NCBI GenBank assembly: GCA_944372355.1
Contig: CALVYS010000003.1
Location: forward strand, 28-64,027
Origin: an uncultured Clostridia bacterium
GTDB lineage: Bacteria > Bacillota > Clostridia > Christensenellales > UBA1242
Length of the DNA: 64,000 nucleotides
Reading direction: 5' to 3'
How positions within the stretch are numbered: position 1 is the first letter of the stretch; each line of letters opens with the position of its first letter. The notes beneath the pieces are model-generated. The model did no database searches. It was given only the letters and a program-made list of their open reading frames with translations, and had not been told where the DNA came from. Positions 1 through 64,000 of this stretch are shown in pieces. The position numbers were made by a program, and so were the translations under genes.

Positions 1-1748
1 AATACAAGTGGGATTTATCAAGTTATTGCAAAGATGACGAGGAGTTTTTTTCGTGTTTTAAACTTATAGAAGCTAGGGCAGACGAAATCAAAGCATTTGA
101 GGGAAAGTTAATTGATGAGGAAATTTTGCTCAAAGTTTTAAATTTGGACAGCGAAATTTCTCTCGAACGTGAAGTGCTTGGCAACTATGCGGCAAGAAGG
201 TTTGAAGAGGATCTGTCTTCTTCAAGCGGGCAGCAACTTGAAAGCGAGTTTTCAAGAGTTGCCACGCTGCTTTCAGTGGCGGGCTCATATGTCACTCCTG
301 AAATTTCAAAATTTAGCAATGAAAAACTGGAAAAATTGAAAAAAAATCCAAAATTTTTCCATTTTAAACTCTATTTTCGTGATATTATAAAATCCAAGCC
401 GCACATTTTAAAAGGCGATCAAGAAAAGATGATCTCCGGAATGGGTGAATTTTTGGGAGCTTCATCTGATTGTTTTGACGCGTTTAGCAACGCGGATTTG
501 AAGTTTGAAGATGTGCTTGACAGCCGTGGCAGGAAGCACAAATTCAATCAAGAGCTTTATGGGGTTTACATGCGCTCGAAAGACAGAACGCTTCGAGAAA
601 ATGCCATCAAGCGAATCAATGGCACCTTTGGCAAGTTTTCAAACCTATTGACAAAAAACTATCTTGCAAATGTCAAAGAGGATTGTTATTTTGCCAAATT
701 GCGAAACTATCCTTCTGCACTTTTTCATGCAATCAAATCAGAGGACGCAAGTCAAAAAGTTTATGAGAACCTGATCAGCAGCGTGAGAAAAAACATAAAA
801 ATTATGCACAGGTTTGCCGAGCTAAAAAGACAAAAACTGGGGCTTGATAAATTTGCAATTTATGACGAAAGCGCTCCGGTTGGCAAATCGCTAAACAAAA
901 AATACACGTTTGATGAAGCATATGAGCTTTTCAAAGCCTCTGTTGCTGTGCTTGGCCCGGAGTATGTCAAAGTGCTGAATGAAGCCAAGGCCGAAAGGTG
1001 GATCGATGTCATGCCAAATGATGGCAAGGCGACAGGAGCATATTCTGCTGGTGCTTTTGGCAAAAATCCAGTTGTGCTTATGAACTTTGTTGGCGACTTT
1101 CGATCAGTGGAAACCCTGGCCCATGAAATGGGGCACAGCATGCACACCTATTTTTCTTCAAAGCACCAAATCTTTGAAGAATCCGGCTATGTAATTTTTG
1201 TGGCAGAGGTGGCAAGCACTGTGAACGAGATGTTGCTTTCCATGCATATGTTAAAAAATTGTCGTTCGAAAAAGGAAAAGCTTGCCATCATTGACAACCT
1301 GTTCGTAGGAGTGCGTTCGACAATTTTCAGGCAAACGATGTTTGCCGAATTTGAGGAGTGGGTGCATTCTGAGTGTGAAGCCGGCCGTCCGCTTTCCAAA
1401 GATTTGCTTTGCAAAAAATACTACGATCTAAACAAATTTTATTTTGGGTCTAAGGTGAAGCTTGTCGATGAAATTCAATATGAATGGTCACGCATTCCAC
1501 ATTTTTATCGCAGTTTCTATGTTTACAAATATGCAACTGGCCTTATCAGTGCACTCAACATTGTCAACGCGATCCTGTCAGGAAAAGAAGGGGCACTGGA
1601 AAAATATTTGAACTTCCTTTGCTCTGGCTGCACAAAACCACCGGTGGAACTTTTGAAAGATGCCGGTTGCGATTTGGAAAACCCACAAACTTTTGATGAG
1701 GTTTTTGAGTTTTTAAATGTTTTGTTAGATGAATATGCTAAGTTATAA
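1..1748 (+). CDS. pepF: Oligoendopeptidase F (M3B family), 5' end cut by window edge
   Basis: The frame stays open upstream of the listed TTG back to nt 3 and reads YKWDLSSYCKDDEEFF, a typical PepF N-terminal region. Zinc motif HEMGH (LAHEMGHSMH) is present and the size is consistent with ~600 aa. Confidence 0.9.
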   Translation, partial: YKWDLSSYCKDDEEFFSCFKLIEARADEIKAFEGKLIDEEILLKVLNLDSEISLEREVLGNYAARRFEEDLSSSSGQQLESEFSRVATLLSVAGSYVTPEISKFSNEKLEKLKKNPKFFHFKLYFRDIIKSKPHILKGDQEKMISGMGEFLGASSDCFDAFSNADLKFEDVLDSRGRKHKFNQELYGVYMRSKDRTLRENAIKRINGTFGKFSNLLTKNYLANVKEDCYFAKLRNYPSALFHAIKSEDASQKVYENLISSVRKNIKIMHRFAELKRQKLGLDKFAIYDESAPVGKSLNKKYTFDEAYELFKASVAVLGPEYVKVLNEAKAERWIDVMPNDGKATGAYSAGAFGKNPVVLMNFVGDFRSVETLAHEMGHSMHTYFSSKHQIFEESGYVIFVAEVASTVNEMLLSMHMLKNCRSKKEKLAIIDNLFVGVRSTIFRQTMFAEFEEWVHSECEAGRPLSKDLLCKKYYDLNKFYFGSKVKLVDEIQYEWSRIPHFYRSFYVYKYATGLISALNIVNAILSGKEGALEKYLNFLCSGCTKPPVELLKDAGCDLENPQTFDEVFEFLNVLLDEYAKL

Positions 1749-1781
1749 AAAAAACGACCACTAATCAAGTGGTCGTTTTTG
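1747..1781. terminator. Bidirectional rho-independent terminator
   Basis: Hairpin acgaccact-aatca-agtggtcgt with an A-run upstream and T-run downstream, between convergent pepF and the small minus-strand ORF. Confidence 0.8.
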
Positions 1782-2003
1782 TCCGCAGTTTTGCCCAATC
1801 ATAATCCCTCCTGCCAGCAGCAAAAGCCCAATTGGGATTGCGATGTTTAAGTAGCCGCAACCTAGCGGTCCGCAATGGCCGGCAGGTCCACATGGAGGCA
1901 TCAGCGGATTGCATGGGGAAGATGGGCACCCCCAACAGTCTGGACATCTAGAAGCTGGCATGTCAAAATAGCAGCCACTTCGATAGCATCTTTCGTAGTT
2001 CAT
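1761..2003 (-). CDS. Cys-rich small membrane-anchored protein (80 aa), no family recognised
   Basis: ATG at 2003 lies 5 nt after GGAGG on the minus strand; the listed 84-aa start falls inside the RBS. There are 9 Cys in the first 49 aa (CPDCWGCPSSPC..CGPAGHCGPLGCG), followed by one hydrophobic helix IAIPIGLLLLAGGIMI. Confidence 0.55.
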   Translation of the reverse strand: MNYERCYRSGCYFDMPASRCPDCWGCPSSPCNPLMPPCGPAGHCGPLGCGYLNIAIPIGLLLLAGGIMIGQNCGQKRPLD

Positions 2004-2105
2004 TTGTGCCTCCAATAATATTCTATTTTTAAAGAGAGCAAAGTGTTACTCCTCTTTCGGCTTTGCGCTGGCACTGCCAGCACTTGCCCCGCAAAGCGAT
2101 GCAAG

Positions 2106-2136
2106 AAAAAAGCGCTTGGCACGCCAAGCGCTTTTT
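2106..2136. terminator. Rho-independent terminator downstream of the SDR gene
   Basis: aaaaaAGCGCTTGGcacgCCAAGCGCTttttt, a 9-bp GC-rich stem with flanking A/T runs. It is part of the larger nested structure 2054-2149. Confidence 0.8.
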
Positions 2137-2149
2137 GCAAAGCCGAAAG

Positions 2150-2908
2150 TTATTTGACAAAGATTTTTTGCGTCACCTTCAAAAACAGTGATTTTGGAAC
2201 CAATTTTTGCAAAAAATAAAGGATTTTTTGCTTTCCAATGATTTTTTGTGGTTTTAGCTTTCTTTTTTCTATAAAGCGCACCATTTTTTTGACGGCGTAT
2301 TCCACAGGCATGCGTTTATCTTCGTGAGAATCAACATATTTTGTGGAATTTTCCACCGACTTGCCATACCTGTCGTTGGTTTGAAAAACCTTTACTCTGT
2401 TTTTTGTGAAGTTGGTCTTGACTTCGCCAGGGCATATCGCTGCCACTTGAATCTTGGTGTTTTTAAGCTCCATTCTCAGGCCATCGGTGATCATGCTGAC
2501 GGCTGCTTTGCTGGCACAATAGTAGGATCTGAAAGGAAGCGGAAACAGCGCGCAGGTTGAGCTTATGTTTATGATCTTGCTTTTTTCTTTCATCATGGGA
2601 AGGGCACGCTTTAAAACATCGACGAGTCCAAAAAAGTTGATGTCAAACTGTTTGCGAATGTCTTCTTCGCCCACCAATTCCACAGCGCCTGACAAACCTC
2701 TGCCAGCGCAGTTGATGAGTATGTCCAACCTCTCGTCTTTAAGTTTTTCGAAAGTGGAGTCAAGCGAGGTTTTGTCGGTGATGTCACATGGAAAATTTTC
2801 AGATGACAAAGAAAGATCAAGCACTCTGTCACCCTTGGAAAGAAAATAGTTTTTAAGTCCCAGTCCGATCCCGCTTGATGCTCCGGTGATCAAAATCGTT
2901 CTATTCAT
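2150..2908 (-). CDS. SDR-family oxidoreductase
   Basis: Rossmann motif TGASSGIG, NCAG, and catalytic YCASK (YxxxK); 252 aa. Confidence 0.9.
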   Translation of the reverse strand: MNRTILITGASSGIGLGLKNYFLSKGDRVLDLSLSSENFPCDITDKTSLDSTFEKLKDERLDILINCAGRGLSGAVELVGEEDIRKQFDINFFGLVDVLKRALPMMKEKSKIINISSTCALFPLPFRSYYCASKAAVSMITDGLRMELKNTKIQVAAICPGEVKTNFTKNRVKVFQTNDRYGKSVENSTKYVDSHEDKRMPVEYAVKKMVRFIEKRKLKPQKIIGKQKILYFLQKLVPKSLFLKVTQKIFVK

Positions 2909-3025
2909 ATCATGCTCCTTTTTTAGAGTATACTAAATTTTGAAAAGTTTTAAAAGTAAAAAGGCGGTTTAATAAACTTTTATTTTTTCACAAAACATGC
3001 TATAATTTTTTTAGGAGTAATAATT

Positions 3026-3559
3026 TTGGGCTTGACGAAAAAAGGATATTTCACAGCGAGTGGCATTTTGTCGATAATCTTGTCGGTGATTTTGGCCATT
3101 GTCACAATTGTTGAGCTTTTGAAAAAGGGCTACTTTGGTGAAACTCCAACTGGTCATGGTTATGTCACTGGCGTTGGCGAAAATATTATAATCGGCTACA
3201 CCTGTTTGAGTTTTAGTATTTCAAACTTTATAGGTGGAGTTTTGATGCTTGTCGCGACAAGACTTTACACCACAAAGCATCAGAAAAACTTGGTGATCGC
3301 ATCAAGCATTTTCACGATTTTAGGTGCGTGCGCATTAAATTTGAACGCGGTTGCTTTATACCTAGCGTATGGAACAGACGACTATGTTGAAATCAGGCAA
3401 GCAAAATCTGCTGTTAAAACAGGAAAGAAAAAACAGCAAACCCAACCAGAAAATCTTCGCGCTTCAATTCAGGCTTTGAGAAAAATGCGAGATAATGGTG
3501 AAATTACCGACGATGAGTTCAGATATTTTCTTTTCGATCTGATAGAACATAAAAAATAG
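3026..3559 (+). CDS. Membrane protein with C-terminal SHOCT-like domain
   Basis: TTG start 8 nt after AGGAG. Several TM helices are followed by LRKMRDNGEITDDEFRYFLFDL, which resembles a SHOCT domain. Confidence 0.6.
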   Translation: MGLTKKGYFTASGILSIILSVILAIVTIVELLKKGYFGETPTGHGYVTGVGENIIIGYTCLSFSISNFIGGVLMLVATRLYTTKHQKNLVIASSIFTILGACALNLNAVALYLAYGTDDYVEIRQAKSAVKTGKKKQQTQPENLRASIQALRKMRDNGEITDDEFRYFLFDLIEHKK

Positions 3560-3613
3560 TTTGATATTTGAAAAATTTATGCTATCCTAATTAAAAATGA
3601 TAAAGGAGGAGAG

Positions 3614-4012
3614 ATGAACAAAAACAGAAGAAGCATTTTGCTTGCAAGCGGAATTATTTCTTTGGCTGTGACGGTGATGTTTATGATTTTTGCTATATGT
3701 GCGGGGTCAATCACACAGTTGTTGATAGATCTAATGGAAGCTGCTGCTGGTGGCGCGGATTATTCGCTTTACATGGAAAGTATGAAAGCTTGTGTCATCG
3801 CAGGAAGCGTGATCGCACTGGTTTTGAATGGCTTGGCAGGAACGCTCACTATCATTGCCGTAAGCGATCCAGCCAAATTTGAAGCACGCAGAAAACTTTA
3901 CATCACAGGTGCAGTTTTCACTTTGGTTTCAAGTTTGATTTCGGTTTCAGCAATTTTGTATTATGTAAATTTCGGCCTTTATGGCGGAACTGCCACAACA
4001 AAAAATGCTTAA
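3614..4012 (+). CDS. Small multi-TM membrane protein, unknown function
   Basis: GGAGGAG RBS, 132 aa, about 4 hydrophobic helices. Architecture is similar to the upstream neighbour. Confidence 0.6.
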   Translation: MNKNRRSILLASGIISLAVTVMFMIFAICAGSITQLLIDLMEAAAGGADYSLYMESMKACVIAGSVIALVLNGLAGTLTIIAVSDPAKFEARRKLYITGAVFTLVSSLISVSAILYYVNFGLYGGTATTKNA

Positions 4013-4015
4013 ATC

Positions 4016-4049
4016 AAAACAAAAACTCCGCATCAGTCGGAGTTTTTTT
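4016..4049. terminator. Bidirectional terminator
   Basis: aaaaACTCCGcatcagtCGGAGTttttttt between convergent genes; it overlaps the tadA stop. Confidence 0.8.
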
Positions 4050-4488
4050 GTTGGCGTTTCTGTTTAAAAAATTCTTGTAAAATTTGTGAAGCCTCTTCTT
4101 TGCCTGCACATCTTCGAATTTCAACTTTATGGTTTAATCTGGGTGAGGAGAGAATGGTTTGCAAAAGGTTGTCCTTGGAGGTTTTTTCTTCTGCGGCGTA
4201 GAAGAGCGTTTTGATTCTGGCGTTTGCAATCGCGCCCGCGCACATAGGGCAAGGCTCTAAGGTCACATATATGTCACAACCCTCCAATCTCCAAGATTTT
4301 AGCTTTTTGCATGCTTTTTCTATTGCGATGATTTCAGCATGTTTTGTGGCGATCTGTTTGCCTTCGCGTTTGTTATATCCTTTTCCAATCACTTTACCAT
4401 TTTTTACAACAACAGCGCCCACGGGAATCTCTCCATGAGCTGCTGCCTTTTTTGCAAGTTCGAGTGCCAAATCAACAAACTTTTCCAT
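4033..4488 (-). CDS. tadA: tRNA adenosine(34) deaminase
   Basis: CDA zinc motifs HAEIIAI and PCPMCAGA; 151 aa. Confidence 0.9.
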   Translation of the reverse strand: MEKFVDLALELAKKAAAHGEIPVGAVVVKNGKVIGKGYNKREGKQIATKHAEIIAIEKACKKLKSWRLEGCDIYVTLEPCPMCAGAIANARIKTLFYAAEEKTSKDNLLQTILSSPRLNHKVEIRRCAGKEEASQILQEFFKQKRQQKNSD

Positions 4489-4528
4489 GCTTAGATTTTA
4501 ACTCATTCTGTTTGGAAAGTCCAGCAAA

Positions 4529-5584
4529 ATGATGTATACTTTTGTTATGAGCAAAAAAGAATTATCACAAGCGCCTTTTAAAAAACGCAATTATTATGAC
4601 ATTTCAGACACCGGCATCGGTTATTTTCTTGCCATAATCGCACCTTACGTTGTCATGGTTTTGGTGCTGATTTTTATGGGCATCGCAAGTTCACAGTCTG
4701 GCATGCAACCAGATCAAATGCAAAACACTTTGGCTTATGAGATAGTTTCCTGCTTTATTGCGCCAGTCGGTTTTTGCGTGTTGTTTTTTGGATTTAACAA
4801 GGCAAGAAAGATCAGCTTCAAAGCAGCCAATCTCAAACCAAACATCAAAGTTTGGGATTTTGTCATGTGTTTTGTTGCGGCCATAATCTGCCTGTTTGGA
4901 ATGCAGTATTTTATCGGTGGAATCGATCATCTTTTGGTGGAAGGTGGCTACGAGCTCTCCACAGTTTCTCTTCCAATGGACAATGTGGGGTGGCTGATTT
5001 TGGCCATAGTTTTGATGGCGGTGCTTCCTGCCGTGTTTGAGGAGCTGATTTTCAGAGGGATCATTTTGAATGGTCTGAGAAGCAAAATGGGCGATGTGGC
5101 TGCCATTTTTCTTTCCGCTGCCATGTTCGCTTTTATGCATGGTTCTGTCCAACAGCTCATCTATCAATTTGCACTTGGCGTGGTGATAGCATGGATGGTG
5201 GTCCGCACAGGGTCACTTATTTCAGGCATGATAATTCACTTTTTAAACAATGCTATGGTTCTGATTTTGGGTTACATTGACTTGCATTACGGTGGCCTTA
5301 CAATGAGCTACAACGCTTGGCAGTGGGTGATTTGTGTGGTGCTGGTGCTGGTTGCGGCAGCATTGCTGTTTGTCATTGAAAAATTCTATTTTAAACACAA
5401 AAATCATGAAATAGCTGAAAAAAATCAGCAAAATGATGAAAAAACAGATGAAAATCTCTCCAAAGAGGCCAAAACTCAACAAGATTTGAAAGCAAAGCCT
5501 TATCCAATTTTGCTCTGGATTTCGATAGGCGTGTCGGTTGTGCTTTGCTTGATCAACACTTTAAACAGTTTCGGGGCATTATAA
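4529..5584 (+). CDS. CPBP-family intramembrane glutamic endopeptidase (CAAX protease-like)
   Basis: Motifs EELIFRG, FAFMH and HFLNN; polytopic, with an extra C-terminal linker plus TM. Confidence 0.85.
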   Translation: MMYTFVMSKKELSQAPFKKRNYYDISDTGIGYFLAIIAPYVVMVLVLIFMGIASSQSGMQPDQMQNTLAYEIVSCFIAPVGFCVLFFGFNKARKISFKAANLKPNIKVWDFVMCFVAAIICLFGMQYFIGGIDHLLVEGGYELSTVSLPMDNVGWLILAIVLMAVLPAVFEELIFRGIILNGLRSKMGDVAAIFLSAAMFAFMHGSVQQLIYQFALGVVIAWMVVRTGSLISGMIIHFLNNAMVLILGYIDLHYGGLTMSYNAWQWVICVVLVLVAAALLFVIEKFYFKHKNHEIAEKNQQNDEKTDENLSKEAKTQQDLKAKPYPILLWISIGVSVVLCLINTLNSFGAL

Positions 5585-5611
5585 TCGGAGAAAGGGAATA
5601 TAATAATCACA

Positions 5612-6718
5612 ATGAAAGAAAACTCCAAAAACTTCAACTTTGCAATGCTGACCTATTTTATAATAGTCGCGCTGTTTGTTGGGCTGAGAATTATTTCTGC
5701 ATTTGGGCTTTTTGATGGAATGGGCACCGCAGCGAATTGGGTGTTCACTTTGATCGTGCAAGTTGTCGTGCTTTTTGGCGGATCGGTTTTGTTGTTTTCA
5801 GCTTTTAAAAAACAAAAAATCAAAACCACATTTGAATATTATGGTTGCAAAAAAATTTCTGGAAAGGTGGTTTGGCTTGCCGTTTTGCTTGGGGCTGTGG
5901 TGTTTTTCTTGAACATTTTTGTCTCCTCAACTTTCAACTCAATCATAGACTTTCTTGGCTATGAGCACACAACTTCCTCCATACCAAGCAGCTACAACTT
6001 CATTTCGTTGGTGGCCAATTTGATGTTTTCAGCTTTACTTCCTGGAATTTGTGAAGAGCTTGTGCACAGGGGAATGCTGCTCAAAAGCATGAAGCCGCTT
6101 GGAATGTGGAAGTCGATTTTGCTTTCGGGACTGTTCTTTGGCCTGTTGCATTTGAATATAGAGCAGTTTTTCTACGCCACAATAATTGGAATCTTTCTTG
6201 GTTTTTTGACCACTATGACAAACTCAATCTACCCAGCGATGATCGTGCATTTTATGAACAATGCCCTCAGTAGCTATCTCACATTTTCACGCGTCAACAA
6301 CCTTCCTTTTGGAAGCGCATATGAGTGGTTCTTTGGCGTGGTTTCGTCAAACGTCTTGCTTGGAATTTTGCTGTGTTTGTTGGTGCTCATCGTGCTGGTT
6401 TATCTTCTTTATATTCTCTGCCGAAAAATCTTCCGCACTCAGCTCAAATCCGAATTTGATCGAGCTGCTGAGCAGGTTCAGCGTGAACTGACCAAGCAGG
6501 CCTATCTTATAGATTTGGAAAACTCAAAAAACGGTCAAGCGGGACAGGAGATCGAGCTTGCCGATCCACGGCTGGAAATCATCAAAAAGCTTTTTGAGTT
6601 AAAGCCAACTCAAACAGAAAAATTCACTCCATCAAAGTATGGCCGGTTGCTGCTGTGGGTGAGTTTCGCGCTGCTGAGCGTTTTGACGGTTTGCACTTTT
6701 GTTTGGGGGGTGTTATGA
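5612..6718 (+). CDS. CPBP-family intramembrane glutamic endopeptidase (second tandem copy)
   Basis: Motifs EELVHRG, FGLLH and HFMNN; long charged linker and a terminal TM. Confidence 0.85.
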   Translation: MKENSKNFNFAMLTYFIIVALFVGLRIISAFGLFDGMGTAANWVFTLIVQVVVLFGGSVLLFSAFKKQKIKTTFEYYGCKKISGKVVWLAVLLGAVVFFLNIFVSSTFNSIIDFLGYEHTTSSIPSSYNFISLVANLMFSALLPGICEELVHRGMLLKSMKPLGMWKSILLSGLFFGLLHLNIEQFFYATIIGIFLGFLTTMTNSIYPAMIVHFMNNALSSYLTFSRVNNLPFGSAYEWFFGVVSSNVLLGILLCLLVLIVLVYLLYILCRKIFRTQLKSEFDRAAEQVQRELTKQAYLIDLENSKNGQAGQEIELADPRLEIIKKLFELKPTQTEKFTPSKYGRLLLWVSFALLSVLTVCTFVWGVL

Positions 6719-7173
6719 TTAAAATAAGGCTGGTTTGCGTTGGCAAACTTAAAGAAAAGTTTTGGGTTGAGGCCCAAAATGAATACATAAAGCGACTTGG
6801 AAAATTTTGCAAGTTTGAGCTTGTGGAGCTTCCAGAAAAAAATCAAACCTCCACGCCACTTGAAACTTTAAACAGAGAAGGTGAGGAGATTTTGGCAAGG
6901 CTTGAAGGAAGATCCTTTTTGTTTGATGTAAAAGCGCGTCAAATTTCCAGTGAAGAATTTGCCGAGTTGTTGCAAAAGAGCGCGCTCACTTCAAGTGCGC
7001 TCACTTTCATAATTGGCAGCAGCCATGGTGTGAGCGAAAAAGTTAAAAAAGCCGCAGGCGAAGGCCTGTCTTTTGGCAAAATCACCCTGCCACACAATCT
7101 TTTTAGAATAGTGGCATTGGAGCAAATTTATCGTGCTTTCAACATTCTTGAAAACACCTCATATCACAAATAA
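6715..7173 (+). CDS. rlmH: 23S rRNA (pseudouridine1915-N3)-methyltransferase
   Basis: MIKIRLVCVGKLKEKF... SPOUT RlmH pattern. ATG 6715 overlaps the upstream stop (ATGA); the listed 6655 start lies inside the preceding gene. Confidence 0.9.
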   Translation: MIKIRLVCVGKLKEKFWVEAQNEYIKRLGKFCKFELVELPEKNQTSTPLETLNREGEEILARLEGRSFLFDVKARQISSEEFAELLQKSALTSSALTFIIGSSHGVSEKVKKAAGEGLSFGKITLPHNLFRIVALEQIYRAFNILENTSYHK

Positions 7174-7772
7174 TTTACAATTTCATCTCTATGAGCATAT
7201 GCGTATTCGACAGCAGCTTGATGCGCCTCATCAACGCGTTTGGTGCCATGTGTTTTACTGAGTAAAAAATGAATGCAGGTGTGGCCGTCCATGCCTGTGT
7301 TTTCTATGTAGCTTTGGCCATGAGGATAGCCGTTTATGCTTGCTGCGACAAAGTTGTTTTTTGTCACTTCCACCCAAACAGGACGCCTCGCCCAGCTCCA
7401 TTCGTAGTTATAAATGCTGTGAAAGATCTCAGTGTTTTCTCGATCAATGGGTTCAACATCGGCATGGTTATGCCCGCCATTTCGATAAACATAGTAGGTT
7501 TTTCCGCTCTGAATGTCAATCACCCTGGTTTTTTCATAGGTCGGGAACATGGCATTGACGGTTTCAAACCAGTTTAGATTTGAAACGCTCACATCATCTC
7601 CCGCTTGATAGATTTCATCTTCGCCTTCGTAGAAGTTGTTCAGGTTGTAAATGTCGCTAGACGTCAAATTGGCATGTTTTCCTGCGATTGGATAGGGAAG
7701 CACGCAGCACAAGATGCCACAGGTGATCAAAACAATAAAAAAATAAAATGGTAAAATTTTCTGCATAATCAT
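7164..7772 (-). CDS. Hypothetical exported/membrane-anchored protein
   Basis: N-terminal hydrophobic anchor (ILPFYFFIVLITCGILCCVL) and a C-terminal His/Cys-containing region (GHTCIHFLLSKTHG). No family assigned. Confidence 0.5.
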   Translation of the reverse strand: MIMQKILPFYFFIVLITCGILCCVLPYPIAGKHANLTSSDIYNLNNFYEGEDEIYQAGDDVSVSNLNWFETVNAMFPTYEKTRVIDIQSGKTYYVYRNGGHNHADVEPIDRENTEIFHSIYNYEWSWARRPVWVEVTKNNFVAASINGYPHGQSYIENTGMDGHTCIHFLLSKTHGTKRVDEAHQAAVEYAYAHRDEIVNYL

Positions 7773-7816
7773 ATCTTGCGTAATTTTTAAAAAAATAAAT
7801 AAATATATTTACTTTA

Positions 7817-8782
7817 ATGAAAAAAAGCTTTTCTGCGATAATGATTATCATAGGCACCGTCATTGGCTCTGGCTTTGCAAGTGGCAAAGAAGTGGCGGTG
7901 TTTTTTTCGCGTTTTGGAAGCATATCCTATTTTTTTATTTCACTCACTTTTTTTCTGTTTTTTGGCATTATTTACTTTTTTTTATCTCGCGGAGAAAGGG
8001 CGTTAAGCAGACTCACCTCATCAAAACTCATCTCTTTTTTGTGCGTGATCATTTCCCTGATTTTCACCTCATCAATGTTTGCAGGCACCATCAATGTTTT
8101 GCCGCAAAACCTTTTTTTGAGAGTCCTCATTATGGCTATGCTTGTCCTGATTTGCATTGTGGTGGCCAAAAGAGGCGTGAAAAGCCTTGCTTTTATCAAC
8201 AGTTTGCTCATTCCCATCACGATTGTGGCAATGTTTGTCGTGTTGATTTCAGGGTTTGACGGATTTGCTTTGCCGACATTTCACCAAAACGGGTTTGCAG
8301 GATTGTTTTTTGCACTGCTGTATGCGGTTTTAAACTTTTCGATTTCAAGCGTTGTGATCGCTGAAACCGGTCAAACACTAACAAAAAAACAGAAGGCATG
8401 TGTGAGTTTTGTTTCGAGTTTTGTGCTTTCTGCTTTTTTGATGCTGACAAATGTTGTTCTGCTTGCCAACCCCGAGCTTATCGCTCTACCCATGCCGCTT
8501 GTCAGCGTTTCAACAGGGCTTGCAGGCGTGCTTATAAAATTCGTCATATTTTCAGGTTGCATAACAACCTTGTTTTCGCTTGTTTGGACAACGCGCCTTG
8601 CACTTGAAAGATTTGGCTTGAAAATGAGTGCTATTGTCGTTGTCGCAGTCTTTCTTCCGATAGCCGTGTCGCTTTTAGGTTTTGGGCAAATCGTAAGCTT
8701 TTTATATCCATTTGCCAGCATAATTGGCGCCTTGGTTTTGTTTTGTGTTTTTCTTTTGCCAAAGGGCGAAACCCCACCTTAG
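7817..8782 (+). CDS. YkvI-family membrane protein (transporter-like)
   Basis: N-terminal IGTVIGSGFASGKEVAVFF resembles the YkvI signature; polytopic, 321 aa. Confidence 0.7.
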   Translation: MKKSFSAIMIIIGTVIGSGFASGKEVAVFFSRFGSISYFFISLTFFLFFGIIYFFLSRGERALSRLTSSKLISFLCVIISLIFTSSMFAGTINVLPQNLFLRVLIMAMLVLICIVVAKRGVKSLAFINSLLIPITIVAMFVVLISGFDGFALPTFHQNGFAGLFFALLYAVLNFSISSVVIAETGQTLTKKQKACVSFVSSFVLSAFLMLTNVVLLANPELIALPMPLVSVSTGLAGVLIKFVIFSGCITTLFSLVWTTRLALERFGLKMSAIVVVAVFLPIAVSLLGFGQIVSFLYPFASIIGALVLFCVFLLPKGETPP

Positions 8783-9600
8783 CGTTTGTGCCATTTTTCC
8801 AGCAAACTCACAAGCAGATACATCACCGCAGCAAGCACACACAAAATCACGGTGCTCGTCATGACAAGGTCGATTCGGAAAATCTGACTGCCATAAACGA
8901 TGAGGTATCCAAGGCCGGCACTGGAAGATAGGTATTCGCCCATAATGGTTCCAACCCAAGCCAGACCGACATTGATCTTTAAAACTGAGATAAATTCGTC
9001 CATAGCGCTGGGGAGAACGAGTTTCCAAAAGATTTGAATTTTTTTTGCGCGCATGGATTTCATCAGTTGAATCTTGTCAAAGTCGCAAGAATTAAAAGCA
9101 TTCAGCATAGTGATCGTGGTCATGACAATGCAAATCAGCACACACATCACAATGATTGCGCTCATGCCAGATCCCACCCAGAGAATGATTATTGGGCCGA
9201 GGGCAATTTTGGGCAGCGAGTTTAAAACCACAATATATGGCTCTAAAATTCTTCTAAGTTTCTCGCTCCACCACAGAATAATTGCAATCAAGGTTCCGCC
9301 CAAGGTGGCAATGGCAAAGCCACACAAGGTTTCCAGCAAGGTGATGCCAATATGCCTCCAAATCGTGCCGCTTTCGATAAGCGAAGAAAGCATATTAAAA
9401 ATCCTAGACGGGCTGCTTACAAAGAAAGGATCGATAATTCTAGTTTGTGCAAGCAACTCCCATAGTCCAACAAACGCAACGAGAATGATTATTTGAAAGA
9501 ATAGGACAAAAATTTTATCATTTCTTCTCTTGCGCAAATATCTTTCATGCGCCTTAGAGTAAGGTGCGCATTTTGGTAATTTAAGTTTTTTCTTTTTCAT
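8779..9600 (-). CDS. ABC transporter permease (NitT/TauT, SsuC/TauC-like)
   Basis: Six-TM permease pattern with an EAA-like loop (MKSMRAKKIQIFWKLVLPSA). Start moved to ATG 9600 (MKKKKLKL), which overlaps the ATPase gene by 20 nt instead of 74. Confidence 0.85.
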   Translation of the reverse strand: MKKKKLKLPKCAPYSKAHERYLRKRRNDKIFVLFFQIIILVAFVGLWELLAQTRIIDPFFVSSPSRIFNMLSSLIESGTIWRHIGITLLETLCGFAIATLGGTLIAIILWWSEKLRRILEPYIVVLNSLPKIALGPIIILWVGSGMSAIIVMCVLICIVMTTITMLNAFNSCDFDKIQLMKSMRAKKIQIFWKLVLPSAMDEFISVLKINVGLAWVGTIMGEYLSSSAGLGYLIVYGSQIFRIDLVMTSTVILCVLAAVMYLLVSLLEKWHKR

Positions 9601-10357
9601 TTGTAAGCTTTTTCCACACAAAGTCGAAAAGAGAACCAAAACGAGGGTCTTCACGCCTTAAAAGTGGGGTTTCTCCGTTCAGTTTTAACATTTCAATATG
9701 CTTTACGGTGGCTGGTCGTGAGGAGAGGATTATCAGCTTATCCGACATCGAAAGCGCCTCGGAAATGTCGTGAGTGACAAGAATGGCCGTCTTTTTTTCG
9801 GATTTGATGATCTCGTAAACATCATCACAAACATTGAGTCTGGTTTGAAAGTCAAGCGCAGAAAATGGCTCATCTAAAAGCAAAAGCTTGGGTTCCAAAA
9901 CCAGCGTGCGAATGAGTGCAACCCTCTGACGCATGCCACCACTAAGCTCGCGCGGCTTGCGATTTTGAAAGCCGTAGAGGTCATATTTTTGCAAAAGCTC
10001 CTTTGCGAAGGCAAGTTTTTCTTCCTTGTTTTCATACTTTTGCAATTCCAGGCCGAGGGTGATATTTTTCCAAATCGTTCTCCACTCAAAAAGATGGTCA
10101 CGCTGGAACATATATCCGATTTGTTGATGGTTGTTTTTGCCCACCTTTTCTCCGCCAAGGATAATGCTTCCAGAGCTGACTGGCAGCAAACCTGCGATCA
10201 AAGAAAGTATGGTGGTTTTTCCACAACCGCTTGGGCCTACTATGGACGCGAATTCCAGTTCGTCAACAGTGAAATTTAAATCTTGAAGTGCGTGCACTTC
10301 TTCTTTTTTTGTCTGATAAAAAAAATTAACATTGTCAAACCTGAGCAGCGTATCCAT
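9581..10357 (-). CDS. ABC transporter ATP-binding protein (nitrate/sulfonate/taurine type)
   Basis: Walker A GPSGCGKTT, signature LSGGMRQRV, Walker B LLLLDEPFSALD. Confidence 0.9.
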   Translation of the reverse strand: MDTLLRFDNVNFFYQTKKEEVHALQDLNFTVDELEFASIVGPSGCGKTTILSLIAGLLPVSSGSIILGGEKVGKNNHQQIGYMFQRDHLFEWRTIWKNITLGLELQKYENKEEKLAFAKELLQKYDLYGFQNRKPRELSGGMRQRVALIRTLVLEPKLLLLDEPFSALDFQTRLNVCDDVYEIIKSEKKTAILVTHDISEALSMSDKLIILSSRPATVKHIEMLKLNGETPLLRREDPRFGSLFDFVWKKLTNEKEKT

Positions 10358-10430
10358 AAAAATCCTCTACATAATCATTCTACTCATCAAAAAAAAATGT
10401 GTGCATGAAAAATTTTTCTGGCACACAAGG

Positions 10431-10459
10431 TTGAATGGGCGGCTTTTGGAGTTTAAAAT
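10431..10459 (+). promoter_or_regulatory. Sigma-A-type promoter of the phage-like operon
   Basis: TTGAAT (10431-10436), 17-nt spacer, TAAAAT (10454-10459), about 27 nt upstream of the GTG start. Confidence 0.6.
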
Positions 10460-10485
10460 GCCGTTAAAGCAGACAGGAGGGAAGC

Positions 10486-10809
10486 GTGAGCGAACTTGAC
10501 GAGAAGAAGCTTAAAGATGCGCTCATCAAAAAAGCGGTTGGATATGATGCCAAGGAAGAGGTGAAAGAGTTTGTGGTTGACGAAGAGGGCAGAGAGGTGC
10601 TTTCCAAAAAAAAGGTCACCAAAAAGCATTATTCGCCAGACTTATCGGCCTTAAAGCTTGTGCTGGACAGATATTATTCTGATTTGACTGCTGAGTTTGA
10701 AAACATGACAGAGGCCGAACTTCTTCAAGAAAAGGCCCGACTGTTGCAACTTTTAGAGGAGGAGAGAAAAAGTGCAAATCGAAAAATGCAAGCACCCGAC
10801 CAAATGTGA
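10486..10809 (+). CDS. Terminase small subunit-like / DNA-packaging helper protein
   Basis: GTG start after AGGAGGG; first gene of the operon, 107 aa. The AVGY...KE / PDLSALKLVL pattern and coiled-coil tail resemble small terminases of Firmicute phages. The call rests on position and resemblance only. Confidence 0.5.
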   Translation: MSELDEKKLKDALIKKAVGYDAKEEVKEFVVDEEGREVLSKKKVTKKHYSPDLSALKLVLDRYYSDLTAEFENMTEAELLQEKARLLQLLEEERKSANRKMQAPDQM

Positions 10810-10993
10810 TTTTGTTGGGTGCAACAACCTTGCAGACTATCAATTTTCCACAAAAGGCTTCTTAAAACGAGAGCTCGCGTTTTGCGAAACTTGCTTGAAA
10901 GAGATGTATGTGGAAATCGGCAAACTGCAAGTGCCAAAGGCGGTGGAGTCGCCATTTAAATTGCCAAAACGGCTGAAAAGGGAGGAGAAATGA
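10772..10993 (+). CDS. Small Cys-containing (possible zinc-ribbon) protein
   Basis: GTG start after GGAGGAG; 73 aa; Cys at C-x5-C-x4-C ... C-x2-C. It overlaps the upstream ORF by 38 nt and the portal start by 4 nt. Confidence 0.5.
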   Translation: MQIEKCKHPTKCDFVGCNNLADYQFSTKGFLKRELAFCETCLKEMYVEIGKLQVPKAVESPFKLPKRLKREEK

Positions 10994-12846
10994 AAAAGAT
11001 AACAAAGGAAGAAGAAGCGATAGTTAAAAGCGTGATAGACGATTTTAACGCAAGGGCACATGCCCGCAAACCATTTGAAACTCAGTGGCAAATGAACATG
11101 AATTTTTACATGGGCAATCAGTTTTGCAACATTGGCTATGGTGGAACTTTGGAAGATCAAGACAAGCAATTTTTTTGGGAGGAGCGTCAGATTTTCAACC
11201 ACATCGCGCCACTCGTGGAAGTGCGCCTGGCAAAACTTTCACAAATCAAACCAAAGGCCACGGTGCTTCCGGCCTCCAATGATGAGCGTGATGTTTACAC
11301 TGCCAAGGTCTCTAAAAAGATTTTGGATTCTTTATCTGCAAAGCTTGGCCTTTCTCAAAAAATTGGAGAGGCGATGCAATGGAGTGAAGTTTGTGGCACC
11401 GCTTTTTACAAAGTGTCGTGGAATCCAAAACTAGGGCAAGTTGTGGCGATGGACGGTCAAGCGCCAATACGAAGTGGTGAAGTTGAAATCACCGTTTGCT
11501 CGCCATTTGAAATCTATCCAGACAGCTTCACTTGCACCGACATCGACAAATGCCAAAGCATCATTCATGCCAGGGCTGTGAGTGCAAAACAAATCAAGGA
11601 CATCTATGGTTTTGATGTGGAAGGCAGCGACATCAACATTTTCTCACTCAGCTCAACGAGTGTGGGTTTTGGCGGCCTTGGATATTCAAGCACAGCGCCA
11701 AAGGTTTGCCAGGGGGTAAAAAAGGATAGCGCGCTTGTTATTGAAAGATATGAGCGTCCAAGTGCTGCACACAAAAACGGCAGGCTCACCATCGTGGTGG
11801 GCGGCAGACTGTTTTATGATGGAGATCTGCCTTATGCGATTGGAAAAGACGGCGTGAGAGATTTTCCGTTTATTCGCCAAGTCAGCATCGGCCAAATTGG
11901 CAGTTTTTGGGGAAGCAGCATAATCGACAGATTGATCCCAATCCAACGCGCTTACAACAGTGTTAAAAACAGAAAGCATGAGTTTTTAAATCGATTGACC
12001 ATGGGAGTTTTGACGGTTGAAGATGGCTCTCTCGACATTGAAAATTTGGAAGATGAAGGTTTGTGCCCTGGGAAAATTTTGGTTTACAGACAGGGCTCGA
12101 CAGCTCCAAAATTTTTGGATTCAGAAAACCTTTCCAGCGATTTTGAAAAAGAAGAAAGCATGCTTTTGGAAGAATTCCGAAACGTCAGCGGTGTGAGCGA
12201 AGTCTTGGACGCCGATTATGTTTCAACAAACCTTTCCGGAGTTTCTTTGGAACTTATGCTTGAACAGGACGAGCTTCGCTTAAAAACCTCGGCAGAAAAC
12301 GTCAAGCAATGTCTTAAAGCTGTCAGCCAGATGGTGCTGAGACTTTACAAACAATTTGCATTGATCCCGCGCCTTGCAAGAATTGTTGGCGATCGCGGAG
12401 AAGTGGAGATGTTCTACTTTAATTCAAGCGACATTTCCAGCGATGACATTGCCCTTGAAACAGAAAATGAGCTTGGAGAAAGCCTGGCAAGTCGCAGACA
12501 GATGGTGTTTGATTTGCTTAATGCCGGCCTCTTGTCCGATGATGACGGCAAGTTGAGCGCTCGCATGAAAGTCAAGGTGCTGGAACTTTTGGGACTTGGC
12601 ATATGGGAAAATGCCCAGGATCAAAACGAGTTGCATCTTAAAAAAGCTGAAAATGAAAATTTGGCTATGCTTAATGGAGCTGATGCCAAAGTGCTGGAAA
12701 TCGACGAACACAATTTGCACATTGATCGCCACATCGCGTTTATGCTTGGTGGAGATTATGAAGAAAAGAGTTTGGTTGACAAAAATCTGGAAGAGAGATT
12801 TTTGCAGCACATCAGACAGCACAAAAAACTTTTAAAGGAGAATTAA
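10990..12846 (+). CDS. Phage portal protein
   Basis: 618 aa. The N-terminal region ARKPFETQWQMNMNFYMGNQF is typical of portal proteins, and the gene sits immediately before the scaffold and capsid genes. Confidence 0.8.
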   Translation: MKKITKEEEAIVKSVIDDFNARAHARKPFETQWQMNMNFYMGNQFCNIGYGGTLEDQDKQFFWEERQIFNHIAPLVEVRLAKLSQIKPKATVLPASNDERDVYTAKVSKKILDSLSAKLGLSQKIGEAMQWSEVCGTAFYKVSWNPKLGQVVAMDGQAPIRSGEVEITVCSPFEIYPDSFTCTDIDKCQSIIHARAVSAKQIKDIYGFDVEGSDINIFSLSSTSVGFGGLGYSSTAPKVCQGVKKDSALVIERYERPSAAHKNGRLTIVVGGRLFYDGDLPYAIGKDGVRDFPFIRQVSIGQIGSFWGSSIIDRLIPIQRAYNSVKNRKHEFLNRLTMGVLTVEDGSLDIENLEDEGLCPGKILVYRQGSTAPKFLDSENLSSDFEKEESMLLEEFRNVSGVSEVLDADYVSTNLSGVSLELMLEQDELRLKTSAENVKQCLKAVSQMVLRLYKQFALIPRLARIVGDRGEVEMFYFNSSDISSDDIALETENELGESLASRRQMVFDLLNAGLLSDDDGKLSARMKVKVLELLGLGIWENAQDQNELHLKKAENENLAMLNGADAKVLEIDEHNLHIDRHIAFMLGGDYEEKSLVDKNLEERFLQHIRQHKKLLKEN

Positions 12847-12847
12847 A

Positions 12848-13462
12848 ATGGAAGAAGAAAAAACTTGGGAACAACCACAAGAGGAACAGGCAGATGCCGA
12901 TGAAAAGGCGATTGAAAACAGTGCCGCTAGTGAAAGTGGCTCCCAAGCACAAGGCGAATTTGGAAAGTTCAAGTCGGCGGAGGCTTTGCTGGCAGCTTAC
13001 AACGCACTTGAAGCCGAATTCACCAGAAAAAGTCAAAGGCTGAGTGAAATTGAGAAGGAGCAAGCGCAATCAACAACCGCGCTCGATCCCAAACAGGTTG
13101 AAAGCGAATTGAATGCGTTTCTTTCGAAAAGTCAGGAGGCTGCGCCATATGCTGATGAGCTTAAAAAGATGGCTTTAAAGCAAGATGGCAAACCCGATTT
13201 TGACAAACTCTACGCAGCTTTGGCAGTTGCCAAGCTTGAAAGTGGCGAGTCAAAAAAGGAAAACCCAATCATTCAAAAATATGTTTTTCAAGACGAGGAA
13301 CTTAAAAATTTCGTGGTCGAGAATTACATGAAACAGCTCAAAAATCAAAGACCACCGATTGTCATCAACAGCGATGTTGGAGAAAGAGTGACCGGTCAAA
13401 AACCGGCCACTCCAAAATCGCTAGAAGAGGCAAAAAAGTTGGTTGAGGAGCTGTTTAGTTAA
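12848..13462 (+). CDS. Phage scaffolding protein
   Basis: Acidic, helical, low-complexity 204-aa protein between the portal and capsid genes, with a strong AAAGGAG RBS. Confidence 0.6.
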   Translation: MEEEKTWEQPQEEQADADEKAIENSAASESGSQAQGEFGKFKSAEALLAAYNALEAEFTRKSQRLSEIEKEQAQSTTALDPKQVESELNAFLSKSQEAAPYADELKKMALKQDGKPDFDKLYAALAVAKLESGESKKENPIIQKYVFQDEELKNFVVENYMKQLKNQRPPIVINSDVGERVTGQKPATPKSLEEAKKLVEELFS

Positions 13463-13481
13463 AATTTAAAAGGAGGAAATT

Positions 13482-14720
13482 ATGGCAACAGTTACTTTGG
13501 AGAGTGCCGACAATGCGTTAAAAACCGTTTACCTTGGTGTCATTGCAAACCAACTCAACGTTTCAGCAAATCCATTGCTTACAAAAATTAAAAGATCAAC
13601 CAAAGACATCTGGGGCAAAGAAATCAGAAAACTTGCTCCTTATGGCATCAATGGTGGTGTAGGGGCAGGAACCGAAACCGGTGTGCTTCCTTTCGCTGCA
13701 AGCAACAACTATGCTCAGTTTGTTGCAACATTAAAAAACCTTTATGGAAGAATCGAACTTTCTGACAAGGCAGTGAGAGCTTCTGCAAACAATGCAGGTG
13801 CCTTCGTCAATCTTTTACAAGACGAAATGGAGGGGTTGGTTAAAGCAAGCATCTTCAACCTTGGAAGAATGCTTTATGGTGACGGCAGCGGGCTGCTTGC
13901 AACCTGCTCGGGGATTGCCGACGGCCTCATCTCTTGCGACAAGGTCAACAACCTTATCGAAGGAATGAGCATCGACATTTTCAACGGTTCAACACCTCTT
14001 GTAAATCGTGCAAGAGTCACATATGTTGACAGATTGAACAAAAAATTCGCCATCGACAGAACTCTTTCCAGCGTTGCAAGTGGCAGCCAGGTTTATGTTC
14101 AGTCTTCAAAAGCCAATGAAATCACAGGTTTGGGAGCAATTTTCTCAGATTCTGAATATCTTTATGGCTTAAAAAGAGCTGATTACAAATGGCTTAGCCC
14201 ATACACTTCAACTGCTGCAACCGAGGTTTCAGACACATTGATCCAAACTGCAATCGACTTTTTGGAGGAAAACGCTGACTCTCGCATCAACTTTATCGCA
14301 TGCTCTGCACAAGTTCGCCGTGCTTATCAAGCATATCTTGCTGCATATCGTTCAAACGTTGATGTCATGACTTTGGAAGGCGGCTTTAAAGCCATCTCTT
14401 ACAATGGCATTCCACTTGTTACAGACAGATTCGTTGATGAAGACACCATGTATCTGCTCAACACTGACGATTTTGTTTTGCACGAACTTTGCGATTGGAA
14501 GTGGCTGGAAGGCGAGGGCGGAAGAGTGCTCAAACAAAATGCAAACTATCCAACCTACACTGCAACACTCGTAAAATATGCTGAGCTCATCTGCGACAAA
14601 CCAAATGGACAAGCCAAGATCAGCGGCATCAAAGGCACAGTTACAAGCCCATTCACTTTCACTTGCAACTGCACCAACAGCTCTGACGCGTCAGGAACTG
14701 ACTCTGGATCAGAAGGCTAA
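13482..14720 (+). CDS. Phage major capsid protein
   Basis: 412 aa, with the best RBS of the operon (AAAGGAGG). Position follows the scaffold gene, the N-terminal pattern is typical of major capsid proteins, and an attenuator-like hairpin follows. Confidence 0.75.
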   Translation: MATVTLESADNALKTVYLGVIANQLNVSANPLLTKIKRSTKDIWGKEIRKLAPYGINGGVGAGTETGVLPFAASNNYAQFVATLKNLYGRIELSDKAVRASANNAGAFVNLLQDEMEGLVKASIFNLGRMLYGDGSGLLATCSGIADGLISCDKVNNLIEGMSIDIFNGSTPLVNRARVTYVDRLNKKFAIDRTLSSVASGSQVYVQSSKANEITGLGAIFSDSEYLYGLKRADYKWLSPYTSTAATEVSDTLIQTAIDFLEENADSRINFIACSAQVRRAYQAYLAAYRSNVDVMTLEGGFKAISYNGIPLVTDRFVDEDTMYLLNTDDFVLHELCDWKWLEGEGGRVLKQNANYPTYTATLVKYAELICDKPNGQAKISGIKGTVTSPFTFTCNCTNSSDASGTDSGSEG

Positions 14721-14736
14721 TTAACAAATTTTAGGT

Positions 14737-14766
14737 GGGGCAAAAAATTGCCCCTTCTAAATTTTT
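14737..14766 (+). terminator. Possible partial terminator/attenuator after the capsid gene
   Basis: GGGGCAA-aaaa-TTGCCCC followed by TTCTAAATTTTT; the U-tract is interrupted, so termination is probably leaky. Confidence 0.35.
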
Positions 14767-14776
14767 AGGAGAAAAA

Positions 14777-15097
14777 ATGAAAAAACAAATTTTGCTTGAA
14801 AACGACCCTTTTTACATCTCTTCACGCATTAAAGAGGTGGACGAAAACTATTTTTTTGTTTTCAATTCAAAAGAAAAAAGATTCGAACTTCACAACAGTG
14901 CACAAAAGGGCTCAACTTTTGCTTTGGTTGTGCCGTATGAAGTGCTGGACGAGCGGGCGATTTTTCTTGCGCGCAAAACGAGAAAGGAAAACATTGACAA
15001 GTTGGTGCGCGAAATGGACGAGGAAAATCGAAGGCGCGAAGAGAGGCTGAAAAAGCAGGCGTTCGAGCAAATGAGAGAGGTGATATATGAAAGTTAA
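14777..15097 (+). CDS. Hypothetical phage head-associated protein
   Basis: ATG 14777 after GGAGAAAAA; 106 aa with a charged C-terminal helix. The listed 14735 start lies in the hairpin region. Confidence 0.55.
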   Translation: MKKQILLENDPFYISSRIKEVDENYFFVFNSKEKRFELHNSAQKGSTFALVVPYEVLDERAIFLARKTRKENIDKLVREMDEENRRREERLKKQAFEQMREVIYES

Positions 15098-15638
15098 TGA
15101 CGCAATAAAGCTCAGTTGCGATTTTGTAAATTTGCCGGAGCTTAAATCGTTTGTTGGCACAGAAAACGGCGATGACATTCAAAAAGCCAAGCTAAACGCG
15201 CTTTTGAGGTGTTTAAACCTGGCTTATGAAGAAATTTGCACCGAATTTTTGCCAATTTTGAAAAAAGAAGCGATTGTCACTACAAATGGTGAGTTTTATT
15301 TTTCCGACCTTTCGCAGCCGCTTTGCGCAATCATCTCGCTGAAAACGGCGGACGGAAGAAATATAAAGTATTCTCTTTCTTCCGACCATATTTCTTTTGA
15401 AGGTGACAGCGCAGTGCTAGTTTACGCTGTCAAACCTGACGAACTTGAATTTGGCGATGAAACGAAAGTGCTCTTTCCAGAAAGAGTGCTGGCCTATGGC
15501 ACTGCGAGAGAGTTCTTTCTCATGCAAGCCCTTTCTGATGAAGCGCTGATTTTTGAAAACCGATTTAAAGAGAGTCTTGAAAATCTGGTTCGCAAAAAAT
15601 CGGCTTTGATTTGGCCACGCAGACAATGGATTAGATAG
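15087..15638 (+). CDS. Putative head-tail adaptor/connector protein
   Basis: 183 aa; overlaps the upstream ORF by 11 nt. Position and size resemble head-completion (P22 gp4-position) proteins. No motif-level support. Confidence 0.4.
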   Translation: MKVNDAIKLSCDFVNLPELKSFVGTENGDDIQKAKLNALLRCLNLAYEEICTEFLPILKKEAIVTTNGEFYFSDLSQPLCAIISLKTADGRNIKYSLSSDHISFEGDSAVLVYAVKPDELEFGDETKVLFPERVLAYGTAREFFLMQALSDEALIFENRFKESLENLVRKKSALIWPRRQWIR

Positions 15639-15648
15639 GGAGGTGGCA

Positions 15649-17124
15649 ATGTTCAAGAAAAAAAATCTGACAGCAAAAGAAACCGAGAAAATGACGGTGC
15701 GGTTTTCGGATTTTTCAAGCTGGGAGGACATCAGCGACAGCAAGCGCAAGAGCACCGACACAAAAGAGTGCTACAACTTTGTCATAAACCGAGGCGATCT
15801 GGAAGCTGGTTATGGTTTCAAACAGTTGGCGCTGCCAAATTCGACAACCGATCTGACTGATTACAGTTTTGAAGTTGATGCCACCGAGGTTTTTGGCATT
15901 TGGATGGCGCCAATTTACGATTCCTACTCAGGGCAGGATAAATACTATGTTTTTTATTTAGACGAAGGCAAAAATGTCTACTTTTTCAACATTTTCAGCA
16001 GCGACAAGTTTATGTATGACGAAGATGTTCAGTTTAACGAAATCCCATATGCCGCACCTTTTAGGATAAACGGCATTGACACGCTGTTGTTTTCGTCTCC
16101 AAGCGATCAAACAGTTGGACTCAGCACAAGCGGCCCGCAGGTTTACAACAACATTCCAAAGTTTCTTTCGGGGTGTTGGCACAAAAACTATTTCTTTTTG
16201 GTCACCACTGGCGATCAAAACGGCCTTGTCTATTCAACTGAGACGATTGCAAATTGGAATGATAACAACAAGTTTGATGTCGAAATTCCAGAGGTGCGCG
16301 GGGGACTTAAAGCTGTCATATCCTTTCACGACGATCTTTTCATTTTTCGTGATTATGGCATAATCAAACTTTCGCTGTATGGAAGTGGCGAAACCAAATT
16401 TGACTTGCAAAATGTCTACTATTCTGCATCTTACATCTATCCATCTTCGATTGCAAAAATTGGAGATTACATCATGTTTGCGACACAAGATGGAGTTTAC
16501 AGCTTTGATGGATCAAACGTCAAAAAGGTGGAGCTCCCATTTGAAAAACTGTTAAATTCCACCAGAAACACTTCGGTTGCCGCAGCATGTTTTGAAAACA
16601 AGTATTTTCTTGCTTGCAAGATCGATTTTGACGACGGAGAGGAGCTTGGGGTTGAAAGCGGAAGTTTTGAAAACAACGCGATCATCGTGTATGATTTGGA
16701 AAACAAAGCTTGCACTCTGATGCGTGGAATCGATGTCAGACAGTTTTGTGTGATCAACACTCCTTATCTGCAAAAACTTTGTGCCATCTTTCGCGGAGAT
16801 AAAAAGGCAAAGGTTGGCGAGCTTACATGCGATGGAAGCTTTTTTGGAACTCAGCTTAAAAAAGTGTGGCGCTCACCACGCACAGATTTCGGTTTCGCGG
16901 GCAAATTAAAAAGAATGATGTCTGTCTCTGTCAAACCACACACGGTTTGTGAAATTGTCATTGAAACAGAAGAGGGAGAAAGCATATCCATCAGTTGCAA
17001 AGACTCTGAAACCACACAAAGATTTCTGGTGAACGCTTTAAGCAAAAGTTTTGTTATTTCCATCATCTCGCAAAGCGCCGGCAGCATTGCTTGCCCAGAA
17101 TTTGAGATTAAGGTTGTTTCATGA
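15649..17124 (+). CDS. Putative neck/tail-hub structural protein
   Basis: ATG 15649 lies 5 nt after GGGAGG (the GTG at 15643 is too close). 491 aa, beta-rich. Position and size resemble P22 gp10-type hub proteins. Inference only. Confidence 0.4.
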   Translation: MFKKKNLTAKETEKMTVRFSDFSSWEDISDSKRKSTDTKECYNFVINRGDLEAGYGFKQLALPNSTTDLTDYSFEVDATEVFGIWMAPIYDSYSGQDKYYVFYLDEGKNVYFFNIFSSDKFMYDEDVQFNEIPYAAPFRINGIDTLLFSSPSDQTVGLSTSGPQVYNNIPKFLSGCWHKNYFFLVTTGDQNGLVYSTETIANWNDNNKFDVEIPEVRGGLKAVISFHDDLFIFRDYGIIKLSLYGSGETKFDLQNVYYSASYIYPSSIAKIGDYIMFATQDGVYSFDGSNVKKVELPFEKLLNSTRNTSVAAACFENKYFLACKIDFDDGEELGVESGSFENNAIIVYDLENKACTLMRGIDVRQFCVINTPYLQKLCAIFRGDKKAKVGELTCDGSFFGTQLKKVWRSPRTDFGFAGKLKRMMSVSVKPHTVCEIVIETEEGESISISCKDSETTQRFLVNALSKSFVISIISQSAGSIACPEFEIKVVS

Positions 17125-17414
17125 TTTTGATCGATCCAAAACATTACAAATTTTTAAACAAAATGTCTTGCAAAGGAGAAGTTATGGCTACTGATAAATT
17201 TATTTCAAACTTAGATGATGACAAATCGGATTTAATAGAGTTCGCAAATGAGGAGGCGGTCGATCTTTATGCCAAACAAAAAAAGGCATATGAAATCACA
17301 TTGGCTTTTTTGAAGCAGTTTGACAGAGAAGTTGCACTCAGCTTTCTTGCCACCAATTTGCAACTCAGGGGCGAGCTTGGCGTGTTTTACGATCATCTTT
17401 TGGAAGAGCTTTGA
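17121..17414 (+). CDS. Hypothetical small phage protein
   Basis: ATGA overlap with the upstream stop. An alternative start at ATG 17184, after AAAGGAG, gives 76 aa (MATDKFISNLDDD...). Confidence 0.5.
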   Translation: MILIDPKHYKFLNKMSCKGEVMATDKFISNLDDDKSDLIEFANEEAVDLYAKQKKAYEITLAFLKQFDREVALSFLATNLQLRGELGVFYDHLLEEL

Positions 17415-17668
17415 TGCAACTTTGGGAAGAGATTGTAAGTGTGATAATAAGCAACGGCATTTTTGCAGTGCTTTTTGTCATACTTTTTTGCTATCAACTT
17501 AAAGACGGAAAAAGGCGAGAGGAGAAATATCAAAAAACCATTGAGGATTTGACAGAACATCTTGGTGTGATTGATGAGATCAAAGCTGATGTTGAATATT
17601 TGAAAGAAAACATCGCACCTAAAAGGAGAAATAAAGATGAATCTCAAAAATCTAGTCAAGTCGTATAG
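17414..17668 (+). CDS. BhlA/UviB-family holin-like protein
   Basis: TGATG start/stop overlap. An N-terminal TM (IISNGIFAVLFVILFCYQL) is followed by KDGKRREEKYQKTIEDLTEHL and a coiled coil, closely resembling BhlA/UviB proteins. Confidence 0.7.
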   Translation: MQLWEEIVSVIISNGIFAVLFVILFCYQLKDGKRREEKYQKTIEDLTEHLGVIDEIKADVEYLKENIAPKRRNKDESQKSSQVV

Positions 17669-17930
17669 CTTTTGGACAGCGCTTGCAGGTGCACTTGTCA
17701 TTTTGATAAACTCGATTGGAAACATCTTTGGCTTTCAAATTGAAGAAAAACTTGTCAGTGACATAGTTATGGCAATTGCTGGCGTTTTGGTGGCTTTTGG
17801 TGTTGTCACATTGCCATCTTCGACAAAGGATAAAACTCAGCAACAAGAAACTGAAACAAATGAAGATCCGGCTCAAAATGAGCAGCAGGAAGATGAGCAA
17901 TCAGATGACAAGCAAAATCCATCTGTCTAA
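17637..17930 (+). CDS. Phage holin (phi LC3-like, two TM)
   Basis: AGGAG RBS. FWTALAGALVILINSIG and VMAIAGVLVAFGVV helices with a highly acidic C-terminal tail. Overlaps the previous ORF by 32 nt. Confidence 0.65.
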   Translation: MNLKNLVKSYSFWTALAGALVILINSIGNIFGFQIEEKLVSDIVMAIAGVLVAFGVVTLPSSTKDKTQQQETETNEDPAQNEQQEDEQSDDKQNPSV

Positions 17931-17939
17931 ACGCAAAAT

Positions 17940-17968
17940 AGGGAGGGTAAATCGCCCTCCCTTTTTTT
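17940..17968 (+). terminator. Strong rho-independent terminator closing the phage-like operon
   Basis: GGGAGGG-taaatcg-CCCTCCC followed by T7. Confidence 0.85.
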
Positions 17969-17979
17969 ATCGTATTAAT

Positions 17980-18008
17980 TTGACAAAAATCGGGAAATAT
18001 GTTATTAT
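17980..18008 (+). promoter_or_regulatory. Sigma-A-type promoter
   Basis: TTGACA (17980-17985), 17-nt spacer, TATTAT (18003-18008). Confidence 0.6.
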
Positions 18009-18028
18009 ACAAATATATGGAGGTTGGC

Positions 18029-18688
18029 ATGGCATTATTTGGTGGAAAGACAAACGCAGAAGAACGCAAATATGTTTTAAACGATGGAAAGCTCGAATAC
18101 TTTTTGACTGAGCCGGAACTCGACGAAATCGATTACTTTACGATTGCGGACGATAAAAACAGTTTGCAGGCTGTTATGAAAAATGAAAAAGTGTATCCTC
18201 TCAAACTTTCAACATTTGGTGGGTTTATGTTTGATGAAGAACCAGATTCAACAGCTGAAAATTCCGCTTGCAAGCGATTGGAAAGAGCCGGAGTGGAAGC
18301 CGAAAAAATGTTGACAGAACAAAATGCTTTTCCAACCAATACACAGTTTATTCCTGAAATTGGAGCTTTCCGTCAATATGAAAATGGAAAGATTTCGTAT
18401 TACAGCTTGATCGGTGACAGGATTGACAACATAACCCTTTATACTTTGGGTTTGAATTCACTTGTTGCAAATGCACCTTTCATTGTAAGCAATGGCACTC
18501 CAAAAACCTACTGTCAAAAACCACAAAACATCTCTTCGCTTTGGCAAGCATATGAAACCTACGCGTCATGTTTTCCGGCGAACAAAACTGCTCTTATAAC
18601 TCAAGAAATGTATTTGACAAACATTTCAGATCTTTTGAGCAGGGAAGTGAGCGATAAAAAATATTCTAAACAGATTTTGGACAGATAA
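18029..18688 (+). CDS. Hypothetical protein (219 aa), own promoter and terminator
   Basis: ATG 18029 lies 5 nt after GGAGG (MALFGGKTNAEERKY...). No signal peptide or recognisable motif. Confidence 0.55.
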   Translation: MALFGGKTNAEERKYVLNDGKLEYFLTEPELDEIDYFTIADDKNSLQAVMKNEKVYPLKLSTFGGFMFDEEPDSTAENSACKRLERAGVEAEKMLTEQNAFPTNTQFIPEIGAFRQYENGKISYYSLIGDRIDNITLYTLGLNSLVANAPFIVSNGTPKTYCQKPQNISSLWQAYETYASCFPANKTALITQEMYLTNISDLLSREVSDKKYSKQILDR

Positions 18689-18715
18689 AAAAAACGGGCA
18701 TGAGCCCGTTTTTAT
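18688..18715 (+). terminator. Rho-independent terminator
   Basis: ACGGGC-atga-GCCCGT followed by a T-run. Confidence 0.8.
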
Positions 18716-18720
18716 TTTTA

Positions 18721-18745
18721 AAAAAATCGGACATACGGTCCGATT
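18721..18745 (-). terminator. rpsT terminator
   Basis: On the minus strand, ATCGGAC-cgtat-GTCCGAT followed by T6; it overlaps the rpsT stop. Confidence 0.75.
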
Positions 18746-19013
18746 AGTTTGTTCTGATTTTGTCAAGCTGCTTTGCAAATTTTGATTTTCTTCTTGCAGC
18801 ACAGTTTGCATGAATAACGCCATCTGACACGGCACTGTCTAAAACAGAGGTAACTTCGCTGTAAGCTTTTTCAGCAACAGAAACATCTCCCGAAGCAACT
18901 GCGGCTTGGAATTTTTTTGTGTAAGTTGAAATTTTAGACTTAACTGATCTGTTTTGTGCGCGTTTCTTTTCGATAATCAAAATTCTCTTTTTAGCGGATT
19001 TGATGTTAGCCAT
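18744..19013 (-). CDS. rpsT: 30S ribosomal protein S20
   Basis: MANIKSAKKRILIIEKKRAQNRSVKS...; 89 aa. Confidence 0.95.
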   Translation of the reverse strand: MANIKSAKKRILIIEKKRAQNRSVKSKISTYTKKFQAAVASGDVSVAEKAYSEVTSVLDSAVSDGVIHANCAARRKSKFAKQLDKIRTN

Positions 19014-19113
19014 TTCTATCTCCTTGATTAAAGTCTACGGAGATTGTATCACAACCGTCGAAAAAAAGCAAGTAAAAATTATAAAAAATTCAATTTTGGT
19101 CAAAATTAGCAGT

Positions 19114-19872
19114 ATGATCGATCTTATTGATGAATGCGGGCAGGATTTAAAAGGCCTGGGCTATGAAAAATGTAAAGATGGTTTGTTTTCTTTGACCTCT
19201 GGAAGGTTGGAGGTCGACTCAGCGGCAAAAGCCAACCAAACCGGGTTTGACAAGGGCAGCTATTACATTTACAACTGCCCACTTTTGCATGAATTTGGAA
19301 GGGAGTGCTTTGATTATGTTTCGGACGAGGTTGGAAAGGGCCTTAGGCGGCTTATGCGCAAACATGGCTTGAACAAAAAGTCGAGGATCTTGTTGGTTGG
19401 CCTGGGAAATCCAAAAATTCTGGCCGACGCTCTTGGAAGTTTGGCACTTGACAAGGTGGAGATAGATCCATTTAAAAAATCCTTGCGTCTTTTTAAATTT
19501 GCGCCAAACATATTTTCAGCAACTGGCATCAACTCCTTTGACGTTGTGCATATGCTGGCGATTTGGCTTGATGTTGATGGAGTGATAGTGATAGACTCGC
19601 TTGCGACAAACTCGATCAGCAGACTTGCCACTTCATTTCAACTTAACGATGCTGGCATGACGCCGGGCAGCGCTGTGAACAATCTTGGGCAAAAACTTTG
19701 TCGGGCAACGCTTGGCGTGACGTGCCTTTCAATCGGAGTCCCAACCATGCTGCTTGCAGGCAAGGCCAAACCCGATTGGCCAGACGATCTCATTCTAACG
19801 CCCAAAGATGTGCATCAAAACCTTGAAAATGTGGCGCGTGTTGTGGCGGAGGCGATCAACAAATATGTGTAA
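19114..19872 (+). CDS. gpr: GPR (spore germination) endopeptidase, peptidase A25-like
   Basis: Motifs LLVGLGNPKILADALG and VIVIDSLA..QLNDAGMTPGSAV. The gene is divergent from rpsT, as in Bacillus. Start set to the first ATG that does not overlap rpsT; start position is uncertain. Confidence 0.65.
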   Translation: MIDLIDECGQDLKGLGYEKCKDGLFSLTSGRLEVDSAAKANQTGFDKGSYYIYNCPLLHEFGRECFDYVSDEVGKGLRRLMRKHGLNKKSRILLVGLGNPKILADALGSLALDKVEIDPFKKSLRLFKFAPNIFSATGINSFDVVHMLAIWLDVDGVIVIDSLATNSISRLATSFQLNDAGMTPGSAVNNLGQKLCRATLGVTCLSIGVPTMLLAGKAKPDWPDDLILTPKDVHQNLENVARVVAEAINKYV

Positions 19873-19901
19873 AATCATCGCCCTCTTGCATATATATCTA
19901 T

Positions 19902-20615
19902 GTGAAAAATGTGGCGATCATCGACAGTGGCAGCGGCGGAATCAATGTTTTAAAAACGCTTTTACAAGAATGCGAAGGGTTTAATTTTTTATATCTTGCC
20001 GACACCGCGTGCGCACCTTATGGAGAAAAAAGCAAAAAGTTTTTAAAGGGCAGAGCAGAAGAGCTTGTGCTTTTTTTGAAAAAAATTTTCTCGCCAGAAA
20101 TCATAGTTTTTGCTTGCAACACGTTGACTGCGGCTGCAATTAAAAGCGTCAGAAAATCGCACCCAGAAATTGAGTTCGTTGGCTGCGAACCTGCCATCAA
20201 GCCTGCCTGTGAAAAGTTTGATCAAAAAGATGTTTTGGTGCTGGCAACTCCCGTGACTATAAAAGAGAGCAGGCTGATAAAAAAGTATCCGCAGCTTCAA
20301 ACCATGGCGTTGCCAGAGCTTCCGATGCTGATAGATCAAAACCTGTTTGAACTTGAAAATCTAAACGAATATTTGGCTCAAATTTTGAAAGATGCCAGTT
20401 CTCCTGCCGTCGTGCTTGGCTGCACTCATTTTGAAGCGGTTCGCGGTCAAATTGCCGATTTGACTGGTGCTGAAATCTTTGGATCCAGCGAGGGGATTGC
20501 CAAAAGATTGCAAACCTTTTCAGATGGCGATCATCAAACAAACTGCTGTTTTATGACCACCGGCGATCCTGAAATTTTGCCAAAATTTTACCATTATTTA
20601 ACAAAAAATTCTTAA
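19902..20615 (+). CDS. murI: Glutamate racemase
   Basis: IIDSGSGG, FACNTLTAAA and VLGCTHF motifs; GTG start. Confidence 0.9.
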   Translation: MKNVAIIDSGSGGINVLKTLLQECEGFNFLYLADTACAPYGEKSKKFLKGRAEELVLFLKKIFSPEIIVFACNTLTAAAIKSVRKSHPEIEFVGCEPAIKPACEKFDQKDVLVLATPVTIKESRLIKKYPQLQTMALPELPMLIDQNLFELENLNEYLAQILKDASSPAVVLGCTHFEAVRGQIADLTGAEIFGSSEGIAKRLQTFSDGDHQTNCCFMTTGDPEILPKFYHYLTKNS

Positions 20616-20634
20616 AAAATGGCGTTTTTTTTGA

Positions 20635-21375
20635 TTATTGCAGTTCCATAGCCAAATTTTTGTAAATTTCAAGCGTTTGCAAGCTTGTGCTCCAAAGCCC
20701 TTGCGCAGAGTGTTTGGAAAGACAAACGCTTTCCAAAAGGTCTGCCAAATATTCCGACAATGCCACCAGCTTAACATCTGAAAAGCTTTCAAAAGCGCGG
20801 TTGTAGGAGGTGTTTAACTTTTGCAATTTTTCCTTTAAGCTGCTTATTTTTGAGTTTACATATTGCTCGTCGTAAACTGCGGTCTGCGTGCCAATCGCCA
20901 GATCGGAAAGCGTGCGAAAGCTTGTGAAAAACGAGGCAAAGGCTTCGCTTACCAGGTTGTGCTGCTCCACTGAAAAATTTTCGTCAAGTGTGATCGCTGG
21001 AAAGGTCACTTCAACAGTCCAAGCATTGATCTGCCTGTTTTCCAAATCTTTTACCACTCTTTCAGCATCATTTTGATTTTCATATCCACTGTGAACGACA
21101 TAAAAATATTCGCCTTCATGCCAAACATAACTCGCGCCAGAGGCATAGTCTCTTGCCAGCAACTTGGCTTGGCTTTCGAGTTGAGATTTTGCCTGGCAAA
21201 CCAGATAGACTTTGCTTTCAAGAGTCCCAGTTTTTCCAGCGTCAGACATCTCTGCAATGCTTGCAAGAGAGGAAGAATAAAAACTTGCCAAACTCATGGC
21301 GGTGGCCGCGACAAGAACGCCGAAGGTTAAAAGTAGAAAAATCAGTTTTCGCTTTGACAAAACAATCTTTTTCAT
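20635..21375 (-). CDS. Membrane-anchored hypothetical protein (SPOR-like segment)
   Basis: Start moved to ATG 21375 (MKKIVLSKRKLIFLLLTFGVLVAATA), which gives an N-terminal TM. YFYVVHSGYENQNDAERVVKDL resembles a SPOR-type fold. The listed upstream extension runs into the groES promoter. Confidence 0.55.
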   Translation of the reverse strand: MKKIVLSKRKLIFLLLTFGVLVAATAMSLASFYSSSLASIAEMSDAGKTGTLESKVYLVCQAKSQLESQAKLLARDYASGASYVWHEGEYFYVVHSGYENQNDAERVVKDLENRQINAWTVEVTFPAITLDENFSVEQHNLVSEAFASFFTSFRTLSDLAIGTQTAVYDEQYVNSKISSLKEKLQKLNTSYNRAFESFSDVKLVALSEYLADLLESVCLSKHSAQGLWSTSLQTLEIYKNLAMELQ

Positions 21376-21485
21376 CAAGAAAAATATATGACTTATTTTG
21401 ACAAAGTATGTTTTATTGTTTGGCACTTTTGCTGGACATTGATCTGGGAAAAGTTGTAAAATAGTGCCATACAGGAGGTAATATA

Positions 21486-21770
21486 ATGAGATTAAAACCA
21501 TTGTTTGACAGGGTCGTGCTCTTGCCAAAAAAGAGCGAGTCAGAATCAAAAGGCGGCATAATTTTGCCAACGGCTGCACAAGAAAAGTCTCAAATTGCAA
21601 CAGTTGTGGCGGTTGGTGAAGGTGGCACCTGTGATGGCAAGGCGGCACCAATCAAGGTCGCGGTTGGTGACGAAGTGCTATACTCAAAGTACGCCGGTGT
21701 CGAGTATGAAGAAGACGGTGAAAAATATGTTATTGTGCGCCAAGCTGACATTTTGGCGATCATCAAGTAA
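21486..21770 (+). CDS. groES: Co-chaperonin GroES
   Basis: MRLKPLFDRVVLLP...GGIILP; 94 aa. Confidence 0.97.
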   Translation: MRLKPLFDRVVLLPKKSESESKGGIILPTAAQEKSQIATVVAVGEGGTCDGKAAPIKVAVGDEVLYSKYAGVEYEEDGEKYVIVRQADILAIIK

Positions 21771-23393
<1,623 letters not shown>

Positions 23394-23438
23394 TATTAAA
23401 AACCAAAAATAGGGGAAAGATATATAAAGGAGAAGAAA

Positions 23439-23939
23439 ATGAAAAAACTCTTTTATGCCGTCTTTCCTCTTTTTGTTTGTCTTTTGATGGTGGGCTGCGA
23501 CACTTCGGGAATTCGCCTGGCCTTTTTTAGCAACGCAACTTCGCCGGGCAGTGAAAATTACACATTGCGTGTCACATTTCAAAACGACAAGAGATATGAA
23601 GAAAAGTACTTTGACATTCAACTCATGTCAACCGTCAGTGATGTCGAACTCACTTTTTGGCAGGAGGGAGAGGACAAGCTTTCCGCCACGATTGGAGAAA
23701 GCGGAGTTTGGAACTCTTTGACAAGCCTAAAACTCACGGCAGCAGGTCTGGAAGGAAGGGAGAATTTTGATCAGTTGAAAGAGGCTGTAAGTCAAACCTA
23801 TATTTTTAATGTGAGCAAAGAATGCAAGTTGATTTTTAGGGTTGTCGCAGGTGAAATTGCTGAAAATGCTGACAAAACCGGTTTTATTCTCGCACTTGCG
23901 GAGCCGATTTCTGATGACTTTGTGTTAAATTGTGCGTGA
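23439..23939 (+). CDS. Lipoprotein, unknown function
   Basis: Signal peptide with lipobox LLMVGC; 166 aa. Confidence 0.7.
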   Translation: MKKLFYAVFPLFVCLLMVGCDTSGIRLAFFSNATSPGSENYTLRVTFQNDKRYEEKYFDIQLMSTVSDVELTFWQEGEDKLSATIGESGVWNSLTSLKLTAAGLEGRENFDQLKEAVSQTYIFNVSKECKLIFRVVAGEIAENADKTGFILALAEPISDDFVLNCA

Positions 23940-23989
23940 TTGCTTTTATTTTTTAGAAAAATATAGTAAAATGAGCGTAGGAGAAAACT

Positions 23990-24661
23990 ATGCTTTCAAT
24001 CAAACATCTTTATTTGAAATACACTCGTGAATTTTATGCGCTGTTTGACATCAATCTGGAAGTTAAAGATGGAGAATCAGTCGCTCTCGTTGGAATGGAC
24101 GACAGTGGAAAAACCAGCTTGCTCAGAGTGATTGCCAAACTCGAAAAACCGACAAAAGGTGAGGTTTATTTGAAAGATCGTCCTTTAAAAAAGGTCAACT
24201 TTCGTTCGGATATAAGCGCTGGATATGTGCCAGCTTCACCTGTGTTTTTGGAAAACAAAACGGTTTATGAAAATTTTAAATATATTTTGAGCGAACGCAA
24301 GTTGCCGCCAGAAGAGATCGAAAACAAGATCAATCAAGCGGTCATAGATTTTGCACTTGAAAAAATCAAAGATGAAAAGGTGGGCAACCTGTCAGTGGAG
24401 GAAAAATATATTCTTTCGCTGATTCGCTTGTCATTTAGAAAATTGGATTTTCTGATGATTGACAACATCTTTGACCATCTTTCAGAGTTTTATCTTGAAA
24501 TTATTGATGAAATCATAGAAAAATTAAAAACGCCGCAAACCACGCTCGTGCTTGCGACAACAGATGAAAAAATTGCAGACAGATTCTACAAGAGAAAGGT
24601 TTACTTTAAAAATGGTTCGGTGGTTTCACAAAGCGAGTATTACGACAAAACCGAAGCTTAA
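23990..24661 (+). CDS. ABC-type ATPase-like protein with degenerate signature and Walker B
   Basis: Walker A GMDDSGKTS is present. The signature position reads LSVEEKY rather than LSGGQ, and Walker B reads FLMIDNIF with no DE. No adjacent permease gene. Confidence 0.7.
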   Translation: MLSIKHLYLKYTREFYALFDINLEVKDGESVALVGMDDSGKTSLLRVIAKLEKPTKGEVYLKDRPLKKVNFRSDISAGYVPASPVFLENKTVYENFKYILSERKLPPEEIENKINQAVIDFALEKIKDEKVGNLSVEEKYILSLIRLSFRKLDFLMIDNIFDHLSEFYLEIIDEIIEKLKTPQTTLVLATTDEKIADRFYKRKVYFKNGSVVSQSEYYDKTEA

Positions 24662-25026
24662 TCGTCAGGGAATGGTTTTTCTTTCGGGCCGGAAGGCTCG
24701 GAAGATTTTTTTTTGCTGCTGCTTGCAGAGTTTGTCATTGAGGAAAGCACGCTTAAAAGAGGATTGATTTGATCTTGTGATCCGTTTGCAAGTGCGCTCA
24801 ATGCGTCTTGTGAAAGTGTCTGTGCGCTTTGTCCGCCCATCAACATTTTGACAAGCAGTGGCAGCATGGGATTGCCACTCAAACCTCCGTTTTTTTGCAT
24901 CTGCTCATTTTGCCCCTCTGAACGCATAAAAGCCGAGGGATTGTTTTGCTCGGAATATGCCTCTGGTGGATAGAGCGGAAGAGAATCTTTAAAGTTCATA
25001 TCAAATATATATGCCACACATTTCAC
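24658..25026 (-). CDS. Hypothetical low-complexity protein
   Basis: 122-aa ORF, Q/S/N/P-rich, with no convincing RBS. Coding status is uncertain. Confidence 0.35.
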   Translation of the reverse strand: MKCVAYIFDMNFKDSLPLYPPEAYSEQNNPSAFMRSEGQNEQMQKNGGLSGNPMLPLLVKMLMGGQSAQTLSQDALSALANGSQDQINPLLSVLSSMTNSASSSKKKSSEPSGPKEKPFPDD

Positions 25027-25090
25027 TTTTGCGACAAAAGTGGAATGTTTTTTGTTTTCAACATATATTGTTGTGTGACGAGGGGAGAAG

Positions 25091-25372
25091 ATGAGCAGAA
25101 ATTTTTCGGATTTTAATTTTAAAGAGCAGCCAAAACAAGAAAAGCAAAGCTTTTCCGGTCCATCGGAGGCGGATCTACGCTCAGTTTATCAGGAATACAG
25201 CTCGCTGGATCCAAATGCCTTGCAGGCGCGTCTTGCCAGTGAGATAGCTCAGCGCAAACAGGACGGCACGCTAGATGTCGAAATGCTCAGATCAAGCGTG
25301 GAGTCGATTCGCGCGTTTTTACCATACGAAACCTATTTAAACCTTAAAGGGCTGATTGAGAACTTAAAATGA
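25091..25372 (+). CDS. Hypothetical protein translationally coupled to the S8 peptidase
   Basis: GGGGAG RBS; 93 aa; ATGA overlap with the downstream gene. Confidence 0.55.
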   Translation: MSRNFSDFNFKEQPKQEKQSFSGPSEADLRSVYQEYSSLDPNALQARLASEIAQRKQDGTLDVEMLRSSVESIRAFLPYETYLNLKGLIENLK

Positions 25373-26511
25373 ACACAAGCAAAATAGACCAAAGATTATT
25401 GATCGCGCAGACTTTTTCACAAAACGACAAGGTTTGTTGTTTGGTGAGTGCAAAAAATTTTCGTGGCGTGAAAAACATTTTAAAAAACGCATCTATCGAG
25501 GTGCTGCATGAATATTTATTCATAAACTCTTTTTTTGTGCGAGCCACGCGGCAGCAAATTTTTTATCTTTCAAAACTTGCCGCAGTAAAATACATAGCCT
25601 CAAACGCCTCGGCGCTTGCACTTATGAATGTTGCTCGCAATGTGCTCAGCGTTTCCGAAGAAGGGTTGACTGGCAAAGATGTGAATGTGGCCTTTATCGA
25701 CACAGGCATTGCCAAACATCAAGATTTTTGTTTGGGCAGCAATCGCATAAAAGGCTTTGTTGACTTTGTCGATGAAAAACAGCAACCATATGATGACAAC
25801 GGCCATGGCACTTTTGTTGCCGGCGTTTGCGCAGGAAGCGGGGCTGGCAGTTGTGGCAAATATATGGGAATCGCTCCTCAAGCCGGAATTTACAGCTTGA
25901 AAGCGCTTGACGGTCATGGCGAAGCTTTTTCAAGCAAAATTTTAAGTGCGATGGAGTGGGTTTTTGAACATGCCAAGCAGTTGAAAATCAGGGTTGTGTG
26001 CATGAGCTTTGGAAGCGAACCTTTGGGCTTTAATGATCCAATCATGAACGGAGCCGAGCAGCTTTGGAAAAGCGGAGTGATTGTGGTTGCGGCGGCAGGA
26101 AACAGTGGCCCGGAATTTCAGTCTATAAAAAGTCCCGGTGTCAGCAGAAGACTCATCACCGTTGGAGGAATGGACGACAACAGGTTTGATGAAGGGGGCT
26201 TTTCAAATGCGCTGTTTGAAATCGCCGATTTCTCCTCGCGTGGTCCATCTTTTAAAGGCTACAAACCAGATGTTGTGGCACCGGCGGTTGACATAACCTC
26301 TTGCAGCAAGGACGGAGGCTACACAAAACTCAGTGGCACAAGTGTTGCCACTCCTATGATAGCTGGTGCGATGTGCCTGCTGTGTGAGCGCTTCCCCGAC
26401 ATCACGCCTGATGAGGCAAAACGCAAACTTTTGTCCGTTTGCAAACCGATCACCTACAATCACAACTTGGAAGGCTTTGGTTATCCAGACCTAGCAAAGC
26501 TTTTTGATTAA
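25369..26511 (+). CDS. S8-family (subtilisin-like) serine peptidase with I9-like propeptide
   Basis: Catalytic triad contexts AFIDTGI (D), NGHGTFVAG (H) and SGTSVATPMIAG (S). Confidence 0.9.
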   Translation: MNTSKIDQRLLIAQTFSQNDKVCCLVSAKNFRGVKNILKNASIEVLHEYLFINSFFVRATRQQIFYLSKLAAVKYIASNASALALMNVARNVLSVSEEGLTGKDVNVAFIDTGIAKHQDFCLGSNRIKGFVDFVDEKQQPYDDNGHGTFVAGVCAGSGAGSCGKYMGIAPQAGIYSLKALDGHGEAFSSKILSAMEWVFEHAKQLKIRVVCMSFGSEPLGFNDPIMNGAEQLWKSGVIVVAAAGNSGPEFQSIKSPGVSRRLITVGGMDDNRFDEGGFSNALFEIADFSSRGPSFKGYKPDVVAPAVDITSCSKDGGYTKLSGTSVATPMIAGAMCLLCERFPDITPDEAKRKLLSVCKPITYNHNLEGFGYPDLAKLFD

Positions 26512-27528
26512 GGCAACAATTTTTTGATTTGCTTGATTTTTTCCTGCTCTTTGCATATTTTTTTTGTAAAAATTCAAATTTTTCATCATTTTATCCACAA
26601 CTTCCTTGAGTTTTTCTTTGGAAAGCTCTTCATCAAAAATCACCTCGCCGTAGCCAAGCGAAGCAAAAAGTTTGGCGTTTTCTATTTGATCACCTCGTGA
26701 AGCGGCTTTGGAAAGTGGAAGCATCAGCATGGGTTTTTGCAACGCCAAAAGTTCGTTTATCGCTCCTGAGCCTGCTCGTGTGACAACAAGGTCCGCTGCG
26801 GCGTAATAGTCTGCGATAGGGTCAAGATAGGGAAGAGGGAGATAGTCTTCTTGCGGAGAAAACTCATCTGCGTTGTTTTTGCCAACGCCGTGTAAAATTG
26901 CATAGTCCTTGGTCAAAAACCCCGGCTCTTTTAAAAGCTGGTTGATTTTTTTCGCGCCCAAACTTCCACCGACAAAAAGCAAAACCTTCTTAGAAGGAAA
27001 GTTCATTTTTGCAAGCACTTTTTGTTTGTTTCCGTCAAAAAGCGAACGCCTCAAAGGTTGGCCGGTCCAAATCCACTTTGGGTGTTTTTTGCTGGTTTGG
27101 TAAAATGTTGTGCAGGTGTAGGTTGCCAGCCGCGAGATGATTTTGTTTGCAAGCCCCATGCTGAGGTCTGACTCGTGAGTGATGAGAGGGATCTTTAATC
27201 TGCGTCCGGCTATTGCCACTGGCAAAGCCACAAAGCCGCCCTTTGAAAAAATCACATCTGGCTTTAAGTTTTTTAAGATTCGCTTGGCCTGTTTTATTGA
27301 CGAGATCAATTTAAAAGGTATTGCCAAGTTTTTTAAAAGTTTGCTTCTGTCAAGTTTGACGGCTGAAATTTCATGGAAAACGATGTTTCCTGCCTTCTCC
27401 ACCAAATCCTTTTCCATGCCGTTTGTGCCAATATAATGAATTTCAAAATCATCAAGCTCTTGTGCAAGCGCCAAGTTGGGATATATGTGCCCGGCGGTGC
27501 CGCCACCCGTTAAAACTATCTTTTTCAT
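26491..27528 (-). CDS. murG: UDP-GlcNAc:undecaprenyl-PP-MurNAc-pentapeptide GlcNAc transferase
   Basis: MKKIVLTGGGTAGHIYPNLALA N-terminus and a GT28 C-terminal pattern; 345 aa. Confidence 0.9.
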   Translation of the reverse strand: MKKIVLTGGGTAGHIYPNLALAQELDDFEIHYIGTNGMEKDLVEKAGNIVFHEISAVKLDRSKLLKNLAIPFKLISSIKQAKRILKNLKPDVIFSKGGFVALPVAIAGRRLKIPLITHESDLSMGLANKIISRLATYTCTTFYQTSKKHPKWIWTGQPLRRSLFDGNKQKVLAKMNFPSKKVLLFVGGSLGAKKINQLLKEPGFLTKDYAILHGVGKNNADEFSPQEDYLPLPYLDPIADYYAAADLVVTRAGSGAINELLALQKPMLMLPLSKAASRGDQIENAKLFASLGYGEVIFDEELSKEKLKEVVDKMMKNLNFYKKNMQRAGKNQANQKIVALIKKLC

Positions 27529-27620
27529 AAAACTATTCTACGCACTCTTGCTGATTTTTATTTACAAATAAATATGCAGTTTAATGTATAAAAATACAAC
27601 AAGCTTTGAGTTAAAATTTC

Positions 27621-27649
27621 TTGGTTAAAAAGTCAAAATATGATATAAT
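27621..27649 (+). promoter_or_regulatory. Sigma-A-type promoter (extended -10)
   Basis: TTGGTT (27621-27626), 17-nt spacer ending in TGA, TATAAT (27644-27649). Confidence 0.55.
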
Positions 27650-27684
27650 CTAAACAAGAGAAACAAGTTTAACTGGGAGACGAG

Positions 27685-29631
27685 ATGACATCGAAATATG
27701 AAGCAAAAGACATTGTTGTGCTTGAAGGGCTTGATGCTGTCAGGCTTAGGCCGGGCATGTATATCGGCACAACAGGGCCGAAAGGTTTTCATCACATTTT
27801 ATGGGAGATCGTGGACAACGCGATTGACGAAATTTCAAGTGGGTTTGGCAGCACTATAACCATAACTTTGAATCAAGATGGCAGTGCAACGGTGGAAGAT
27901 GACGGCCGTGGCATTCCTGTTGACATTCACCCAACCATGAAAAAATCTGGCGTGGAGGTTGTTTACACAACCTTGCATGCTGGTGGAAAATTTAACAATT
28001 CCAACTACAAGTTCTCTGGTGGTTTGCATGGTGTGGGCGCTTCTGTGACCAACGCTCTCTCTTCTTGGTGCGATGTCACTGTTTGCCGCAATGGCAAGAT
28101 TTACAACATGCGTTTTGAATCGCTGGAAGACAAAGATGGCAAGGTTCATGGCGGCCAGGTTGTAAAACCTTTGGAAGAGGTTGGCACTTGCAAATCCACG
28201 GGCACCAAAGTGACATTTTTGCCAGACAAACGCATCTTTGGCGACCAACAATTCAGCTTTGATATGATTGCAAAACGGGCAAGAGAACTGGCGTTTTTAA
28301 ACAAAAACTTAAAGATCAATGTGATCGACAAGATCGGTGGAGGGCAAGACACTTTTCACTATGAAGGCGGAATCGCAGATTTTGCGCGTTATCTTGTCGA
28401 AGGCAAAACCAAGCTTTTTGCCGATCCTATTTACATCGAGCAGGAAGATGATGATTTCAAAATGGAGCTTGCTCTCATCTACACGGATTCTTACACAGAA
28501 AATTGTTTTTCGTATGTCAACAACATTCCAACCACCGAGGGCGGAACGCATGAAACCGGGGCAAGGTCGGCACTTACAAAGGTGTTTAATGACTATGCAC
28601 GTGCAAACAATTTTTTGAAGGAAAAAGAGGCCAACTTTTTGGGCGAAGATTTCAGAGAGGGCATCACGATTGTGCTTTCTGTGAAAATGAACAACGTGCA
28701 GTTTGAAGGTCAAACCAAGACAAAACTTGGAAACCCTGAGGCCAGGGTCAAAGTGGAGGCCTTGACAATCAAGGGCTTGCAAGAGTTTTTAAGTCAAAGA
28801 AAATCCGGCACGGTTGCAGAGGCGATTTTGGAAAAGGCCAAGGGTGCGGCCAAAACCAGAGAGGCGGCACGCCGGGCCAAAGAGTTGACACGAGCAAAAA
28901 ACTCGGCAGACAATTTCAACCTTGTTGGAAAACTTGCAGCCTCATCTTCTCGAAACAGAGAAAAGGCCGAGTTGTTCATCGTGGAAGGTGATTCGGCTGG
29001 TGGCAGTGCAAAGCAGGGCAGAGATCGTTCCTTCCAGGCCATATTGCCTCTTAGAGGAAAACCTTTGAATGCGGAAAAGAAAAGAATCGATCAGGTTTTG
29101 GGAAATGAAGAAATTCGAACCATAATCTCGGCGCTGGAAACGGGGATTGGCGAGGATTTTGACCTGTCGTCACTTCGCTACAACAAAGTCATCATTCTTT
29201 CAGATGCCGATCAGGACGGCGCGCACATTCGTGCGATTTTGCTGACGTTTTTCTATCGATATATGCGAGAGCTCATCAATGATGGACATGTTTTTATTGG
29301 CCTTCCACCACTTTACAAGGTTTACAAAAAGGGCTATGAGGAATATGTTTATTCCGATGCCGAGCTTCCTGCTGCAACGGCCAGGGCTGGCAAGGGATAT
29401 ATGATTCAAAGATACAAAGGTCTTGGTGAAATGAATCCAGATCAGCTTTTTGAAACCACGATGGATCCAGAAAAACGCACTCTTATCCAGGTGACGATCG
29501 ATGATGCCGCTGAGGCTGAAAAGATGGTTGTCACACTGATGGGAGACGACATTGAGGCAAGAAAAGACTACATTTCAAAACACGCCAACTTTGACAGGGT
29601 TGACGAGTTTATGAACGAATATAAAAGTTAG
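27685..29631 (+). CDS. Type IIA topoisomerase subunit B (DNA gyrase/topoisomerase IV, GyrB/ParE family)
   Basis: GHKL ATPase motifs ([23 protein letters not shown]) and Toprim EGDSAGG; 648 aa. GyrB and ParE cannot be told apart by eye. Confidence 0.9.
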
Positions 29632-29642
29632 GAGTGCGGAAT

Positions 29643-32024
29643 ATGGCAGACGAAATCATTTACAAATCATTAGAAGAGGTTTTGCATGATTCTATGATTC
29701 CTTACACCGAGCACGTGGTTTTGGATCGTGCGCTTCCGCGTGTGGAAGATGGGTTGAAACCTGTTCAGCGCAGGATTCTCTACTCAATGTTGGAGCTTGG
29801 CTTGCAGCCAGAAAAACCTTTCAGAAAGTCGGCAAGGATCGTGGGCGATTGCATGGGCAAATATCACCCTCACGGCGACAGTTCGGTTTATGACGCCATG
29901 GTGAGAATGAGTCAAGATTTTGTTTTGCGCGCTCCGCTTGTGGAAGGGCACGGAAACTTTGGCTCGATCGATGGTGACAGCCCTGCGGCTATGCGTTACA
30001 CTGAGGCCAAACTTGCACCGCTTGCAATGGAGCTTTTGCGTGATCTAGAAAAGGACACGGTCAAATGGAGTCTCAACTTTGATGACACTTTGAAAGAGCC
30101 AGACATGCTTCCTGGAAGATTTCCAAACCTGCTTGTCAATGGCGCTTCTGGAATTGCGGTTGGCGTTGCAACAAACATTCCTCCGCACAACCTTGGCGAG
30201 GTTATTGACGGCGTTGTGGCATATATCGACAATCCAAAAATATCATTAGATCAGATGATGCAGATCATCAAAGGCCCAGATTTTCCAACTGGTGGCGAGC
30301 TTATTTTTGAAGATGGCTTAAAAAACGCCTATGCCACAGGCAAGGGAAAAATCACGCTGCGTGCCAAGGTGGGGATCGAGGCGAGTGGCGAGCGCACGTC
30401 ACTTGTCATCACTGAACTGCCTTATCAAGTCAACAAGGCCATGCTTTTGCAAAAGATCGTCGAACTCAAAGAAAACAACAAAGACAAACTTTCTGCCATC
30501 AGCGAGATTCGAGACGAATCCGACAAAAATGGCATGAGAGCGATAATTAGGCTTAAAAAGGATTCAGATCCTAAAAAAATCCTGGAAATTTTGTTCAAAT
30601 CCACAAATCTGCAAACTTCATATGCTTTCAACATGGTGGCAATCGCTGGTGGCAAACCAAGGCTTATGGGGCTTTTGGACATTATTTCCTATTACACAAA
30701 CTATCAGCGTGAAGTCATAATCAGGCGCACTCGCTTTGATCTTAACGCGGCAAAAGAGCGCGCACACATCGTGGAAGGTTTGCTTAAAGCGATTGCAAAC
30801 ATCGACGCAGTGATCAAAATCATCAAAACTAGTGCAACCGTGACCGATGCAAAAACACGCTTAAAAGCCAAATTTGGTTTTTCCGAAAAGCAAACACAAG
30901 CGATTTTGGATATGCGCCTTGCAAGGCTTGTGAATTTGGAAGAGGACAAGCTTAAAGCGGAACTCAAAGAGCTTAAAGAAACCATTGAAAGATTGACCAA
31001 AATTTTGAATTCCAAAACCGAGCAAAACAACGTGATCAAAAAAGAGATCTTGGAAATCAAAAAAGCCTATTCAACTCCAAGAAAAAGCACGATTTGCAAG
31101 TCAAGCGAAATCAAAGTGAGAGAGCTCAGCGAAGAGGCCTCCTCTGTGCAAAACTTTGTTTTGGCTCTTTCTGCTGCTGGAACCATCAAAAAGGTGACCA
31201 CGAAAAACTACTCTATGTCCAACAAGAATTTGATTGATGGATCAACTCTTTGCGACGTTCACACAACGGTGCTGACTTGCGCGTCAAACGATGTTGTTCT
31301 GATTTTCTCAGATCGAGGAAATGTGATAAAAATGACGGCAGAAAAGCTCAAAGAATGCAAGTGGCGTGACAAGGGCTTTTCAATGCACAGCCTTGATGAA
31401 AATGCGCACCCAAATGAAAAGGCTGTGGCAATTTTGATTGCCGGAAAAGGCGAAGAGGTGGTGTTCTACACTCGTGAGGGCATGATCAAACGCTCAACGC
31501 TTTCAGACACCTTGACTGTCAAAACCTTCTATCAAGCTGTGAAAATCAACGAGGGCGACCTTTTAATTGGCGTGGAATATGCACAAAAAGGCAAGGCCAT
31601 CTTGATGCTTTCATCAAAAGGAATGTCGCTGGCGTTTGACATCGCTGAGGTGCCATTGCAAGGCAGAATTTCTGCGGGTGTGAAAGGCATCAATCTCGAC
31701 GAGGGTGACAGCGTCGTCTTCGCTGGCATGGTGGCTTCAAATGAAGTGGTCGTGGCAGCGTCGCAGAGCGGAATGCTAAAAAAGATTGAATGCTCAAACT
31801 TTGCCGTTGGAACGCGCTATCGCAAGGGTTTAAAATACTTCTCCTTGAAAGGTGGAGATTCTGTAACATTTGCTTGCACAAACTCCAAGTCGCAAGTTAT
31901 AGCCGTGGATTTTGGTTTAAAAATCCTGCCGCTTGACACCAAAAAGTTCAAATTGCATGAAAGGTTGTCAGCTGGCGATGAAATCATAAAGAAAAGATTT
32001 TTAGGCATTTATCAATATTGCTAA
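29643..32024 (+). CDS. Type IIA topoisomerase subunit A (GyrA/ParC family; ParC-like features)
   Basis: [34 protein letters not shown] and [13 protein letters not shown] 29643 follows AGGAG. No GyrA-box (QRRGGKG-like) was seen in the C-terminal domain. Confidence 0.9.
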
Positions 32025-32036
32025 ACAAAAAAAATC

Positions 32037-32070
32037 AACCACACCGGTTTTGCAGGTGTGGTTTTTTTTT
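32037..32070 (+). terminator. Rho-independent terminator
   Basis: AACCACACC-ggttttgca-GGTGTGGTT followed by T9. Confidence 0.85.
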
Positions 32071-32208
32071 GCATATTTTTCTTTTTGCACTCGTAAAGTA
32101 GGTTAGACCGCATCATTCGACACCGCTCGGCAGTTTTAGACAGGAAATTGTGCCGGGTGCGTTTTGTGGAAATATGCAAATAAATTATTATTAAAAGCGA
32201 GGTTTGCA

Positions 32209-32994
32209 ATGCGCAATTTTTGGGTAGTCAAATCTAGAACCATCAAAATCGTGATAGCCATGTTGATCGTCGTCATTCTTTTGACAGTCTCGTTTGGCGG
32301 TGTTCAACTTGCTGAGGTGTTTTTCGGTTACTCAACCAGAAAAGTGCCAGTTTATTCGGTAGACACACAAAACAAACAGGTTGCCATTTCGTTTGATGCC
32401 GCATGGGGAGCGGACAAAACCGATGGCATTTTGGAAATTTTAAAAGAGTATGATGTCACAGCAACCTTCTTTCTTGTAGGCTTTTGGGTAGACGAATACG
32501 GAGAGAAAGTTCAGGCGATCTCTGATGCAGGAATGGAAATTGGCACTCACTCAGAAAACCACCCAGATATGGCGAAATTAGATGCAGAAACCATCAAAAA
32601 CGAGCTTGTCACCTCAACTCAGAAAATAGAAAATATAACAAACAAGAAAGTTGAGTTGTTCCGTGCACCTTTTGGTTCTTACAACAACACGTTGCTTGAT
32701 CAGGCTGAAAGTTTGGGTCTTATCACAATTCAGTGGGACGTTGACACACTAGATTGGAAAGGCTTGTCTGCGGCTGAAATGAGCGCTCGCGTCAACAGCA
32801 AGGTGAAAAACGGGTCAATCATATTGATGCATAACAATTCTGACAATATCTTAGATGGATTAAGACTGATTTTGGATTGCTTAACCATGCAGGGCTATGA
32901 TGTCACAAGCGTTGGTGAGTTGATCTATAAAGACAACTTTGAGATTGACAGAAATGGTGTGCAGCACAGCCTAAACAGCGAAAGTGCTTCCTGA
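32209..32994 (+). CDS. Polysaccharide deacetylase (NodB/CE4 family, membrane-anchored)
   Basis: ISFDAAWG, ATFFLVG, HSENHPDM and LFRAPFGSY motifs. ATG 32209 gives an N-terminal TM. Confidence 0.85.
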   Translation: MRNFWVVKSRTIKIVIAMLIVVILLTVSFGGVQLAEVFFGYSTRKVPVYSVDTQNKQVAISFDAAWGADKTDGILEILKEYDVTATFFLVGFWVDEYGEKVQAISDAGMEIGTHSENHPDMAKLDAETIKNELVTSTQKIENITNKKVELFRAPFGSYNNTLLDQAESLGLITIQWDVDTLDWKGLSAAEMSARVNSKVKNGSIILMHNNSDNILDGLRLILDCLTMQGYDVTSVGELIYKDNFEIDRNGVQHSLNSESAS

Positions 32995-33039
32995 CGAAGC
33001 CTGCGTTTTTCTTGCCAAATTTTAAAAGGAGAAAATGAT

Positions 33040-33732
33040 ATGCAACACCTAAGAAAGAATGAGGTTATCCTTTCTGGAAAGGTTTCATCTCCACCAGTTT
33101 ACAGCCATGAAGTGGCGGGTGGAGAAAAATTTTATGAATTTATTTTAGATGTGCGCCGTCTTTCGGGCGCAGTTGACAGTTTGCCAATCACCATAAGTGA
33201 AAGGCTTATGCAAACGCAAACTTTCACCGATTTTAAAAAGGGAGATGCGCTTGAAATAACAGGAGATTTTCGATCTCACAATCAAGAAGCAGAGGGCAAA
33301 AGTAAGTTGATATTGTCGGTGTTTTGCAAGTCGGTTGCGCCAAAAACCGATGAGATCGATGCAAATCAAATCGACCTTGTGGGATATGTTTGCAAGCCGC
33401 CGATTTACAGGGTGACACCGCTCAATCGTCAAATCAATGATTTGCTTTTGGCTGTCAATCGCCAAAACAGAAAAAGCGACTATATTCCACTCATCATTTG
33501 GGGCCGAAACGCCACGATGGCCAAGGATTACAAGGTCGGCGACTGCATTGGAATCAAGGGCAGGGTGCAGTCGAGGATATTCACCAAAGTGATCGGTGAT
33601 GTGACTGAGGAGCGAACGGCCTATGAAGTCAGCGTGCAAGAAGTTTACTCATATCTTCCAAAACTTGAAAAGCACCTAAACTTCAATGAGGATCAGGCGT
33701 TAAAACCGCCATTTGATATTGCAAGAGGCTAA
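33040..33732 (+). CDS. Tandem OB-fold, SSB-like protein
   Basis: Two internal repeats (NEVILSGKVSSPPVYSH... and NQIDLVGYVCKPPIYRV...) with OB-fold/SSB-like patterns; no acidic SSB tail. Confidence 0.55.
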   Translation: MQHLRKNEVILSGKVSSPPVYSHEVAGGEKFYEFILDVRRLSGAVDSLPITISERLMQTQTFTDFKKGDALEITGDFRSHNQEAEGKSKLILSVFCKSVAPKTDEIDANQIDLVGYVCKPPIYRVTPLNRQINDLLLAVNRQNRKSDYIPLIIWGRNATMAKDYKVGDCIGIKGRVQSRIFTKVIGDVTEERTAYEVSVQEVYSYLPKLEKHLNFNEDQALKPPFDIARG

Positions 33733-33765
33733 AAAAACCGCTTAAATTTAAGCGGTTTTTATTTT
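33731..33765. terminator. Bidirectional terminator
   Basis: aaaaaaACCGCTTAAATTTAAGCGGTtttt palindrome between convergent genes. Confidence 0.8.
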
Positions 33766-35267
33766 ATCAAAGCATTTGTCATGGAAGAAGGGATTTGAAG
33801 ATTCAGCATTTTTAATATGGTTGGAGCAACATTTGCTATGCTTGCATTTTTGATTTTTTTCAACTTGCGTTTTTGATTTGTCACAAGAATGAAAGGCACT
33901 TTGCTTGTGGTGTGTGAAGTCACTGGCGAGCCATAGCGGTCATACATGATTTCAGCGTTGCCGTGATCTGCGGTGATAATGCATTCGCCGCCAGCCATAA
34001 GCGTGGCAAGTGCGATGGCATAGGCCTGTTTGTCAACACATTCAGCGGCCTCTTTGGCTGAATTGAAATTTCCTGTGTGGCCAAGCATGTCGGCATTGGA
34101 GTAGTTGATCAAAACAAAATCATATTTTTGTGACGCAATCGCTTCGATTGCTCCTTCGGTGATTTCCAAGGCCCTCATTTTAGGGTAGGGTGAAAAATCG
34201 GTGGTTTCAATGCTTTCAATCAATTTGCGATCTTCGCCTTCATAAGGCTCTTCAATCGTGCCATTGAAAAAGAAGGTCACATGCGCATATTTTGTGGTTT
34301 CGGCTATGTGAAATTGTTTTAATCCGGCCTTGGAAATCAAAGCCGAAAGGTTATCTTCAATTCGCTCAGGAGGGAAGATGACGTGAACATTTTTAAGTTC
34401 GTCATCGTAGTTTTCCATGGTTGCAAAATAGAGGTTTTTGAACTTTTTTGTTTTGAAAGCGTCAAATTTTGGATCGGTGAAAGCAAAAGACAGCTCGCGC
34501 GCGCGGTCAGAGCGGAAATTGAAGAAAATCACACTGTCGCCGTCACGAACAAGGCCTTCCTTGTCAATCAAAATTGGCTCGACAAATTCGTCAGTTTTGC
34601 CGTTTGCGTAGCTTGCCTTCACAGCTTCAACAGGGCTATCAAATTTTTCACCCTTTCCGCTTACATAAAGGTCATATGCCTTTTTAAGCCGATCATATCG
34701 CTTTTCGCGGTCCATAGCAAAAACTCTGCCACAAACGGTTGCGATCTTTGCGGTGGAGCCTTCCATAAACTCCATCAAATCGTCAAGATAAAACTGTCCA
34801 TGAGTGGGGTTGGTGTCGCGGCCATCGGTGATTGCATGAACAAAAACTTTGTTTATTTTGCGCTCCTTTGCTAGTGAAAGGATCGCTTCAAGATGTGAAA
34901 TGTGAGAATGCACTCCGCCGTCAGAAACCAAGCCGACAAGGTGAAGTGCGGAGTTGTTGCTTTCAACATGATCCATGGCGGCGTTTAAAACTGGCAATGA
35001 AAAAAACTTCCCAGACTGTATGCTTCTGTCAATTTTTTCAAGATTTTGCAAAACAACTCTTCCAGCGCCCAGAGTCAGATGACCAACCTCGGAGTTTCCC
35101 ATCTGACCAGCAGGCAAGCCAACGGCGTTGCCACTTGCAAGCAGCTGAGTGTGAGGATATTTTTTCAATAGTTTTTTCAAATTTGGCGTTCCAGAGGCCT
35201 TTATGGCGTTTCCGAAACGCGATTTATTGATTCCAAAGCCGTCCAAAACGACAAGAGTTATCATCAT
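33759..35267 (-). CDS. gpmI: 2,3-bisphosphoglycerate-independent phosphoglycerate mutase
   Basis: MITLVVLDGFG, GNSEVGH and ITADHGNAE motifs. Start at one of the tandem ATGs 35267/35264 after GAGGTG. Confidence 0.95.
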   Translation of the reverse strand: MMITLVVLDGFGINKSRFGNAIKASGTPNLKKLLKKYPHTQLLASGNAVGLPAGQMGNSEVGHLTLGAGRVVLQNLEKIDRSIQSGKFFSLPVLNAAMDHVESNNSALHLVGLVSDGGVHSHISHLEAILSLAKERKINKVFVHAITDGRDTNPTHGQFYLDDLMEFMEGSTAKIATVCGRVFAMDREKRYDRLKKAYDLYVSGKGEKFDSPVEAVKASYANGKTDEFVEPILIDKEGLVRDGDSVIFFNFRSDRARELSFAFTDPKFDAFKTKKFKNLYFATMENYDDELKNVHVIFPPERIEDNLSALISKAGLKQFHIAETTKYAHVTFFFNGTIEEPYEGEDRKLIESIETTDFSPYPKMRALEITEGAIEAIASQKYDFVLINYSNADMLGHTGNFNSAKEAAECVDKQAYAIALATLMAGGECIITADHGNAEIMYDRYGSPVTSHTTSKVPFILVTNQKRKLKKIKNASIANVAPTILKMLNLQIPSSMTNALIK

Positions 35268-35319
35268 TTCACCTCGCAAGAGGAGTTTAACACTAAAAGC
35301 CTCGTCATGTCAAACAAAT

Positions 35320-35754
35320 TTATCTTTTGCCGAAATGTTCGTCGAACAGGCTGTCTTGCTTGGAGGAATGGTTTTTATTATAATCGTAATCTTCGTCATA
35401 TCTTTGGTCGTTTTCATGATAGCCGCTTTCACGCAAACGCTCCTGCTCTTTTTCCTCAGCCGAGCGTTTTCGAGTTTGCTCTTTGCCAGCCTCTATGTCA
35501 GAGTTTGCGGCGGCCATGTTTTGCATTTTGGCCTTGGCTTTTTTAAACCCCCACACGTGAATAGAGCCCTTGTCCAAAAACAGCCTAACCACCAAAAACA
35601 CAGCAGCGGCGCCAACCAGAATATAAATCAGGCGTGAAAACACGCTGCCTTGATATCCGAAAATTCCTGCCACAAAATCATATTGCAAAAGCCCGATCAG
35701 CAACCAGTTTATGCCGCCGGCAACCGTTAAAACAAAGGCAATAAATGTGAGCAT
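35320..35754 (-). CDS. DUF378-family membrane protein with charged C-terminal extension
   Basis: ATG 35754 follows AAGGAG. The N-terminus MLTFIAFVLTVAGGINWLLIGLLQYDFVAGIFG is typical of DUF378. Confidence 0.75.
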   Translation of the reverse strand: MLTFIAFVLTVAGGINWLLIGLLQYDFVAGIFGYQGSVFSRLIYILVGAAAVFLVVRLFLDKGSIHVWGFKKAKAKMQNMAAANSDIEAGKEQTRKRSAEEKEQERLRESGYHENDQRYDEDYDYNKNHSSKQDSLFDEHFGKR

Positions 35755-35825
35755 ATGCAAAAATCTCCTTTTTAATTTTCTGTTAGTATGAGTAGAAAAT
35801 TTAACAAAAATTCTTAAATTTTTGA

Positions 35826-35854
35826 TTGACTTTTTTGTTTTTGGTGCATATAAT
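35826..35854 (+). promoter_or_regulatory. Sigma-A-type promoter of greA
   Basis: TTGACT (35826-35831), 17-nt spacer, TATAAT (35849-35854). Confidence 0.65.
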
Positions 35855-35885
35855 ATCATTATTGTTGACTTGGAGGTAACAGACT

Positions 35886-36356
35886 ATGGCAGAAAAATAT
35901 CTGACACCAGAGGGAAAAAAACAACTTGAAGAAAAACTCCAATATTTGAAAACGGTAAAACGTCCAGAAGTTGTGAAAAAAATTGGTATTGCTCGTGAAT
36001 ATGGAGACTTATCAGAAAATGCTGAGTATGATGCTGCAAAAGACGAGCAGGCTTTGTTGGAAATTCAAATCGCTGAAATCGAAGACACTCTTTTGAACGC
36101 GATTATAATCAAAAAGGGAAGCATCGACACATCAAAAGTCAGCATCGGCACCAAAGTCAAAGTTCACGACATTGAATTCGACGAAGATGTGACTTACACT
36201 ATTATTGGCTCTGACGAAAGCGATCCTAAAAATGGAATCATCAGCAACGTTTCACCAGTTGGTTCGGCACTTCTTGGCCACAAGGTGGGAGATGTTGTCA
36301 ATGTCACAACACCAAACGGAGAAATCCAGTTTAAAATTTTGTCAATAAGCGTTTAA
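35886..36356 (+). CDS. greA: Transcription elongation factor GreA
   Basis: LT.EG...LE.EL..L...RPEV...I..ARE.GDLSENAEYDAAK pattern; 156 aa. Confidence 0.95.
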   Translation: MAEKYLTPEGKKQLEEKLQYLKTVKRPEVVKKIGIAREYGDLSENAEYDAAKDEQALLEIQIAEIEDTLLNAIIIKKGSIDTSKVSIGTKVKVHDIEFDEDVTYTIIGSDESDPKNGIISNVSPVGSALLGHKVGDVVNVTTPNGEIQFKILSISV

Positions 36357-36447
36357 AATTTTGTTAAAATTTTAACATTCGCGCTTAATTTTGTTGCGTT
36401 AAATTTCTTATTTTGTTATACTAATTTTACAAAATAGGATAAAGGAT

Positions 36448-37374
36448 ATGACATTTAAAAACTATTTAAAGCTTGCCGTTGCAAACTTTGATAAAACATG
36501 GAAACTTGTTTTATATCGCATCATAGTTTGGGTGGTTTTGATTGCACTTATGGCACCTTGCTACAATGTCTTAAAAGATGTGACATTAAGCGTTTGGGAT
36601 TTGGATCTTTTCACCGCTTTTGCAGGGAATGGGCTTTTTTATGGAGTCAATGTCACGCCTGTGTTTGTTTCTGTTTTGCAAGTTGCAATCACATTTTTGA
36701 CCACACTTTTCACATCTTACACTGCGGTTGGCGTTTATCTTGTAATTGTCCTCTTTTTGCTTCGTCCATTTCTTTTAAACATTGGCAGATTTGTCGTTGA
36801 CGAGATGATGTATGGTTTCATGTCAAGCCATGCCAAACTTGGTTTCAGCTCAACATTTGTCCGCACCTTGAAAAGGTCGATCCCTTATGCCTTTTTCAGA
36901 ACGCTTTATTGTTTGCCATTCAACTTTGCTGTTGCCAACGCCTTCTACGGCCTTGCAATGGCAAATTGGGGCGCAGCCAGCCTTGCAATGCCGTTTGTCT
37001 TTTTGCTTGTGGCAGCCATCGTGCTTTCACTCAAACAAGCGCTCATTTTGGGTTGGGGCCCAGCGATGGTCGTTTATGGCGAAAATGTGTTCAAATCCTT
37101 CCGTTTGGGAATAAAGGCTGTAAGCAGAAATCTGCCTGTGGCATTCATCTTTTCATTCTTTGCTTATTTTGCATTGATTTTGGTGGCACTTGGCCTTGGG
37201 CCTTTCAGTTTGATCGTGTTGATCCCTCTGTTTGAGGTGGTTTCTTCCATGTTTGAGACGATGTTCTTTTTTGCCTGCCAGGGCATGAGATATTATATTG
37301 ACAAAGACACGGTGCTCTCTTCAAAAAAACTTGAAGAGCAAGACACCATGAGCAAAGTAAAGTTTTTGTTATAA
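36448..37374 (+). CDS. Polytopic membrane protein, unknown function
   Basis: 308 aa with at least 6 hydrophobic helices; no motif recognised. Confidence 0.6.
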   Translation: MTFKNYLKLAVANFDKTWKLVLYRIIVWVVLIALMAPCYNVLKDVTLSVWDLDLFTAFAGNGLFYGVNVTPVFVSVLQVAITFLTTLFTSYTAVGVYLVIVLFLLRPFLLNIGRFVVDEMMYGFMSSHAKLGFSSTFVRTLKRSIPYAFFRTLYCLPFNFAVANAFYGLAMANWGAASLAMPFVFLLVAAIVLSLKQALILGWGPAMVVYGENVFKSFRLGIKAVSRNLPVAFIFSFFAYFALILVALGLGPFSLIVLIPLFEVVSSMFETMFFFACQGMRYYIDKDTVLSSKKLEEQDTMSKVKFLL

Positions 37375-37456
37375 AAACAGCTGCAAATTTTGTTTTAGAC
37401 AAGCTTTAAAAAAGCTTGAATTTTAAAATTTTTTAAAAAAACTTAAAAGGAGAAAA

Positions 37457-39112
37457 ATGACAAACAAAGTAAAAATCACCTTTCTTGGCGGTGTGGGTGA
37501 AATCGGAAAAAATATGACCGCCATTGAGTATAACGACGAAATCATCGTCATCGATGCTGGATTAACCTTTCCGGGAGAGGATTTGCCGGGCGTTGACATT
37601 GTCATTCCAGACATCACATATCTGAAAACCAACAAAGACAAGGTCAAGGCAATTTTGCTCACTCACGGTCACGAGGACCACATTGGAGCATTGCCTTTTG
37701 TGTTGAATCAGCTCAACGTGCCAATCTATGGTTCACGCTTGACGCTGGCACTTGTTGAAAACAAGATGAAAGAATTTCCAAACGTGAAATACAAGGCGAT
37801 TTCAGTCAAACCTAAAAATGTGCTAAAACTTGGGTCATTCGTGATCGAATTTATCAAAGTCAGCCACTCTATTGCAGGTTCGCTTGCACTTTGTGTGACA
37901 ACGCCAGTTGGAAACATCTTCCACACAGGCGACTTTAAAATTGACTTTGAGCCAATCGATGGAGAGATGACCGACCTTGTGCGCATGGGAGAACTTGGCA
38001 AACGAGGCATCAAACTTTTGCTTTGCGAAAGCACAAACGTTTGCCGCAAGGGCTACTCCATGAGTGAACGTTCGGTTGGACGCACACTTGACACTATATT
38101 TGAAAAAAATCCAAACAAAAGGCTTTTTGTTGCAACCTTTGCTTCCAACATTCACCGTATGCAACAGATCCTGGATTTGGCGGAAAAATATAAAAGAAAA
38201 GTTGCCTTCACTGGCAGAAGTATGATCAATGTCAGCGAAGTTGCATCAAAAATAGGTGAGCTCAAATACAACCGCGACATCATTGTAGATATCGACAAAA
38301 TTGACAAGTATGAAGACAAAGAGCTTTTGATTGTGACAACCGGCAGCCAGGGAGAGCCAATGAGCGCGCTCACAAGAATGGCAGCTGGTGAGTTTAAAAA
38401 GATCAAGCTTGGAGAAAACGATTTGGTGATCTTTTCGGCTTCACCAATTCCTGGCAATGAAAAATCGGTTTACAATGTCATCAACGCCATCTACAAACTC
38501 GGCGCAGATGTGATTTATGACGAACTTGCCGACGTTCACGCCTCAGGCCACGCGTGCCAGGAAGAGCTTAAAACCGTGCATTCTCTTTTGAAACCAACCT
38601 TCTTCATTCCAGTGCACGGAGAATACAGGCATATGAAAACTCACGCGCAGCTTGCAAGACAACTCGGCATGGAAGAGCGCAACATCTTGCTTCCATCGCT
38701 TGGTATGCAAGTGGAGCTTTCTGCAAACTCAATGAGACAATCCGGCTTTGTGACAGCAGGGCAGAGGCTGGTTGATGGAATCGGCATCGGCGACATGGAC
38801 AGCAACGTTTTGAAGGAGCGCAAGCAGCTTTCAGAGGAAGGCATTTGTGTTGTTGTTGTCAACATAAACAACGTTTCGGGCTGTGTGACAAGCGAGCCAT
38901 TTATAATCACTCGCGGCGTGGTTTATCAGGATGAGGCCGAGGCTTTCGTTCAAGACGCCAAAGCGGCCATCATCGCTTCGCTTAAAGAGCAGGATTTGCG
39001 TGGTGCTGAACCAGCGGTGATCAAAAGCACAATAAGACGCAACATTTCAAACTTTATATTCAAACGCACAAAAAGAAGACCGATGATTTTGACCATCGTC
39101 ACTCTTGAATAA
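37457..39112 (+). CDS. rnj: Ribonuclease J
   Basis: Metallo-beta-lactamase motif THGHEDHIGALP, beta-CASP region and C-terminal domain; 551 aa. Confidence 0.93.
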   Translation: MTNKVKITFLGGVGEIGKNMTAIEYNDEIIVIDAGLTFPGEDLPGVDIVIPDITYLKTNKDKVKAILLTHGHEDHIGALPFVLNQLNVPIYGSRLTLALVENKMKEFPNVKYKAISVKPKNVLKLGSFVIEFIKVSHSIAGSLALCVTTPVGNIFHTGDFKIDFEPIDGEMTDLVRMGELGKRGIKLLLCESTNVCRKGYSMSERSVGRTLDTIFEKNPNKRLFVATFASNIHRMQQILDLAEKYKRKVAFTGRSMINVSEVASKIGELKYNRDIIVDIDKIDKYEDKELLIVTTGSQGEPMSALTRMAAGEFKKIKLGENDLVIFSASPIPGNEKSVYNVINAIYKLGADVIYDELADVHASGHACQEELKTVHSLLKPTFFIPVHGEYRHMKTHAQLARQLGMEERNILLPSLGMQVELSANSMRQSGFVTAGQRLVDGIGIGDMDSNVLKERKQLSEEGICVVVVNINNVSGCVTSEPFIITRGVVYQDEAEAFVQDAKAAIIASLKEQDLRGAEPAVIKSTIRRNISNFIFKRTKRRPMILTIVTLE

Positions 39113-39705
39113 TGAAAACGCTTAAAGAGTTAAGAGCCTATGCCCAAAGCACTATGACGCCGATAATTCGGCCGCAAAGTGCCAAAATTTTGAAAGAGCT
39201 CTGTCAAACTCGGGCACCAAAACGCATTTTGGAAATCGGCACTGCGATTGGCTATTCGGCCTCGCTTATGCTTTTGTATTGTCCAAAAGCAGAAGTTGTG
39301 ACGATAGAAAAGGATCCGCAGATGATCGCGTTTGCCAAGCAAACTTTCAAACTGAGAGGGCTTGAAAAACGCGTCACTTTGATGCAGACAGACGCAATGG
39401 TCGCTCTTGAAAAATTGTCGAGTGATGGCGAAAAATTCGACCTGATTTTTCTCGATGGGCCAAAGGGGCAGTATTTCAAATATCTGCCACTGTTAAAGAG
39501 GTTGTTGGCATCAAAAGGTGTTTTGCTTGCTGATGACGTGCTCTTTCATGGTTATGTCAAAATGCCAGGCGATCCTGGGCACAAACATCGGACGATAGTT
39601 GCAAGTTTGAGGTCTTTCATATCAGATTTGCAGCAGGACAAAGCTTTCATAGCCAAACTTATTGAAATTGAAGATGGTTTGCTTTTGTGCGAACGGTTAA
39701 ATTAA
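39112..39705 (+). CDS. Class I SAM-dependent O-methyltransferase (YrrM/TrmR-like)
   Basis: ILEIGTAIGYSA SAM-binding motif and FLDGPK; start overlaps the rnj stop. Confidence 0.8.
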   Translation: MKTLKELRAYAQSTMTPIIRPQSAKILKELCQTRAPKRILEIGTAIGYSASLMLLYCPKAEVVTIEKDPQMIAFAKQTFKLRGLEKRVTLMQTDAMVALEKLSSDGEKFDLIFLDGPKGQYFKYLPLLKRLLASKGVLLADDVLFHGYVKMPGDPGHKHRTIVASLRSFISDLQQDKAFIAKLIEIEDGLLLCERLN

Positions 39706-39740
39706 TTGTATTTTTTTGTATATTTTGCTAGAATAAACTT

Positions 39741-40286
39741 ATGCAGTTTGAAATAAGCATCATTGAAGCGCTTCAATCGGTGGCTTCTGATGGACTTACA
39801 ATATTTTTCAAAGTCATATCTCTGCTCGGCAGTTGGTATGGCTTTATTGTCGTGTTTCTTGTGTTTTTGTTTTTCAGTCGCAAACTCGCTTTGACTTTTG
39901 GCGGCACATTTTTGAGTGGGGTGCTTTTCAACTATATTTTGAAATTGCTGATCAATAGACCAAGGCCTTTTGACACAAATTCAGCAGTGTTGGTGTTGTC
40001 TGATGCGATGGGGCAAAGCATGCCAAGCAATCACGCGTTTTGTGCAACAGTTTTGGCTGTGTTTGTCTGCTATTTTGTCTTTCGGTTGTCTGAGAAGAAA
40101 TGGGCAAGGTGGCTTGCTGGTGTCATCGCAGGCGTGATGGTTGCACTTGTGTGCATTTCCAGAATGTATTTGGGCGTGCATTATTTGACAGACGTGCTTG
40201 TTGGGGTTATAATCGGAATATGTTTTTCTTTGGGTGGCATAGCTATATACCAAAGGTGGGTTAGAAGGTCTAATTATGGAATTTAA
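39741..40286 (+). CDS. PAP2-family phosphatase (undecaprenyl-diphosphatase-like)
   Basis: KLLINRPRP, PSNH and SRMYLGVHYLTD tripartite PAP2 motifs. Confidence 0.85.
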   Translation: MQFEISIIEALQSVASDGLTIFFKVISLLGSWYGFIVVFLVFLFFSRKLALTFGGTFLSGVLFNYILKLLINRPRPFDTNSAVLVLSDAMGQSMPSNHAFCATVLAVFVCYFVFRLSEKKWARWLAGVIAGVMVALVCISRMYLGVHYLTDVLVGVIIGICFSLGGIAIYQRWVRRSNYGI

Positions 40287-40704
40287 ATCTGAAAGCGAAA
40301 AACAAACCATGCAGTTTGCAAAGCAGCTGGCAAGGCAAATTAAAGCCCCATGCATCATTTTGTTAAAGGGCGATTTGGGCGCTGGAAAAACTCATTTTGT
40401 CAAGGGTTTTGCGCAAGGCATGAAAGCGCGTGCACAGGTCACAAGTCCAACGTTCACAATCATGAACATCTATCAAGGAAAGGTGCCGATTTATCACTTT
40501 GACTTGTATCGCATAGGCAGCGATGAGGAAGCCGAGCAGCTTGGTTTTTTCGACTACTTCGATCATGACTCGCTTGACGGGATCAGCATTGTGGAGTGGC
40601 CGGAAAACGCGCCAGACCTTGTGCAGAATTATGACATTGAAATCACAATCGAAAAGCTGAATGATGAAAATTCGCGCTTGATTAAACTTAGGAGGAGAGA
40701 TTGA
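40276..40704 (+). CDS. tsaE: tRNA t6A37 biosynthesis ATPase TsaE
   Basis: GDLGAGKTHFVKG P-loop and SPTF motif; 142 aa. Confidence 0.9.
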   Translation: MEFKSESEKQTMQFAKQLARQIKAPCIILLKGDLGAGKTHFVKGFAQGMKARAQVTSPTFTIMNIYQGKVPIYHFDLYRIGSDEEAEQLGFFDYFDHDSLDGISIVEWPENAPDLVQNYDIEITIEKLNDENSRLIKLRRRD

Positions 40705-41321
40705 TGCTTGCTATTTCAACAGCCACAAAAAAAGCATTGCTTGCTTTGGAACATGACGGCAGGCGAGTGTTCAAGGAATTGGACGCCGATTGCAGACAGT
40801 CTGAAAAGATTTTGCAAGCGATTGACGACATGCTCAAAAAAGAAAAATTGGGTTTGAGCGACGTGGGAAACTTTGCACTTGTCATAGGGCCAGGCTCTTT
40901 CACGGGGCTCAGAATTGGTGCGGCACTCTTGAAAGGTTTTTGTGCGGGCGAAAAACAGCACAAAATCGTGCCACTGCCAACTCTTGATGTGATTGCATAT
41001 AGTGTGATTAAAGAATATCAACCAAAACAGAATTTCAGCTGTGTTATGAGCGCACAGGGAGGCAAGTTTTACAGTGCCAGTTACTCTAAAAAAGGCGAAA
41101 AACTCAAAGAGGAACACATCGAAAATGCCGCCGAAGTGTTAAAAGGCAGAGGCGCAAAATATTGTTTGATGGAAGAGGGTTTTTTGCCTAATTCTGTCAG
41201 CATCACAAGTGAAAATTTGCTGGAAATTGCGCTTAAACGCGAGAAAGAGGGTGAACTTGTTTCGGCAAAAGACATCACGCTGAAATACATACGAAAATCC
41301 TCGGCAGAAGAGAAAATTTAG
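40704..41321 (+). CDS. tsaB: tRNA t6A37 biosynthesis protein TsaB
   Basis: GPGSFTGLRIG motif; TGATG overlap with tsaE. Confidence 0.85.
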   Translation: MLAISTATKKALLALEHDGRRVFKELDADCRQSEKILQAIDDMLKKEKLGLSDVGNFALVIGPGSFTGLRIGAALLKGFCAGEKQHKIVPLPTLDVIAYSVIKEYQPKQNFSCVMSAQGGKFYSASYSKKGEKLKEEHIENAAEVLKGRGAKYCLMEEGFLPNSVSITSENLLEIALKREKEGELVSAKDITLKYIRKSSAEEKI

Positions 41322-41407
41322 TATAAAAAATTTTTTAAAAAACTGCGTGAAATTGATAGACATATTCTGCTAATATAAGTATAATTGCATTAGATTTTGG
41401 AGGTAAT

Positions 41408-41890
41408 ATGAAAAAACCAGAATACAAACGCTGCCCAAGATGCGAACTCAATTTTATAAAAAAGAATGAAAAACTCTGTTCGGTTTGTCAAGCCGAGCTT
41501 TCAAATAAAGATGACTATCTCGATGACCTTGATTTGGAGCTTTGCCCAATTTGCAAAACCAACTATATTCAGCCTGATGAAATCATGTGCTCAACTTGCT
41601 TGAAGGAACATCAAACCGAAGATGGAGAAGTCAATGCTGATTGGAGCAGATATATCGAACGCGATGATGAGGACGACTATGTTTCTCCTGACGAGGAAAC
41701 CGGGGAGATGGCATCTGTTCATGACATCGATGATGACGACATCTTAGATGGCGGCTTCGACAGCGACATGGATTTTGATGACGACATGGACGAAGATTTG
41801 GATCTTGACGAAGAGCTTGACGATGACCTTGAATTTGACGATGACGACGATGATGACGACGACGATGACTATGAAGATGATGAAGATTAA
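41408..41890 (+). CDS. Double zinc-ribbon protein with extreme poly-Asp/Glu C-terminal tail
   Basis: CPRC..17..CSVC and CPIC..15..CSTC pairs, followed by about 75 residues dominated by D/E and ending DDDDDDDDDDDYEDDED. Confidence 0.7.
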   Translation: MKKPEYKRCPRCELNFIKKNEKLCSVCQAELSNKDDYLDDLDLELCPICKTNYIQPDEIMCSTCLKEHQTEDGEVNADWSRYIERDDEDDYVSPDEETGEMASVHDIDDDDILDGGFDSDMDFDDDMDEDLDLDEELDDDLEFDDDDDDDDDDDYEDDED

Positions 41891-41920
41891 AAAAAACACG
41901 GCACTTAGCCGTGTTTTTTA
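41890..41920. terminator. Bidirectional terminator
   Basis: aaaaaaACACGGC-actta-GCCGTGTttttt between convergent genes. Confidence 0.85.
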
Positions 41921-44900
41921 TTTCTCATCATTTTGAGACTGTTTTTCTTTCGCTTGTTTTTTTGCTTGCTTTGCCTGCAAAGCCTCGGTGCGTTTGCGGT
42001 CGGCAAGTATGCGTTTTTCAACTGTCAGCAGGTAATCTGGTGATTCGATAAGCGAAAGATGTTCTTTAAGCTCTTCAACATTCTTTTGAAGTTTGGTTCG
42101 CTTTTGTGCAAACAATTTAAATTTGCGTTCAACCTCTTTTGTGACTTTGCCGTCTTCTCTGGCTTGATTTACTGTCTTTTTGTTTTCTTCTTCAAGCTCT
42201 GAGATTTGAGATTGCAGCTCTTCAATGTGTGATTTCACTTTTTCAACTTCAATGTCACGGATTCTCTTAGCCTCGTTTGTGATGACGTCTTGATGCAATG
42301 ACTGTTCTCTGTCATATGCGCCTTTTTCTTTTCTTTCAACTTTGTTCCATTTGAATTTTCGAATAAAGAAGAGGATAACTGCCAAGATGATCGCAACGCC
42401 GAATATCAGGGAAGGGATAAGCAGCCAAATATAGCTGTTGTCTGGCTCTTCTGTGGTGTCAGTGTCTGTGCTGTCGTCGCCAGAGTCATCGGTTGATTCT
42501 TCTGTTGCTGCGGCTTTGAAAACGGTTGTATCAAATCTTGTATTGCTTTCAAGTGCGTCATATGTTGCTTGATCTGTGCTTTCCCATGAGATGTCTGTCA
42601 GATAAGCCAAACCGCTGGTTTCAAAGTTTTGGCTGATGAGTTTGAACACGAAATTGGCTTCACTAGCTTCTGATGCGTAGAAGTATATTTCATATTCCTG
42701 CCAGCCTTCATTGGATTTAAGTTCGCTTACAAGTGTGTGGCTGCTGAGACCGATGCTTACACCAAAGCTATATTTTTGCTCATCGCCATTTGAATCGGTA
42801 TAGGTGACTTCGTCTGGCAAAGCGGTGAGAAGCCTGAATTTTAAAACATAGTAGCTTGATTCAGACAAGTCGATCGTGAATTTTGAAGTGAGCGAATATG
42901 TCGCTCTGTCGGTGGTTGAAATAACCAAAACATTGTTTGTCAAAGTGCCGTCATCAATGCTTTCTGGGTTGTTTTTGTAACCGAAAGAATCGTTGCCTGG
43001 CCCTGCGATGATTCCGCCCTCAGCAGCTCCGGTTGAGCCAGCTTCAAGGCTGCTGGTGTAGGCGTTAGGAGAAGTGATGTTGTTTCCAATTTCACCATTA
43101 GGATCATTTGCAAGCATGAAGCCTGAAAGGTCAACAGGGTTTTGTGCATTTGCAAATTCATCGCTGGTGGCAGAAAGCAGCTCCATGTTGTCCAAGAAAG
43201 CATAGCCTCGCACAGGATTTTCTTCGGTCCCAAATTCGATAATCGCTGTGATGGTGGAGGAAGCCTCACCAGGATTGATTATTGCGCTGTATGTGCTCCA
43301 AGTATCGTTTGCCGAAAGATTTTTGTCGTGTAGAATGACGATTCCATCTTCGTCCACAAGTCTGATGTTGATGCTTGCACTGCCAAGTGTTTTAAATCTG
43401 AATGTGAAGTTGTAGTAAGCTTCATCGCCAGTTGCAAGCTCAAAAGTTGAAGAGGTGAGTGATTGATAATCGCTTTGGCTGTTAAACATCATCAAAATGT
43501 TGTTAACGTCGTCTGATGTGGAGTAGTCATCTGGTGAGCCTGGATTTGAAAGTCCTTGCGCCCAAGTGTAACCTGCATTTGCATATTCATCAAAGTATTT
43601 TGAGTAGATGTTGATGATTCCGGCTGCCTTGTCATAGTGGGAATCGGATTGTGTCAGTTCAAATCCCTCTGGCAGGATTGGGAAGGTTAGGTTTTCATCT
43701 TGTGCTTGTCCGCGTGTGAAGTAGCCGTTGGTTATGCTCTCTTCATCATCAGATGCAACCGAAAGGGTCAAGATGTTTGAGTCAGAAACAAAATCTTCTG
43801 AGGAAACTTGTTCAAGCACGATGCTGTCAATCACAACGCCGCCAAGTGCCGGAGAATCCTCTGTTCCAAGCAAAAGTGAAAGTGTGACTTGGCTGTCGTA
43901 TCTGTTGTGTCCTTGGATATAGAAACTGATCTCATTGTATCCATTTATGAAATTATTGGTTCCGTTTTCAGAAACAGCAGAGGAGGTTGCGCTTTCCAAG
44001 GTGTAATGGCCGTCAAGATATGAAAATTCATTAATTATCGCGTCGGTTTCGTCAAGTCTTGCGTAAAAACTGCCACTTTTAAGGCCGGTGAATTTAACGC
44101 GCAATGTCAGTTTGTAAAGGCCAAAGGCTTTGATGTCAAATGGTTTGGACTCAACTCTCACAAAGCCTTCGCTCTCTGTCCAAAGCACCATGCTTTGTGT
44201 GTTGTTATAGGAGTAGTCGTCGCCAGGACATTCCAGTCCTGTTCTGTTTTTGAAGTTGCCTTCATTCATCTGCAAGATGGCTGCATGAGCGCCTTCGGTT
44301 GCCTCTGGCCTGGTCCAATCCACCAAACTGTTGTCTGCCTGTGAAAGATCCTTTTCAAAATCAAAGTTCAAATCTGTGGTGTCGACAATTTTGCCATTGT
44401 CAATCACTTGTTCGTGATAGGCCTTTCCGTCTTTATCACGCAAAGCTTTGAGTTCGTAGTAAGCGTTTGCGGAAAGTTTTGTGCCTTGAACTGCATCAAA
44501 GAAGGCCACGCCTCTTGAATCTGAGGTTTCAGAGCCAAGCCACAAATCGATGGTGATCGTCTGCTTTTGTGCGCCGGTTGTGATGTAGAAGTATTCAACC
44601 CGCCATTCTTTTGCACGAATGTTGGTTGAAGAAAGTTCCAGTTCATTTCCGTCCTCATCAACCAAACCTGAAATATAAACCGAGGCAAATTCAGTGGAGT
44701 CGTCAAACGATGCTGTTTTCACAGCAACAGAAAATTCATAAAAACTGTTTGCGTCGAGGGTGATGTCGTTGGAGTAGTAACCTTCGCTCACTTGAACGGT
44801 TGAAACATTTCCGCCAGAAGGAGCGGCGGTTGCAGAGTTGATCATCAAAATTTTGTTTTCGCCCACACTGTAATCGCTGCCAGGGTTGCTTGTGAGGTAG

Positions 44901-45190
44901 TAGGTGTTGGTTCCATATGTGGAATAATTTGTCACAGTGTCGATGACCATGGTTTTTGCGCCGGTTGTGCCATAAAATCTTTGCCAGCCAGTTGGATTGC
45001 CGTCAAGATAGGTGGAAGAGATTTCATCAAAACTTCCATTTGTGATGGAAACTGCGGAAGAATATTCACCCAGATCACTTGCATAAGCAGTGGTTGTGCC
45101 AAGTCCAGCAAAGCCAACAAAAGAAAGTGGGAGAGCCAAGCTCATCATTCCCACAGCAAAAATTTTCAGTCCTTTTTTTCTTGTAGCCAT
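41918..45190 (-). CDS. Large type-I membrane surface protein with repeated CBM-like beta-sandwich modules and a cytoplasmic coiled-coil tail
   Basis: Signal peptide (MMSLALPLSFVGFAGLGTTTAYA). About 890 aa is extracellular, with several N-G-[SY]-F-[DET] module starts. One TM (IWLLIPSLIFGVAIILAVILFFI) is followed by about 170 aa of K/E-rich heptad-like sequence. Confidence 0.75.
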   Translation of the reverse strand: MATRKKGLKIFAVGMMSLALPLSFVGFAGLGTTTAYASDLGEYSSAVSITNGSFDEISSTYLDGNPTGWQRFYGTTGAKTMVIDTVTNYSTYGTNTYYLTSNPGSDYSVGENKILMINSATAAPSGGNVSTVQVSEGYYSNDITLDANSFYEFSVAVKTASFDDSTEFASVYISGLVDEDGNELELSSTNIRAKEWRVEYFYITTGAQKQTITIDLWLGSETSDSRGVAFFDAVQGTKLSANAYYELKALRDKDGKAYHEQVIDNGKIVDTTDLNFDFEKDLSQADNSLVDWTRPEATEGAHAAILQMNEGNFKNRTGLECPGDDYSYNNTQSMVLWTESEGFVRVESKPFDIKAFGLYKLTLRVKFTGLKSGSFYARLDETDAIINEFSYLDGHYTLESATSSAVSENGTNNFINGYNEISFYIQGHNRYDSQVTLSLLLGTEDSPALGGVVIDSIVLEQVSSEDFVSDSNILTLSVASDDEESITNGYFTRGQAQDENLTFPILPEGFELTQSDSHYDKAAGIINIYSKYFDEYANAGYTWAQGLSNPGSPDDYSTSDDVNNILMMFNSQSDYQSLTSSTFELATGDEAYYNFTFRFKTLGSASINIRLVDEDGIVILHDKNLSANDTWSTYSAIINPGEASSTITAIIEFGTEENPVRGYAFLDNMELLSATSDEFANAQNPVDLSGFMLANDPNGEIGNNITSPNAYTSSLEAGSTGAAEGGIIAGPGNDSFGYKNNPESIDDGTLTNNVLVISTTDRATYSLTSKFTIDLSESSYYVLKFRLLTALPDEVTYTDSNGDEQKYSFGVSIGLSSHTLVSELKSNEGWQEYEIYFYASEASEANFVFKLISQNFETSGLAYLTDISWESTDQATYDALESNTRFDTTVFKAAATEESTDDSGDDSTDTDTTEEPDNSYIWLLIPSLIFGVAIILAVILFFIRKFKWNKVERKEKGAYDREQSLHQDVITNEAKRIRDIEVEKVKSHIEELQSQISELEEENKKTVNQAREDGKVTKEVERKFKLFAQKRTKLQKNVEELKEHLSLIESPDYLLTVEKRILADRKRTEALQAKQAKKQAKEKQSQNDEK

Positions 45191-45280
45191 GTAATCAAAG
45201 TTCCTTATAAAAATTTCAGTATTTAGTATACAACAAAATTAATTAATAATCAATTGATTTTTGCTAAGAATAATACTATT

Positions 45281-45679
45281 ATGAAAAAAAATTTATTTAT
45301 TCAGCGATCCGACAAAAAGAAGAATGTGCTTGAAAAACTGGTGCTTGTGTGCATCGGTGGAGTTATAGGTTTCTTAAATGGTTTTTTTGGTGGCGGAGGC
45401 GGCATGGTTTGCGTGCCAACTTTGGAAAAGGTTTTAAAGCTTGACAACAAGCGCTCTCACGCCACAGCGATAGCCGTGATCTTTCCACTTTCGCTGGTCA
45501 GCTGTGCGGTTTACATATTCAAAGGCGCGATTCAATCTTTGCCACTTTTGACTGTTGGCCTCGGCGTGCTTGTTGGAGGAATTGGCGGCTCGATCGCACT
45601 CAAATTTCTGCCATCAAAAGTGATAAGAATCATATTTGCAGTTTTGATGTTGGCAGGGGGAGTGAGGCTTATCATATGA
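45281..45679 (+). CDS. Half-size TauE/SafE (TSUP) family membrane protein
   Basis: GGVIGFLNGFFGGGGGMVCVP motif; about 4 TM; ATG 45281. Confidence 0.75.
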   Translation: MKKNLFIQRSDKKKNVLEKLVLVCIGGVIGFLNGFFGGGGGMVCVPTLEKVLKLDNKRSHATAIAVIFPLSLVSCAVYIFKGAIQSLPLLTVGLGVLVGGIGGSIALKFLPSKVIRIIFAVLMLAGGVRLII

Positions 45680-46089
45680 CAATATTTCTGCAAATTTTAT
45701 TTGGGCTTTTAGGCGGTTTTTTCGGTGGACTTGGAATGGGTGGAGGCACAATACTCATTCCTCTGACAACGATTTTTCTTGGTTTTGATCAGCAGCTCAG
45801 TCAAGGCATAAACTTGCTGACATTTCTTGTCATGGCGGTCTTTTCAATGTGGATTCATATGCGCAATGGTTTGATTGAAACCAAGGGCATCTTTTGGATA
45901 ATTTTGGGTGGAGTGGTTTTCGCGGTTGGCGGCTCGCTTTTGGCTATGGTGCTGCCAAGTTTGATTTTGAGAAAGTGTTTTGGCGTGTTTTTAAGCATTT
46001 TGAGCGTTTTTGAGTTTTTAAAGGCTTTTCCAAAACAAAAAAAACAATTAAAAAACAAAATTTCAAACAAAAAAGCGCAGGATAAATAA
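45676..46089 (+). CDS. Half-size TauE/SafE (TSUP) family membrane protein (second half)
   Basis: GLLGGFFGGLGMGGGTILIP motif; ATGA overlap with the first half. Confidence 0.75.
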   Translation: MTIFLQILFGLLGGFFGGLGMGGGTILIPLTTIFLGFDQQLSQGINLLTFLVMAVFSMWIHMRNGLIETKGIFWIILGGVVFAVGGSLLAMVLPSLILRKCFGVFLSILSVFEFLKAFPKQKKQLKNKISNKKAQDK

Positions 46090-46189
46090 AGGCAAAAAAA
46101 CCTATATTTTTTTGCATAAAATTATGCTTTAACAGGGTGCAAACAATGAGGCAAGACGCCCTTTTTTAAATTTATTTTTTCTAAAATGG

Positions 46190-46219
46190 TTTACAAAGCG
46201 TTCGCTCTTGTGTTATAAT
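46190..46219 (+). promoter_or_regulatory. Sigma-A-type promoter (extended -10)
   Basis: TTTACA (46190-46195), 18-nt spacer ending in TGT, TATAAT (46214-46219). Confidence 0.55.
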
Positions 46220-46242
46220 GTCGACATAAGGAGAGATATGCC

Positions 46243-46413
46243 ATGAAAGTGAATCCAAAAAAATGCATTGGATGTGGAACCTGCGTTGCTATCTGCCCTG
46301 TGGAGGCCATATCTTTTGACAAAAACGGAAAGGCAAAAATAGATCAAGCAAAATGCATACATTGTGGGGCTTGTGCATCAAGCTGCCCAGTGAGTGCAAT
46401 TGATTGGGAATAA
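46243..46413 (+). CDS. 2x[4Fe-4S] ferredoxin (56 aa)
   Basis: Absent from the ORF track because it is under 60 aa. AAGGAGAG RBS. Own translation is MKVNPKKCIGCGTCVAICPVEAISFDKNGKAKIDQAKCIHCGACASSCPVSAIDWE, with two CxxCxxCxxxCP clusters. Confidence 0.85.
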   Translation: MKVNPKKCIGCGTCVAICPVEAISFDKNGKAKIDQAKCIHCGACASSCPVSAIDWE

Positions 46414-46427
46414 AAAGGGGAAGGACT

Positions 46428-47909
46428 GTGGAAAAAATCGCGATTATCGAGCTTGCTGATTCAGCAACCAAACTTTCAATTTACAAAACTCAAAATGGCA
46501 GATACAAGCTTGTCAGACACGAGGAAGACAGGGTGTCAATTTTCAAAGACATCGCCGAAGAAAAACTTTTGAGGCCGAAAACGATAACCGATGTGGTTTC
46601 AATTTTAAAAATCTATCGCAATGTCATTGAAGACAATGAAGTGCAAAAGATCATCGCAGTTTCTGACAAGGCCATCGCTTCGGCACGCAATCAGCGCGGC
46701 TTTTTTGACGAGGTTTTCAACAACACTGGCATCAGCTTCTCATTTTTAAATGAAGAAGATGTTGTCAAAGCGATCTACACCTCTGTTGTGAATTCAATTG
46801 ACAATTCCAAGGGTGGAATAATTTACATCGGTGCAAACGACACATATTTCATTCGTTACAACCGCCGCACAACTCTTGGCTATTCAAGCGTGCCTTATGG
46901 CTATGAAAACATTATGGAAGGCACAGAGAAAAGCTTTGACGAAATGAAAAGGCTGTTTTTGGCAGAGCTTAACGCACGCGAATTCAAGTTTGATGTTGAT
47001 TCGCCATTAGTTGGCACAGGAATTCCGTTTATCAACCTTGGCAGGATTTCCAAAAAGGTCAACCACTATTCATTGGAGCTTGACAACAATTATGAAGTGA
47101 GTGCTTCATCAGAAAAGGCGGTTATGAATTTTGTTGGTGGGTTGGATCTTGAAAAAGTCAAAAAGGTCAAAGGCCTTGTAGATGACCGCACCGAAGTGCT
47201 CATATCAGGGCTTGCAATAGTTTCTGCTGTTTATGATTACTTTAAGGCGGAGCAGATCACCGTGACGACTGCAAACACCAGAGACGGCCTGGTTGCCGGA
47301 AGCATCTCAGGTGAAATTCAAGAAAAGCTGTCCGATCTGCTTGCAAGCTCTTTCTACAACATCTATGAATTTGAAAAAACCGAACTTTCTGCAAATTTGC
47401 GAGTTGCAAATATGGCCACAATTTTGTTCAAGCAACTGAAAGTTATGCACAAATTGCCAAGGGCATATGTGAAGCCTTTGCGAGTTGCTGCTTACATGTT
47501 TGACAGTGGCAAGCGTGTCAATTTTGAGGATTATGAAAAGCATGGCTTTTATGCCATTTTAAATTCCGGCTTATGCGGAGTAAGCCAGAAAGATTTGCTT
47601 TTGGGCGCATTTATTTGTGAATGTCAATTGGCCGACAATTTCAGCCTTTCCAAATGGATGAAGTATAAAGACATTTTGACTGATGAGGATCTGAATGCTG
47701 TTCGCAAACTTGGCGTAATCGTTCGTCTTTCAGCAGCATTAAACAGCTCAAAAAGCGAAGTTGTCACCGATGTTATGTGTGATATTTTGGGTGATTCCAT
47801 CATCATGAAACTTGTTGTCAACGGCGATCCGACTTACGAAATTATGCAAGGAATGAAAGTTGCCAGAGATTATCGCAAATTCTTCAAAAAGAATCTTCAA
47901 TTAATCTAG
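46428..47909 (+). CDS. Ppx/GppA-family-like protein with degenerate nucleotide-binding motifs
   Basis: Overall Ppx/GppA N-terminal pattern plus an HD-like C-terminal pattern. The phosphate-1 position reads IIELADSATK and the phosphate-2 position reads IIYIGANDTY. GTG start at 46428. Confidence 0.6.
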   Translation: MEKIAIIELADSATKLSIYKTQNGRYKLVRHEEDRVSIFKDIAEEKLLRPKTITDVVSILKIYRNVIEDNEVQKIIAVSDKAIASARNQRGFFDEVFNNTGISFSFLNEEDVVKAIYTSVVNSIDNSKGGIIYIGANDTYFIRYNRRTTLGYSSVPYGYENIMEGTEKSFDEMKRLFLAELNAREFKFDVDSPLVGTGIPFINLGRISKKVNHYSLELDNNYEVSASSEKAVMNFVGGLDLEKVKKVKGLVDDRTEVLISGLAIVSAVYDYFKAEQITVTTANTRDGLVAGSISGEIQEKLSDLLASSFYNIYEFEKTELSANLRVANMATILFKQLKVMHKLPRAYVKPLRVAAYMFDSGKRVNFEDYEKHGFYAILNSGLCGVSQKDLLLGAFICECQLADNFSLSKWMKYKDILTDEDLNAVRKLGVIVRLSAALNSSKSEVVTDVMCDILGDSIIMKLVVNGDPTYEIMQGMKVARDYRKFFKKNLQLI

Positions 47910-47919
47910 GAGGTGAAAA

Positions 47920-48915
47920 GTGCGCTACAAATATGCGATTGAGCTTGGCGGAGCTTACACCAACATATTCGTCAGAGGCCAAGGCTTTGTTTTGAAGGAG
48001 CCAACTTTGCTTGCTGTGGAAAACAGTTTGGAAGGCTACAAGGTCAAGGCAGTGGGTGAGCAGGCCAAACAGCTGCTTTGGAAAACCACTGATGATGTTG
48101 AAGTTTTCAATCCTATGGCGGGCGGAGTCATTGAAAATTTTGAATATGCAGAGATCATGCTTTCAACCTTTTTGAAGAAGATTTCTTTCAGAAAGGGCGC
48201 AAATGTTGTTTGTTTGATCCCTTGTGGATTGAATGAAGAGGACAAGCAGGTTTACTATTCACTTTTCGAAAAACTCGGCTTTAATGAGGTTCTGTTGTTG
48301 CCATCGGTGATCTGCTCGCTTATCGGCCACGGAGTCAACGTGGCATCACCAAAGGCCAGCATGATTGTCGACATTGGAGGCACCACAACTGACATAGCCG
48401 TTGTCAATTTGGGCTCAATTTTGAAAGGCGCAACTCTTGGCATCGGAGGAAAGGCCATCGACATTGCCATCGCAAATTCACTTGCACTTGGCAAGGACGG
48501 CATACTGATTGGGCTTCCAACGGCAGAAAAAGTCAAAAATGAAATCGGCAGCCTTTATAAAAACGACACTTTGAATATGGAAGTTATGGGACTGGACATA
48601 GAAGCAAATGTGCCAAAATCCAGAATCATATCTTGCCGTGAAATTCGCAGAGTGATCGAGGCCTATTTGGAAGAGGTTGTGCGCACTGTGAATGTGACAA
48701 TAAACACGCTTCCGCCAGAGATCTCCACGGACATAATCAAAAACGGAGTGCTGTTCACTGGTGGGGTCAGCCAACTTGCAGGCTTTGACGACTTTTTGAA
48801 ACGCAATCTTTCTTACAATTTCAACATCTCAGACGATCCTGAAAATTTGTCGATTCTTGGCGCAGGCAAGCTGATAAGCGATGATGCTCTTTTAAAAATA
48901 GTTGCCGGTCAATAA
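47920..48915 (+). CDS. Divergent MreB-like actin homologue
   Basis: Aligns by eye with MreB along its full length (KEPTLLAV, PMAGGVIENFE, VDIGGTTTDIAVV, FTGGVSQLAGF). Phosphate-1 reads IELGGAYTN. GTG start after AGGAGG. Confidence 0.8.
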   Translation: MRYKYAIELGGAYTNIFVRGQGFVLKEPTLLAVENSLEGYKVKAVGEQAKQLLWKTTDDVEVFNPMAGGVIENFEYAEIMLSTFLKKISFRKGANVVCLIPCGLNEEDKQVYYSLFEKLGFNEVLLLPSVICSLIGHGVNVASPKASMIVDIGGTTTDIAVVNLGSILKGATLGIGGKAIDIAIANSLALGKDGILIGLPTAEKVKNEIGSLYKNDTLNMEVMGLDIEANVPKSRIISCREIRRVIEAYLEEVVRTVNVTINTLPPEISTDIIKNGVLFTGGVSQLAGFDDFLKRNLSYNFNISDDPENLSILGAGKLISDDALLKIVAGQ

Positions 48916-48942
48916 TCAAAAATTGTTTTGCTTTAACTCGAC

Positions 48943-48987
48943 AAGAAAGAATGATTTTTCAACAAAATTATTCTTTCTTTTTTTTAT
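48943..48987 (+). terminator. Rho-independent terminator
   Basis: AAGAAAGAAT...ATTCTTTCTT 10-bp stem followed by a T-run. Confidence 0.7.
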
Positions 48988-49028
48988 GCGCGTTTGCTAA
49001 AATGCTTCTATCGTTAAGAGGAGGTTTA

Positions 49029-49820
49029 ATGGCAAGAAAAATCGTCTTAACAAGTGGCAAGGGAGGTGTTGGCAAAACCACCATATGTGCAAATCTTGGG
49101 GTTCAACTTGCAAGCCTGGGTTTCAGAACAGTGCTTGTCGATGTTGACATGGGCCTTAACAATCTTGATGTTGTTATGGGCCTTGAAAACCAAGTGGTGT
49201 TTGACATAACCGATGTCATTATGGGCAAGTGCCGGGCAAAACAAGCCTTGATTGAAGATGCCAAATTCCAAAATCTATTTTTGTTGCCTTCTTCGCATTA
49301 CAGTGGCAGAACCAAAATTTTAGGAGAGCACATCAGAAGCGTCTTAAACATGCTGGATTCATCCTTTGATTATATATTGATCGATTGTCCAGCAGGGGTG
49401 GACGCAGGCTTTCATCGTGCGGTTTTTTCTGCAAATGAGGCCATAATCGTGGTCACTCCTCATCTTTCAAGTTTGCGTGATGCCAACAAAGTGATTGGCC
49501 TGCTCAACGAATATGATCTCACAAGCAAGGGGCTTGTCATCAACAGAATGCGTGGAGATCTGCTGGCAAGTGGCGAGATGCTCAGGGTGGAAGATGTTGT
49601 CAGGGCAATGCACCTGCCGCTTTATGGTGTGATTCCAGAAGACGATGCGATTTCAAGCGCGTGTTCAATCGGCGGTTACTTAAATTCGGTGGATTCGGCG
49701 CGTGCGTTCACGCTGCTTTGCGAAAATATCCACACTGGCACTAAAAAGATTTATGACTGTGAGATGAAGTATCGTGGATTTATGGGGTATCTGCGCAGAA
49801 ATTTAAAAAAGAAGGTGTGA
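49029..49820 (+). CDS. minD: Septum site-determining ATPase MinD
   Basis: ATG 49029 follows AGAGGAGG. Deviant Walker A SGKGGVGKTT. The C-terminal amphipathic end reads GFMGYLRRNLKKK. Confidence 0.9.
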   Translation: MARKIVLTSGKGGVGKTTICANLGVQLASLGFRTVLVDVDMGLNNLDVVMGLENQVVFDITDVIMGKCRAKQALIEDAKFQNLFLLPSSHYSGRTKILGEHIRSVLNMLDSSFDYILIDCPAGVDAGFHRAVFSANEAIIVVTPHLSSLRDANKVIGLLNEYDLTSKGLVINRMRGDLLASGEMLRVEDVVRAMHLPLYGVIPEDDAISSACSIGGYLNSVDSARAFTLLCENIHTGTKKIYDCEMKYRGFMGYLRRNLKKKV

Positions 49821-49821
49821 T

Positions 49822-50034
49822 ATGAGCAGATTGGAAACACTTTTGCAAGTGGACAAAAACTATGTCCCAGAAGAGGTCGTTTTGCTTTTAAAAAGCGAAT
49901 TAAAAAAACTTCTTAAAGAGTTTGTTTGTTTGAAATCAGATGTCAAAGTCAGGTTTGTTTCTCATGACGGGATCAAGTTTTTCATCGAATTTGAAGCTGA
50001 AAGGATTCGATCTCTTGGCTATTTAAAGGGGTGA
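49822..50034 (+). CDS. minE: MinE-like topological specificity factor (short, 70 aa)
   Basis: Lies immediately after minD. SRLETLLQVDK resembles the ERLKLILIHDR contact helix, and EVVLLLKSELKKLLKEFVCLKSDVKVRF resembles the MinE C-terminal domain. There is no N-terminal amphipathic segment. Confidence 0.6.
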   Translation: MSRLETLLQVDKNYVPEEVVLLLKSELKKLLKEFVCLKSDVKVRFVSHDGIKFFIEFEAERIRSLGYLKG

Positions 50035-50118
50035 CGGAAGCAAATTTTGCAACGCAAAATTTCAAATTTGCTCACGCAAATTTTGTGTGCACAGGTTTGT
50101 GCGCGCAGCTTCCGTCAC
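50031..50118. other. 88-nt perfectly nested four-way-junction (cloverleaf-like) element
   Basis: An outer 11-bp stem (50031-50041 pairing with 50108-50118) encloses three abutting hairpins (50042-50062, 50064-50083, 50084-50107). Confidence 0.6.
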
Positions 50119-50142
50119 AGTGAAAATAAAAGAAAAACAACA

Positions 50143-50170
50143 AAAAAATGCGCAATTTTTGCGCATTTTT
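50143..50170. terminator. Bidirectional terminator
   Basis: aaaaaaATGCGC-aattttt-GCGCATtttt between convergent minE-like and degV. Confidence 0.8.
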
Positions 50171-50186
50171 CTTTAAATTATCAAAA

Positions 50187-51020
50187 TTAAACGAAGTAAA
50201 CGATGCCATAGCATTTTGGTCCAACGTGCGAGCCAACCACGCAACCGATGTCACAGATCACTTGCCCCTCAGGGGAAATGTCCAACATGGAAGCGTATTT
50301 TTGAAGCAGTTTGTCAATCATCTCAGGGCAGTCTGAGTGGCCAAAGTAAAGCGGAATGGTTTTGTCTCTTGTTCGAGCTTTTGTCACCATATACATGAAA
50401 GCTTTTGCTTCGCCCATAACCTTGGCCTCGTTTGTCACCTTGCCGCCAGTCAAGGAGATGATAGGCTTGACGTTAAGCATAGAGCCCATAACTGCACTTG
50501 CGGCCGAGAGCCTTCCGCTGGCTTTAAGATATTTCAAATCATTAATCACGGCAACCAGCCTAACTTTGCTGATAAGCTCATCAAGCTTTTTGATGACGTG
50601 TTCAAGATCGTCATCTTTTTCAATAAATTTGGCAAGTTCAATCAAAATTGCACCTTGTGCCCAAGTGGTGACGGTGGATTGACGATAGGTGACATTTTGC
50701 ATTTTAAGCGCTTGCACTGCGCCTTCCACCTGATGAATGGTTGCTGTCATTTCAGACGAGATTGTCAAAACGATGACGTGTGTGTCAGGTTTGTTTACAT
50801 ATGGAGTCATGATTTCTTCAAACAAAAACTGATTTGGCATACTTGTCTTTGGAATCATGCCGGTTTCGTAAATCTTTTTGTAAAATTCTTCATTTGAAAG
50901 GCCTTGTGGATAGATCTCTTCGCCAAAACGCACTTCAATAGGCACCAGTGTGATGTCATATTTTTCTGCAAGCTCCTTAGGCAAATCGCAAGAAGCGTCA
51001 GCAATAAGTTTGTATTTCAT
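50187..51020 (-). CDS. DegV-family fatty-acid-binding protein
   Basis: MKYKLIADASCDLP...; ATG 51020 follows AGGAG; 277 aa. Confidence 0.9.
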   Translation of the reverse strand: MKYKLIADASCDLPKELAEKYDITLVPIEVRFGEEIYPQGLSNEEFYKKIYETGMIPKTSMPNQFLFEEIMTPYVNKPDTHVIVLTISSEMTATIHQVEGAVQALKMQNVTYRQSTVTTWAQGAILIELAKFIEKDDDLEHVIKKLDELISKVRLVAVINDLKYLKASGRLSAASAVMGSMLNVKPIISLTGGKVTNEAKVMGEAKAFMYMVTKARTRDKTIPLYFGHSDCPEMIDKLLQKYASMLDISPEGQVICDIGCVVGSHVGPKCYGIVYFV

Positions 51021-51180
51021 AACAGCTCCTCTAAAAGTATTATACGAGTTTATTATATCAAAAATTTCTTCCACTACAAAGCATTTCTAGTCTTTTTTCT
51101 CAACACCTTCGCCATTTTCAGAAGTGGAGGCAAGTTTTTCTGCTTTTTTCTTTTTTCTTTCGTCGTGATATGCGAAAGCC

Positions 51181-52236
51181 ATGTTGATAAGCTCGAAACA
51201 GTCGCGGAAAAGAATGATTGTGCAAGGCAAAACGATCAGTGGGCTCAACTTCAACTCCACATCATCTTCTGCAATTGCAATTTTCAACTACACCTCTGGT
51301 GCAACAATTAAAAACTTGAATTTGAGTGGCGTAAGCATCACAACCTCTTCACAAGTTCCAGTTGGCGCTTTGGTTGGGCAGGCAACAAACACCATTTTTG
51401 AAGACATCACGGTTTCACAAGCCTCCATATCTTCCGCAGGAGCTGCGGGAGCACTCGTCGGCAGCATGAGCGGTGGCGAGGCACACAATGTGAGCATCTC
51501 ATCAAGCAACATCACTTCTCAAACAGCAGCTGGTGGTGTGGCTGGCACAATGAACGGAGCAGAGCTTTCACAAATCACCTCAATAGGCAGCAGTTTCACC
51601 TCTTCAAGCGGCGATGCTGGTGCGATCGTGGGCTCGGCAACAGGTGGCAGCATTCGCGTTTCCAGCGCTTCAAATGCAACGCTTTCGGCAGCAAATGCCG
51701 GCGGCATAGTGGGCAGTGGATCAGGGGTGCAGATCACAACTGTGCAAGCCTCGGCATTGACATCACAAAACAGCACTTATTTCGGAATGATTGCGGGCAG
51801 CATTTCAAATGGTTCGATTTTGACTGGCGCAAACATAAGTTTGACAAACGCCATCTCAGCTTCGCAAGCGGCAGGTGCGGTTGTCGGCAGAGGCGAGGCG
51901 TCAACGATAACTTTGACAAACGTCAACTCTTATTGGACGGCTTCATCTGGAACCATTTCTGCAATCAATGTGGGTGGTTTGATAGGTGAGGCGACAAACA
52001 TGACAAGCATCACAGACAATCGAATAAGCGGCCTTGTGCTTTCACCAACTTCTGCATCAGGAAGCGTAGGCCAAATTTATGGCACACTTTCGGGAAGCTC
52101 GGGAGCAAGCAGCAATCTCTATCGCGAAATCACAGTTTCAAATGATGTTGGTGCAACTTACATAAACATGGGTGGCACGCAGGTGACTGAAACCACGGAC
52201 ACCGCAACAGTGACAATAACTTGGACACTGGTTTAA
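51181..52236 (+). CDS. GLUG-motif beta-helix repeat protein without signal peptide (possibly 5'-truncated)
   Basis: About 11 repeats of roughly 25 aa carrying G-G/A-[LIV]-[VI]-G (VGALVGQ, AGALVGS, AGGVAGT, AGAIVGS, AGGIVGS, VGGLIGE). The N-terminus begins mid-repeat (..GKTISGLNF). RBS is weak. Confidence 0.6.
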   Translation: MLISSKQSRKRMIVQGKTISGLNFNSTSSSAIAIFNYTSGATIKNLNLSGVSITTSSQVPVGALVGQATNTIFEDITVSQASISSAGAAGALVGSMSGGEAHNVSISSSNITSQTAAGGVAGTMNGAELSQITSIGSSFTSSSGDAGAIVGSATGGSIRVSSASNATLSAANAGGIVGSGSGVQITTVQASALTSQNSTYFGMIAGSISNGSILTGANISLTNAISASQAAGAVVGRGEASTITLTNVNSYWTASSGTISAINVGGLIGEATNMTSITDNRISGLVLSPTSASGSVGQIYGTLSGSSGASSNLYREITVSNDVGATYINMGGTQVTETTDTATVTITWTLV

Positions 52237-52249
52237 AAGGAGAAAAAGC

Positions 52250-53545
52250 ATGAGCAAAACAAGAAGTTTGGCAATCATAATCACAGCATCAGTGCTTGCG
52301 GCAGTGATGGGCGTTTTGCTCGGCTTTTCTTGGCTGTGGTTTGATGCCGAAGGCGCAGAGCGGGCGGTTTACACTCGCGAGCAAATGACGATTCCATATT
52401 GGTTCAACACAAATGGTGATGAAACGATTGTTTACAACGAAATTGTCACACCGATCAGATATGGCAGCAGTGCGAACGCGGTTGGCTATTTGACCTACAC
52501 TCCAACCGAAATAATCTCAGTCCAAAATTATGCCATGGACACCGAATATTCCTCTTCAAGTTACACGATTTCTGGAAATCAAATTTCTTTTCCTTACAAC
52601 AACGGCATGCCATATATGCAGGAAGAGTGGCTTGATGGCTTGAACATTCCATCACAATATCAAGATGGTTCCATTGTCAACGCTTCTTACAACGATGGGG
52701 GCGGAACAAATGGCGGAGCACATGTGGTTGCAGAAAATGCTTTGACCAGAACAAATTTCATCGTTGTGACATATAGTTATAACCACACGCAGCAAGATCT
52801 TGGCTTTTCAACGCCAGAATATCAGCCTGAGAATTACTCCAATCTGCTTGCAAAACTTACGGCAGGCGAACCTGTAAAGATTTTGGTGTTTGGCGATTCC
52901 ATCAGTGTTGGAGCAAGCGCCTCTTCAATGATGGGTTTTGCGCCTTACACTCCAACCTATTTTGATCAGATCAAAAACGACCTTGTGGCAAGGTATTATG
53001 GTGGAGATGCTTCCAAAGTCACAATTGTCAACGCCAGCCAAGGCGGCGAGGCGAGTTCGTGGGGTGTGAAACAACTGATGCAGTCGGCCTTTGACAAAAC
53101 CGGCTACGACCTTGTTATTGTTGGTTTTGGAATGAACGATGGCTCGCTTAATCTGACTTCAAATGTGAAAATATTCAAGTCAAACATCGCTCAGATTGTC
53201 AACGAGCTGAGAATTTATTCACCAGAAGCGGATTTTGTTTTGCTTGGCACATTCACGCCGAATCCAAAATCCATCTTTGCTGGCAATCATGAAGATCAGA
53301 TGGCCGAGCTTGAAGATCTTGCAAACAAGCTCAACATCTCAACAGGATCGCACAAGTCGGGTTGCACTTTTGTTAATATGTGGGAGATTTCAACGGGCAT
53401 ACTTGCAAAAAAGCAAGCAAACAACAATGTCGGCGACACGCGTTATCAATATATGGACATCTCTGCAAACTACACAAACCACCCAAATGATTTTATGGTG
53501 CGTTTGTATGCGGGTTCGATTCTTTCAACGTTTGTAGATTTTTAG
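52250..53545 (+). CDS. Membrane-anchored SGNH/GDSL-family hydrolase
   Basis: N-terminal TM, about 190 aa of unknown domain, then VFGDSIS (block I), SQGGE (block II), GFGMNDG (block III) and NHPND (block V-like). Confidence 0.75.
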   Translation: MSKTRSLAIIITASVLAAVMGVLLGFSWLWFDAEGAERAVYTREQMTIPYWFNTNGDETIVYNEIVTPIRYGSSANAVGYLTYTPTEIISVQNYAMDTEYSSSSYTISGNQISFPYNNGMPYMQEEWLDGLNIPSQYQDGSIVNASYNDGGGTNGGAHVVAENALTRTNFIVVTYSYNHTQQDLGFSTPEYQPENYSNLLAKLTAGEPVKILVFGDSISVGASASSMMGFAPYTPTYFDQIKNDLVARYYGGDASKVTIVNASQGGEASSWGVKQLMQSAFDKTGYDLVIVGFGMNDGSLNLTSNVKIFKSNIAQIVNELRIYSPEADFVLLGTFTPNPKSIFAGNHEDQMAELEDLANKLNISTGSHKSGCTFVNMWEISTGILAKKQANNNVGDTRYQYMDISANYTNHPNDFMVRLYAGSILSTFVDF

Positions 53546-53554
53546 GAGGTTAAT

Positions 53555-54250
53555 TTGAACAACAATTTCCGCAAACTTGATCGCCAGGCAAAAATCTTTT
53601 CCCGATCGCTTGGCAATGCGCAGTTGAAAGCAAAATGGGAGCAGGAATACTTGTCTCAGCGCGACAACCTTTATGCCGGCACGCTGGAAATGGCAGTGAA
53701 GTTTTTAAACGACCTTCGGTCTGCAAAAGTGGGAAATTTTTATCAAGAAGGCAGGATTTTAAATGACAGAAAATTGATGCTCAAACATTCTCTGTTTGTT
53801 GTGGAAGATTTTTTAACGGAAGGAGAAAAAAACAAACTTTCACTGATTAAAACCGATTTTGATTTGCAGATAAGAAATTTCCACCAACAAGCAGAAAAGT
53901 TTGCCGGCCAAACCGATCTGTTTGAGGAGCTTTTGAGGATAAACAAGCGCAAAGGACAAAACATGATTTTGGTGACAGACGAGGGCAACGTTTACAAGGG
54001 CAGGGTGAACATTGAGCTTGATCGAAGTTTTAATCTGCATCACAAAGTCATGGCGGAAGGCTCGCATTTCGAACTTAAAAACATTTTGGCGATGGTTTTG
54101 GAACGTTCAGGCGAGCCGATATATTTCAATGAATTTTTGCTTTCAAGCGACGCAGACGAGGCTTACAAACAAAAGTTTGGCGAGTTTATCTCAACCGCCG
54201 CTTCCATCGAGCAGGCAGACACCGACAATTTTATATCGAATAAAAGATAA
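53555..54250 (+). CDS. Hypothetical cytoplasmic protein
   Basis: TTG start after AGGAGG; 231 aa; no motif recognised. Confidence 0.55.
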   Translation: MNNNFRKLDRQAKIFSRSLGNAQLKAKWEQEYLSQRDNLYAGTLEMAVKFLNDLRSAKVGNFYQEGRILNDRKLMLKHSLFVVEDFLTEGEKNKLSLIKTDFDLQIRNFHQQAEKFAGQTDLFEELLRINKRKGQNMILVTDEGNVYKGRVNIELDRSFNLHHKVMAEGSHFELKNILAMVLERSGEPIYFNEFLLSSDADEAYKQKFGEFISTAASIEQADTDNFISNKR

Positions 54251-54327
54251 AGAAAATTTAAGAAAGTTTTTAGTGATGTTTTAAATTTTAAATAATGAAT
54301 ATTATTATTAATTAAATTATATATAAC

Positions 54328-54368
54328 AAAAAACGAACCATGAAGTTTCGCAAGGTTCGTTTTTTTTG
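54328..54368 (+). terminator. Rho-independent terminator
   Basis: AACGAACC...GGTTCGTT followed by T8. Confidence 0.8.
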
Positions 54369-54508
54369 ATTTATGCAATTAAAAGCTGCGACCGATGCGT
54401 TTGGTCGCGAGAGGGTGATGATAATAAGTTTAAACCTTTCTTGGAACAATTTTCTTCGCATGAGAGTAAGCGCAAAATGCCTTAGCATTTTCGTCTGGCG
54501 CTTTGAAC

Positions 54509-54570
54509 AAAAAAAACGAGCTGATTTTAAGCTTTCGAATAGAAAGCGCTGCCTCAGCTCGATTTTTTTG
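54509..54570. terminator. Bidirectional Y-shaped terminator (ends the tRNA unit on the minus strand)
   Basis: CGAGCTGA...TCAGCTCG outer stem with an inner GCTTTC-gaata-GAAAGC hairpin, plus an A8 run upstream and T7 run downstream. Confidence 0.75.
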
Positions 54571-54571
54571 T

Positions 54572-54694
54572 TGGTGCCGCTGGTGGGAGTCGAACCCACA
54601 TGAAGTTGCCCTCAACGGATTTTGAGTCCGTCGCGTCTGCCACTGAAACCCCAAAAATATAACATTTTTGGGGACCCCGCCGCCACAGTGTCGG
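54572..54694 (-). pseudogene. Degenerate second tRNA-Leu copy: exact 71-nt 3' portion, hairpin insertion in the D-loop, mutated 5' acceptor strand
   Basis: 54572-54642 is identical to 54718-54788 (anticodon arm, variable arm, T-arm, 3' acceptor, CCA). The D-loop is interrupted by GGGGTCCCCAAAAATGTTATATTTTTGGGGTTTCAG. The 5' strand reads GACACTG rather than GCCGCTG, giving two mismatches. Confidence 0.6.
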
Positions 54695-54717
54695 AATGTC
54701 AGACTCAGTTTTTCGCT

Positions 54718-54803
54718 TGGTGCCGCTGGTGGGAGTCGAACCCACATGAAGTTGCCCTCAACGGATTTTGAGTCCGTCGCGTCTGCCATTCCGCCACAGC
54801 GGC
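54718..54803 (-). tRNA. tRNA-Leu (anticodon CAA), class II with long variable arm, encoded CCA
   Basis: Hand-folded as GCCGCTG/CAGCGGC acceptor, ACGGA-CTCAAAA-TCCGT anticodon arm and GTGGG-TTCGACT-CCCAC T-arm; 86 nt. Confidence 0.9.
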
Positions 54804-54821
54804 ATTTTTCAATGCCTTATC

Positions 54822-54850
54822 ATTCTAGCATAACTATAAAAAATTTTCAA
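54822..54850 (-). promoter_or_regulatory. Sigma-A-type promoter of tRNA-Leu
   Basis: On the minus strand, TTGAAA (54850-54845), 17-nt spacer, TAGAAT (54827-54822), about 18 nt upstream of the tRNA 5' end. Confidence 0.65.
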
Positions 54851-55011
54851 CTTTTTTTTGCTAAAAATTTAAAATCATTTTATTTTCAAAATTACAGCCG
54901 TTTTTATATATTTTGCCGTCATAAAAGCGTCAGAAATTAGCCAATTTAGCGTCATTTTTCGACAATTTTGTAAAAAAATCGCAAAAACTAAAAAAATTTT
55001 GGCATTTAAAT

Positions 55012-55040
55012 TTGACTATTATTAATATGATTTTTATAAT
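55012..55040 (+). promoter_or_regulatory. Near-consensus sigma-A promoter with a ~170-nt leader before the regulator gene
   Basis: TTGACT (55012-55017), 17-nt spacer, TATAAT (55035-55040). Confidence 0.6.
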
Positions 55041-55218
55041 TTTTGGTGTATAAACGCAAGCGGCGACGGCCTTTTGCGCAGAGGCGATTGATTGCGGTTT
55101 GTGCTTTTACACTTCAATCAAAATTTTTAATGATAAGCAAATAAAAACTTAACAAAATTTGGCCTAATTTTAGGTTACAGCGTTTTTATTGCAAAAATAA
55201 TAATTAAAGGGGAAAAAA

Positions 55219-55734
55219 ATGCAAAATCATGTTTGGGGCAAAACTTTGCTTTCGGTTTATCGTTACTTGGAAAGGATAGCAGATGCTATTGACAACATAA
55301 TTGAAAAAAAAGCTGTGCAAACATCTTCCATGCTGGGAAGTGATGCTCTTTCACATAACACGCTTGCGCTTGCAAACAAAATCATCGATCTTTCAGAAAG
55401 AAAAGTAAAACTTATCAACATCAAATTGTTGACAGAACAGGCTTTGGCAGCGATGGATCCAAAAGGCGCCAAAATTTTGATTATGAAATATTTTGACAAT
55501 GCCTCTTGTGAAGAAATTTTGTCTGCGCTTTCTCTTTCAAGGAGAACATATTTCCGTAGAATAGGCGAAATGGAAGCGGCGTTTGAAGCAAGCTGTGCGA
55601 TGTTTGGCTTTCCAATGGAGAGGCTGGATTCCTATCTTGCAAATGAGGCCTGGATCATGAATGTCAAAGCCTCTTTTCAAAAAGGGGTGGAAAGCCCGTT
55701 GCAGCTGAGTCGAAGCGAGAGAATGTGTTTATAG
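55219..55734 (+). CDS. Sigma-70 region-4-like HTH protein / phage late-gene regulator-like
   Basis: 171 aa. ILIMKYFDNASCEEILSALSLSRRTYFRRIGEMEAAFEA matches the ...RTYFR...A...F HTH pattern of small phage-associated sigma-like regulators of Firmicutes. Family-level call only. Confidence 0.55.
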   Translation: MQNHVWGKTLLSVYRYLERIADAIDNIIEKKAVQTSSMLGSDALSHNTLALANKIIDLSERKVKLINIKLLTEQALAAMDPKGAKILIMKYFDNASCEEILSALSLSRRTYFRRIGEMEAAFEASCAMFGFPMERLDSYLANEAWIMNVKASFQKGVESPLQLSRSERMCL

Positions 55735-56502
55735 GTCATCTTCGTTGAATTCGTAATAATCCTTGTGTCCTTTTCGAGAAAAAATTCTGCGTCGTGAGGT
55801 TTTGAGTTTTTTGGAAGGGCTCAGCAGCAAATACAAAATCACAAGGCATGGCAGGCTCACGGCCAGTATGATTATCGCGATCACCGTGTCGCTCAAACCT
55901 CCATTTTCTGGCGTTTGCGAAGAAAATTGCAACTCGCCTGTGATTTCAGGAAAGTATTCTGTGTTTTCTGTAAAACCATCAAAGATGTCACAATAATATG
56001 AAAAAGCATAGCCAAAAGTGCTGACCCCATCGATGGTCGCATTGCAGTAGTACCAGATATTTGTCGAGTTTGGAAAAAGTTCTTGACCAGTTGTGGTGCC
56101 GTAAAGGGTGTATTCCTCCAAAAAGTCAAGTTTTCCAAGTGTCGCACTCGAATTTGTTGGTTGAGACTGCAAATTGAGGCCGTTGTCATTAAAGTTTCTA
56201 AAAACTTCGTTAGGGTAAGGTGAAGTTGGAACTCCGTCCATTGGTGTCACTTCATCTTTTTTTACGTAGCCATACAGGTCCAGATATTTGGCGCGATAAA
56301 AATCTCCCTCTTGGCCTATCAGCAAAACAAAATAGGTGTTTGGCAGGGTGAAAAGCGAGCTGGATTCGCTTGCCGAGGAGTAAAAGTTTGCTTGGTTTAA
56401 AACTTTGGCATAGTATGTTAAAGTTTCCTCTGCTTTGACAGAGATGGAAGGCAGAGAGGGGGTTAGAAATGCAATCAACAGCAAAAACACTAATTTTTTC
56501 AT
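55729..56502 (-). CDS. Exported, C-terminally membrane-anchored protein with SH3b-like repeats
   Basis: Signal peptide (LLLIAFLTPSLPSISVKA). Two SH3b-like segments are present (e.g. GDFYRAKYLDLYGYVKKDEV), followed by a C-terminal TM and a basic tail. Confidence 0.6.
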   Translation of the reverse strand: MKKLVFLLLIAFLTPSLPSISVKAEETLTYYAKVLNQANFYSSASESSSLFTLPNTYFVLLIGQEGDFYRAKYLDLYGYVKKDEVTPMDGVPTSPYPNEVFRNFNDNGLNLQSQPTNSSATLGKLDFLEEYTLYGTTTGQELFPNSTNIWYYCNATIDGVSTFGYAFSYYCDIFDGFTENTEYFPEITGELQFSSQTPENGGLSDTVIAIIILAVSLPCLVILYLLLSPSKKLKTSRRRIFSRKGHKDYYEFNEDDL

Positions 56503-56566
56503 GGCTATATTTTAAACTCTGTCAGTTTGAAAATTAAAAGATTATTCTGTCAATTATGGAGGAGAG

Positions 56567-58000
56567 ATGTCAGAATTACTAGAAAAGCTTAAACTTTTAG
56601 AGCGTGAGCTCGAACGCCGGCGTCCCAATGCCAATCTAGCAAACTACAACACAGGTGCAAAAGTGCATTTAAAGCAACTGGAATTTCACAAATGCAAAAA
56701 GCGCAACCGCTGGGTGTTTGGTGGAAACAGAAGTGGGAAGAGCGAATGTGGAGCGGTGGAGGTCGTATATATGGCTCGCGGCATACACCCATATCGCGAA
56801 AATCGCAAAAATGTTTCTGGTTGGGTGGTCAGTCTTTCAAAACAGGTGCAAAGAGATGTCGTTCAGCAAAAGATCTTGCATTATTTGAACCCAGCTTGGA
56901 TCGAAAAGGTTGTGATGCAAAGCGGAAGTGAGGGTTCGCCGGAGACAGGAATCATCGACTTTATTTTGATAAAAAATGTGTTTGGAGGGCTGAGTAAAAT
57001 TGGCTTTAAAAGTTGTGATCAGGGTCGAGACAAATTCCAGGGCACTTCACTTGATTTTGTCTGGTTTGACGAGGAGCCTCCGTTTGAAATCTATCGTGAA
57101 TGTCAAATGCGTGTGTTGGACAGAAGAGGGGATATTTTTGGCACTATGACGCCGCTTAAAGGATTGAGCTGGGTTTACAATGAAATATATTTAAACGCCT
57201 CCGGTTCACCTGAAATTTGGTGTGAACATATGCAGTGGGAGGACAACCCTTTCATTTCAAAAGAGGAAATCGCATTGCTTTCACAAACCATGTCGGAGGA
57301 AGAGCTTGAATCGCGAAAATATGGCAAGTTCACCGCTCTTGGCGGCTTGGTGTATCCAGAATTTGATCCAAACATTCATGTTATAGAGCCTTTTGAAGTG
57401 CCACAGGAATGGCAGGACAACATTTCGATTGACCCTGGGCTTAACAATCCGCTTTCCGCACATTTTTATGCCGTGGATTATGATGGAAATGTGTTTGTGG
57501 TGGCGGAACATTTTGAAGCCAAAAAAGATGTCGCATACCATGCAAAAAAGATCAAAGCACTGGCCGAAAAGTTGAATTGGCACTATGCTCCAAATGGCAT
57601 GCTTTCTGCTTTGATCGACAGCGCTGCCTCGCAGCGCACGCTTGCCAGCCAAAAAAGTGTGGTCGACCTTTTCTATGAGCACGGAATTTTGACCAATCCC
57701 AAAGTGAACAAGGACATGTTTTCTGGAATTTCCACAGTCAAGCGCTATTTGAAAGACGGTGAGGGAAAAACACATCTTTTCATATTTAAAAATTGCGTAA
57801 ATCTTATTCAAGAATTTAAAACCTATTTCTGGGGAGATGCGGACTTGCCTATTAAAAAAGATGACCATGCGTTGGACGAGCTTCGATATTATCTCATGAC
57901 AAAACCTTCGCCAAATCACTCATTGCCAGAAAAGAGTGCGATAGAAAAGGACAAGGAACGGTTGATCAGAAAATTGCGCTTGAAAAACAAAATGTTTTGA
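56567..58000 (+). CDS. Phage terminase large subunit (intact, orphan; PBSX/XtmB-like)
   Basis: Walker A FGGNRSGKS, Walker B LDFVWFDEEP, coupling motif GTMTP. Nuclease acidic residues sit in ISIDPG, LIDSAA and KKDDHALDELRY. 477 aa with a GGAGGAG RBS. Confidence 0.85.
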   Translation: MSELLEKLKLLERELERRRPNANLANYNTGAKVHLKQLEFHKCKKRNRWVFGGNRSGKSECGAVEVVYMARGIHPYRENRKNVSGWVVSLSKQVQRDVVQQKILHYLNPAWIEKVVMQSGSEGSPETGIIDFILIKNVFGGLSKIGFKSCDQGRDKFQGTSLDFVWFDEEPPFEIYRECQMRVLDRRGDIFGTMTPLKGLSWVYNEIYLNASGSPEIWCEHMQWEDNPFISKEEIALLSQTMSEEELESRKYGKFTALGGLVYPEFDPNIHVIEPFEVPQEWQDNISIDPGLNNPLSAHFYAVDYDGNVFVVAEHFEAKKDVAYHAKKIKALAEKLNWHYAPNGMLSALIDSAASQRTLASQKSVVDLFYEHGILTNPKVNKDMFSGISTVKRYLKDGEGKTHLFIFKNCVNLIQEFKTYFWGDADLPIKKDDHALDELRYYLMTKPSPNHSLPEKSAIEKDKERLIRKLRLKNKMF

Positions 58001-58068
58001 AATCTTGCAACAATAAAAAATTGTTTGGAAAAATAAATAAAATATGTTAAATTTAACATAGTTAATAT

Positions 58069-60447
58069 ATGAAAAAGTTTTACGCATTCGTTTTAACATT
58101 TTCACTTGCTCTTTTGGCGCTGACTCCACTTTCTTTGGAGATGGGTTCTGCACGCGCCGATGATGTGAGCTCAGTTGAAATCAGCTCAGCGGCAGATTTG
58201 CAAGATGTTGCAGTTGCAGTCAATGGTGGCACTGATGATTATTCTGGCAAGGTTTTGACTTTGACAGATGACATAACTATCACTGGAAACTGGACGCCTA
58301 TTGGCAGCGTCTCAAATCCATTTAGGGGCAGTTTAGATGGGGCAGGCCATTCGATAAACATTGAAAACGCCAATGTCAGCACTGAGGCCTATCAAGGGCT
58401 TTTTGGTTATGCAGAAGGCGGAGAGTTTAAAAACGTGCAGCTTGTTGGTCAAATCATGTCCGATGCCAATGGCGACTTGACAACAACTTACGCCACTGAT
58501 CAGATCTTTGCAGGAATGCTGATGGGCTATGGCAGCAATGTCGTGATTGAAAGCTGTGAGCTTTTAAGTGAGCAAAACCAAACGGTGAAGATCAGAAACA
58601 TTTCAACCATTGGCGCACTTGCAGGAAAGCTTTCAAGCTCCACGGTAAAAAATGTGGTCTCATATGCAAATCTAAGTTTTGATTATGAACTTGCAAACAC
58701 CTGCCGAGTAAGAATTGGCGGCGTGATTGGCGAAGCTGAATATGTCAACATTGAAAAATTGGGTTCGTTTGGAACGACAAATCTTACATACAGTTCAGTC
58801 ATTTCGCCACAAGTTGCATCAACTTTCTATGTTGGTGGAATGATTGGAGATTTAAAAGGTGGCAGCATCATTGACAGCGTGCAGGGCTCTGCGGTTGGCA
58901 TAACAAGCAGAAATGATGTGGACAGCTATGTTTGCGGCTCGATTTTTGGAATCATTACAAACAGTCCAGCAAATGGCAACCTTCAATCGATTGCTTATGC
59001 TCCAAGCGGCACCGGATCGGAGCAACTTGGCATCTGCGGTGAAGGAGAGTTGCAAAGCGCTGATTACATAGTTCCGGTTTCTGAACAAGTGATCTTTACA
59101 ACTTCATTTTACACAAATGGCACTCAGGATTTTGCTTGGAAACAAGACGCTGAAATCTGGGATTTTGAAAGCACCTGGGTGATCGTTTCAGAAAATTCGA
59201 GTCAGCTTCGTCTGCAAATCTTCCAATTTTTTGACATAACACTCTCTGGCGCAGTGGATTCCAACAATTTGCTCGTCAGCCTCTCGTCTCAAACACAAAA
59301 TGAGCGCACTCAATATGGCAAGCAAAAACAGTTGCAGGCAAGGTTCCAGGGCGAAAATGAAGGCATTTTGGTGGACAATTCAAAATATTATGAAATCTCC
59401 GAAATTCGCCGAAACGGCAGCTTGTTAAGTTATGTCACCTTTGAAGAGGGCCCATCTGGTGAAATGATTTGGCAGGGTGAAGATGTGACTCTGACAAAAA
59501 CTCAACAGGCAGGCTCAACAGTCTACACTTTGACAGTGACAGCTTCCAGTGCGACTGAGGGCGAGTATTCCTTCGTACTTTCGCCAATCAACTATCCAGC
59601 ATACATCGTTGCAGGGCAGCTTCAAGACGGAACAATTCAAACCGATGCAAATGGTGGAGTGAGGTATCGCGGAAACGCTGATGAAAATGAATCCATCATT
59701 CGCTCGCTTTACAAAGGCAACACGATCGAGGTTGAGGCCATAGGTCATTCAACCTATGCTTTCGGTGGTTGGACGCTTTATTATTTAAATTCACAAGGTG
59801 ATGTCTCTTACAATGGGCAAAGATGGTCCGCTGCGTCAAGCGATCTGTTTGAAAGCACTGCAAATCCACTTTCAATCACCTTTGGAGGCACCAACACTTC
59901 TGAAACTGCATTCAACCAAACCTTCTTGCTTGTTGCAAGTTTTGTCAGTGATCCTTGCACGTTGACTTTCAGTTATGATTCAAACTTTATCACCAGAGTT
60001 GAAGTCAATGGACAAAATGTGAGCGGCAGTGGAACTTCGGTCATCTTAGACAAAAATCAAAACGTGACATTGAGGATTTACATGAGCGAAAACGCCTCGT
60101 TAAATGCCGACAACTTGCTCTCTTCGATTAGAAGTCTGTTCGTTTCAGATTCTTCAAGATTGAATCACGAAGTGTTCAACGATCTTGACGGCACAGGGCA
60201 GGTGGTGCATGAATTCACATTCTCAACTTCTGCAATAAACTATGCCACCTCATCTCAGTTCAACCTGAATTTGCGTGCAACTGAGGGTGTAGATGATGGC
60301 CAACCTGACAACACGATTTGGATTGTGGTTGGCGTTGTTGGCGGTGTGATCTTGCTTGCAGCGATTGGTTTGACCGTTTGGCTTGTTCTCAGACGCAAAG
60401 CGCTCAACAACACACGAAATGATGATTACAAGCGTTATTACTACTAA
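58069..60447 (+). CDS. GLUG-motif surface protein with C-terminal TM anchor
   Basis: Signal peptide ending SARA-DD. NPFRGSLDGAGHSINIEN..YQGLFGY and repeated [IV]GG[VM]IG segments, then beta-rich domains, then the TM IWIVVGVVGGVILLAAIGLTVWLVL followed by RRK. Confidence 0.75.
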   Translation: MKKFYAFVLTFSLALLALTPLSLEMGSARADDVSSVEISSAADLQDVAVAVNGGTDDYSGKVLTLTDDITITGNWTPIGSVSNPFRGSLDGAGHSINIENANVSTEAYQGLFGYAEGGEFKNVQLVGQIMSDANGDLTTTYATDQIFAGMLMGYGSNVVIESCELLSEQNQTVKIRNISTIGALAGKLSSSTVKNVVSYANLSFDYELANTCRVRIGGVIGEAEYVNIEKLGSFGTTNLTYSSVISPQVASTFYVGGMIGDLKGGSIIDSVQGSAVGITSRNDVDSYVCGSIFGIITNSPANGNLQSIAYAPSGTGSEQLGICGEGELQSADYIVPVSEQVIFTTSFYTNGTQDFAWKQDAEIWDFESTWVIVSENSSQLRLQIFQFFDITLSGAVDSNNLLVSLSSQTQNERTQYGKQKQLQARFQGENEGILVDNSKYYEISEIRRNGSLLSYVTFEEGPSGEMIWQGEDVTLTKTQQAGSTVYTLTVTASSATEGEYSFVLSPINYPAYIVAGQLQDGTIQTDANGGVRYRGNADENESIIRSLYKGNTIEVEAIGHSTYAFGGWTLYYLNSQGDVSYNGQRWSAASSDLFESTANPLSITFGGTNTSETAFNQTFLLVASFVSDPCTLTFSYDSNFITRVEVNGQNVSGSGTSVILDKNQNVTLRIYMSENASLNADNLLSSIRSLFVSDSSRLNHEVFNDLDGTGQVVHEFTFSTSAINYATSSQFNLNLRATEGVDDGQPDNTIWIVVGVVGGVILLAAIGLTVWLVLRRKALNNTRNDDYKRYYY

Positions 60448-60506
60448 AATTTAAGTTTTTACATATAAAAACATTAAATTATTAAAAAAAAGACTGGATT
60501 TTAAAG

Positions 60507-60537
60507 AAACTCTATCAAATTAAGATAGAGTTTTTTT
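60507..60537. terminator. Bidirectional terminator
   Basis: AAACTCTATC-aaattaa-GATAGAGTTT followed by a T-run, between convergent genes. Confidence 0.8.
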
Positions 60538-60557
60538 GTTTGAAATGATGGTGTTGG

Positions 60558-61751
60558 TCATTCTTGAATATGGTTTTTGCGGTTGATAAAGTCCGCCTTT
60601 TCACTTGCGCGGTAGATCGCATCGTCGCCATATTTTGCGTTGATTTTTTCGATTCCCAAACTTGCAGCCTCTTGCTTTTCATCAAAAAAACTCAACTGTC
60701 GGCTTTTGTCGATTTTTTGGAGGTTTGAACAGCGAAGTCTTACAGCTCTGATTGGGACTGAATAGTCAAAAAACGAATCAAGTAAAATCATAGTTTCTTT
60801 GATCAGCACATCAGCGGCAAAACAAGGGGCGATGGTTTTGGATTTTCTGTGCTTCTCAAAATTATTATCCTTCAAAGTGATTGTCAAAGTTTTTGCTTCA
60901 AAGCCTGCCTGAATCAGCCTATGTGAAACCTTTTCTGCCAAAAATGCCACCACCTTTTCAATCTCTTCTCGGGAGGTGATGTCCTTGATGGTCGTTGTGC
61001 CATTCCCGATGCTTTTTGGCGGCACCAGCGTGAAATAGTTTTGCACCGGATCCTCTTCGCTTCCAAGCAGATTGCGTTTTAAGGCGAGGCCGGTTTTTCC
61101 CATCAGGTGAGCGATGTGTTGATCCTCCAAACTGCAAAAGTCGCCGATGGTTTGAACGTTCATAAGCATAAACTTTCTCTCCAACTTTCTTCCAACTCCG
61201 ACGATGGAGCTGAGAGACAGTGGAAACACCAACTCCTTAAAATGCTGCTTTGAAATTTCGGTCACGGCGTCGGGCTTTTTTAAGTCGGAGCCCAATTTGG
61301 CATAAATCTTGTTGAAGGAAACTCCCACTGAAACTGTAAAACCAAATTCTTTTTTGACTCGCTCGCGAATCTCATTTGCGATTTGCACTCCGGTTTTGTT
61401 GAGCACTTTGAGAGAGGGTGTTACATCAAGCCAACATTCGTCCAAACCCAGTGGCTCGACAAGATCGGTGTAGTCCAAATAAATCTTGTGAAGTTTTTGT
61501 GAAATTTCTTCGTAAACAGAGTAGTGTGGTGCAAGGCAAACAAGCTCCGGGCAAAATTGCTTGGCTTCAAAAATGCTTTGTCCGGTTTTCACGCCATAGG
61601 ATTTTGCAATTTCATTTTTTGCCAAAATTATGCCTGTGCGCTTTTCAGGATTGCCAGTCACTGCCACTGGTTTGCCGGCAAGTTCTGGCCTGGTTGCGCA
61701 CTCTACGGAGGCGAAAAAATTGTTGACATCTGAATGCAAAATCGTTCTCAT
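60558..61751 (-). CDS. dinB: DNA polymerase IV (Y-family)
   Basis: ILHSDVNNFFASVE, SLDECWLDVT and SVGVSFNKIYAKL motifs; 397 aa. Confidence 0.92.
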   Translation of the reverse strand: MRTILHSDVNNFFASVECATRPELAGKPVAVTGNPEKRTGIILAKNEIAKSYGVKTGQSIFEAKQFCPELVCLAPHYSVYEEISQKLHKIYLDYTDLVEPLGLDECWLDVTPSLKVLNKTGVQIANEIRERVKKEFGFTVSVGVSFNKIYAKLGSDLKKPDAVTEISKQHFKELVFPLSLSSIVGVGRKLERKFMLMNVQTIGDFCSLEDQHIAHLMGKTGLALKRNLLGSEEDPVQNYFTLVPPKSIGNGTTTIKDITSREEIEKVVAFLAEKVSHRLIQAGFEAKTLTITLKDNNFEKHRKSKTIAPCFAADVLIKETMILLDSFFDYSVPIRAVRLRCSNLQKIDKSRQLSFFDEKQEAASLGIEKINAKYGDDAIYRASEKADFINRKNHIQE

Positions 61752-61817
61752 TTATTTGCTTTGCTCTTTTAAAAAATGATATAATTAACTAGATTTTAGG
61801 CAAGACAAGGGGATTTT

Positions 61818-62510
61818 ATGCAGTTTTACAATTCATTTTGCATCACTAAAACTGAAAACGATTTTGCAAAAAATGCTGCGGCAGGTGTAAAACGGTTGGA
61901 TTGTTTGTGTGGAAACGCTGAATTTAGTGCTGCGATGTTTAAAAAATATGGATTTTTGGGCAGGTTGATCTTGCCAGCAAAGGTTGCGTTAAATCAAAAA
62001 AGTTTGCTTGCGGCCCAGGAGCTTGGTTATCCGATTTCGATTTTGGTAGACCTATTAGACGACGAGCAAACCATAAACAGAGTGGCGATGTTGGGCTTGC
62101 CAACCACAGTGATTTTGTATGAAAACCTCACTCGCACAGGAGAGATAAGCCAAAAATATGGAGGCAAAATGCCTGCCGAGGTGCTTGAAGATCTGGGGTT
62201 TTTAGACAGGGAATGCACGATCGTTGGAGGAATGTATGCCGACAAAGAGGATTTGCAAATCCTTGGTGACTACTCAGCCAGAATCGTGCTGTGTCCGCGG
62301 GCATTTGCTGAAAAGGGAGGCACTTTTGCCAATCTGAAACTTCTGAAAAAGTATGACATTAAGTTGAGCTTGGGGACTTTTGATTTTGAGGAGATCGACT
62401 TTTTAAGGGAAATCGAATTTTTGCGATTGACAAATTGCGCACTGCATGAAGCTCGCGATGCGGCAACCGAAAAAGAATTATTAAAACTTGCACAAGGAGA
62501 AAATTTATGA
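61818..62510 (+). CDS. Short amidohydrolase-like protein (C-terminal-half homologue, likely non-catalytic)
   Basis: LGFLDRECTIVGGMYADKEDLQILGDYSARIVLCPRAF..KLSLGT resembles the C-terminal half of MtaD/guanine-deaminase-type amidohydrolases. No N-terminal HxH. 230 aa. Confidence 0.5.
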   Translation: MQFYNSFCITKTENDFAKNAAAGVKRLDCLCGNAEFSAAMFKKYGFLGRLILPAKVALNQKSLLAAQELGYPISILVDLLDDEQTINRVAMLGLPTTVILYENLTRTGEISQKYGGKMPAEVLEDLGFLDRECTIVGGMYADKEDLQILGDYSARIVLCPRAFAEKGGTFANLKLLKKYDIKLSLGTFDFEEIDFLREIEFLRLTNCALHEARDAATEKELLKLAQGENL

Positions 62511-64000
62511 ACATATCAGAAAAACTTGCCAGCGAATTTGGCTTAAAACAGGCTTACAGCGAAAACATCATTTCGCTTTTAGATGAAGGCAACACGATTC
62601 CTTTTATCGCGCGTTACAGAAAAGAGATGCACGGCTCCTGCGATGACCAAGTGCTCAGAAATTTTGCTGACAGATTGAAATATCTTCGCAACCTTGCAGA
62701 GGAAAAGGAAAAAGTTCAGCGCACGATCACCGAACAGGGCAAATGGACTGAGGAGCTCCGCCAGGCGCTGGAAAATGCGCAAACGTTGACCGAAGTTGAA
62801 GACATTTACAGGCCTTACAAACCAAAACGCAAAACGCGCGCGTCAGTTGCCATTGCAAAGGGCTTGGAGCCGCTTGCTGATCTCATTCAAAAACAGTCGA
62901 AAAATGTCGATGTGTCAAAAGAGGCTGAGGCGTTTATAACCGAAGAAGTGCCAACTGTTGAAGATGCCATAAATGGTGCAAAAGACATCTTGGCAGAGCG
63001 CATAAGTGACGATGCAAATCTCAGAAAAACTCTTCGCGAGCTTTTATATGACAAAGCCACCATCGAGTGCACGCTGCTTGATGGCGAAAACAAACTCACG
63101 TATGAAACTTATTCCGGCTTTAAGCAAGAGGCCAAAAAACTTCCAAGCCACAGAGTGCTTGCAATCAATCGTGGAGAAAAAGAAAAGTGCTTGAAAGTCA
63201 ATGTTGTTGTCAATCCTGAGCTGATGCTCAAAGAGATTCGGTTTGCTTTCAAAAAGGAAAATCCTGCCACTGATGAAATAATTGAAAGCGTGATCACAGA
63301 TGCATATGATCGTCTGCTTTTTCCAGCTTTGGAGCGAGAACTCAGATCCACCTTAACCGATGCCGCATGTGAGCAGGCGATCAAGATGTTTGAGGTGAAC
63401 TTGAAGCCACTTTTAATGGAAGCTCCGCTTAAAAACAATATAATTTTGGGCTTGGATCCAGCTTACAGAACTGGGTGTAAAATTGCGGTTATCGATAAAA
63501 AAGGCGACGTGCTTGCAACCACTGTCATCTATCCAACTCCTCCTCAATCAAAAACTGAGGAGTCGATTGCAAAGTTAAAAGAGCTTATTGAAAAATACAA
63601 TGTCGACGTGATTTCAATTGGCAATGGAACTGCTTCAAAAGAGGCAGAGATCTTTGTTGCCGAGCTCATCAAACATGTCTCGCGTCCGGTTTCCTATGCG
63701 GTTGTCAGCGAGGCTGGTGCTTCGGTTTACAGCGCATCAAAACTTGGGGCGGAGGAATTTCCTGACTATGATGTTTCATTGCGCAGTGCAGTTTCGATTG
63801 CAAGAAGGTTGCAGGATCCGCTTGCTGAACTCATCAAAATCGATGTCAAAAGCATTGGTGTGGGGCAATATCAGCACGACATGCCTCAAAACAGATTGAC
63901 CGAAGTTTTAACTGGCGTTGTGGAAGATTGCGTCAACAGCGTGGGTGTGGATTTGAACACCGCTTCTCCAAGCCCGCTTTCCTATGTTTCTGGCTTGAAT
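62507..64000 (+). CDS. tex: Tex-like transcription accessory protein (S1 domain family), 3' end beyond window
   Basis: Absent from the ORF track because there is no stop in the window. Own translation from ATG 62507 (ATGA overlap) is MNISEKLASEFGLKQAYSENIISLLDEGNTIPFIARYRKEMHG...IYRPYKPKRKTRA, the canonical Tex N-terminus. Confidence 0.9.
   Translation, partial: MNISEKLASEFGLKQAYSENIISLLDEGNTIPFIARYRKEMHGSCDDQVLRNFADRLKYLRNLAEEKEKVQRTITEQGKWTEELRQALENAQTLTEVEDIYRPYKPKRKTRASVAIAKGLEPLADLIQKQSKNVDVSKEAEAFITEEVPTVEDAINGAKDILAERISDDANLRKTLRELLYDKATIECTLLDGENKLTYETYSGFKQEAKKLPSHRVLAINRGEKEKCLKVNVVVNPELMLKEIRFAFKKENPATDEIIESVITDAYDRLLFPALERELRSTLTDAACEQAIKMFEVNLKPLLMEAPLKNNIILGLDPAYRTGCKIAVIDKKGDVLATTVIYPTPPQSKTEESIAKLKELIEKYNVDVISIGNGTASKEAEIFVAELIKHVSRPVSYAVVSEAGASVYSASKLGAEEFPDYDVSLRSAVSIARRLQDPLAELIKIDVKSIGVGQYQHDMPQNRLTEVLTGVVEDCVNSVGVDLNTASPSPLSYVSGLN

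Follow-up and report, generated by a model that had tools for sequence, protein, structure and literature searches.

A podovirus-like head and packaging gene set, split between two loci and apparently inherited with its Clostridia hosts: a candidate gene transfer agent-like element

Faecalibacterium prausnitzii produces FpGTA, a gene transfer agent (GTA) with ~40-nm particles that contain 8.4-8.9 kb of host DNA (Borodovich et al., Nat Commun 2026, PMC12946183). Here we describe a possibly analogous element from an uncultured Clostridia bacterium (Christensenellales; UBA1242), identified in a stretch of 64,000 nt (the window; assembly GCA_944372355.1, contig CALVYS010000003.1, 28-64,027, forward). 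In both cases, a gut Clostridia lineage carries podovirus-like genes for head and packaging in its chromosome, at more than one locus and without genes for replication or integration, and in both a small TerS-like protein shows no obvious DNA-binding domain. They differ in capsid family and layout. The FpGTA capsid protein belongs to the N4-gp56 family by annotation, whereas the major capsid protein (MCP) of the window is a member of NF033394 (capsid_maj_Podo), with no match to N4-gp56 at E <= 0.1. Operon I of FpGTA encodes TerS, TerL, portal, a Prp-like protein and MCP, in contrast to the ancestral order of the window element, TerL, o1, o2, portal, scaffold, MCP. The second FpGTA operon encodes a holin, endolysin, baseplate, fibre and receptor-binding protein (RBP), whereas in the window element the head operon closes with the holin genes, and searches for an endolysin, fibre or RBP gave nothing. 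This distinction follows the published description of FpGTA. The preliminary description considered that the head operon may be a type of module not described for such Firmicutes, a suggestion superseded by the podovirus-like FpGTA, which we propose as a functional model.

The alphaproteobacterial GTAs RcGTA and CcGTA, together with BaGTA, resemble the window element in vertical inheritance under purifying selection, multi-locus genomes that are not packageable whole, and a dedicated transcriptional activator, as well as, presumably, release by lysis. However, these GTAs have siphovirus-like ancestors, long tails and unrelated sequence families and are controlled by regulators of the host, CtrA and GafA among them, whereas the window element has a podovirus neck and a sigma-region-4-like phage activator. 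The P22-like/SU10-like podovirus module shares with it the portal family (P22_portal/SU10_portal), the order portal, scaffold, coat, adaptor, nozzle, and the gp10/gp12 nozzle fold. TerL, portal and MCP agree in their closest relatives among cultured phages, namely Arthrobacter Jasminevirus, Cellulosimicrobium phage DS1 and Caudoviricetes sp. MW202795, at only 21-32% identity (~22-26% for portal and MCP, ~29-32% for TerL). The genomes of these phages are complete, at 42-47 kb, and encode lysin, tail fibres, internal proteins and replication functions, all lacking from the window element. PBSX of Bacillus subtilis is, likewise, a defective phage-like element at a fixed chromosomal site of a Firmicute and packages ~13 kb of host DNA, but is myovirus-like, with a contractile tail, a single locus and unrelated families, and kills rather than transfers. 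The capsid-forming phage satellites (cf-PICIs) combine head and packaging genes without long-tail genes, as does the window element. As Alqurainy et al. 2023 are said to have described them, cf-PICIs carry an integrase, replication genes and att sites, vary among strains and depend on helper phages; none of these features was found for the window element.

The head operon (10486-17930) consists of 11 tightly packed plus-strand ORFs, most with overlapping stop and start codons, and lies between genes for an ABC ATPase and permease and a group that comprises rpsT, gpr and the genes for a racemase and GroEL (Table 1). In this layout, as well as in the strong terminator, the flanks (an ABC importer operon and rpsT-gpr-murI-groESL) and the portal, capsid, BhlA and holin calls, the preliminary description agrees with the analysis. 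Its three neck/hub-sized proteins can now be told apart as a conserved protein of no assigned function, a probable adaptor and a nozzle, and its "small ORF" as the remnant of a much longer gene; its TerS-like call for o1 keeps a partial, weak profile match. Two claims fall: the operon is not self-contained, being one half of a split element, and the supposed lack of TerL in the 64 kb is contradicted by an intact gene.

Table 1. Features of the two loci of the element (coordinates in the window)
Feature	Coordinates	Strand	Basis
Promoter-like region, head operon (function putative)	10419..10459	+	TGGCAC box, 6 nt, TTGAAT (-35), 17 nt, TAAAAT (-10)
o1, 107 aa, weak TerS-like small protein	10486..10809	+	Partial phrog_309 match, E 9e-5
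o2, 73 aa, four-Cys zinc-ribbon-like protein	10772..10993	+	KCD..GC...FC..C conserved, 70 loci
Portal, 618 aa, P22/SU10 type	10990..12846	+	PF16510 (P22_portal) E 4e-12, above cutoff; phrog_156 E 2e-33
Probable scaffolding protein, 204 aa	12848..13462	+	Between portal and MCP; acidic, helical composition
MCP, 412 aa, podovirus type	13482..14720	+	NF033394 capsid_maj_Podo E 1e-84; phrog_14242 E 2e-54
o6, 106 aa, head/neck protein, no assigned function	14777..15097	+	Conserved, 75 loci
o7, 183 aa, probable head-to-tail adaptor	15087..15638	+	Between MCP and nozzle; sub-threshold SU10_adaptor
o8, 491 aa, tail nozzle/hub (P22 gp10/T7 gp12 fold)	15649..17124	+	AF2 and Foldseek
o9, 97 aa, C-terminal remnant of ~300-aa coiled-coil DUF7934 protein	17121..17414	+	Weak DUF7934 match
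BhlA-family holin-like protein, 85 aa	17411..17668	+	PF10960 E 4e-16; kept in 70 loci
Phage holin, 97 aa	17637..17930	+	PF04531 E 3e-6; phrog_297 E 2.5e-12
Intrinsic terminator ending head operon	17940..17962	+	9-bp stem, 6 GC pairs, then T run
Promoter-like site upstream of act171	55000..55039	+	TGGCAT, 6 nt, TTGACT, 17 nt, TATAAT
act171, 171 aa, phage late transcriptional activator-like (sigma-70 region-4-like)	55219..55734	+	phrog_36, phrog_248
mem257, 257 aa, signal peptide, tandem SH3-like domains, C-terminal membrane anchor	55729..56502	-	Weak SH3_3
TerL, large terminase, 477 aa, intact	56567..58000	+	Terminase_6N E 1.6e-12; phrog_2 E 7e-32
surf792, 792 aa, signal peptide, large beta-rich ectodomain, C-terminal membrane anchor	58069..60447	+	Position near TerL

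The tail nozzle is the best-resolved neck component. The AF2 model of o8 (pLDDT 89, pTM 0.89) retrieves podovirus tail nozzles as all its top Foldseek matches (9nwi_Y, E 3e-20, TM 0.73; 8zkk_O; 8eap_D), including P22 gp10 (8eap_D, E 7e-14). The preceding protein, o7, is probably the adaptor, as suggested by its location and by a below-threshold match to SU10_adaptor (E 1.6e-3) that recurs in 6 of 27 homologues (best E 9e-4); its single-sequence AF2 model has a pLDDT of 33. The scaffold candidate, kept in 76 loci, and o2 match no family in Pfam or PHROGs, and family searches with o6, a protein of 106 aa with an ATG start in public gene calls, likewise gave no match. In unsplit relatives, o1 directly follows TerL, and the motif ALLKKALGY..VEEY...KKKVTKKH..PD is kept in 26 homologues; PDB profiles gave no match, and o1 might, tentatively, act as TerS. 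The match of o9 covers positions 277-322 of the 333-position DUF7934 profile, to which a full-length homologue in another genome (L123) aligns with E 4e-70; across genomes, this gene is full, reduced to a remnant or absent, the latter in most sister genomes. BhlA-family proteins are annotated in PHROGs as bacteriocin-related.

In IMG/VR contigs and Christensenella-type genomes, the genes of both loci form a single contiguous array, act171, mem257 (minus strand), TerL, (surf792), o1, o2, portal, scaffold, MCP, o6, o7, o8, DUF7934, BhlA, holin. Because the TerL-side genes of these relatives are located directly upstream of o1, the window contains two halves of one element, which together span ~50 kb, with TerL and the regulator apparently relocated ~39 kb downstream of the head operon. 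One relative carries the MCP and TerL loci on the same contig, 54 kb apart. The Walker A, Walker B and acidic nuclease residues of TerL are invariant among 24 homologues and the protein is strongly constrained, suggesting that DNA packaging is maintained; in some lineages, large insertions interrupt the gene. In relatives, act171 (phrog_36, E 1e-9; phrog_248 "transcriptional activator", E 2e-6; a weak match to sigma region 4) is always linked to TerL, and mem257 (16 homologues aligned) always lies between the two on the opposite strand. In unsplit Christensenella-type genomes (L038, L043, L046, L048, L079-L081), the gene for surf792, the N-terminus of which matches only phrog_30905 (unknown function), separates TerL from o1; in L082-L085, it follows TerL whether or not the outer flanks are the same. 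It appears to be an accessory gene of the element within this order.

The preliminary description suggested a domesticated particle-producing module, perhaps split, rather than a decaying prophage, and proposed to compare the ABC-rpsT junction across related genomes; the outcome favours its suggestion. Of 214 matched species genomes, 80 species-representative loci were retained; all 80 share the gene order, and in 47 the cluster occupies the same junction with the ABC transporter. Complete copies are without exception intact ORFs (portal 70/70, MCP 80/80, nozzle 72/72). Within the species, dN/dS is 0.08-0.09 at an unsaturated dS of ~0.05; between species, where dS is saturated, it ranges from 0.04 to 0.23, as for groEL, gpr and murI. 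MCP identity is 64-81% over the 80 loci. Distances for portal, MCP and nozzle correlate with those for the adjacent host ABC ATPase (r = 0.93, 0.83 and 0.92, respectively; Mantel p <= 0.001). RNase J adjoins the element both in Christensenella-type genomes and in a distant host, where it is 49% identical, compared with 51% for MCP and 46% for portal. The scanned window ORFs include no integrase, repressor, replication gene, tape measure, tube/sheath or endolysin, and no convincing att-like direct repeats border the head operon, all as originally described.

Taken together, these observations point to a short-tailed-phage head, neck and DNA-packaging set that is split into two loci and appears to have been passed down with the host in at least 80 species. 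Very probably, this is a domesticated particle system kept by selection. We lean slightly towards packaging and transfer of host DNA in the manner of GTAs: given the absence of replication, integration and immunity genes and the spread of the element over 50 kb, the packaged DNA would most likely be that of the host, which would make this a GTA-like element (viriform). To the overall reading, an ancient, vertically inherited, podovirus-derived and GTA-like particle system, we assign a probability of roughly 0.6. Under this scenario, act171 would switch on the head operon from its conserved TGGCAC/-35/-10 promoter, and scaffold, capsid protein and portal, judging by their homologs, would assemble into a procapsid. 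TerL, possibly with o1 and o2, would then package DNA, the adaptor and nozzle would seal the portal and serve as a stubby tail, and BhlA and the holin would let the particles out; with no endolysin gene nearby, host autolysins would probably contribute. External support comes from nanopore sequencing of faecal virus-like particles, which detected Christensenellaceae genomes packaged in a GTA-like way, as pieces of ~4.1 and 6.3 kb, with no locus assigned (PMC12946183, section 9, Supplementary Data 1).

The particles could also be domesticated and selected for a function other than gene transfer, namely, lysis and release of extracellular DNA, bacteriocin-like killing, or packaging without delivery. 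Neither locus encodes a tail fibre, RBP or endolysin, the membrane and surface proteins mem257 and surf792 are conserved parts of the element, and the BhlA family has the bacteriocin-related annotation mentioned above. Furthermore, the DUF7934 gene that follows the nozzle gene is truncated or lost in the clade of the window, with 97 aa left here and no copy in most sister genomes, so that the particles may lack a complete tail and, with it, the ability to deliver DNA. Nevertheless, this possibility appears rather unlikely, considering the maintenance of packaging implied by the constrained TerL, the intact portal and nozzle, which in podoviruses form the DNA-ejection conduit, and the GTA-like packaged DNA of this bacterial family in faecal particles (PMC12946183).

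The loss of many modules of a complete phage, the truncation of o9 and the insertions that interrupt TerL in some relatives would fit a cryptic prophage decaying without function. Such decay is close to refuted by the intact complete copies in ~70-80 species loci, dN/dS of ~0.09 at unsaturated divergence, protein divergence equal to that of the housekeeping neighbours and host-like codon usage; cultured-phage relatives share only ~22-26% (portal, MCP) and ~29-32% (TerL) identity. A satellite akin to cf-PICIs, with its own head and packaging genes and tails borrowed from a helper phage, would have similar content (activator, TerS-like protein, TerL, portal, capsid, connectors, holin) and no long-tail or fibre genes, and a 12.7-kb Butyricicoccaceae cluster of similar content was judged satellite-like in a 2026 preprint. 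This origin is improbable given that no integrase, excisionase, primase/replication gene or att repeats were found, that the genes occupy two loci over 50 kb with fixed chromosomal neighbours and co-diverge with host genes across species, and that the element has its own nozzle and, hence, its own short tail.

The head-operon promoter proposed in the preliminary description, TTGAAT-17-TAAAAT (10431-10459), is present, and its position is conserved in relatives, but it scores only 9/12, and the region contains 19 such sites against 14 expected, no fewer than chance would give. Upstream of o1, GGCAC-N6-TTGAww-N17-TAAAAT is kept throughout the clade of the window (L002-L015, L051, L054, L071). 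The TGGCAC/TGGCAT box alone is not significantly enriched in the window (18 matches vs 13 expected). The promoter-like site upstream of act171 is a lead only; the TGGCAT-type arrangement recurs in L082/L083 and L095.

Eleven tightly packed, co-directional ORFs make up the head operon (see the table), as the preliminary description had it, and the identities it gave to the main structural genes stand up to profile searches. The portal is of the P22/SU10 type (phrog_156, E = 2e-33), with scores of 45.7 bits for PF16510 (curated cutoff, 26.1) and 33.5 bits for PF23899 (cutoff, 30) that identify it as a P22-type portal. The major capsid protein (MCP) is of the podovirus type (phrog_14242, E = 2e-54; NCBIfam equivalog NF033394 capsid_maj_Podo, E = 1e-84), and family searches recover both a BhlA-family protein and a phage holin. 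The first ORF, o1, described as TerS-like, does match a small-terminase PHROG, but only weakly and partially (E = 9e-5); the second, o2, is, by homolog comparison, a conserved, zinc-ribbon-like protein with four cysteines, and the scaffold has no Prp match in family searches. The promoter-like TTGAAT-17-TAAAAT and the terminator were both recovered. The flanks agree as well: the operon lies between an ABC importer and a group of genes comprising rpsT, gpr, a racemase and GroEL. There are no att-like repeats around the operon, only short AT-rich chance repeats, and its GC content and codon usage are no different from those of the host genes. The ORF that follows, o12 (229 aa; no match in family searches), has its own terminator and a promoter, TTGACA-17-TATTAT with an extended TG, that is the best sigma-70-type match in the region. 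Given these strong signals of its own and its poor conservation (27-36% identity, in only 3 related genomes), o12 was rejected as a part of the element.

Coordinates of the features in the window and in loci or contigs of related genomes (L-numbers)
Feature	Location	Strand	Content
Promoter-like pair	window 10431-10459		TTGAAT-17-TAAAAT
Head operon	window 10486-17930	+	o1, o2, portal, scaffold, MCP, o6, o7, o8, o9, BhlA, holin
Terminator	window 17940-17962
Region of o12 with its promoter and terminator	window 17980-18713
o12	window 17999-18688		ORF, 229 aa
RNase J and neighbors	window 36448-39705		308-aa gene, RNase J, O-methyltransferase
RNase J	window 37457-39112
TauE/SafE pair	window 45254-46089		two adjoining ORFs
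act171	window 55219-55734	+	activator
mem257	window 55729-56502	-	membrane protein
TerL	window 56567-58000	+	large terminase
surf792	window 58069-60447	+	surface protein
Interrupted TerL	L123:3373-7260		IMGVR_UViG_3300029711_000209
Regulator-like neighbors	L084/L085:4364-5624		Spo0A_C and Peptidase_S24 proteins
Cluster ending after the capsid gene	L104:6720-15287		IMG/VR
Cluster ending after the capsid gene	L133:5986-12760		IMG/VR

The preliminary description was wrong in stating that the window lacks TerL. A full-length large terminase is encoded in a second locus (Terminase_6N, E = 1.6e-12; phrog_2, E = 7e-32), with invariant Walker A, Walker B and nuclease residues and a conservation equal to that of the capsid protein (68-85% identity among the best 120 of about 5,000 clusters). 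The same locus encodes act171, a 171-aa protein that matches phage transcriptional activators (phrog_36, E = 1e-9; phrog_248, E = 2e-6) and, in family scans and profile searches against PDB sequences, shows a weak similarity to sigma-70 region 4. Its two other products are membrane proteins of a shared design: a signal peptide at the N terminus, a large ectodomain, a C-terminal anchor and, last, a short Tyr-rich tail. They are mem257 (257 aa, encoded on the opposite strand, with tandem SH3-like domains; tail DYYEFNEDDL) and surf792 (792 aa; tail DDYKRYYY). Proteins of this type cannot be built into cytoplasmic capsids; a role as a receptor or in exclusion, sensing or lysis control is possible.

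In a scan of most window ORFs of at least 110 aa by family searches, the only phage-like genes were those of the head, neck, TerL, activator and holins, the others being housekeeping genes (gyrB/gyrA, RNase J, MreB, MurG, iPGM, GreA, TsaE, DinB and others), and replication, integration and lysogeny modules were absent, as first reported. The element consists, as expected of a gene transfer agent (GTA), of chromosomal structural and packaging genes without such modules. Elsewhere in the window, two adjoining ORFs each cover half of the TauE/SafE sulfite-exporter profile, with the halves permuted (positions 115-237 in the first ORF and 2-118 in the second); they could be a pair of half-size subunits or the result of a gene rearrangement.

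Comparison of the layouts in related genomes shows that the two loci are the halves of one element. In IMG/VR contigs that carry remoter copies (MCP 46-65% identical), the whole set is contiguous, in the order activator, membrane protein (opposite strand), TerL, o1, o2, portal, scaffold, MCP, o6, o7, o8 ... BhlA, holin, and Christensenella-type genomes (e.g., Christensenella sp. UBA5893) have the same order with a surf792 homolog inserted between TerL and o1. Even with different outer flanks, relatives keep the TerL-side genes together. Among the portal-bearing loci, 47 are split and ABC-adjacent, as in the window, 44 have TerL at most 4.5 kb upstream of the portal, and 14 have other layouts, about half of them with TerL further upstream and surf792 between TerL and o1, and the remainder with no TerL inside the fetched flank. 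A single, contiguous cluster of about 13-15 kb is retained in many relatives; in the window, the two loci together span 49,962 bp, compared with the 42-47 kb genomes of the nearest phages, and one relative has its MCP locus 54 kb from its TerL locus on a single 280-kb contig. The nearest cultured phages common to TerL, portal and MCP are Arthrobacter Jasminevirus, Cellulosimicrobium phage DS1 and MW202795, with 21-32% identity.

In the unsplit genomes, RNase J directly follows the element, as it also does in L123, a contig from a host that is much more distantly related; in the window, it lies between the halves. In the clade of the window, an ancestral single cluster was therefore broken between surf792 and o1 and the pieces moved, and the comparison points to at least two rearrangements. 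An unknown 308-aa gene, RNase J and an O-methyltransferase gene directly follow the unsplit element in six loci (L036, L043, L046, L057, L080 and L123), and the same three genes sit between the halves in the window. Beyond the holin gene, at a distance of 0-3.5 kb and on either strand, genes of two further families, with products of about 360-560 aa and 590-736 aa, are found repeatedly in sister-clade genomes (24 and 30, respectively; L016-L034 and others); they have no informative match among PDB sequences and no homolog in the window, and could be further components or merely conserved neighbors.

The AlphaFold model of o8, built with 32 homologs (pLDDT 89, pTM 0.89), has podovirus tail nozzle or hub proteins as all its best Foldseek matches, led by that of Pa223 (9nwi_Y, E = 3e-20, TM 0.73) and including VP1, GP4, P22 gp10 (8eap_D, E = 7e-14), SU10 and T7 gp12; by this model, o8 is a tail nozzle of the gp10/gp12 type. 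The preceding protein, o7, is probably the adaptor, judging from its size, its position and sub-threshold matches to SU10_adaptor, a family matched by 6 of 27 homologs; its single-sequence AF2 model (pLDDT 33) is unusable. The 97-aa o9 aligns to the C-terminal domain of a coiled-coil DUF7934 protein of about 300 aa. In unsplit genomes, the full gene for this protein comes after that of the nozzle (E = 4e-70 for the L123 copy); the nearest relatives of the window have a remnant of it, and most other ABC-adjacent genomes lack it. The only degenerate gene of the element is o9, which is itself conserved at about 97 aa in 8 genomes. The DUF7934 protein, which has no PDB sequence match, could be a needle analog. 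Profile searches against PDB sequences with the nozzle, o7, o1 and DUF7934 gave nothing significant, and no tailspike, fiber, receptor-binding protein (RBP) or endolysin locus was found in the window.

The distribution and evolution of the element bear on whether it is a functional host system, a decaying prophage or a mobile satellite. A scan of one genome per GTDB species, with the MCP as the query, found a relative in 214 species, and the best 80 loci all have the same genes in the same order. All copies uncut by a contig end are intact ORFs of conserved length (portal, 70 of 70; MCP, 80 of 80; nozzle, 72 of 72; adaptor, 75 of 75). Among the five closest species, dN/dS is 0.04-0.23, the same range as for groEL, the ABC ATPase, gpr and murI, with dS saturated; among three conspecific contigs (98.4-98.8% identical in nucleotide sequence), it is 0.08-0.09 at an unsaturated dS of about 0.05. 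Pairwise protein distances are correlated with the distances of the host ABC ATPase next to the element (r = 0.93 for the portal, 0.83 for MCP and 0.92 for the nozzle; Mantel p <= 0.001), with a slope near 1 for MCP (0.95) and portal (1.21) and a steeper one for the nozzle (1.54). Even between the window and L123, which share the rnj neighborhood of the element, MCP (51% identical) and portal (46%) have diverged about as far as RNase J (49%). By these sequence comparisons, the structural genes are vertically inherited under purifying selection, as in GTAs.

A decaying prophage should show pseudogenes, relaxed selection, atypical composition and a patchy distribution, none of which is seen here; the intact copies, low dN/dS, host-like composition, broad synteny and host-correlated distances exclude this explanation. 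A capsid-forming PICI or another mobile satellite also fits poorly, given that no integrase or replication module was found among the window ORFs scanned, that no att sites flank the operon and that the strain-variable presence typical of such elements is not seen. A 12.7-kb Butyricicoccaceae cluster reported in a July 2026 preprint (activator, terminases, capsid genes, holin and endolysin), which might belong to the same family as the window element, was judged satellite-like there. The synteny, intact ORFs, dN/dS and host-correlated distances support the domesticated, possibly multi-locus particle system originally proposed. Apart from the missed TerL, the preliminary description was largely right.

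The particle system could work as follows. The conserved TGGCAC box upstream of the -35 element suggests that act171 turns on the head operon. Procapsids would form from the scaffold, capsid and portal proteins, DNA would be packaged by TerL, perhaps aided by o1 and o2, the head would be sealed by the nozzle and the probable adaptor, and BhlA and the holin would permeabilize the membrane. Because neither locus encodes an endolysin, release would presumably proceed through host autolysins. The packaged DNA is predicted to be chromosomal, given the lack of replication and excision functions and the dispersal of the element over 50 kb. The GTA function itself is proposed from sequence and comparative data.

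The TGGCAC box lies 6 nt 5' of the -35 element ahead of o1 and is conserved in the clade of the window; a similar box, TGGCAT, precedes act171. With one mismatch allowed, the motif occurs 18 times in the window, compared with 13 expected, which is not significant. A sigma-54 promoter ahead of o1, suggested by the resemblance of TGGCAC to a -24 element, was rejected: TGGCAC is one base too far from TTGA, and there is no -12 GC. The TTGAww-17-TAAAAT pair fits a sigma-A promoter, with TGGCAC as a possible activator box. In a distant relative (L084/L085), a stand-alone Spo0A_C-domain protein and a LexA-like Peptidase_S24 protein, possibly regulatory, are encoded just upstream of the TerL module; both are absent from the window.

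The closest published parallel is FpGTA of Faecalibacterium, described as the first podovirus-like GTA, whose genes form two operons and whose 40-nm particles carry 8.4-8.9 kb of DNA (PMC12946183; Borodovich et al., Nat Commun 2026). FpGTA operon I encodes TerS, TerL, portal, a Prp-like protein and MCP, whereas the ancestral order of the element is TerL, o1, o2, portal, scaffold, MCP ... holins, with a scaffold in place of the Prp-like protein. FpGTA operon II encodes a baseplate, fiber, RBP, holin and endolysin, whereas no such endolysin, fiber or RBP locus was found in the window, and the lysis genes of the element are placed differently. The FpGTA MCP (RCH50849.1) is named as an N4-gp56 family protein, whereas NF033394 capsid_maj_Podo is the sole NCBIfam match of the window MCP at E <= 0.1. 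On this annotation-level comparison, we file the element as a new member of the GTA kind rather than as a homolog of FpGTA. Nanopore sequencing of fecal particles in the same study revealed GTA-like packaging of Christensenellaceae genomes, with peaks at 4.07 kb for HGM11616 and 6.3 kb for QANA01; GTA loci were sought there only in Faecalibacterium, Gemmiger and Onthomonas MAGs (PMC12946183). The Christensenellaceae assemblies with such packaging are GCA_900761075.1 (HGM11616 sp900761075) and GCA_019420265.1 (QANA01 sp019420265). The link between the element and these packaging data is circumstantial. Literature searches on GTAs in Christensenella/Christensenellales and Bacillota turned up no description of the Christensenellales cluster.

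The most far-reaching interpretation, to which we assign a probability of roughly one in three, is that the element represents a second GTA family of podovirus origin, domesticated independently of FpGTA and far exceeding it in age and distribution. Under this interpretation, it has resided next to rnj since before the split of Clostridia lineages with RNase J only 49% identical, persists in hundreds of Christensenellales species, and is the source of the unassigned Christensenellaceae packaging in human fecal particles; it would bring its own regulation, through a sigma-like activator together with mem257 (the membrane SH3 protein) and surf792, and prophages or defense islands inserted in TerL would serve as on/off switches in some lineages.

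Christensenellales are abundant, heritable, health-associated gut bacteria, almost none of which have been cultured. A conserved, order-wide system of DNA-packaging particles would be a major means of gene flow, or of lysis, in the gut that has gone unrecognized. The natural series of a contiguous cluster, a cluster with the surface protein and a split cluster without the DUF7934 gene shows the stepwise takeover of a podovirus by its host. The element is of interest because it is widespread and old and offers direct experimental access to unexplained DNA packaging in an important gut lineage; it would be a concrete genetic candidate for the GTA-like Christensenellaceae packaging in fecal virus-like particles (PMC12946183). 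The element matches 49 IMG/VR contigs; because virus-prediction pipelines file such loci as viral contigs, gut virome catalogs are inflated.

In several distant relatives, TerL is interrupted by a large insertion (L123; L103 and L187, IMGVR_UViG_3300001688_000618; L132; L183 with L128). Directly upstream of the TerL fragment in L123 (residues 276-471) are two large serine recombinases and an Mtd_N (tropism-determinant) protein. In one 65-kb contig, TerL residues 1-318 and 293-468 are encoded about 51 kb apart, with a type I restriction-modification (R-M) methyltransferase and a Y-family polymerase in the insert. Such an insertion might serve, as an excisable intervening element, to turn the particle system on and off, or might simply inactivate it. 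In L104 and L133, the cluster appears to end after the capsid gene and is followed by defense genes (type I R-M HsdM/HsdR, an Mrr-ResIII fusion and a HATPase protein), which suggests that, in some lineages, defense islands insert into the neck half of the element or take its place.

Follow-up and report, generated by a model that had tools for sequence, protein, structure and literature searches.

The large terminase gene and the head operon

The window analyzed here, a stretch of 64,000 nucleotides from an uncultured Clostridia bacterium, harbors a gene of a large terminase subunit (TerL) and an operon coding for head proteins, located 38.6 kb apart. The TerL locus comprises the following features:

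54913–54999, no strand assigned: box array upstream of the regulator promoter, with CGTCA/TTCGACA boxes and a TTTGTAAAA repeat
55000–55040, + strand: regulator promoter, with a TGGCA box (55000–04), −35 TTGACT (55012–17) and −10 TATAAT (55035–40)
55041–55218, + strand: 5' leader, ~170 nt long and including a GC-rich hairpin (55045–55113)
55219–55734, + strand: sigma-region-4-like regulator of 171 aa, of the late-activator type (DUF1492/ArpU/RinA-like)
55729–56502, − strand: SH3-like membrane protein of 257 aa (sub-threshold SH3_3 match), convergent with the regulator and divergent from TerL
56503–56566, no strand assigned: divergent control region, with the −10 of the SH3 gene (56509–14, minus strand), TGTCAG (56520–25), TGTCAAT (56548–54) and a ribosome binding site (56558–64)
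56567–58000, + strand: large terminase TerL, 477 aa
58069–60447, + strand: surface protein of 792 aa, with a signal peptide and a C-terminal anchor

The TerL protein matches Pfam Terminase_6N (E 1.6e-12; 48 bits, above the cutoff of 22) and PHROG 2, “terminase large subunit” (E 6.6e-32). Terminase_6C, which is called in many homologues, scores 17.6 bits in the window copy and thus stays below the cutoff; residues 241–446 are covered by PHROG 5653 and PHROG 10250. In an alignment of 16 TerL sequences sharing 68–100% identity, the Walker A (G52–K58), Walker B (V165–P171) and coupling (G192–P196) motifs were invariant in all 16, as were the acidic nuclease positions D289, D351, D432, D433 and D437. 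The protein meets what defines a large terminase of the Terminase_6 (T4-like) type, namely an N-terminal ASCE ATPase with its three motifs and a C-terminal RNase-H-like nuclease with conserved acidic residues. The first-pass annotation, which had described an open reading frame with all catalytic motifs intact, preceded by a ribosome binding site (GGAGGAG, 56558–56564) and without an adjoining capsid gene, was confirmed in these respects; the neighbors code for the SH3-like membrane protein and the 792-aa surface protein. The SH3 gene adjoins TerL in 62 of the 84 loci having a TerL match. The surface-protein gene co-appears with the insert and split states described below and is not separated from TerL by a terminator; whether it belongs to the system is uncertain. 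A tRNA-Leu gene adjoins the control region.

Among 33 members of the regulator family, 21 match Sigma70_r4_2 and 12 match DUF1492, the DUF1492 match of the window protein itself being below threshold. The regulator matches PHROG 36 and PHROG 248, both of which are transcriptional regulator/activator families. Its AlphaFold2 model has a pLDDT of 85.6, and about 60 residues superpose on region 4 of ECF sigma factors with 1.1–2.1 Å, albeit with weak E-values (E>0.1). The gene is located upstream of TerL in 49 loci. The small size of the protein, its sigma-region-4-type HTH and the location of its gene just 5' of terminase genes fulfil the criterion for a late activator, and its initial designation as a sigma-region-4-like regulator is upheld by the family matches.

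The head operon starts with the promoter at 10431, ends with the terminator at 17940–17962, and includes:

10419–10459, + strand: head-operon promoter, with TGGCA (10419–23), −35 TTGAAT (10431–36) and −10 TAAAAT (10454–59)
10486–10809, + strand: truncated TerS-like protein of 107 aa, whose gene follows TerL directly in relatives
10772–10993, + strand: conserved, Cys-rich small ORF of 73 aa, overlapping the TerS-like and portal genes
10990–12846, + strand: portal protein of 618 aa, P22/SU10 type (Pfam P22_portal, 4.4e-12; SU10_portal; PHROG 156, 2.2e-33)
12848–13462, + strand: putative scaffolding protein of 204 aa (position between portal and capsid, acidic helical sequence, conserved in relatives)
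13482–14720, + strand: major capsid protein of 412 aa (NCBIfam NF033394 capsid_maj_Podo, 284.5 bits, cutoff 80)
14735–15097, + strand: putative head or connector protein of 120 aa, position conserved in relatives
15087–15638, + strand: head-tail adaptor-like protein of 183 aa (weak Pfam SU10_adaptor match, E 0.0016, below cutoff)
15643–17124, + strand: conserved structural protein of 493 aa, in the same position in relatives (22–46% identity)
17121–17414, + strand: protein of 97 aa, weakly resembling the C-terminal end of DUF7934
17411–17668 and 17637–17930, + strand: two holins, of the BhlA and Phage_holin_1 families, respectively (Pfam 3.7e-16 and 2.6e-06; PHROG 297, 2.5e-12)
17940–17962, + strand: intrinsic terminator closing the operon, a 9-pair stem (6 G-C) followed by TTTTTTT

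PHROG 309 “terminase small subunit” is matched by 23 of 24 TerS-like orthologues; in the window protein the match is limited to the middle of the profile (positions ~196–242 of 319), and a profile search revealed no solved relative. The 73-aa gene is called at the equivalent place in loci L005 and L107. The capsid protein, which has more than 6000 homologues, also matches PHROG 14242 (1.7e-54), and the adaptor-like gene is conserved in 31 loci. No family match was obtained for the putative scaffolding protein. The 493-aa protein, possibly a tail or nozzle component, gave no Pfam, PHROG or PDB sequence match, and a PDB profile search was empty. The slot of the 97-aa ORF is occupied in locus L078 by a full DUF7934 protein of 300 aa. 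An endolysin, a tail fibre or a receptor-binding protein could not be identified in the window. The TerL slot had been thought to lie empty between TerS and portal; however, the gene order in relatives is TerL, TerS-like, portal, so that the vacated slot is located directly upstream of 10486.

Distribution, linkage and origin

TerL occurs at 63–85% identity in at least 597 GTDB species genomes, Christensenella, Borkfalkia and Scatosoma being named carriers. The named members of the carrier clade belong to the Christensenellales. Of the 81 loci examined, 36 have TerL followed directly by the head genes, 4 have an insert of 3–7 kb, and 27 are split. The head genes directly after TerL in contiguous loci are those of the truncated TerS, portal, scaffold, capsid and adaptor, and the 493-aa gene. 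TerL and capsid genes were found on the same contigs, and a relative with the split state carries both on the same strand of one 270-kb scaffold, with ~39.5 kb between the gene starts. This co-occurrence rests on the contiguous loci plus a small number of split genomes, and was not counted over all ~600 genomes. Identities of TerL and capsid protein to those of relatives run in parallel (TerL/capsid 83/79, 75/74 and 70/69%), and both have the same nearest phages, at 25–32% identity. In a midpoint-rooted neighbor-joining tree of TerL, all split loci except L060 and L071 fall into one clade that includes the window, while the basal clades are contiguous. Both checks proposed in the first-pass annotation, for co-occurrence and for shared phylogeny, hence had a positive outcome, and its inference of two complementary halves is borne out by the junction of TerL and head genes in the contiguous loci, their common ancestry and the promoter motif they have in common (see below). 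That the two are halves of one system is strongly supported.

Comparison of the loci shows that the ancestral layout was a single operon of ~10 kb, in the order control region, activator, SH3 gene (on the opposite strand), TerL, truncated TerS, portal, scaffold, podovirus-type capsid, connectors, ~490-aa protein and holins. In the clade of the window, the surface-protein gene was inserted after TerL, the head genes then gained their own copy of the control-region promoter, and a rearrangement separated the two parts by ~40 kb with housekeeping genes.

In IMG/VR, the family stands apart as a group of its own at 51–68% identity, with a gap from there down to ≤30%. Values of dN were 0.12–0.23 for TerL and 0.12–0.27 over TerL, portal and capsid; because synonymous sites are saturated in most pairs, dN/dS can be given only as bounds. 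The genes of the system diverge at about the pace of adjacent host genes, DinB showing 79/73/70% identity where TerL shows 85/80/75%. Both loci of the window are flanked by housekeeping genes, the interval between them containing genes of GroEL, gyrase, SSB, RNase J and TsaE/TsaB; flanking genes in other lineages likewise are host genes, and the G+C content is in line with that of the host. Integrase, primase and repressor genes are absent from the cluster and its vicinity in the window and in loci L002, L005, L031 and L078, and replication genes were not seen at the loci examined. A related mobile element (L168), whose TerL shares 55% identity, in contrast has a VapE-like primase and an ImmA/CapP-like protease.

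Promoters and control regions

The regulator promoter (TTGACT-17-TATAAT, 55012–55040) agrees with the consensus at 11 of 12 positions and is kept in nearly all loci that have the regulator. The composite motif TG[GT]CA-N7-TTGA..-17-TAnnnT has exactly two matches in the window, at 10419 and 55000, the former being the promoter of the head operon and the latter that of the regulator in the TerL locus; it is also present 5' of the head genes in split or insert relatives (L005, L089, L091, L056 and L028). The suggestion to look for motifs common to the regions at 10431 and 56503–56566 was right in that a shared motif exists, but on the TerL side it is located at the regulator promoter at 55000. 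A TGTC box, considered as an element common to the TerL and head promoters, is absent from the + strand of the head promoter. Reading TGGCAC-N6-TTGA as a sigma-54 promoter was rejected by inspection: the spacer exceeds that of a sigma-54 promoter by one base, GA stands where the sigma-54 consensus has an invariant GC, and a regular −10 is present after 17 nt.

The near-consensus promoter and the ~170-nt leader noted at first pass are both present in the window, but the long leader is no general feature, being restricted to the window and to L008 and L009, the two relatives closest to it, whereas other relatives have leaders of about 25–40 nt. Its fold does not differ significantly from shuffled sequences (z-score −1.19); a known RNA element was discarded, with no Rfam match at the gathering threshold or at E≤1 and a fold no better than shuffles.

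A conserved TAAAAT is located ~7 nt 5' of the ATG of the SH3 gene, whose mRNA is probably leaderless. TGTCNWW occurs in 49 of 77 TerL upstream regions (8.2 expected). The spacing between the TGTC box and the −10 of the SH3 gene is 32–33 nt in 30 of 34 loci, and 31–33 nt in 31 of them, but its distance to the TerL ATG varies from 19 to 54 nt, the box being fixed relative to the SH3 promoter and not to TerL. The sequence TTGAAA-17-TCAATT (56527–56555), previously taken as a weak TerL promoter, indeed exists, but its function as such is doubtful and was rejected as unlikely, because the −10 ends 11 nt before the ATG and a transcript would start inside or past the ribosome binding site. No promoter of TerL itself is convincing, which leaves the proposed activator step a guess. 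That the small regulator exerts separate control is plausible, but inferred from sequence alone.

Within the box array upstream of the regulator promoter, TTCGACA (54958–54964) is the reverse complement of TGTCGAA, the core of the 0A box bound by Spo0A (PMC3485338). Perfect cores are present in 22 of 43 orthologous upstream regions, as compared to 0.85 expected, and the core is 15-fold enriched upstream of the regulator. These motifs suggest that the system may be under stationary-phase control, a prediction based on motif resemblance only, without binding or expression data. The spo0A gene itself lies outside the window.

A GTA-like reading, its alternatives and known systems

We interpret the two loci as parts of a domesticated podovirus-like, vertically inherited, GTA-like particle system of a clade of gut Clostridia, with a probability of about 0.75; experimental evidence of particles, packaged DNA or transfer is lacking. 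Two criteria for a GTA are met. The structural and packaging genes derive from a phage and are located in the chromosome, with no functions for replication, integration or lysogeny; and they have been inherited vertically within a host clade and kept by purifying selection, as seen from the species genomes counted above, the conserved synteny, the dN values and the divergence similar to that of neighboring host genes. Dispersal over several loci, a further criterion, is met in the window as a derived state which is not found in every member. The system probably packages host DNA, which is inferred and has not been shown experimentally. In the mechanism we propose, a host signal would fire both promoters; judging from the 0A-box-like motifs, it might be of a stationary-phase or Spo0A type. 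The activator would then boost TerL expression, or transcription from the activator promoter would read through into TerL. TerL and a TerS without DNA-recognition domain would fill small procapsids with headfuls of host DNA, and the holins would lyse the producer cell.

Three other explanations were considered. Conserved chromosomal positions and flanks within lineages, as well as divergence at the rate of host genes, are hard to reconcile with a mobile element, i.e., a prophage or cf-PICI-type satellite that spreads horizontally and whose TerL serves the element or a helper phage elsewhere. Many clusters are flagged as viral by IMG/VR pipelines, a tRNA-Leu gene adjoins the control region, and L168 is a genuine mobile relative, but of the defining attributes (integrase, att sites, replication module, unit excision), none of the genes was found in or near the cluster; integrase, primase and repressor are missing from all loci inspected for them, and the 40 kb with housekeeping genes between the halves rule out excision as a unit. 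We therefore regard this explanation as very improbable. Even less credible is that TerL and the head genes are functionless remnants of a decaying prophage, their separation being part of the decay: hundreds of species have every core ORF intact, dN is low while synonymous sites are saturated, catalytic residues are invariant, and synteny and promoters are conserved. These comparative data speak strongly against decay; in its favor are the lack of lysogeny, replication or obvious tail modules and the resemblance of the 97-aa ORF at 17121 to a truncated DUF7934 protein.

A functional domesticated system that does not transfer genes is unlikely, but less so than the other two explanations. The products could be PBSX-type killing or lysis particles, or the system could release DNA or cell contents in stationary phase or have a role in sporulation; the Spo0A-box-like motifs and the position adjoining rpsT-gpr hint at a link to the latter. 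Neither a tail fibre nor a receptor-binding gene could be identified, and the paper on FpGTA of Faecalibacterium prausnitzii leaves the same alternative open for that system (PMC12946183). However, the TerL nuclease and ATPase motifs, intact and under purifying selection, indicate DNA packaging, and the system has kept an adaptor of the podovirus type along with other conserved structural genes. The GTA-like reading remains the preferred one.

Virus-like particles from stool show GTA-type packaging of ~6.3-kb fragments of Christensenellaceae QANA01, to which no genes have been assigned (PMC12946183). For the further GTA criterion that particles contain essentially random host DNA, in pieces too short for the genes that encode them, these fragments give indirect support only, and the cluster is not established in the QANA01 genome. 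A tentative proposal, which as a whole we consider doubtful, is that the cluster is the genetic basis of the Christensenellaceae packaging in stool and represents a second, independently domesticated podovirus-like GTA family across the Christensenellales, gated by Spo0A via 0A boxes at the activator promoter and in the TerL/SH3 region, and rewired into two co-regulated loci by promoter duplication.

Bacteria of the Christensenellales type are found widely in gut metagenomes of animals and humans, and the cluster, with its occurrence in at least 597 species genomes, is a concrete candidate for GTA-like packaging by Christensenellaceae in stool. If active, it would provide a major route of gene flow in an uncultured part of the gut microbiome, and Gram-positive anaerobes would have a second GTA lineage of podovirus type, with a capsid family assignment unlike that of FpGTA. 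The contiguous, insert and split forms record the break-up and rewiring of a domesticated operon while functional. Since virus-detection pipelines count such loci as viruses (57 IMG/VR contigs), virome estimates are inflated.

The RinA, ArpU, LtrC and DUF1492 families comprise late transcriptional activators of Gram-positive phages. Like these, the window regulator is small, has a sigma-region-4-like HTH and is encoded upstream of terminase genes; it differs in being below the DUF1492 threshold, in that its target promoter has not been identified, and in the opposite-strand membrane-protein gene between regulator and TerL. The Bacillus subtilis phages phi29 and Nf share with the window system the podovirus type, a spore-former lineage and 0A-box-like sequences in control regions, but for phi29, binding and repression by Spo0A have been demonstrated (PMC2731898), whereas here there is motif enrichment only. 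RcGTA-type systems of Alphaproteobacteria are likewise domesticated, vertically inherited under purifying selection and distributed over several loci, thought to be under host regulators, and released by holin-dependent lysis, and their TerS lacks sequence-specific DNA binding (PMC12946183). RcGTA differs in its siphovirus-like, HK97-type head-tail cluster, which includes TerL and is unrelated in sequence, and in its control by CtrA and quorum sensing in place of a sigma-r4-like activator.

FpGTA (Nat Commun 2026, PMC12946183) could be compared at the family level only, from annotations and without direct sequence alignment; an attempt to trace homology via distant capsid relatives, by representative search and cluster look-up, yielded no Faecalibacterium names. 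Both systems are chromosomal podovirus-like head/packaging clusters of ~10 kb in gut Clostridia, albeit in hosts of different orders; both are near-ubiquitous in their own clade, lack replication genes, occupy more than one locus, and have holins and a TerS without obvious DNA-binding domain. The criteria of the FpGTA family (N4-gp56 capsid, Prp-like protease, order TerS-TerL-portal) are not met by the window system. The capsid of FpGTA is named “N4-gp56 family” by NCBI and its gene is preceded by that of a Prp-like protease, whereas the window capsid matches capsid_maj_Podo, with no N4-gp56 model at E≤0.01, and is preceded by a scaffold-like gene, with no Prp match. TerL precedes the TerS-like gene in the family of the window system. 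In FpGTA, TerL is part of operon I, the second locus comprising tail and lysis genes, whereas in the window it is TerL that has become the separated part.

Terminase and head genes at two chromosomal loci

The ORF at 56567–58000 codes for a complete large terminase (TerL), matching Terminase_6N above cutoff and PHROG 2 at 6.6e-32. The first-pass annotation had described it as an orphan gene with all motifs intact, located away from the head operon, and this observation was confirmed; the motifs are all invariant in an alignment of 16 sequences with identities down to 68%. Rather than an orphan, TerL is the first gene of a domesticated head and packaging operon, from which it has been displaced. 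The features concerned are as follows.

Promoter 10431 to strong terminator 17940–17962, + strand: head operon
First genes of the head operon, + strand: TerS-like protein, 73-aa ORF, P22/SU10-type portal, scaffold-like protein, podovirus-type capsid protein
Later genes of the head operon, + strand: 120-aa protein, adaptor-like protein, 493-aa protein, 97-aa protein, two holins
55219–55734, + strand: sigma-region-4-like regulator, 171 aa
55729–56502, – strand: SH3-like membrane protein
56567–58000, + strand: TerL, 477 aa

The window is a piece of the bacterial chromosome of a spore-former-like Clostridia lineage. The interval that separates the two loci contains gpr (GPR endopeptidase equivalog, score over the curated cutoff) and genes for GroEL, GyrB/GyrA, SSB, iPGM, GreA, RNase J and TsaE/TsaB, followed further on by those for MreB, a ParA-like ATPase and DegV. 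The G+C content of about 0.40–0.45 is uniform along the window. A tRNA-Leu(CAA) gene (54718–54803, – strand) is located directly 5' of the control region of the regulator, and the upstream sequences of several relatives (L002, L011, L013, L032, L033, L035) also reach an apparent tRNA end; it may be left over from the site at which the original phage integrated.

The capsid protein belongs to the NCBIfam family capsid_maj_Podo (284 bits). PHROG 309 ("terminase small subunit") was matched by 23 of 24 orthologues of the 107-aa TerS-like protein; since the window copy aligns with profile positions ~196–242 of 319 only, the protein resembles the core of a TerS that lacks its N-terminal part, which is also the reported situation in FpGTA, the gene transfer agent (GTA) of Faecalibacterium prausnitzii, and in the Alphaproteobacteria-type RcGTA (PMC12946183). 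The two holins which end the operon are members of the BhlA and Phage_holin_1 families; lytic release is inferred. None of the proteins encoded in the window was recognised as an endolysin, tail fibre or receptor-binding protein, and no relatives of known function were detected for the 493-aa protein. The 97-aa ORF (17121–17414) resembles only the C-terminal end of DUF7934, and the same slot in L078, a relative of the contiguous type, is occupied by a full 300-aa DUF7934 protein (17093–17995), so that the gene may have been truncated in the split lineage. Just 3' of the operon, the region 17980–18713 comprises a 229-aa ORF (17999–18688) that has a separate promoter close to consensus (TTGACA-17-TATTAT with TG) and a separate terminator. 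No family match was found for this ORF, which could provide a missing lysis or structural function.

Distribution, layout and descent of the system

About 5000 TerL homologues were detectable. The best 120 of these are 68–85% identical and 471–496 aa long, many of them being encoded on contigs of 100–440 kb, and the homologues of the capsid protein show the same pattern. TerL and capsid genes occur together on contigs of 270,448, 280,116 and 266,490 bp, with paired TerL/capsid identities of 83/79, 75/74 and 70/69%, respectively. When one genome per GTDB species was scanned, at least 597 genomes had a TerL relative, with record titles that include Christensenella, Christensenellaceae, Ca. Borkfalkia and Ca. 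Scatosoma; this wide distribution has not been described.

The layout was surveyed by tblastn of the window proteins against 81 related loci, each with 10-kb flanks. TerL is followed immediately by the TerS-like, portal, scaffold, capsid, adaptor and 493-aa genes in 36 of the 81 loci (contiguous). An insert of 3.3–7.2 kb separates TerL from the head genes in four loci, and in 27 no head gene is present within 6–10 kb of TerL (split); the remaining 14 contigs end too early for a call. The first-pass inference that TerL and the head operon are parts of one system is supported by the 36 contiguous loci and by the occurrence of both genes on the same contigs, and the unity of the system is regarded as shown. 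Except for L060 and L071, the split loci form one clade of the TerL tree, which includes the window. Because the basal clades are contiguous and because in true phage relatives (L168) TerL adjoins the portal gene, the contiguous state is ancestral. On ERZ28614667:scaffold_34, whose TerL is 83% identical, the capsid and TerL genes are located on the same strand with starts ~39.5 kb apart, as compared to 43.1 kb in the window; the split is thus stably inherited.

The insert in the four loci contains a homologue of the 792-aa surface protein encoded at 58069–60447 in the window. A surface-protein gene of this kind follows TerL in 31 loci of the insert, split or undetermined type and in none of the 36 contiguous loci; it may be the insertion that broke the operon. 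The 792-aa protein is distantly similar (28–30% identity, tblastn) to the 351-aa Glug-like ORF at 51181–52236.

The cluster is a domesticated element and not a prophage. TerL and the capsid protein share their best matches among 50,697 phage records, namely Caudoviricetes sp. MW202795, Cellulosimicrobium phage DS1 and the Arthrobacter phages Jasmine, Adat, Brad and Casserole, at only 25–32% identity. IMG/VR contains TerL at 51–68% identity on 57 contigs (L122–L178), the next matches dropping to ≤30%. Nearly all of these contigs that are long enough to judge carry pieces of the same chromosomal cluster and are not phage genomes, which means that chromosomal loci of the TerL family are counted as viruses in public virome catalogues. 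The clear exception, L168 (IMGVR_UViG_3300031673_000339, 387–20182), encodes a VapE-like primase-helicase (9e-71) and an ImmA/CapP-like protease upstream of TerL and a complete head module downstream; its TerL, portal and capsid proteins are 55, 27 and 32% identical to those of the window. It is a genuine mobile relative and would be usable as an outgroup. The flanks of the chromosomal clusters consist of host genes which differ from lineage to lineage (for example those for SSB, Na/Ala symporter, MatE, VanW, OGG, DinB, Tex, an ABC transporter, rpsT and gpr), and no integrase or replication gene was found in the flanks examined in various lineages. The domesticated element is inherited vertically and is under purifying selection: non-synonymous divergence is 0.12–0.23 for TerL and 0.23–0.27 for capsid and portal, with saturated synonymous sites, and dN/dS, only where dS was computable, is 0.07–0.18. 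TerL is slightly better conserved than the product of the adjacent host gene, DinB (85/80/75% vs 79/73/70% identity).

Regulator and promoter architecture

Sigma70_r4_2 was matched by 21 of 33 members of the regulator family, and DUF1492 by 12. In the AlphaFold2 model of the regulator (pLDDT 85.6), about 60 residues superpose on region 4 of ECF sigma factors at 1.1–2.1 Å, with weak Foldseek E-values; the activator role is inferred. In 62 of the 84 loci where TerL was matched, the gene of the SH3-like membrane protein lies within the cluster, between regulator and TerL.

The regulator and the head operon share a promoter architecture. The regulator promoter is kept as TG[GT]CA-N7-TTGACT-17-TATAAT, and the composite TG[GT]CA-N7-TTGA-N2-N16-18-TAnnnT, searched on both strands, occurs just twice in the 64-kb window: at 10419, in front of the head operon, and at 55000, in front of the regulator. 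Of its 45 matches in 1.4 Mb of related loci, most are located 5' of the regulator or, where the locus is split or has an insert (L005, L089, L091, L028), 5' of the head genes; in L056 both positions are occupied, and genomes that lack the regulator, such as L078, have the match 5' of TerL itself. The shorter core alone was not enriched (4 matches vs 3.7 expected), and the promoter evidence therefore rests on position and conservation. Evidently, the head genes received a copy of the control promoter at the separation. Several relatives (L030 6826, L035 7044, L087 7217, L040 5382) have additional composite TG[GT]CA-N7-TTGA promoters ~1.3–3 kb 5' of that of the regulator, which suggests that further genes are under the same control. 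In front of an unannotated small ORF of ~112 aa (24660–25020, – strand, start near 24997) lie TTTGTCGCAAAA and ATGTGTGGCAT, both similar to parts of the two control regions; the ORF could also be controlled by the same regulator.

An array of CGTCA/TTCGACA boxes is located 5' of the regulator promoter. The 7-bp Spo0A core TGTCGAA (PMC3485338) occurs in 22 of 43 orthologous regions (0.85 expected); relative to the loci as background it is enriched 15-fold. Of 77 regions between the SH3 gene and TerL, 49 contain a TGTC(G/A/T)AA box (8.2 expected). This box lies 32–33 nt from the –10-like TAAAAT of the SH3 gene in 30 of 34 loci and 19–54 nt from the TerL start, and is thus phased with the SH3 promoter. 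The conserved TAAAAT is positioned ~7 nt before the ATG (56503–56514), and the SH3 mRNA is probably leaderless. Spo0A and sporulation genes have been reported in Christensenellales MAGs (PMC11536998), and the window itself contains gpr; in the absence of binding data, an involvement of Spo0A in control is a hypothesis.

No convincing promoter of its own was found for TerL in the window, and terminator prediction gave none on the + strand from the regulator to TerL; the 3' ends of the regulator and SH3 genes overlap. TerL transcripts may arise either through read-through from the regulator promoter or at an activator-dependent start, between which the data do not decide. The ~170-nt leader of the regulator contains a GC-rich hairpin (55045–55113), which the window shares only with L008 and L009. 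Rfam gave no match and the fold was not significant; the hairpin resembles an insertion specific to this lineage.

Comparison with known gene transfer agents

Among described systems, FpGTA of Faecalibacterium is the nearest. This podovirus-like GTA has its genes at two loci, and its particles of ~40 nm carry ~8.5–9 kb of host DNA (PMC12946183). The same study reported packaging of the GTA type for Christensenellaceae (HGM11616, QANA01), with read lengths peaking near 6.3 kb, and named no gene cluster for it (PMC12946183), and our literature search did not find a description of a Christensenellales GTA cluster. The FpGTA capsid carries the NCBI name "N4-gp56 family" and its gene is preceded by that of a Prp-like protease, whereas the capsid_maj_Podo gene of the window is preceded by a scaffold-like gene; no N4-gp56 model scored against the window capsid, and the gene order also differs. 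Because of these differences in capsid family, preceding gene and gene order, and without a direct sequence comparison, we place the element outside the FpGTA family, although we take it to function in the manner of FpGTA and other GTAs. Packaging of host DNA is inferred. The element belongs to the GTA-like elements and has an unusual, derived layout, with TerL apart from the capsid genes.
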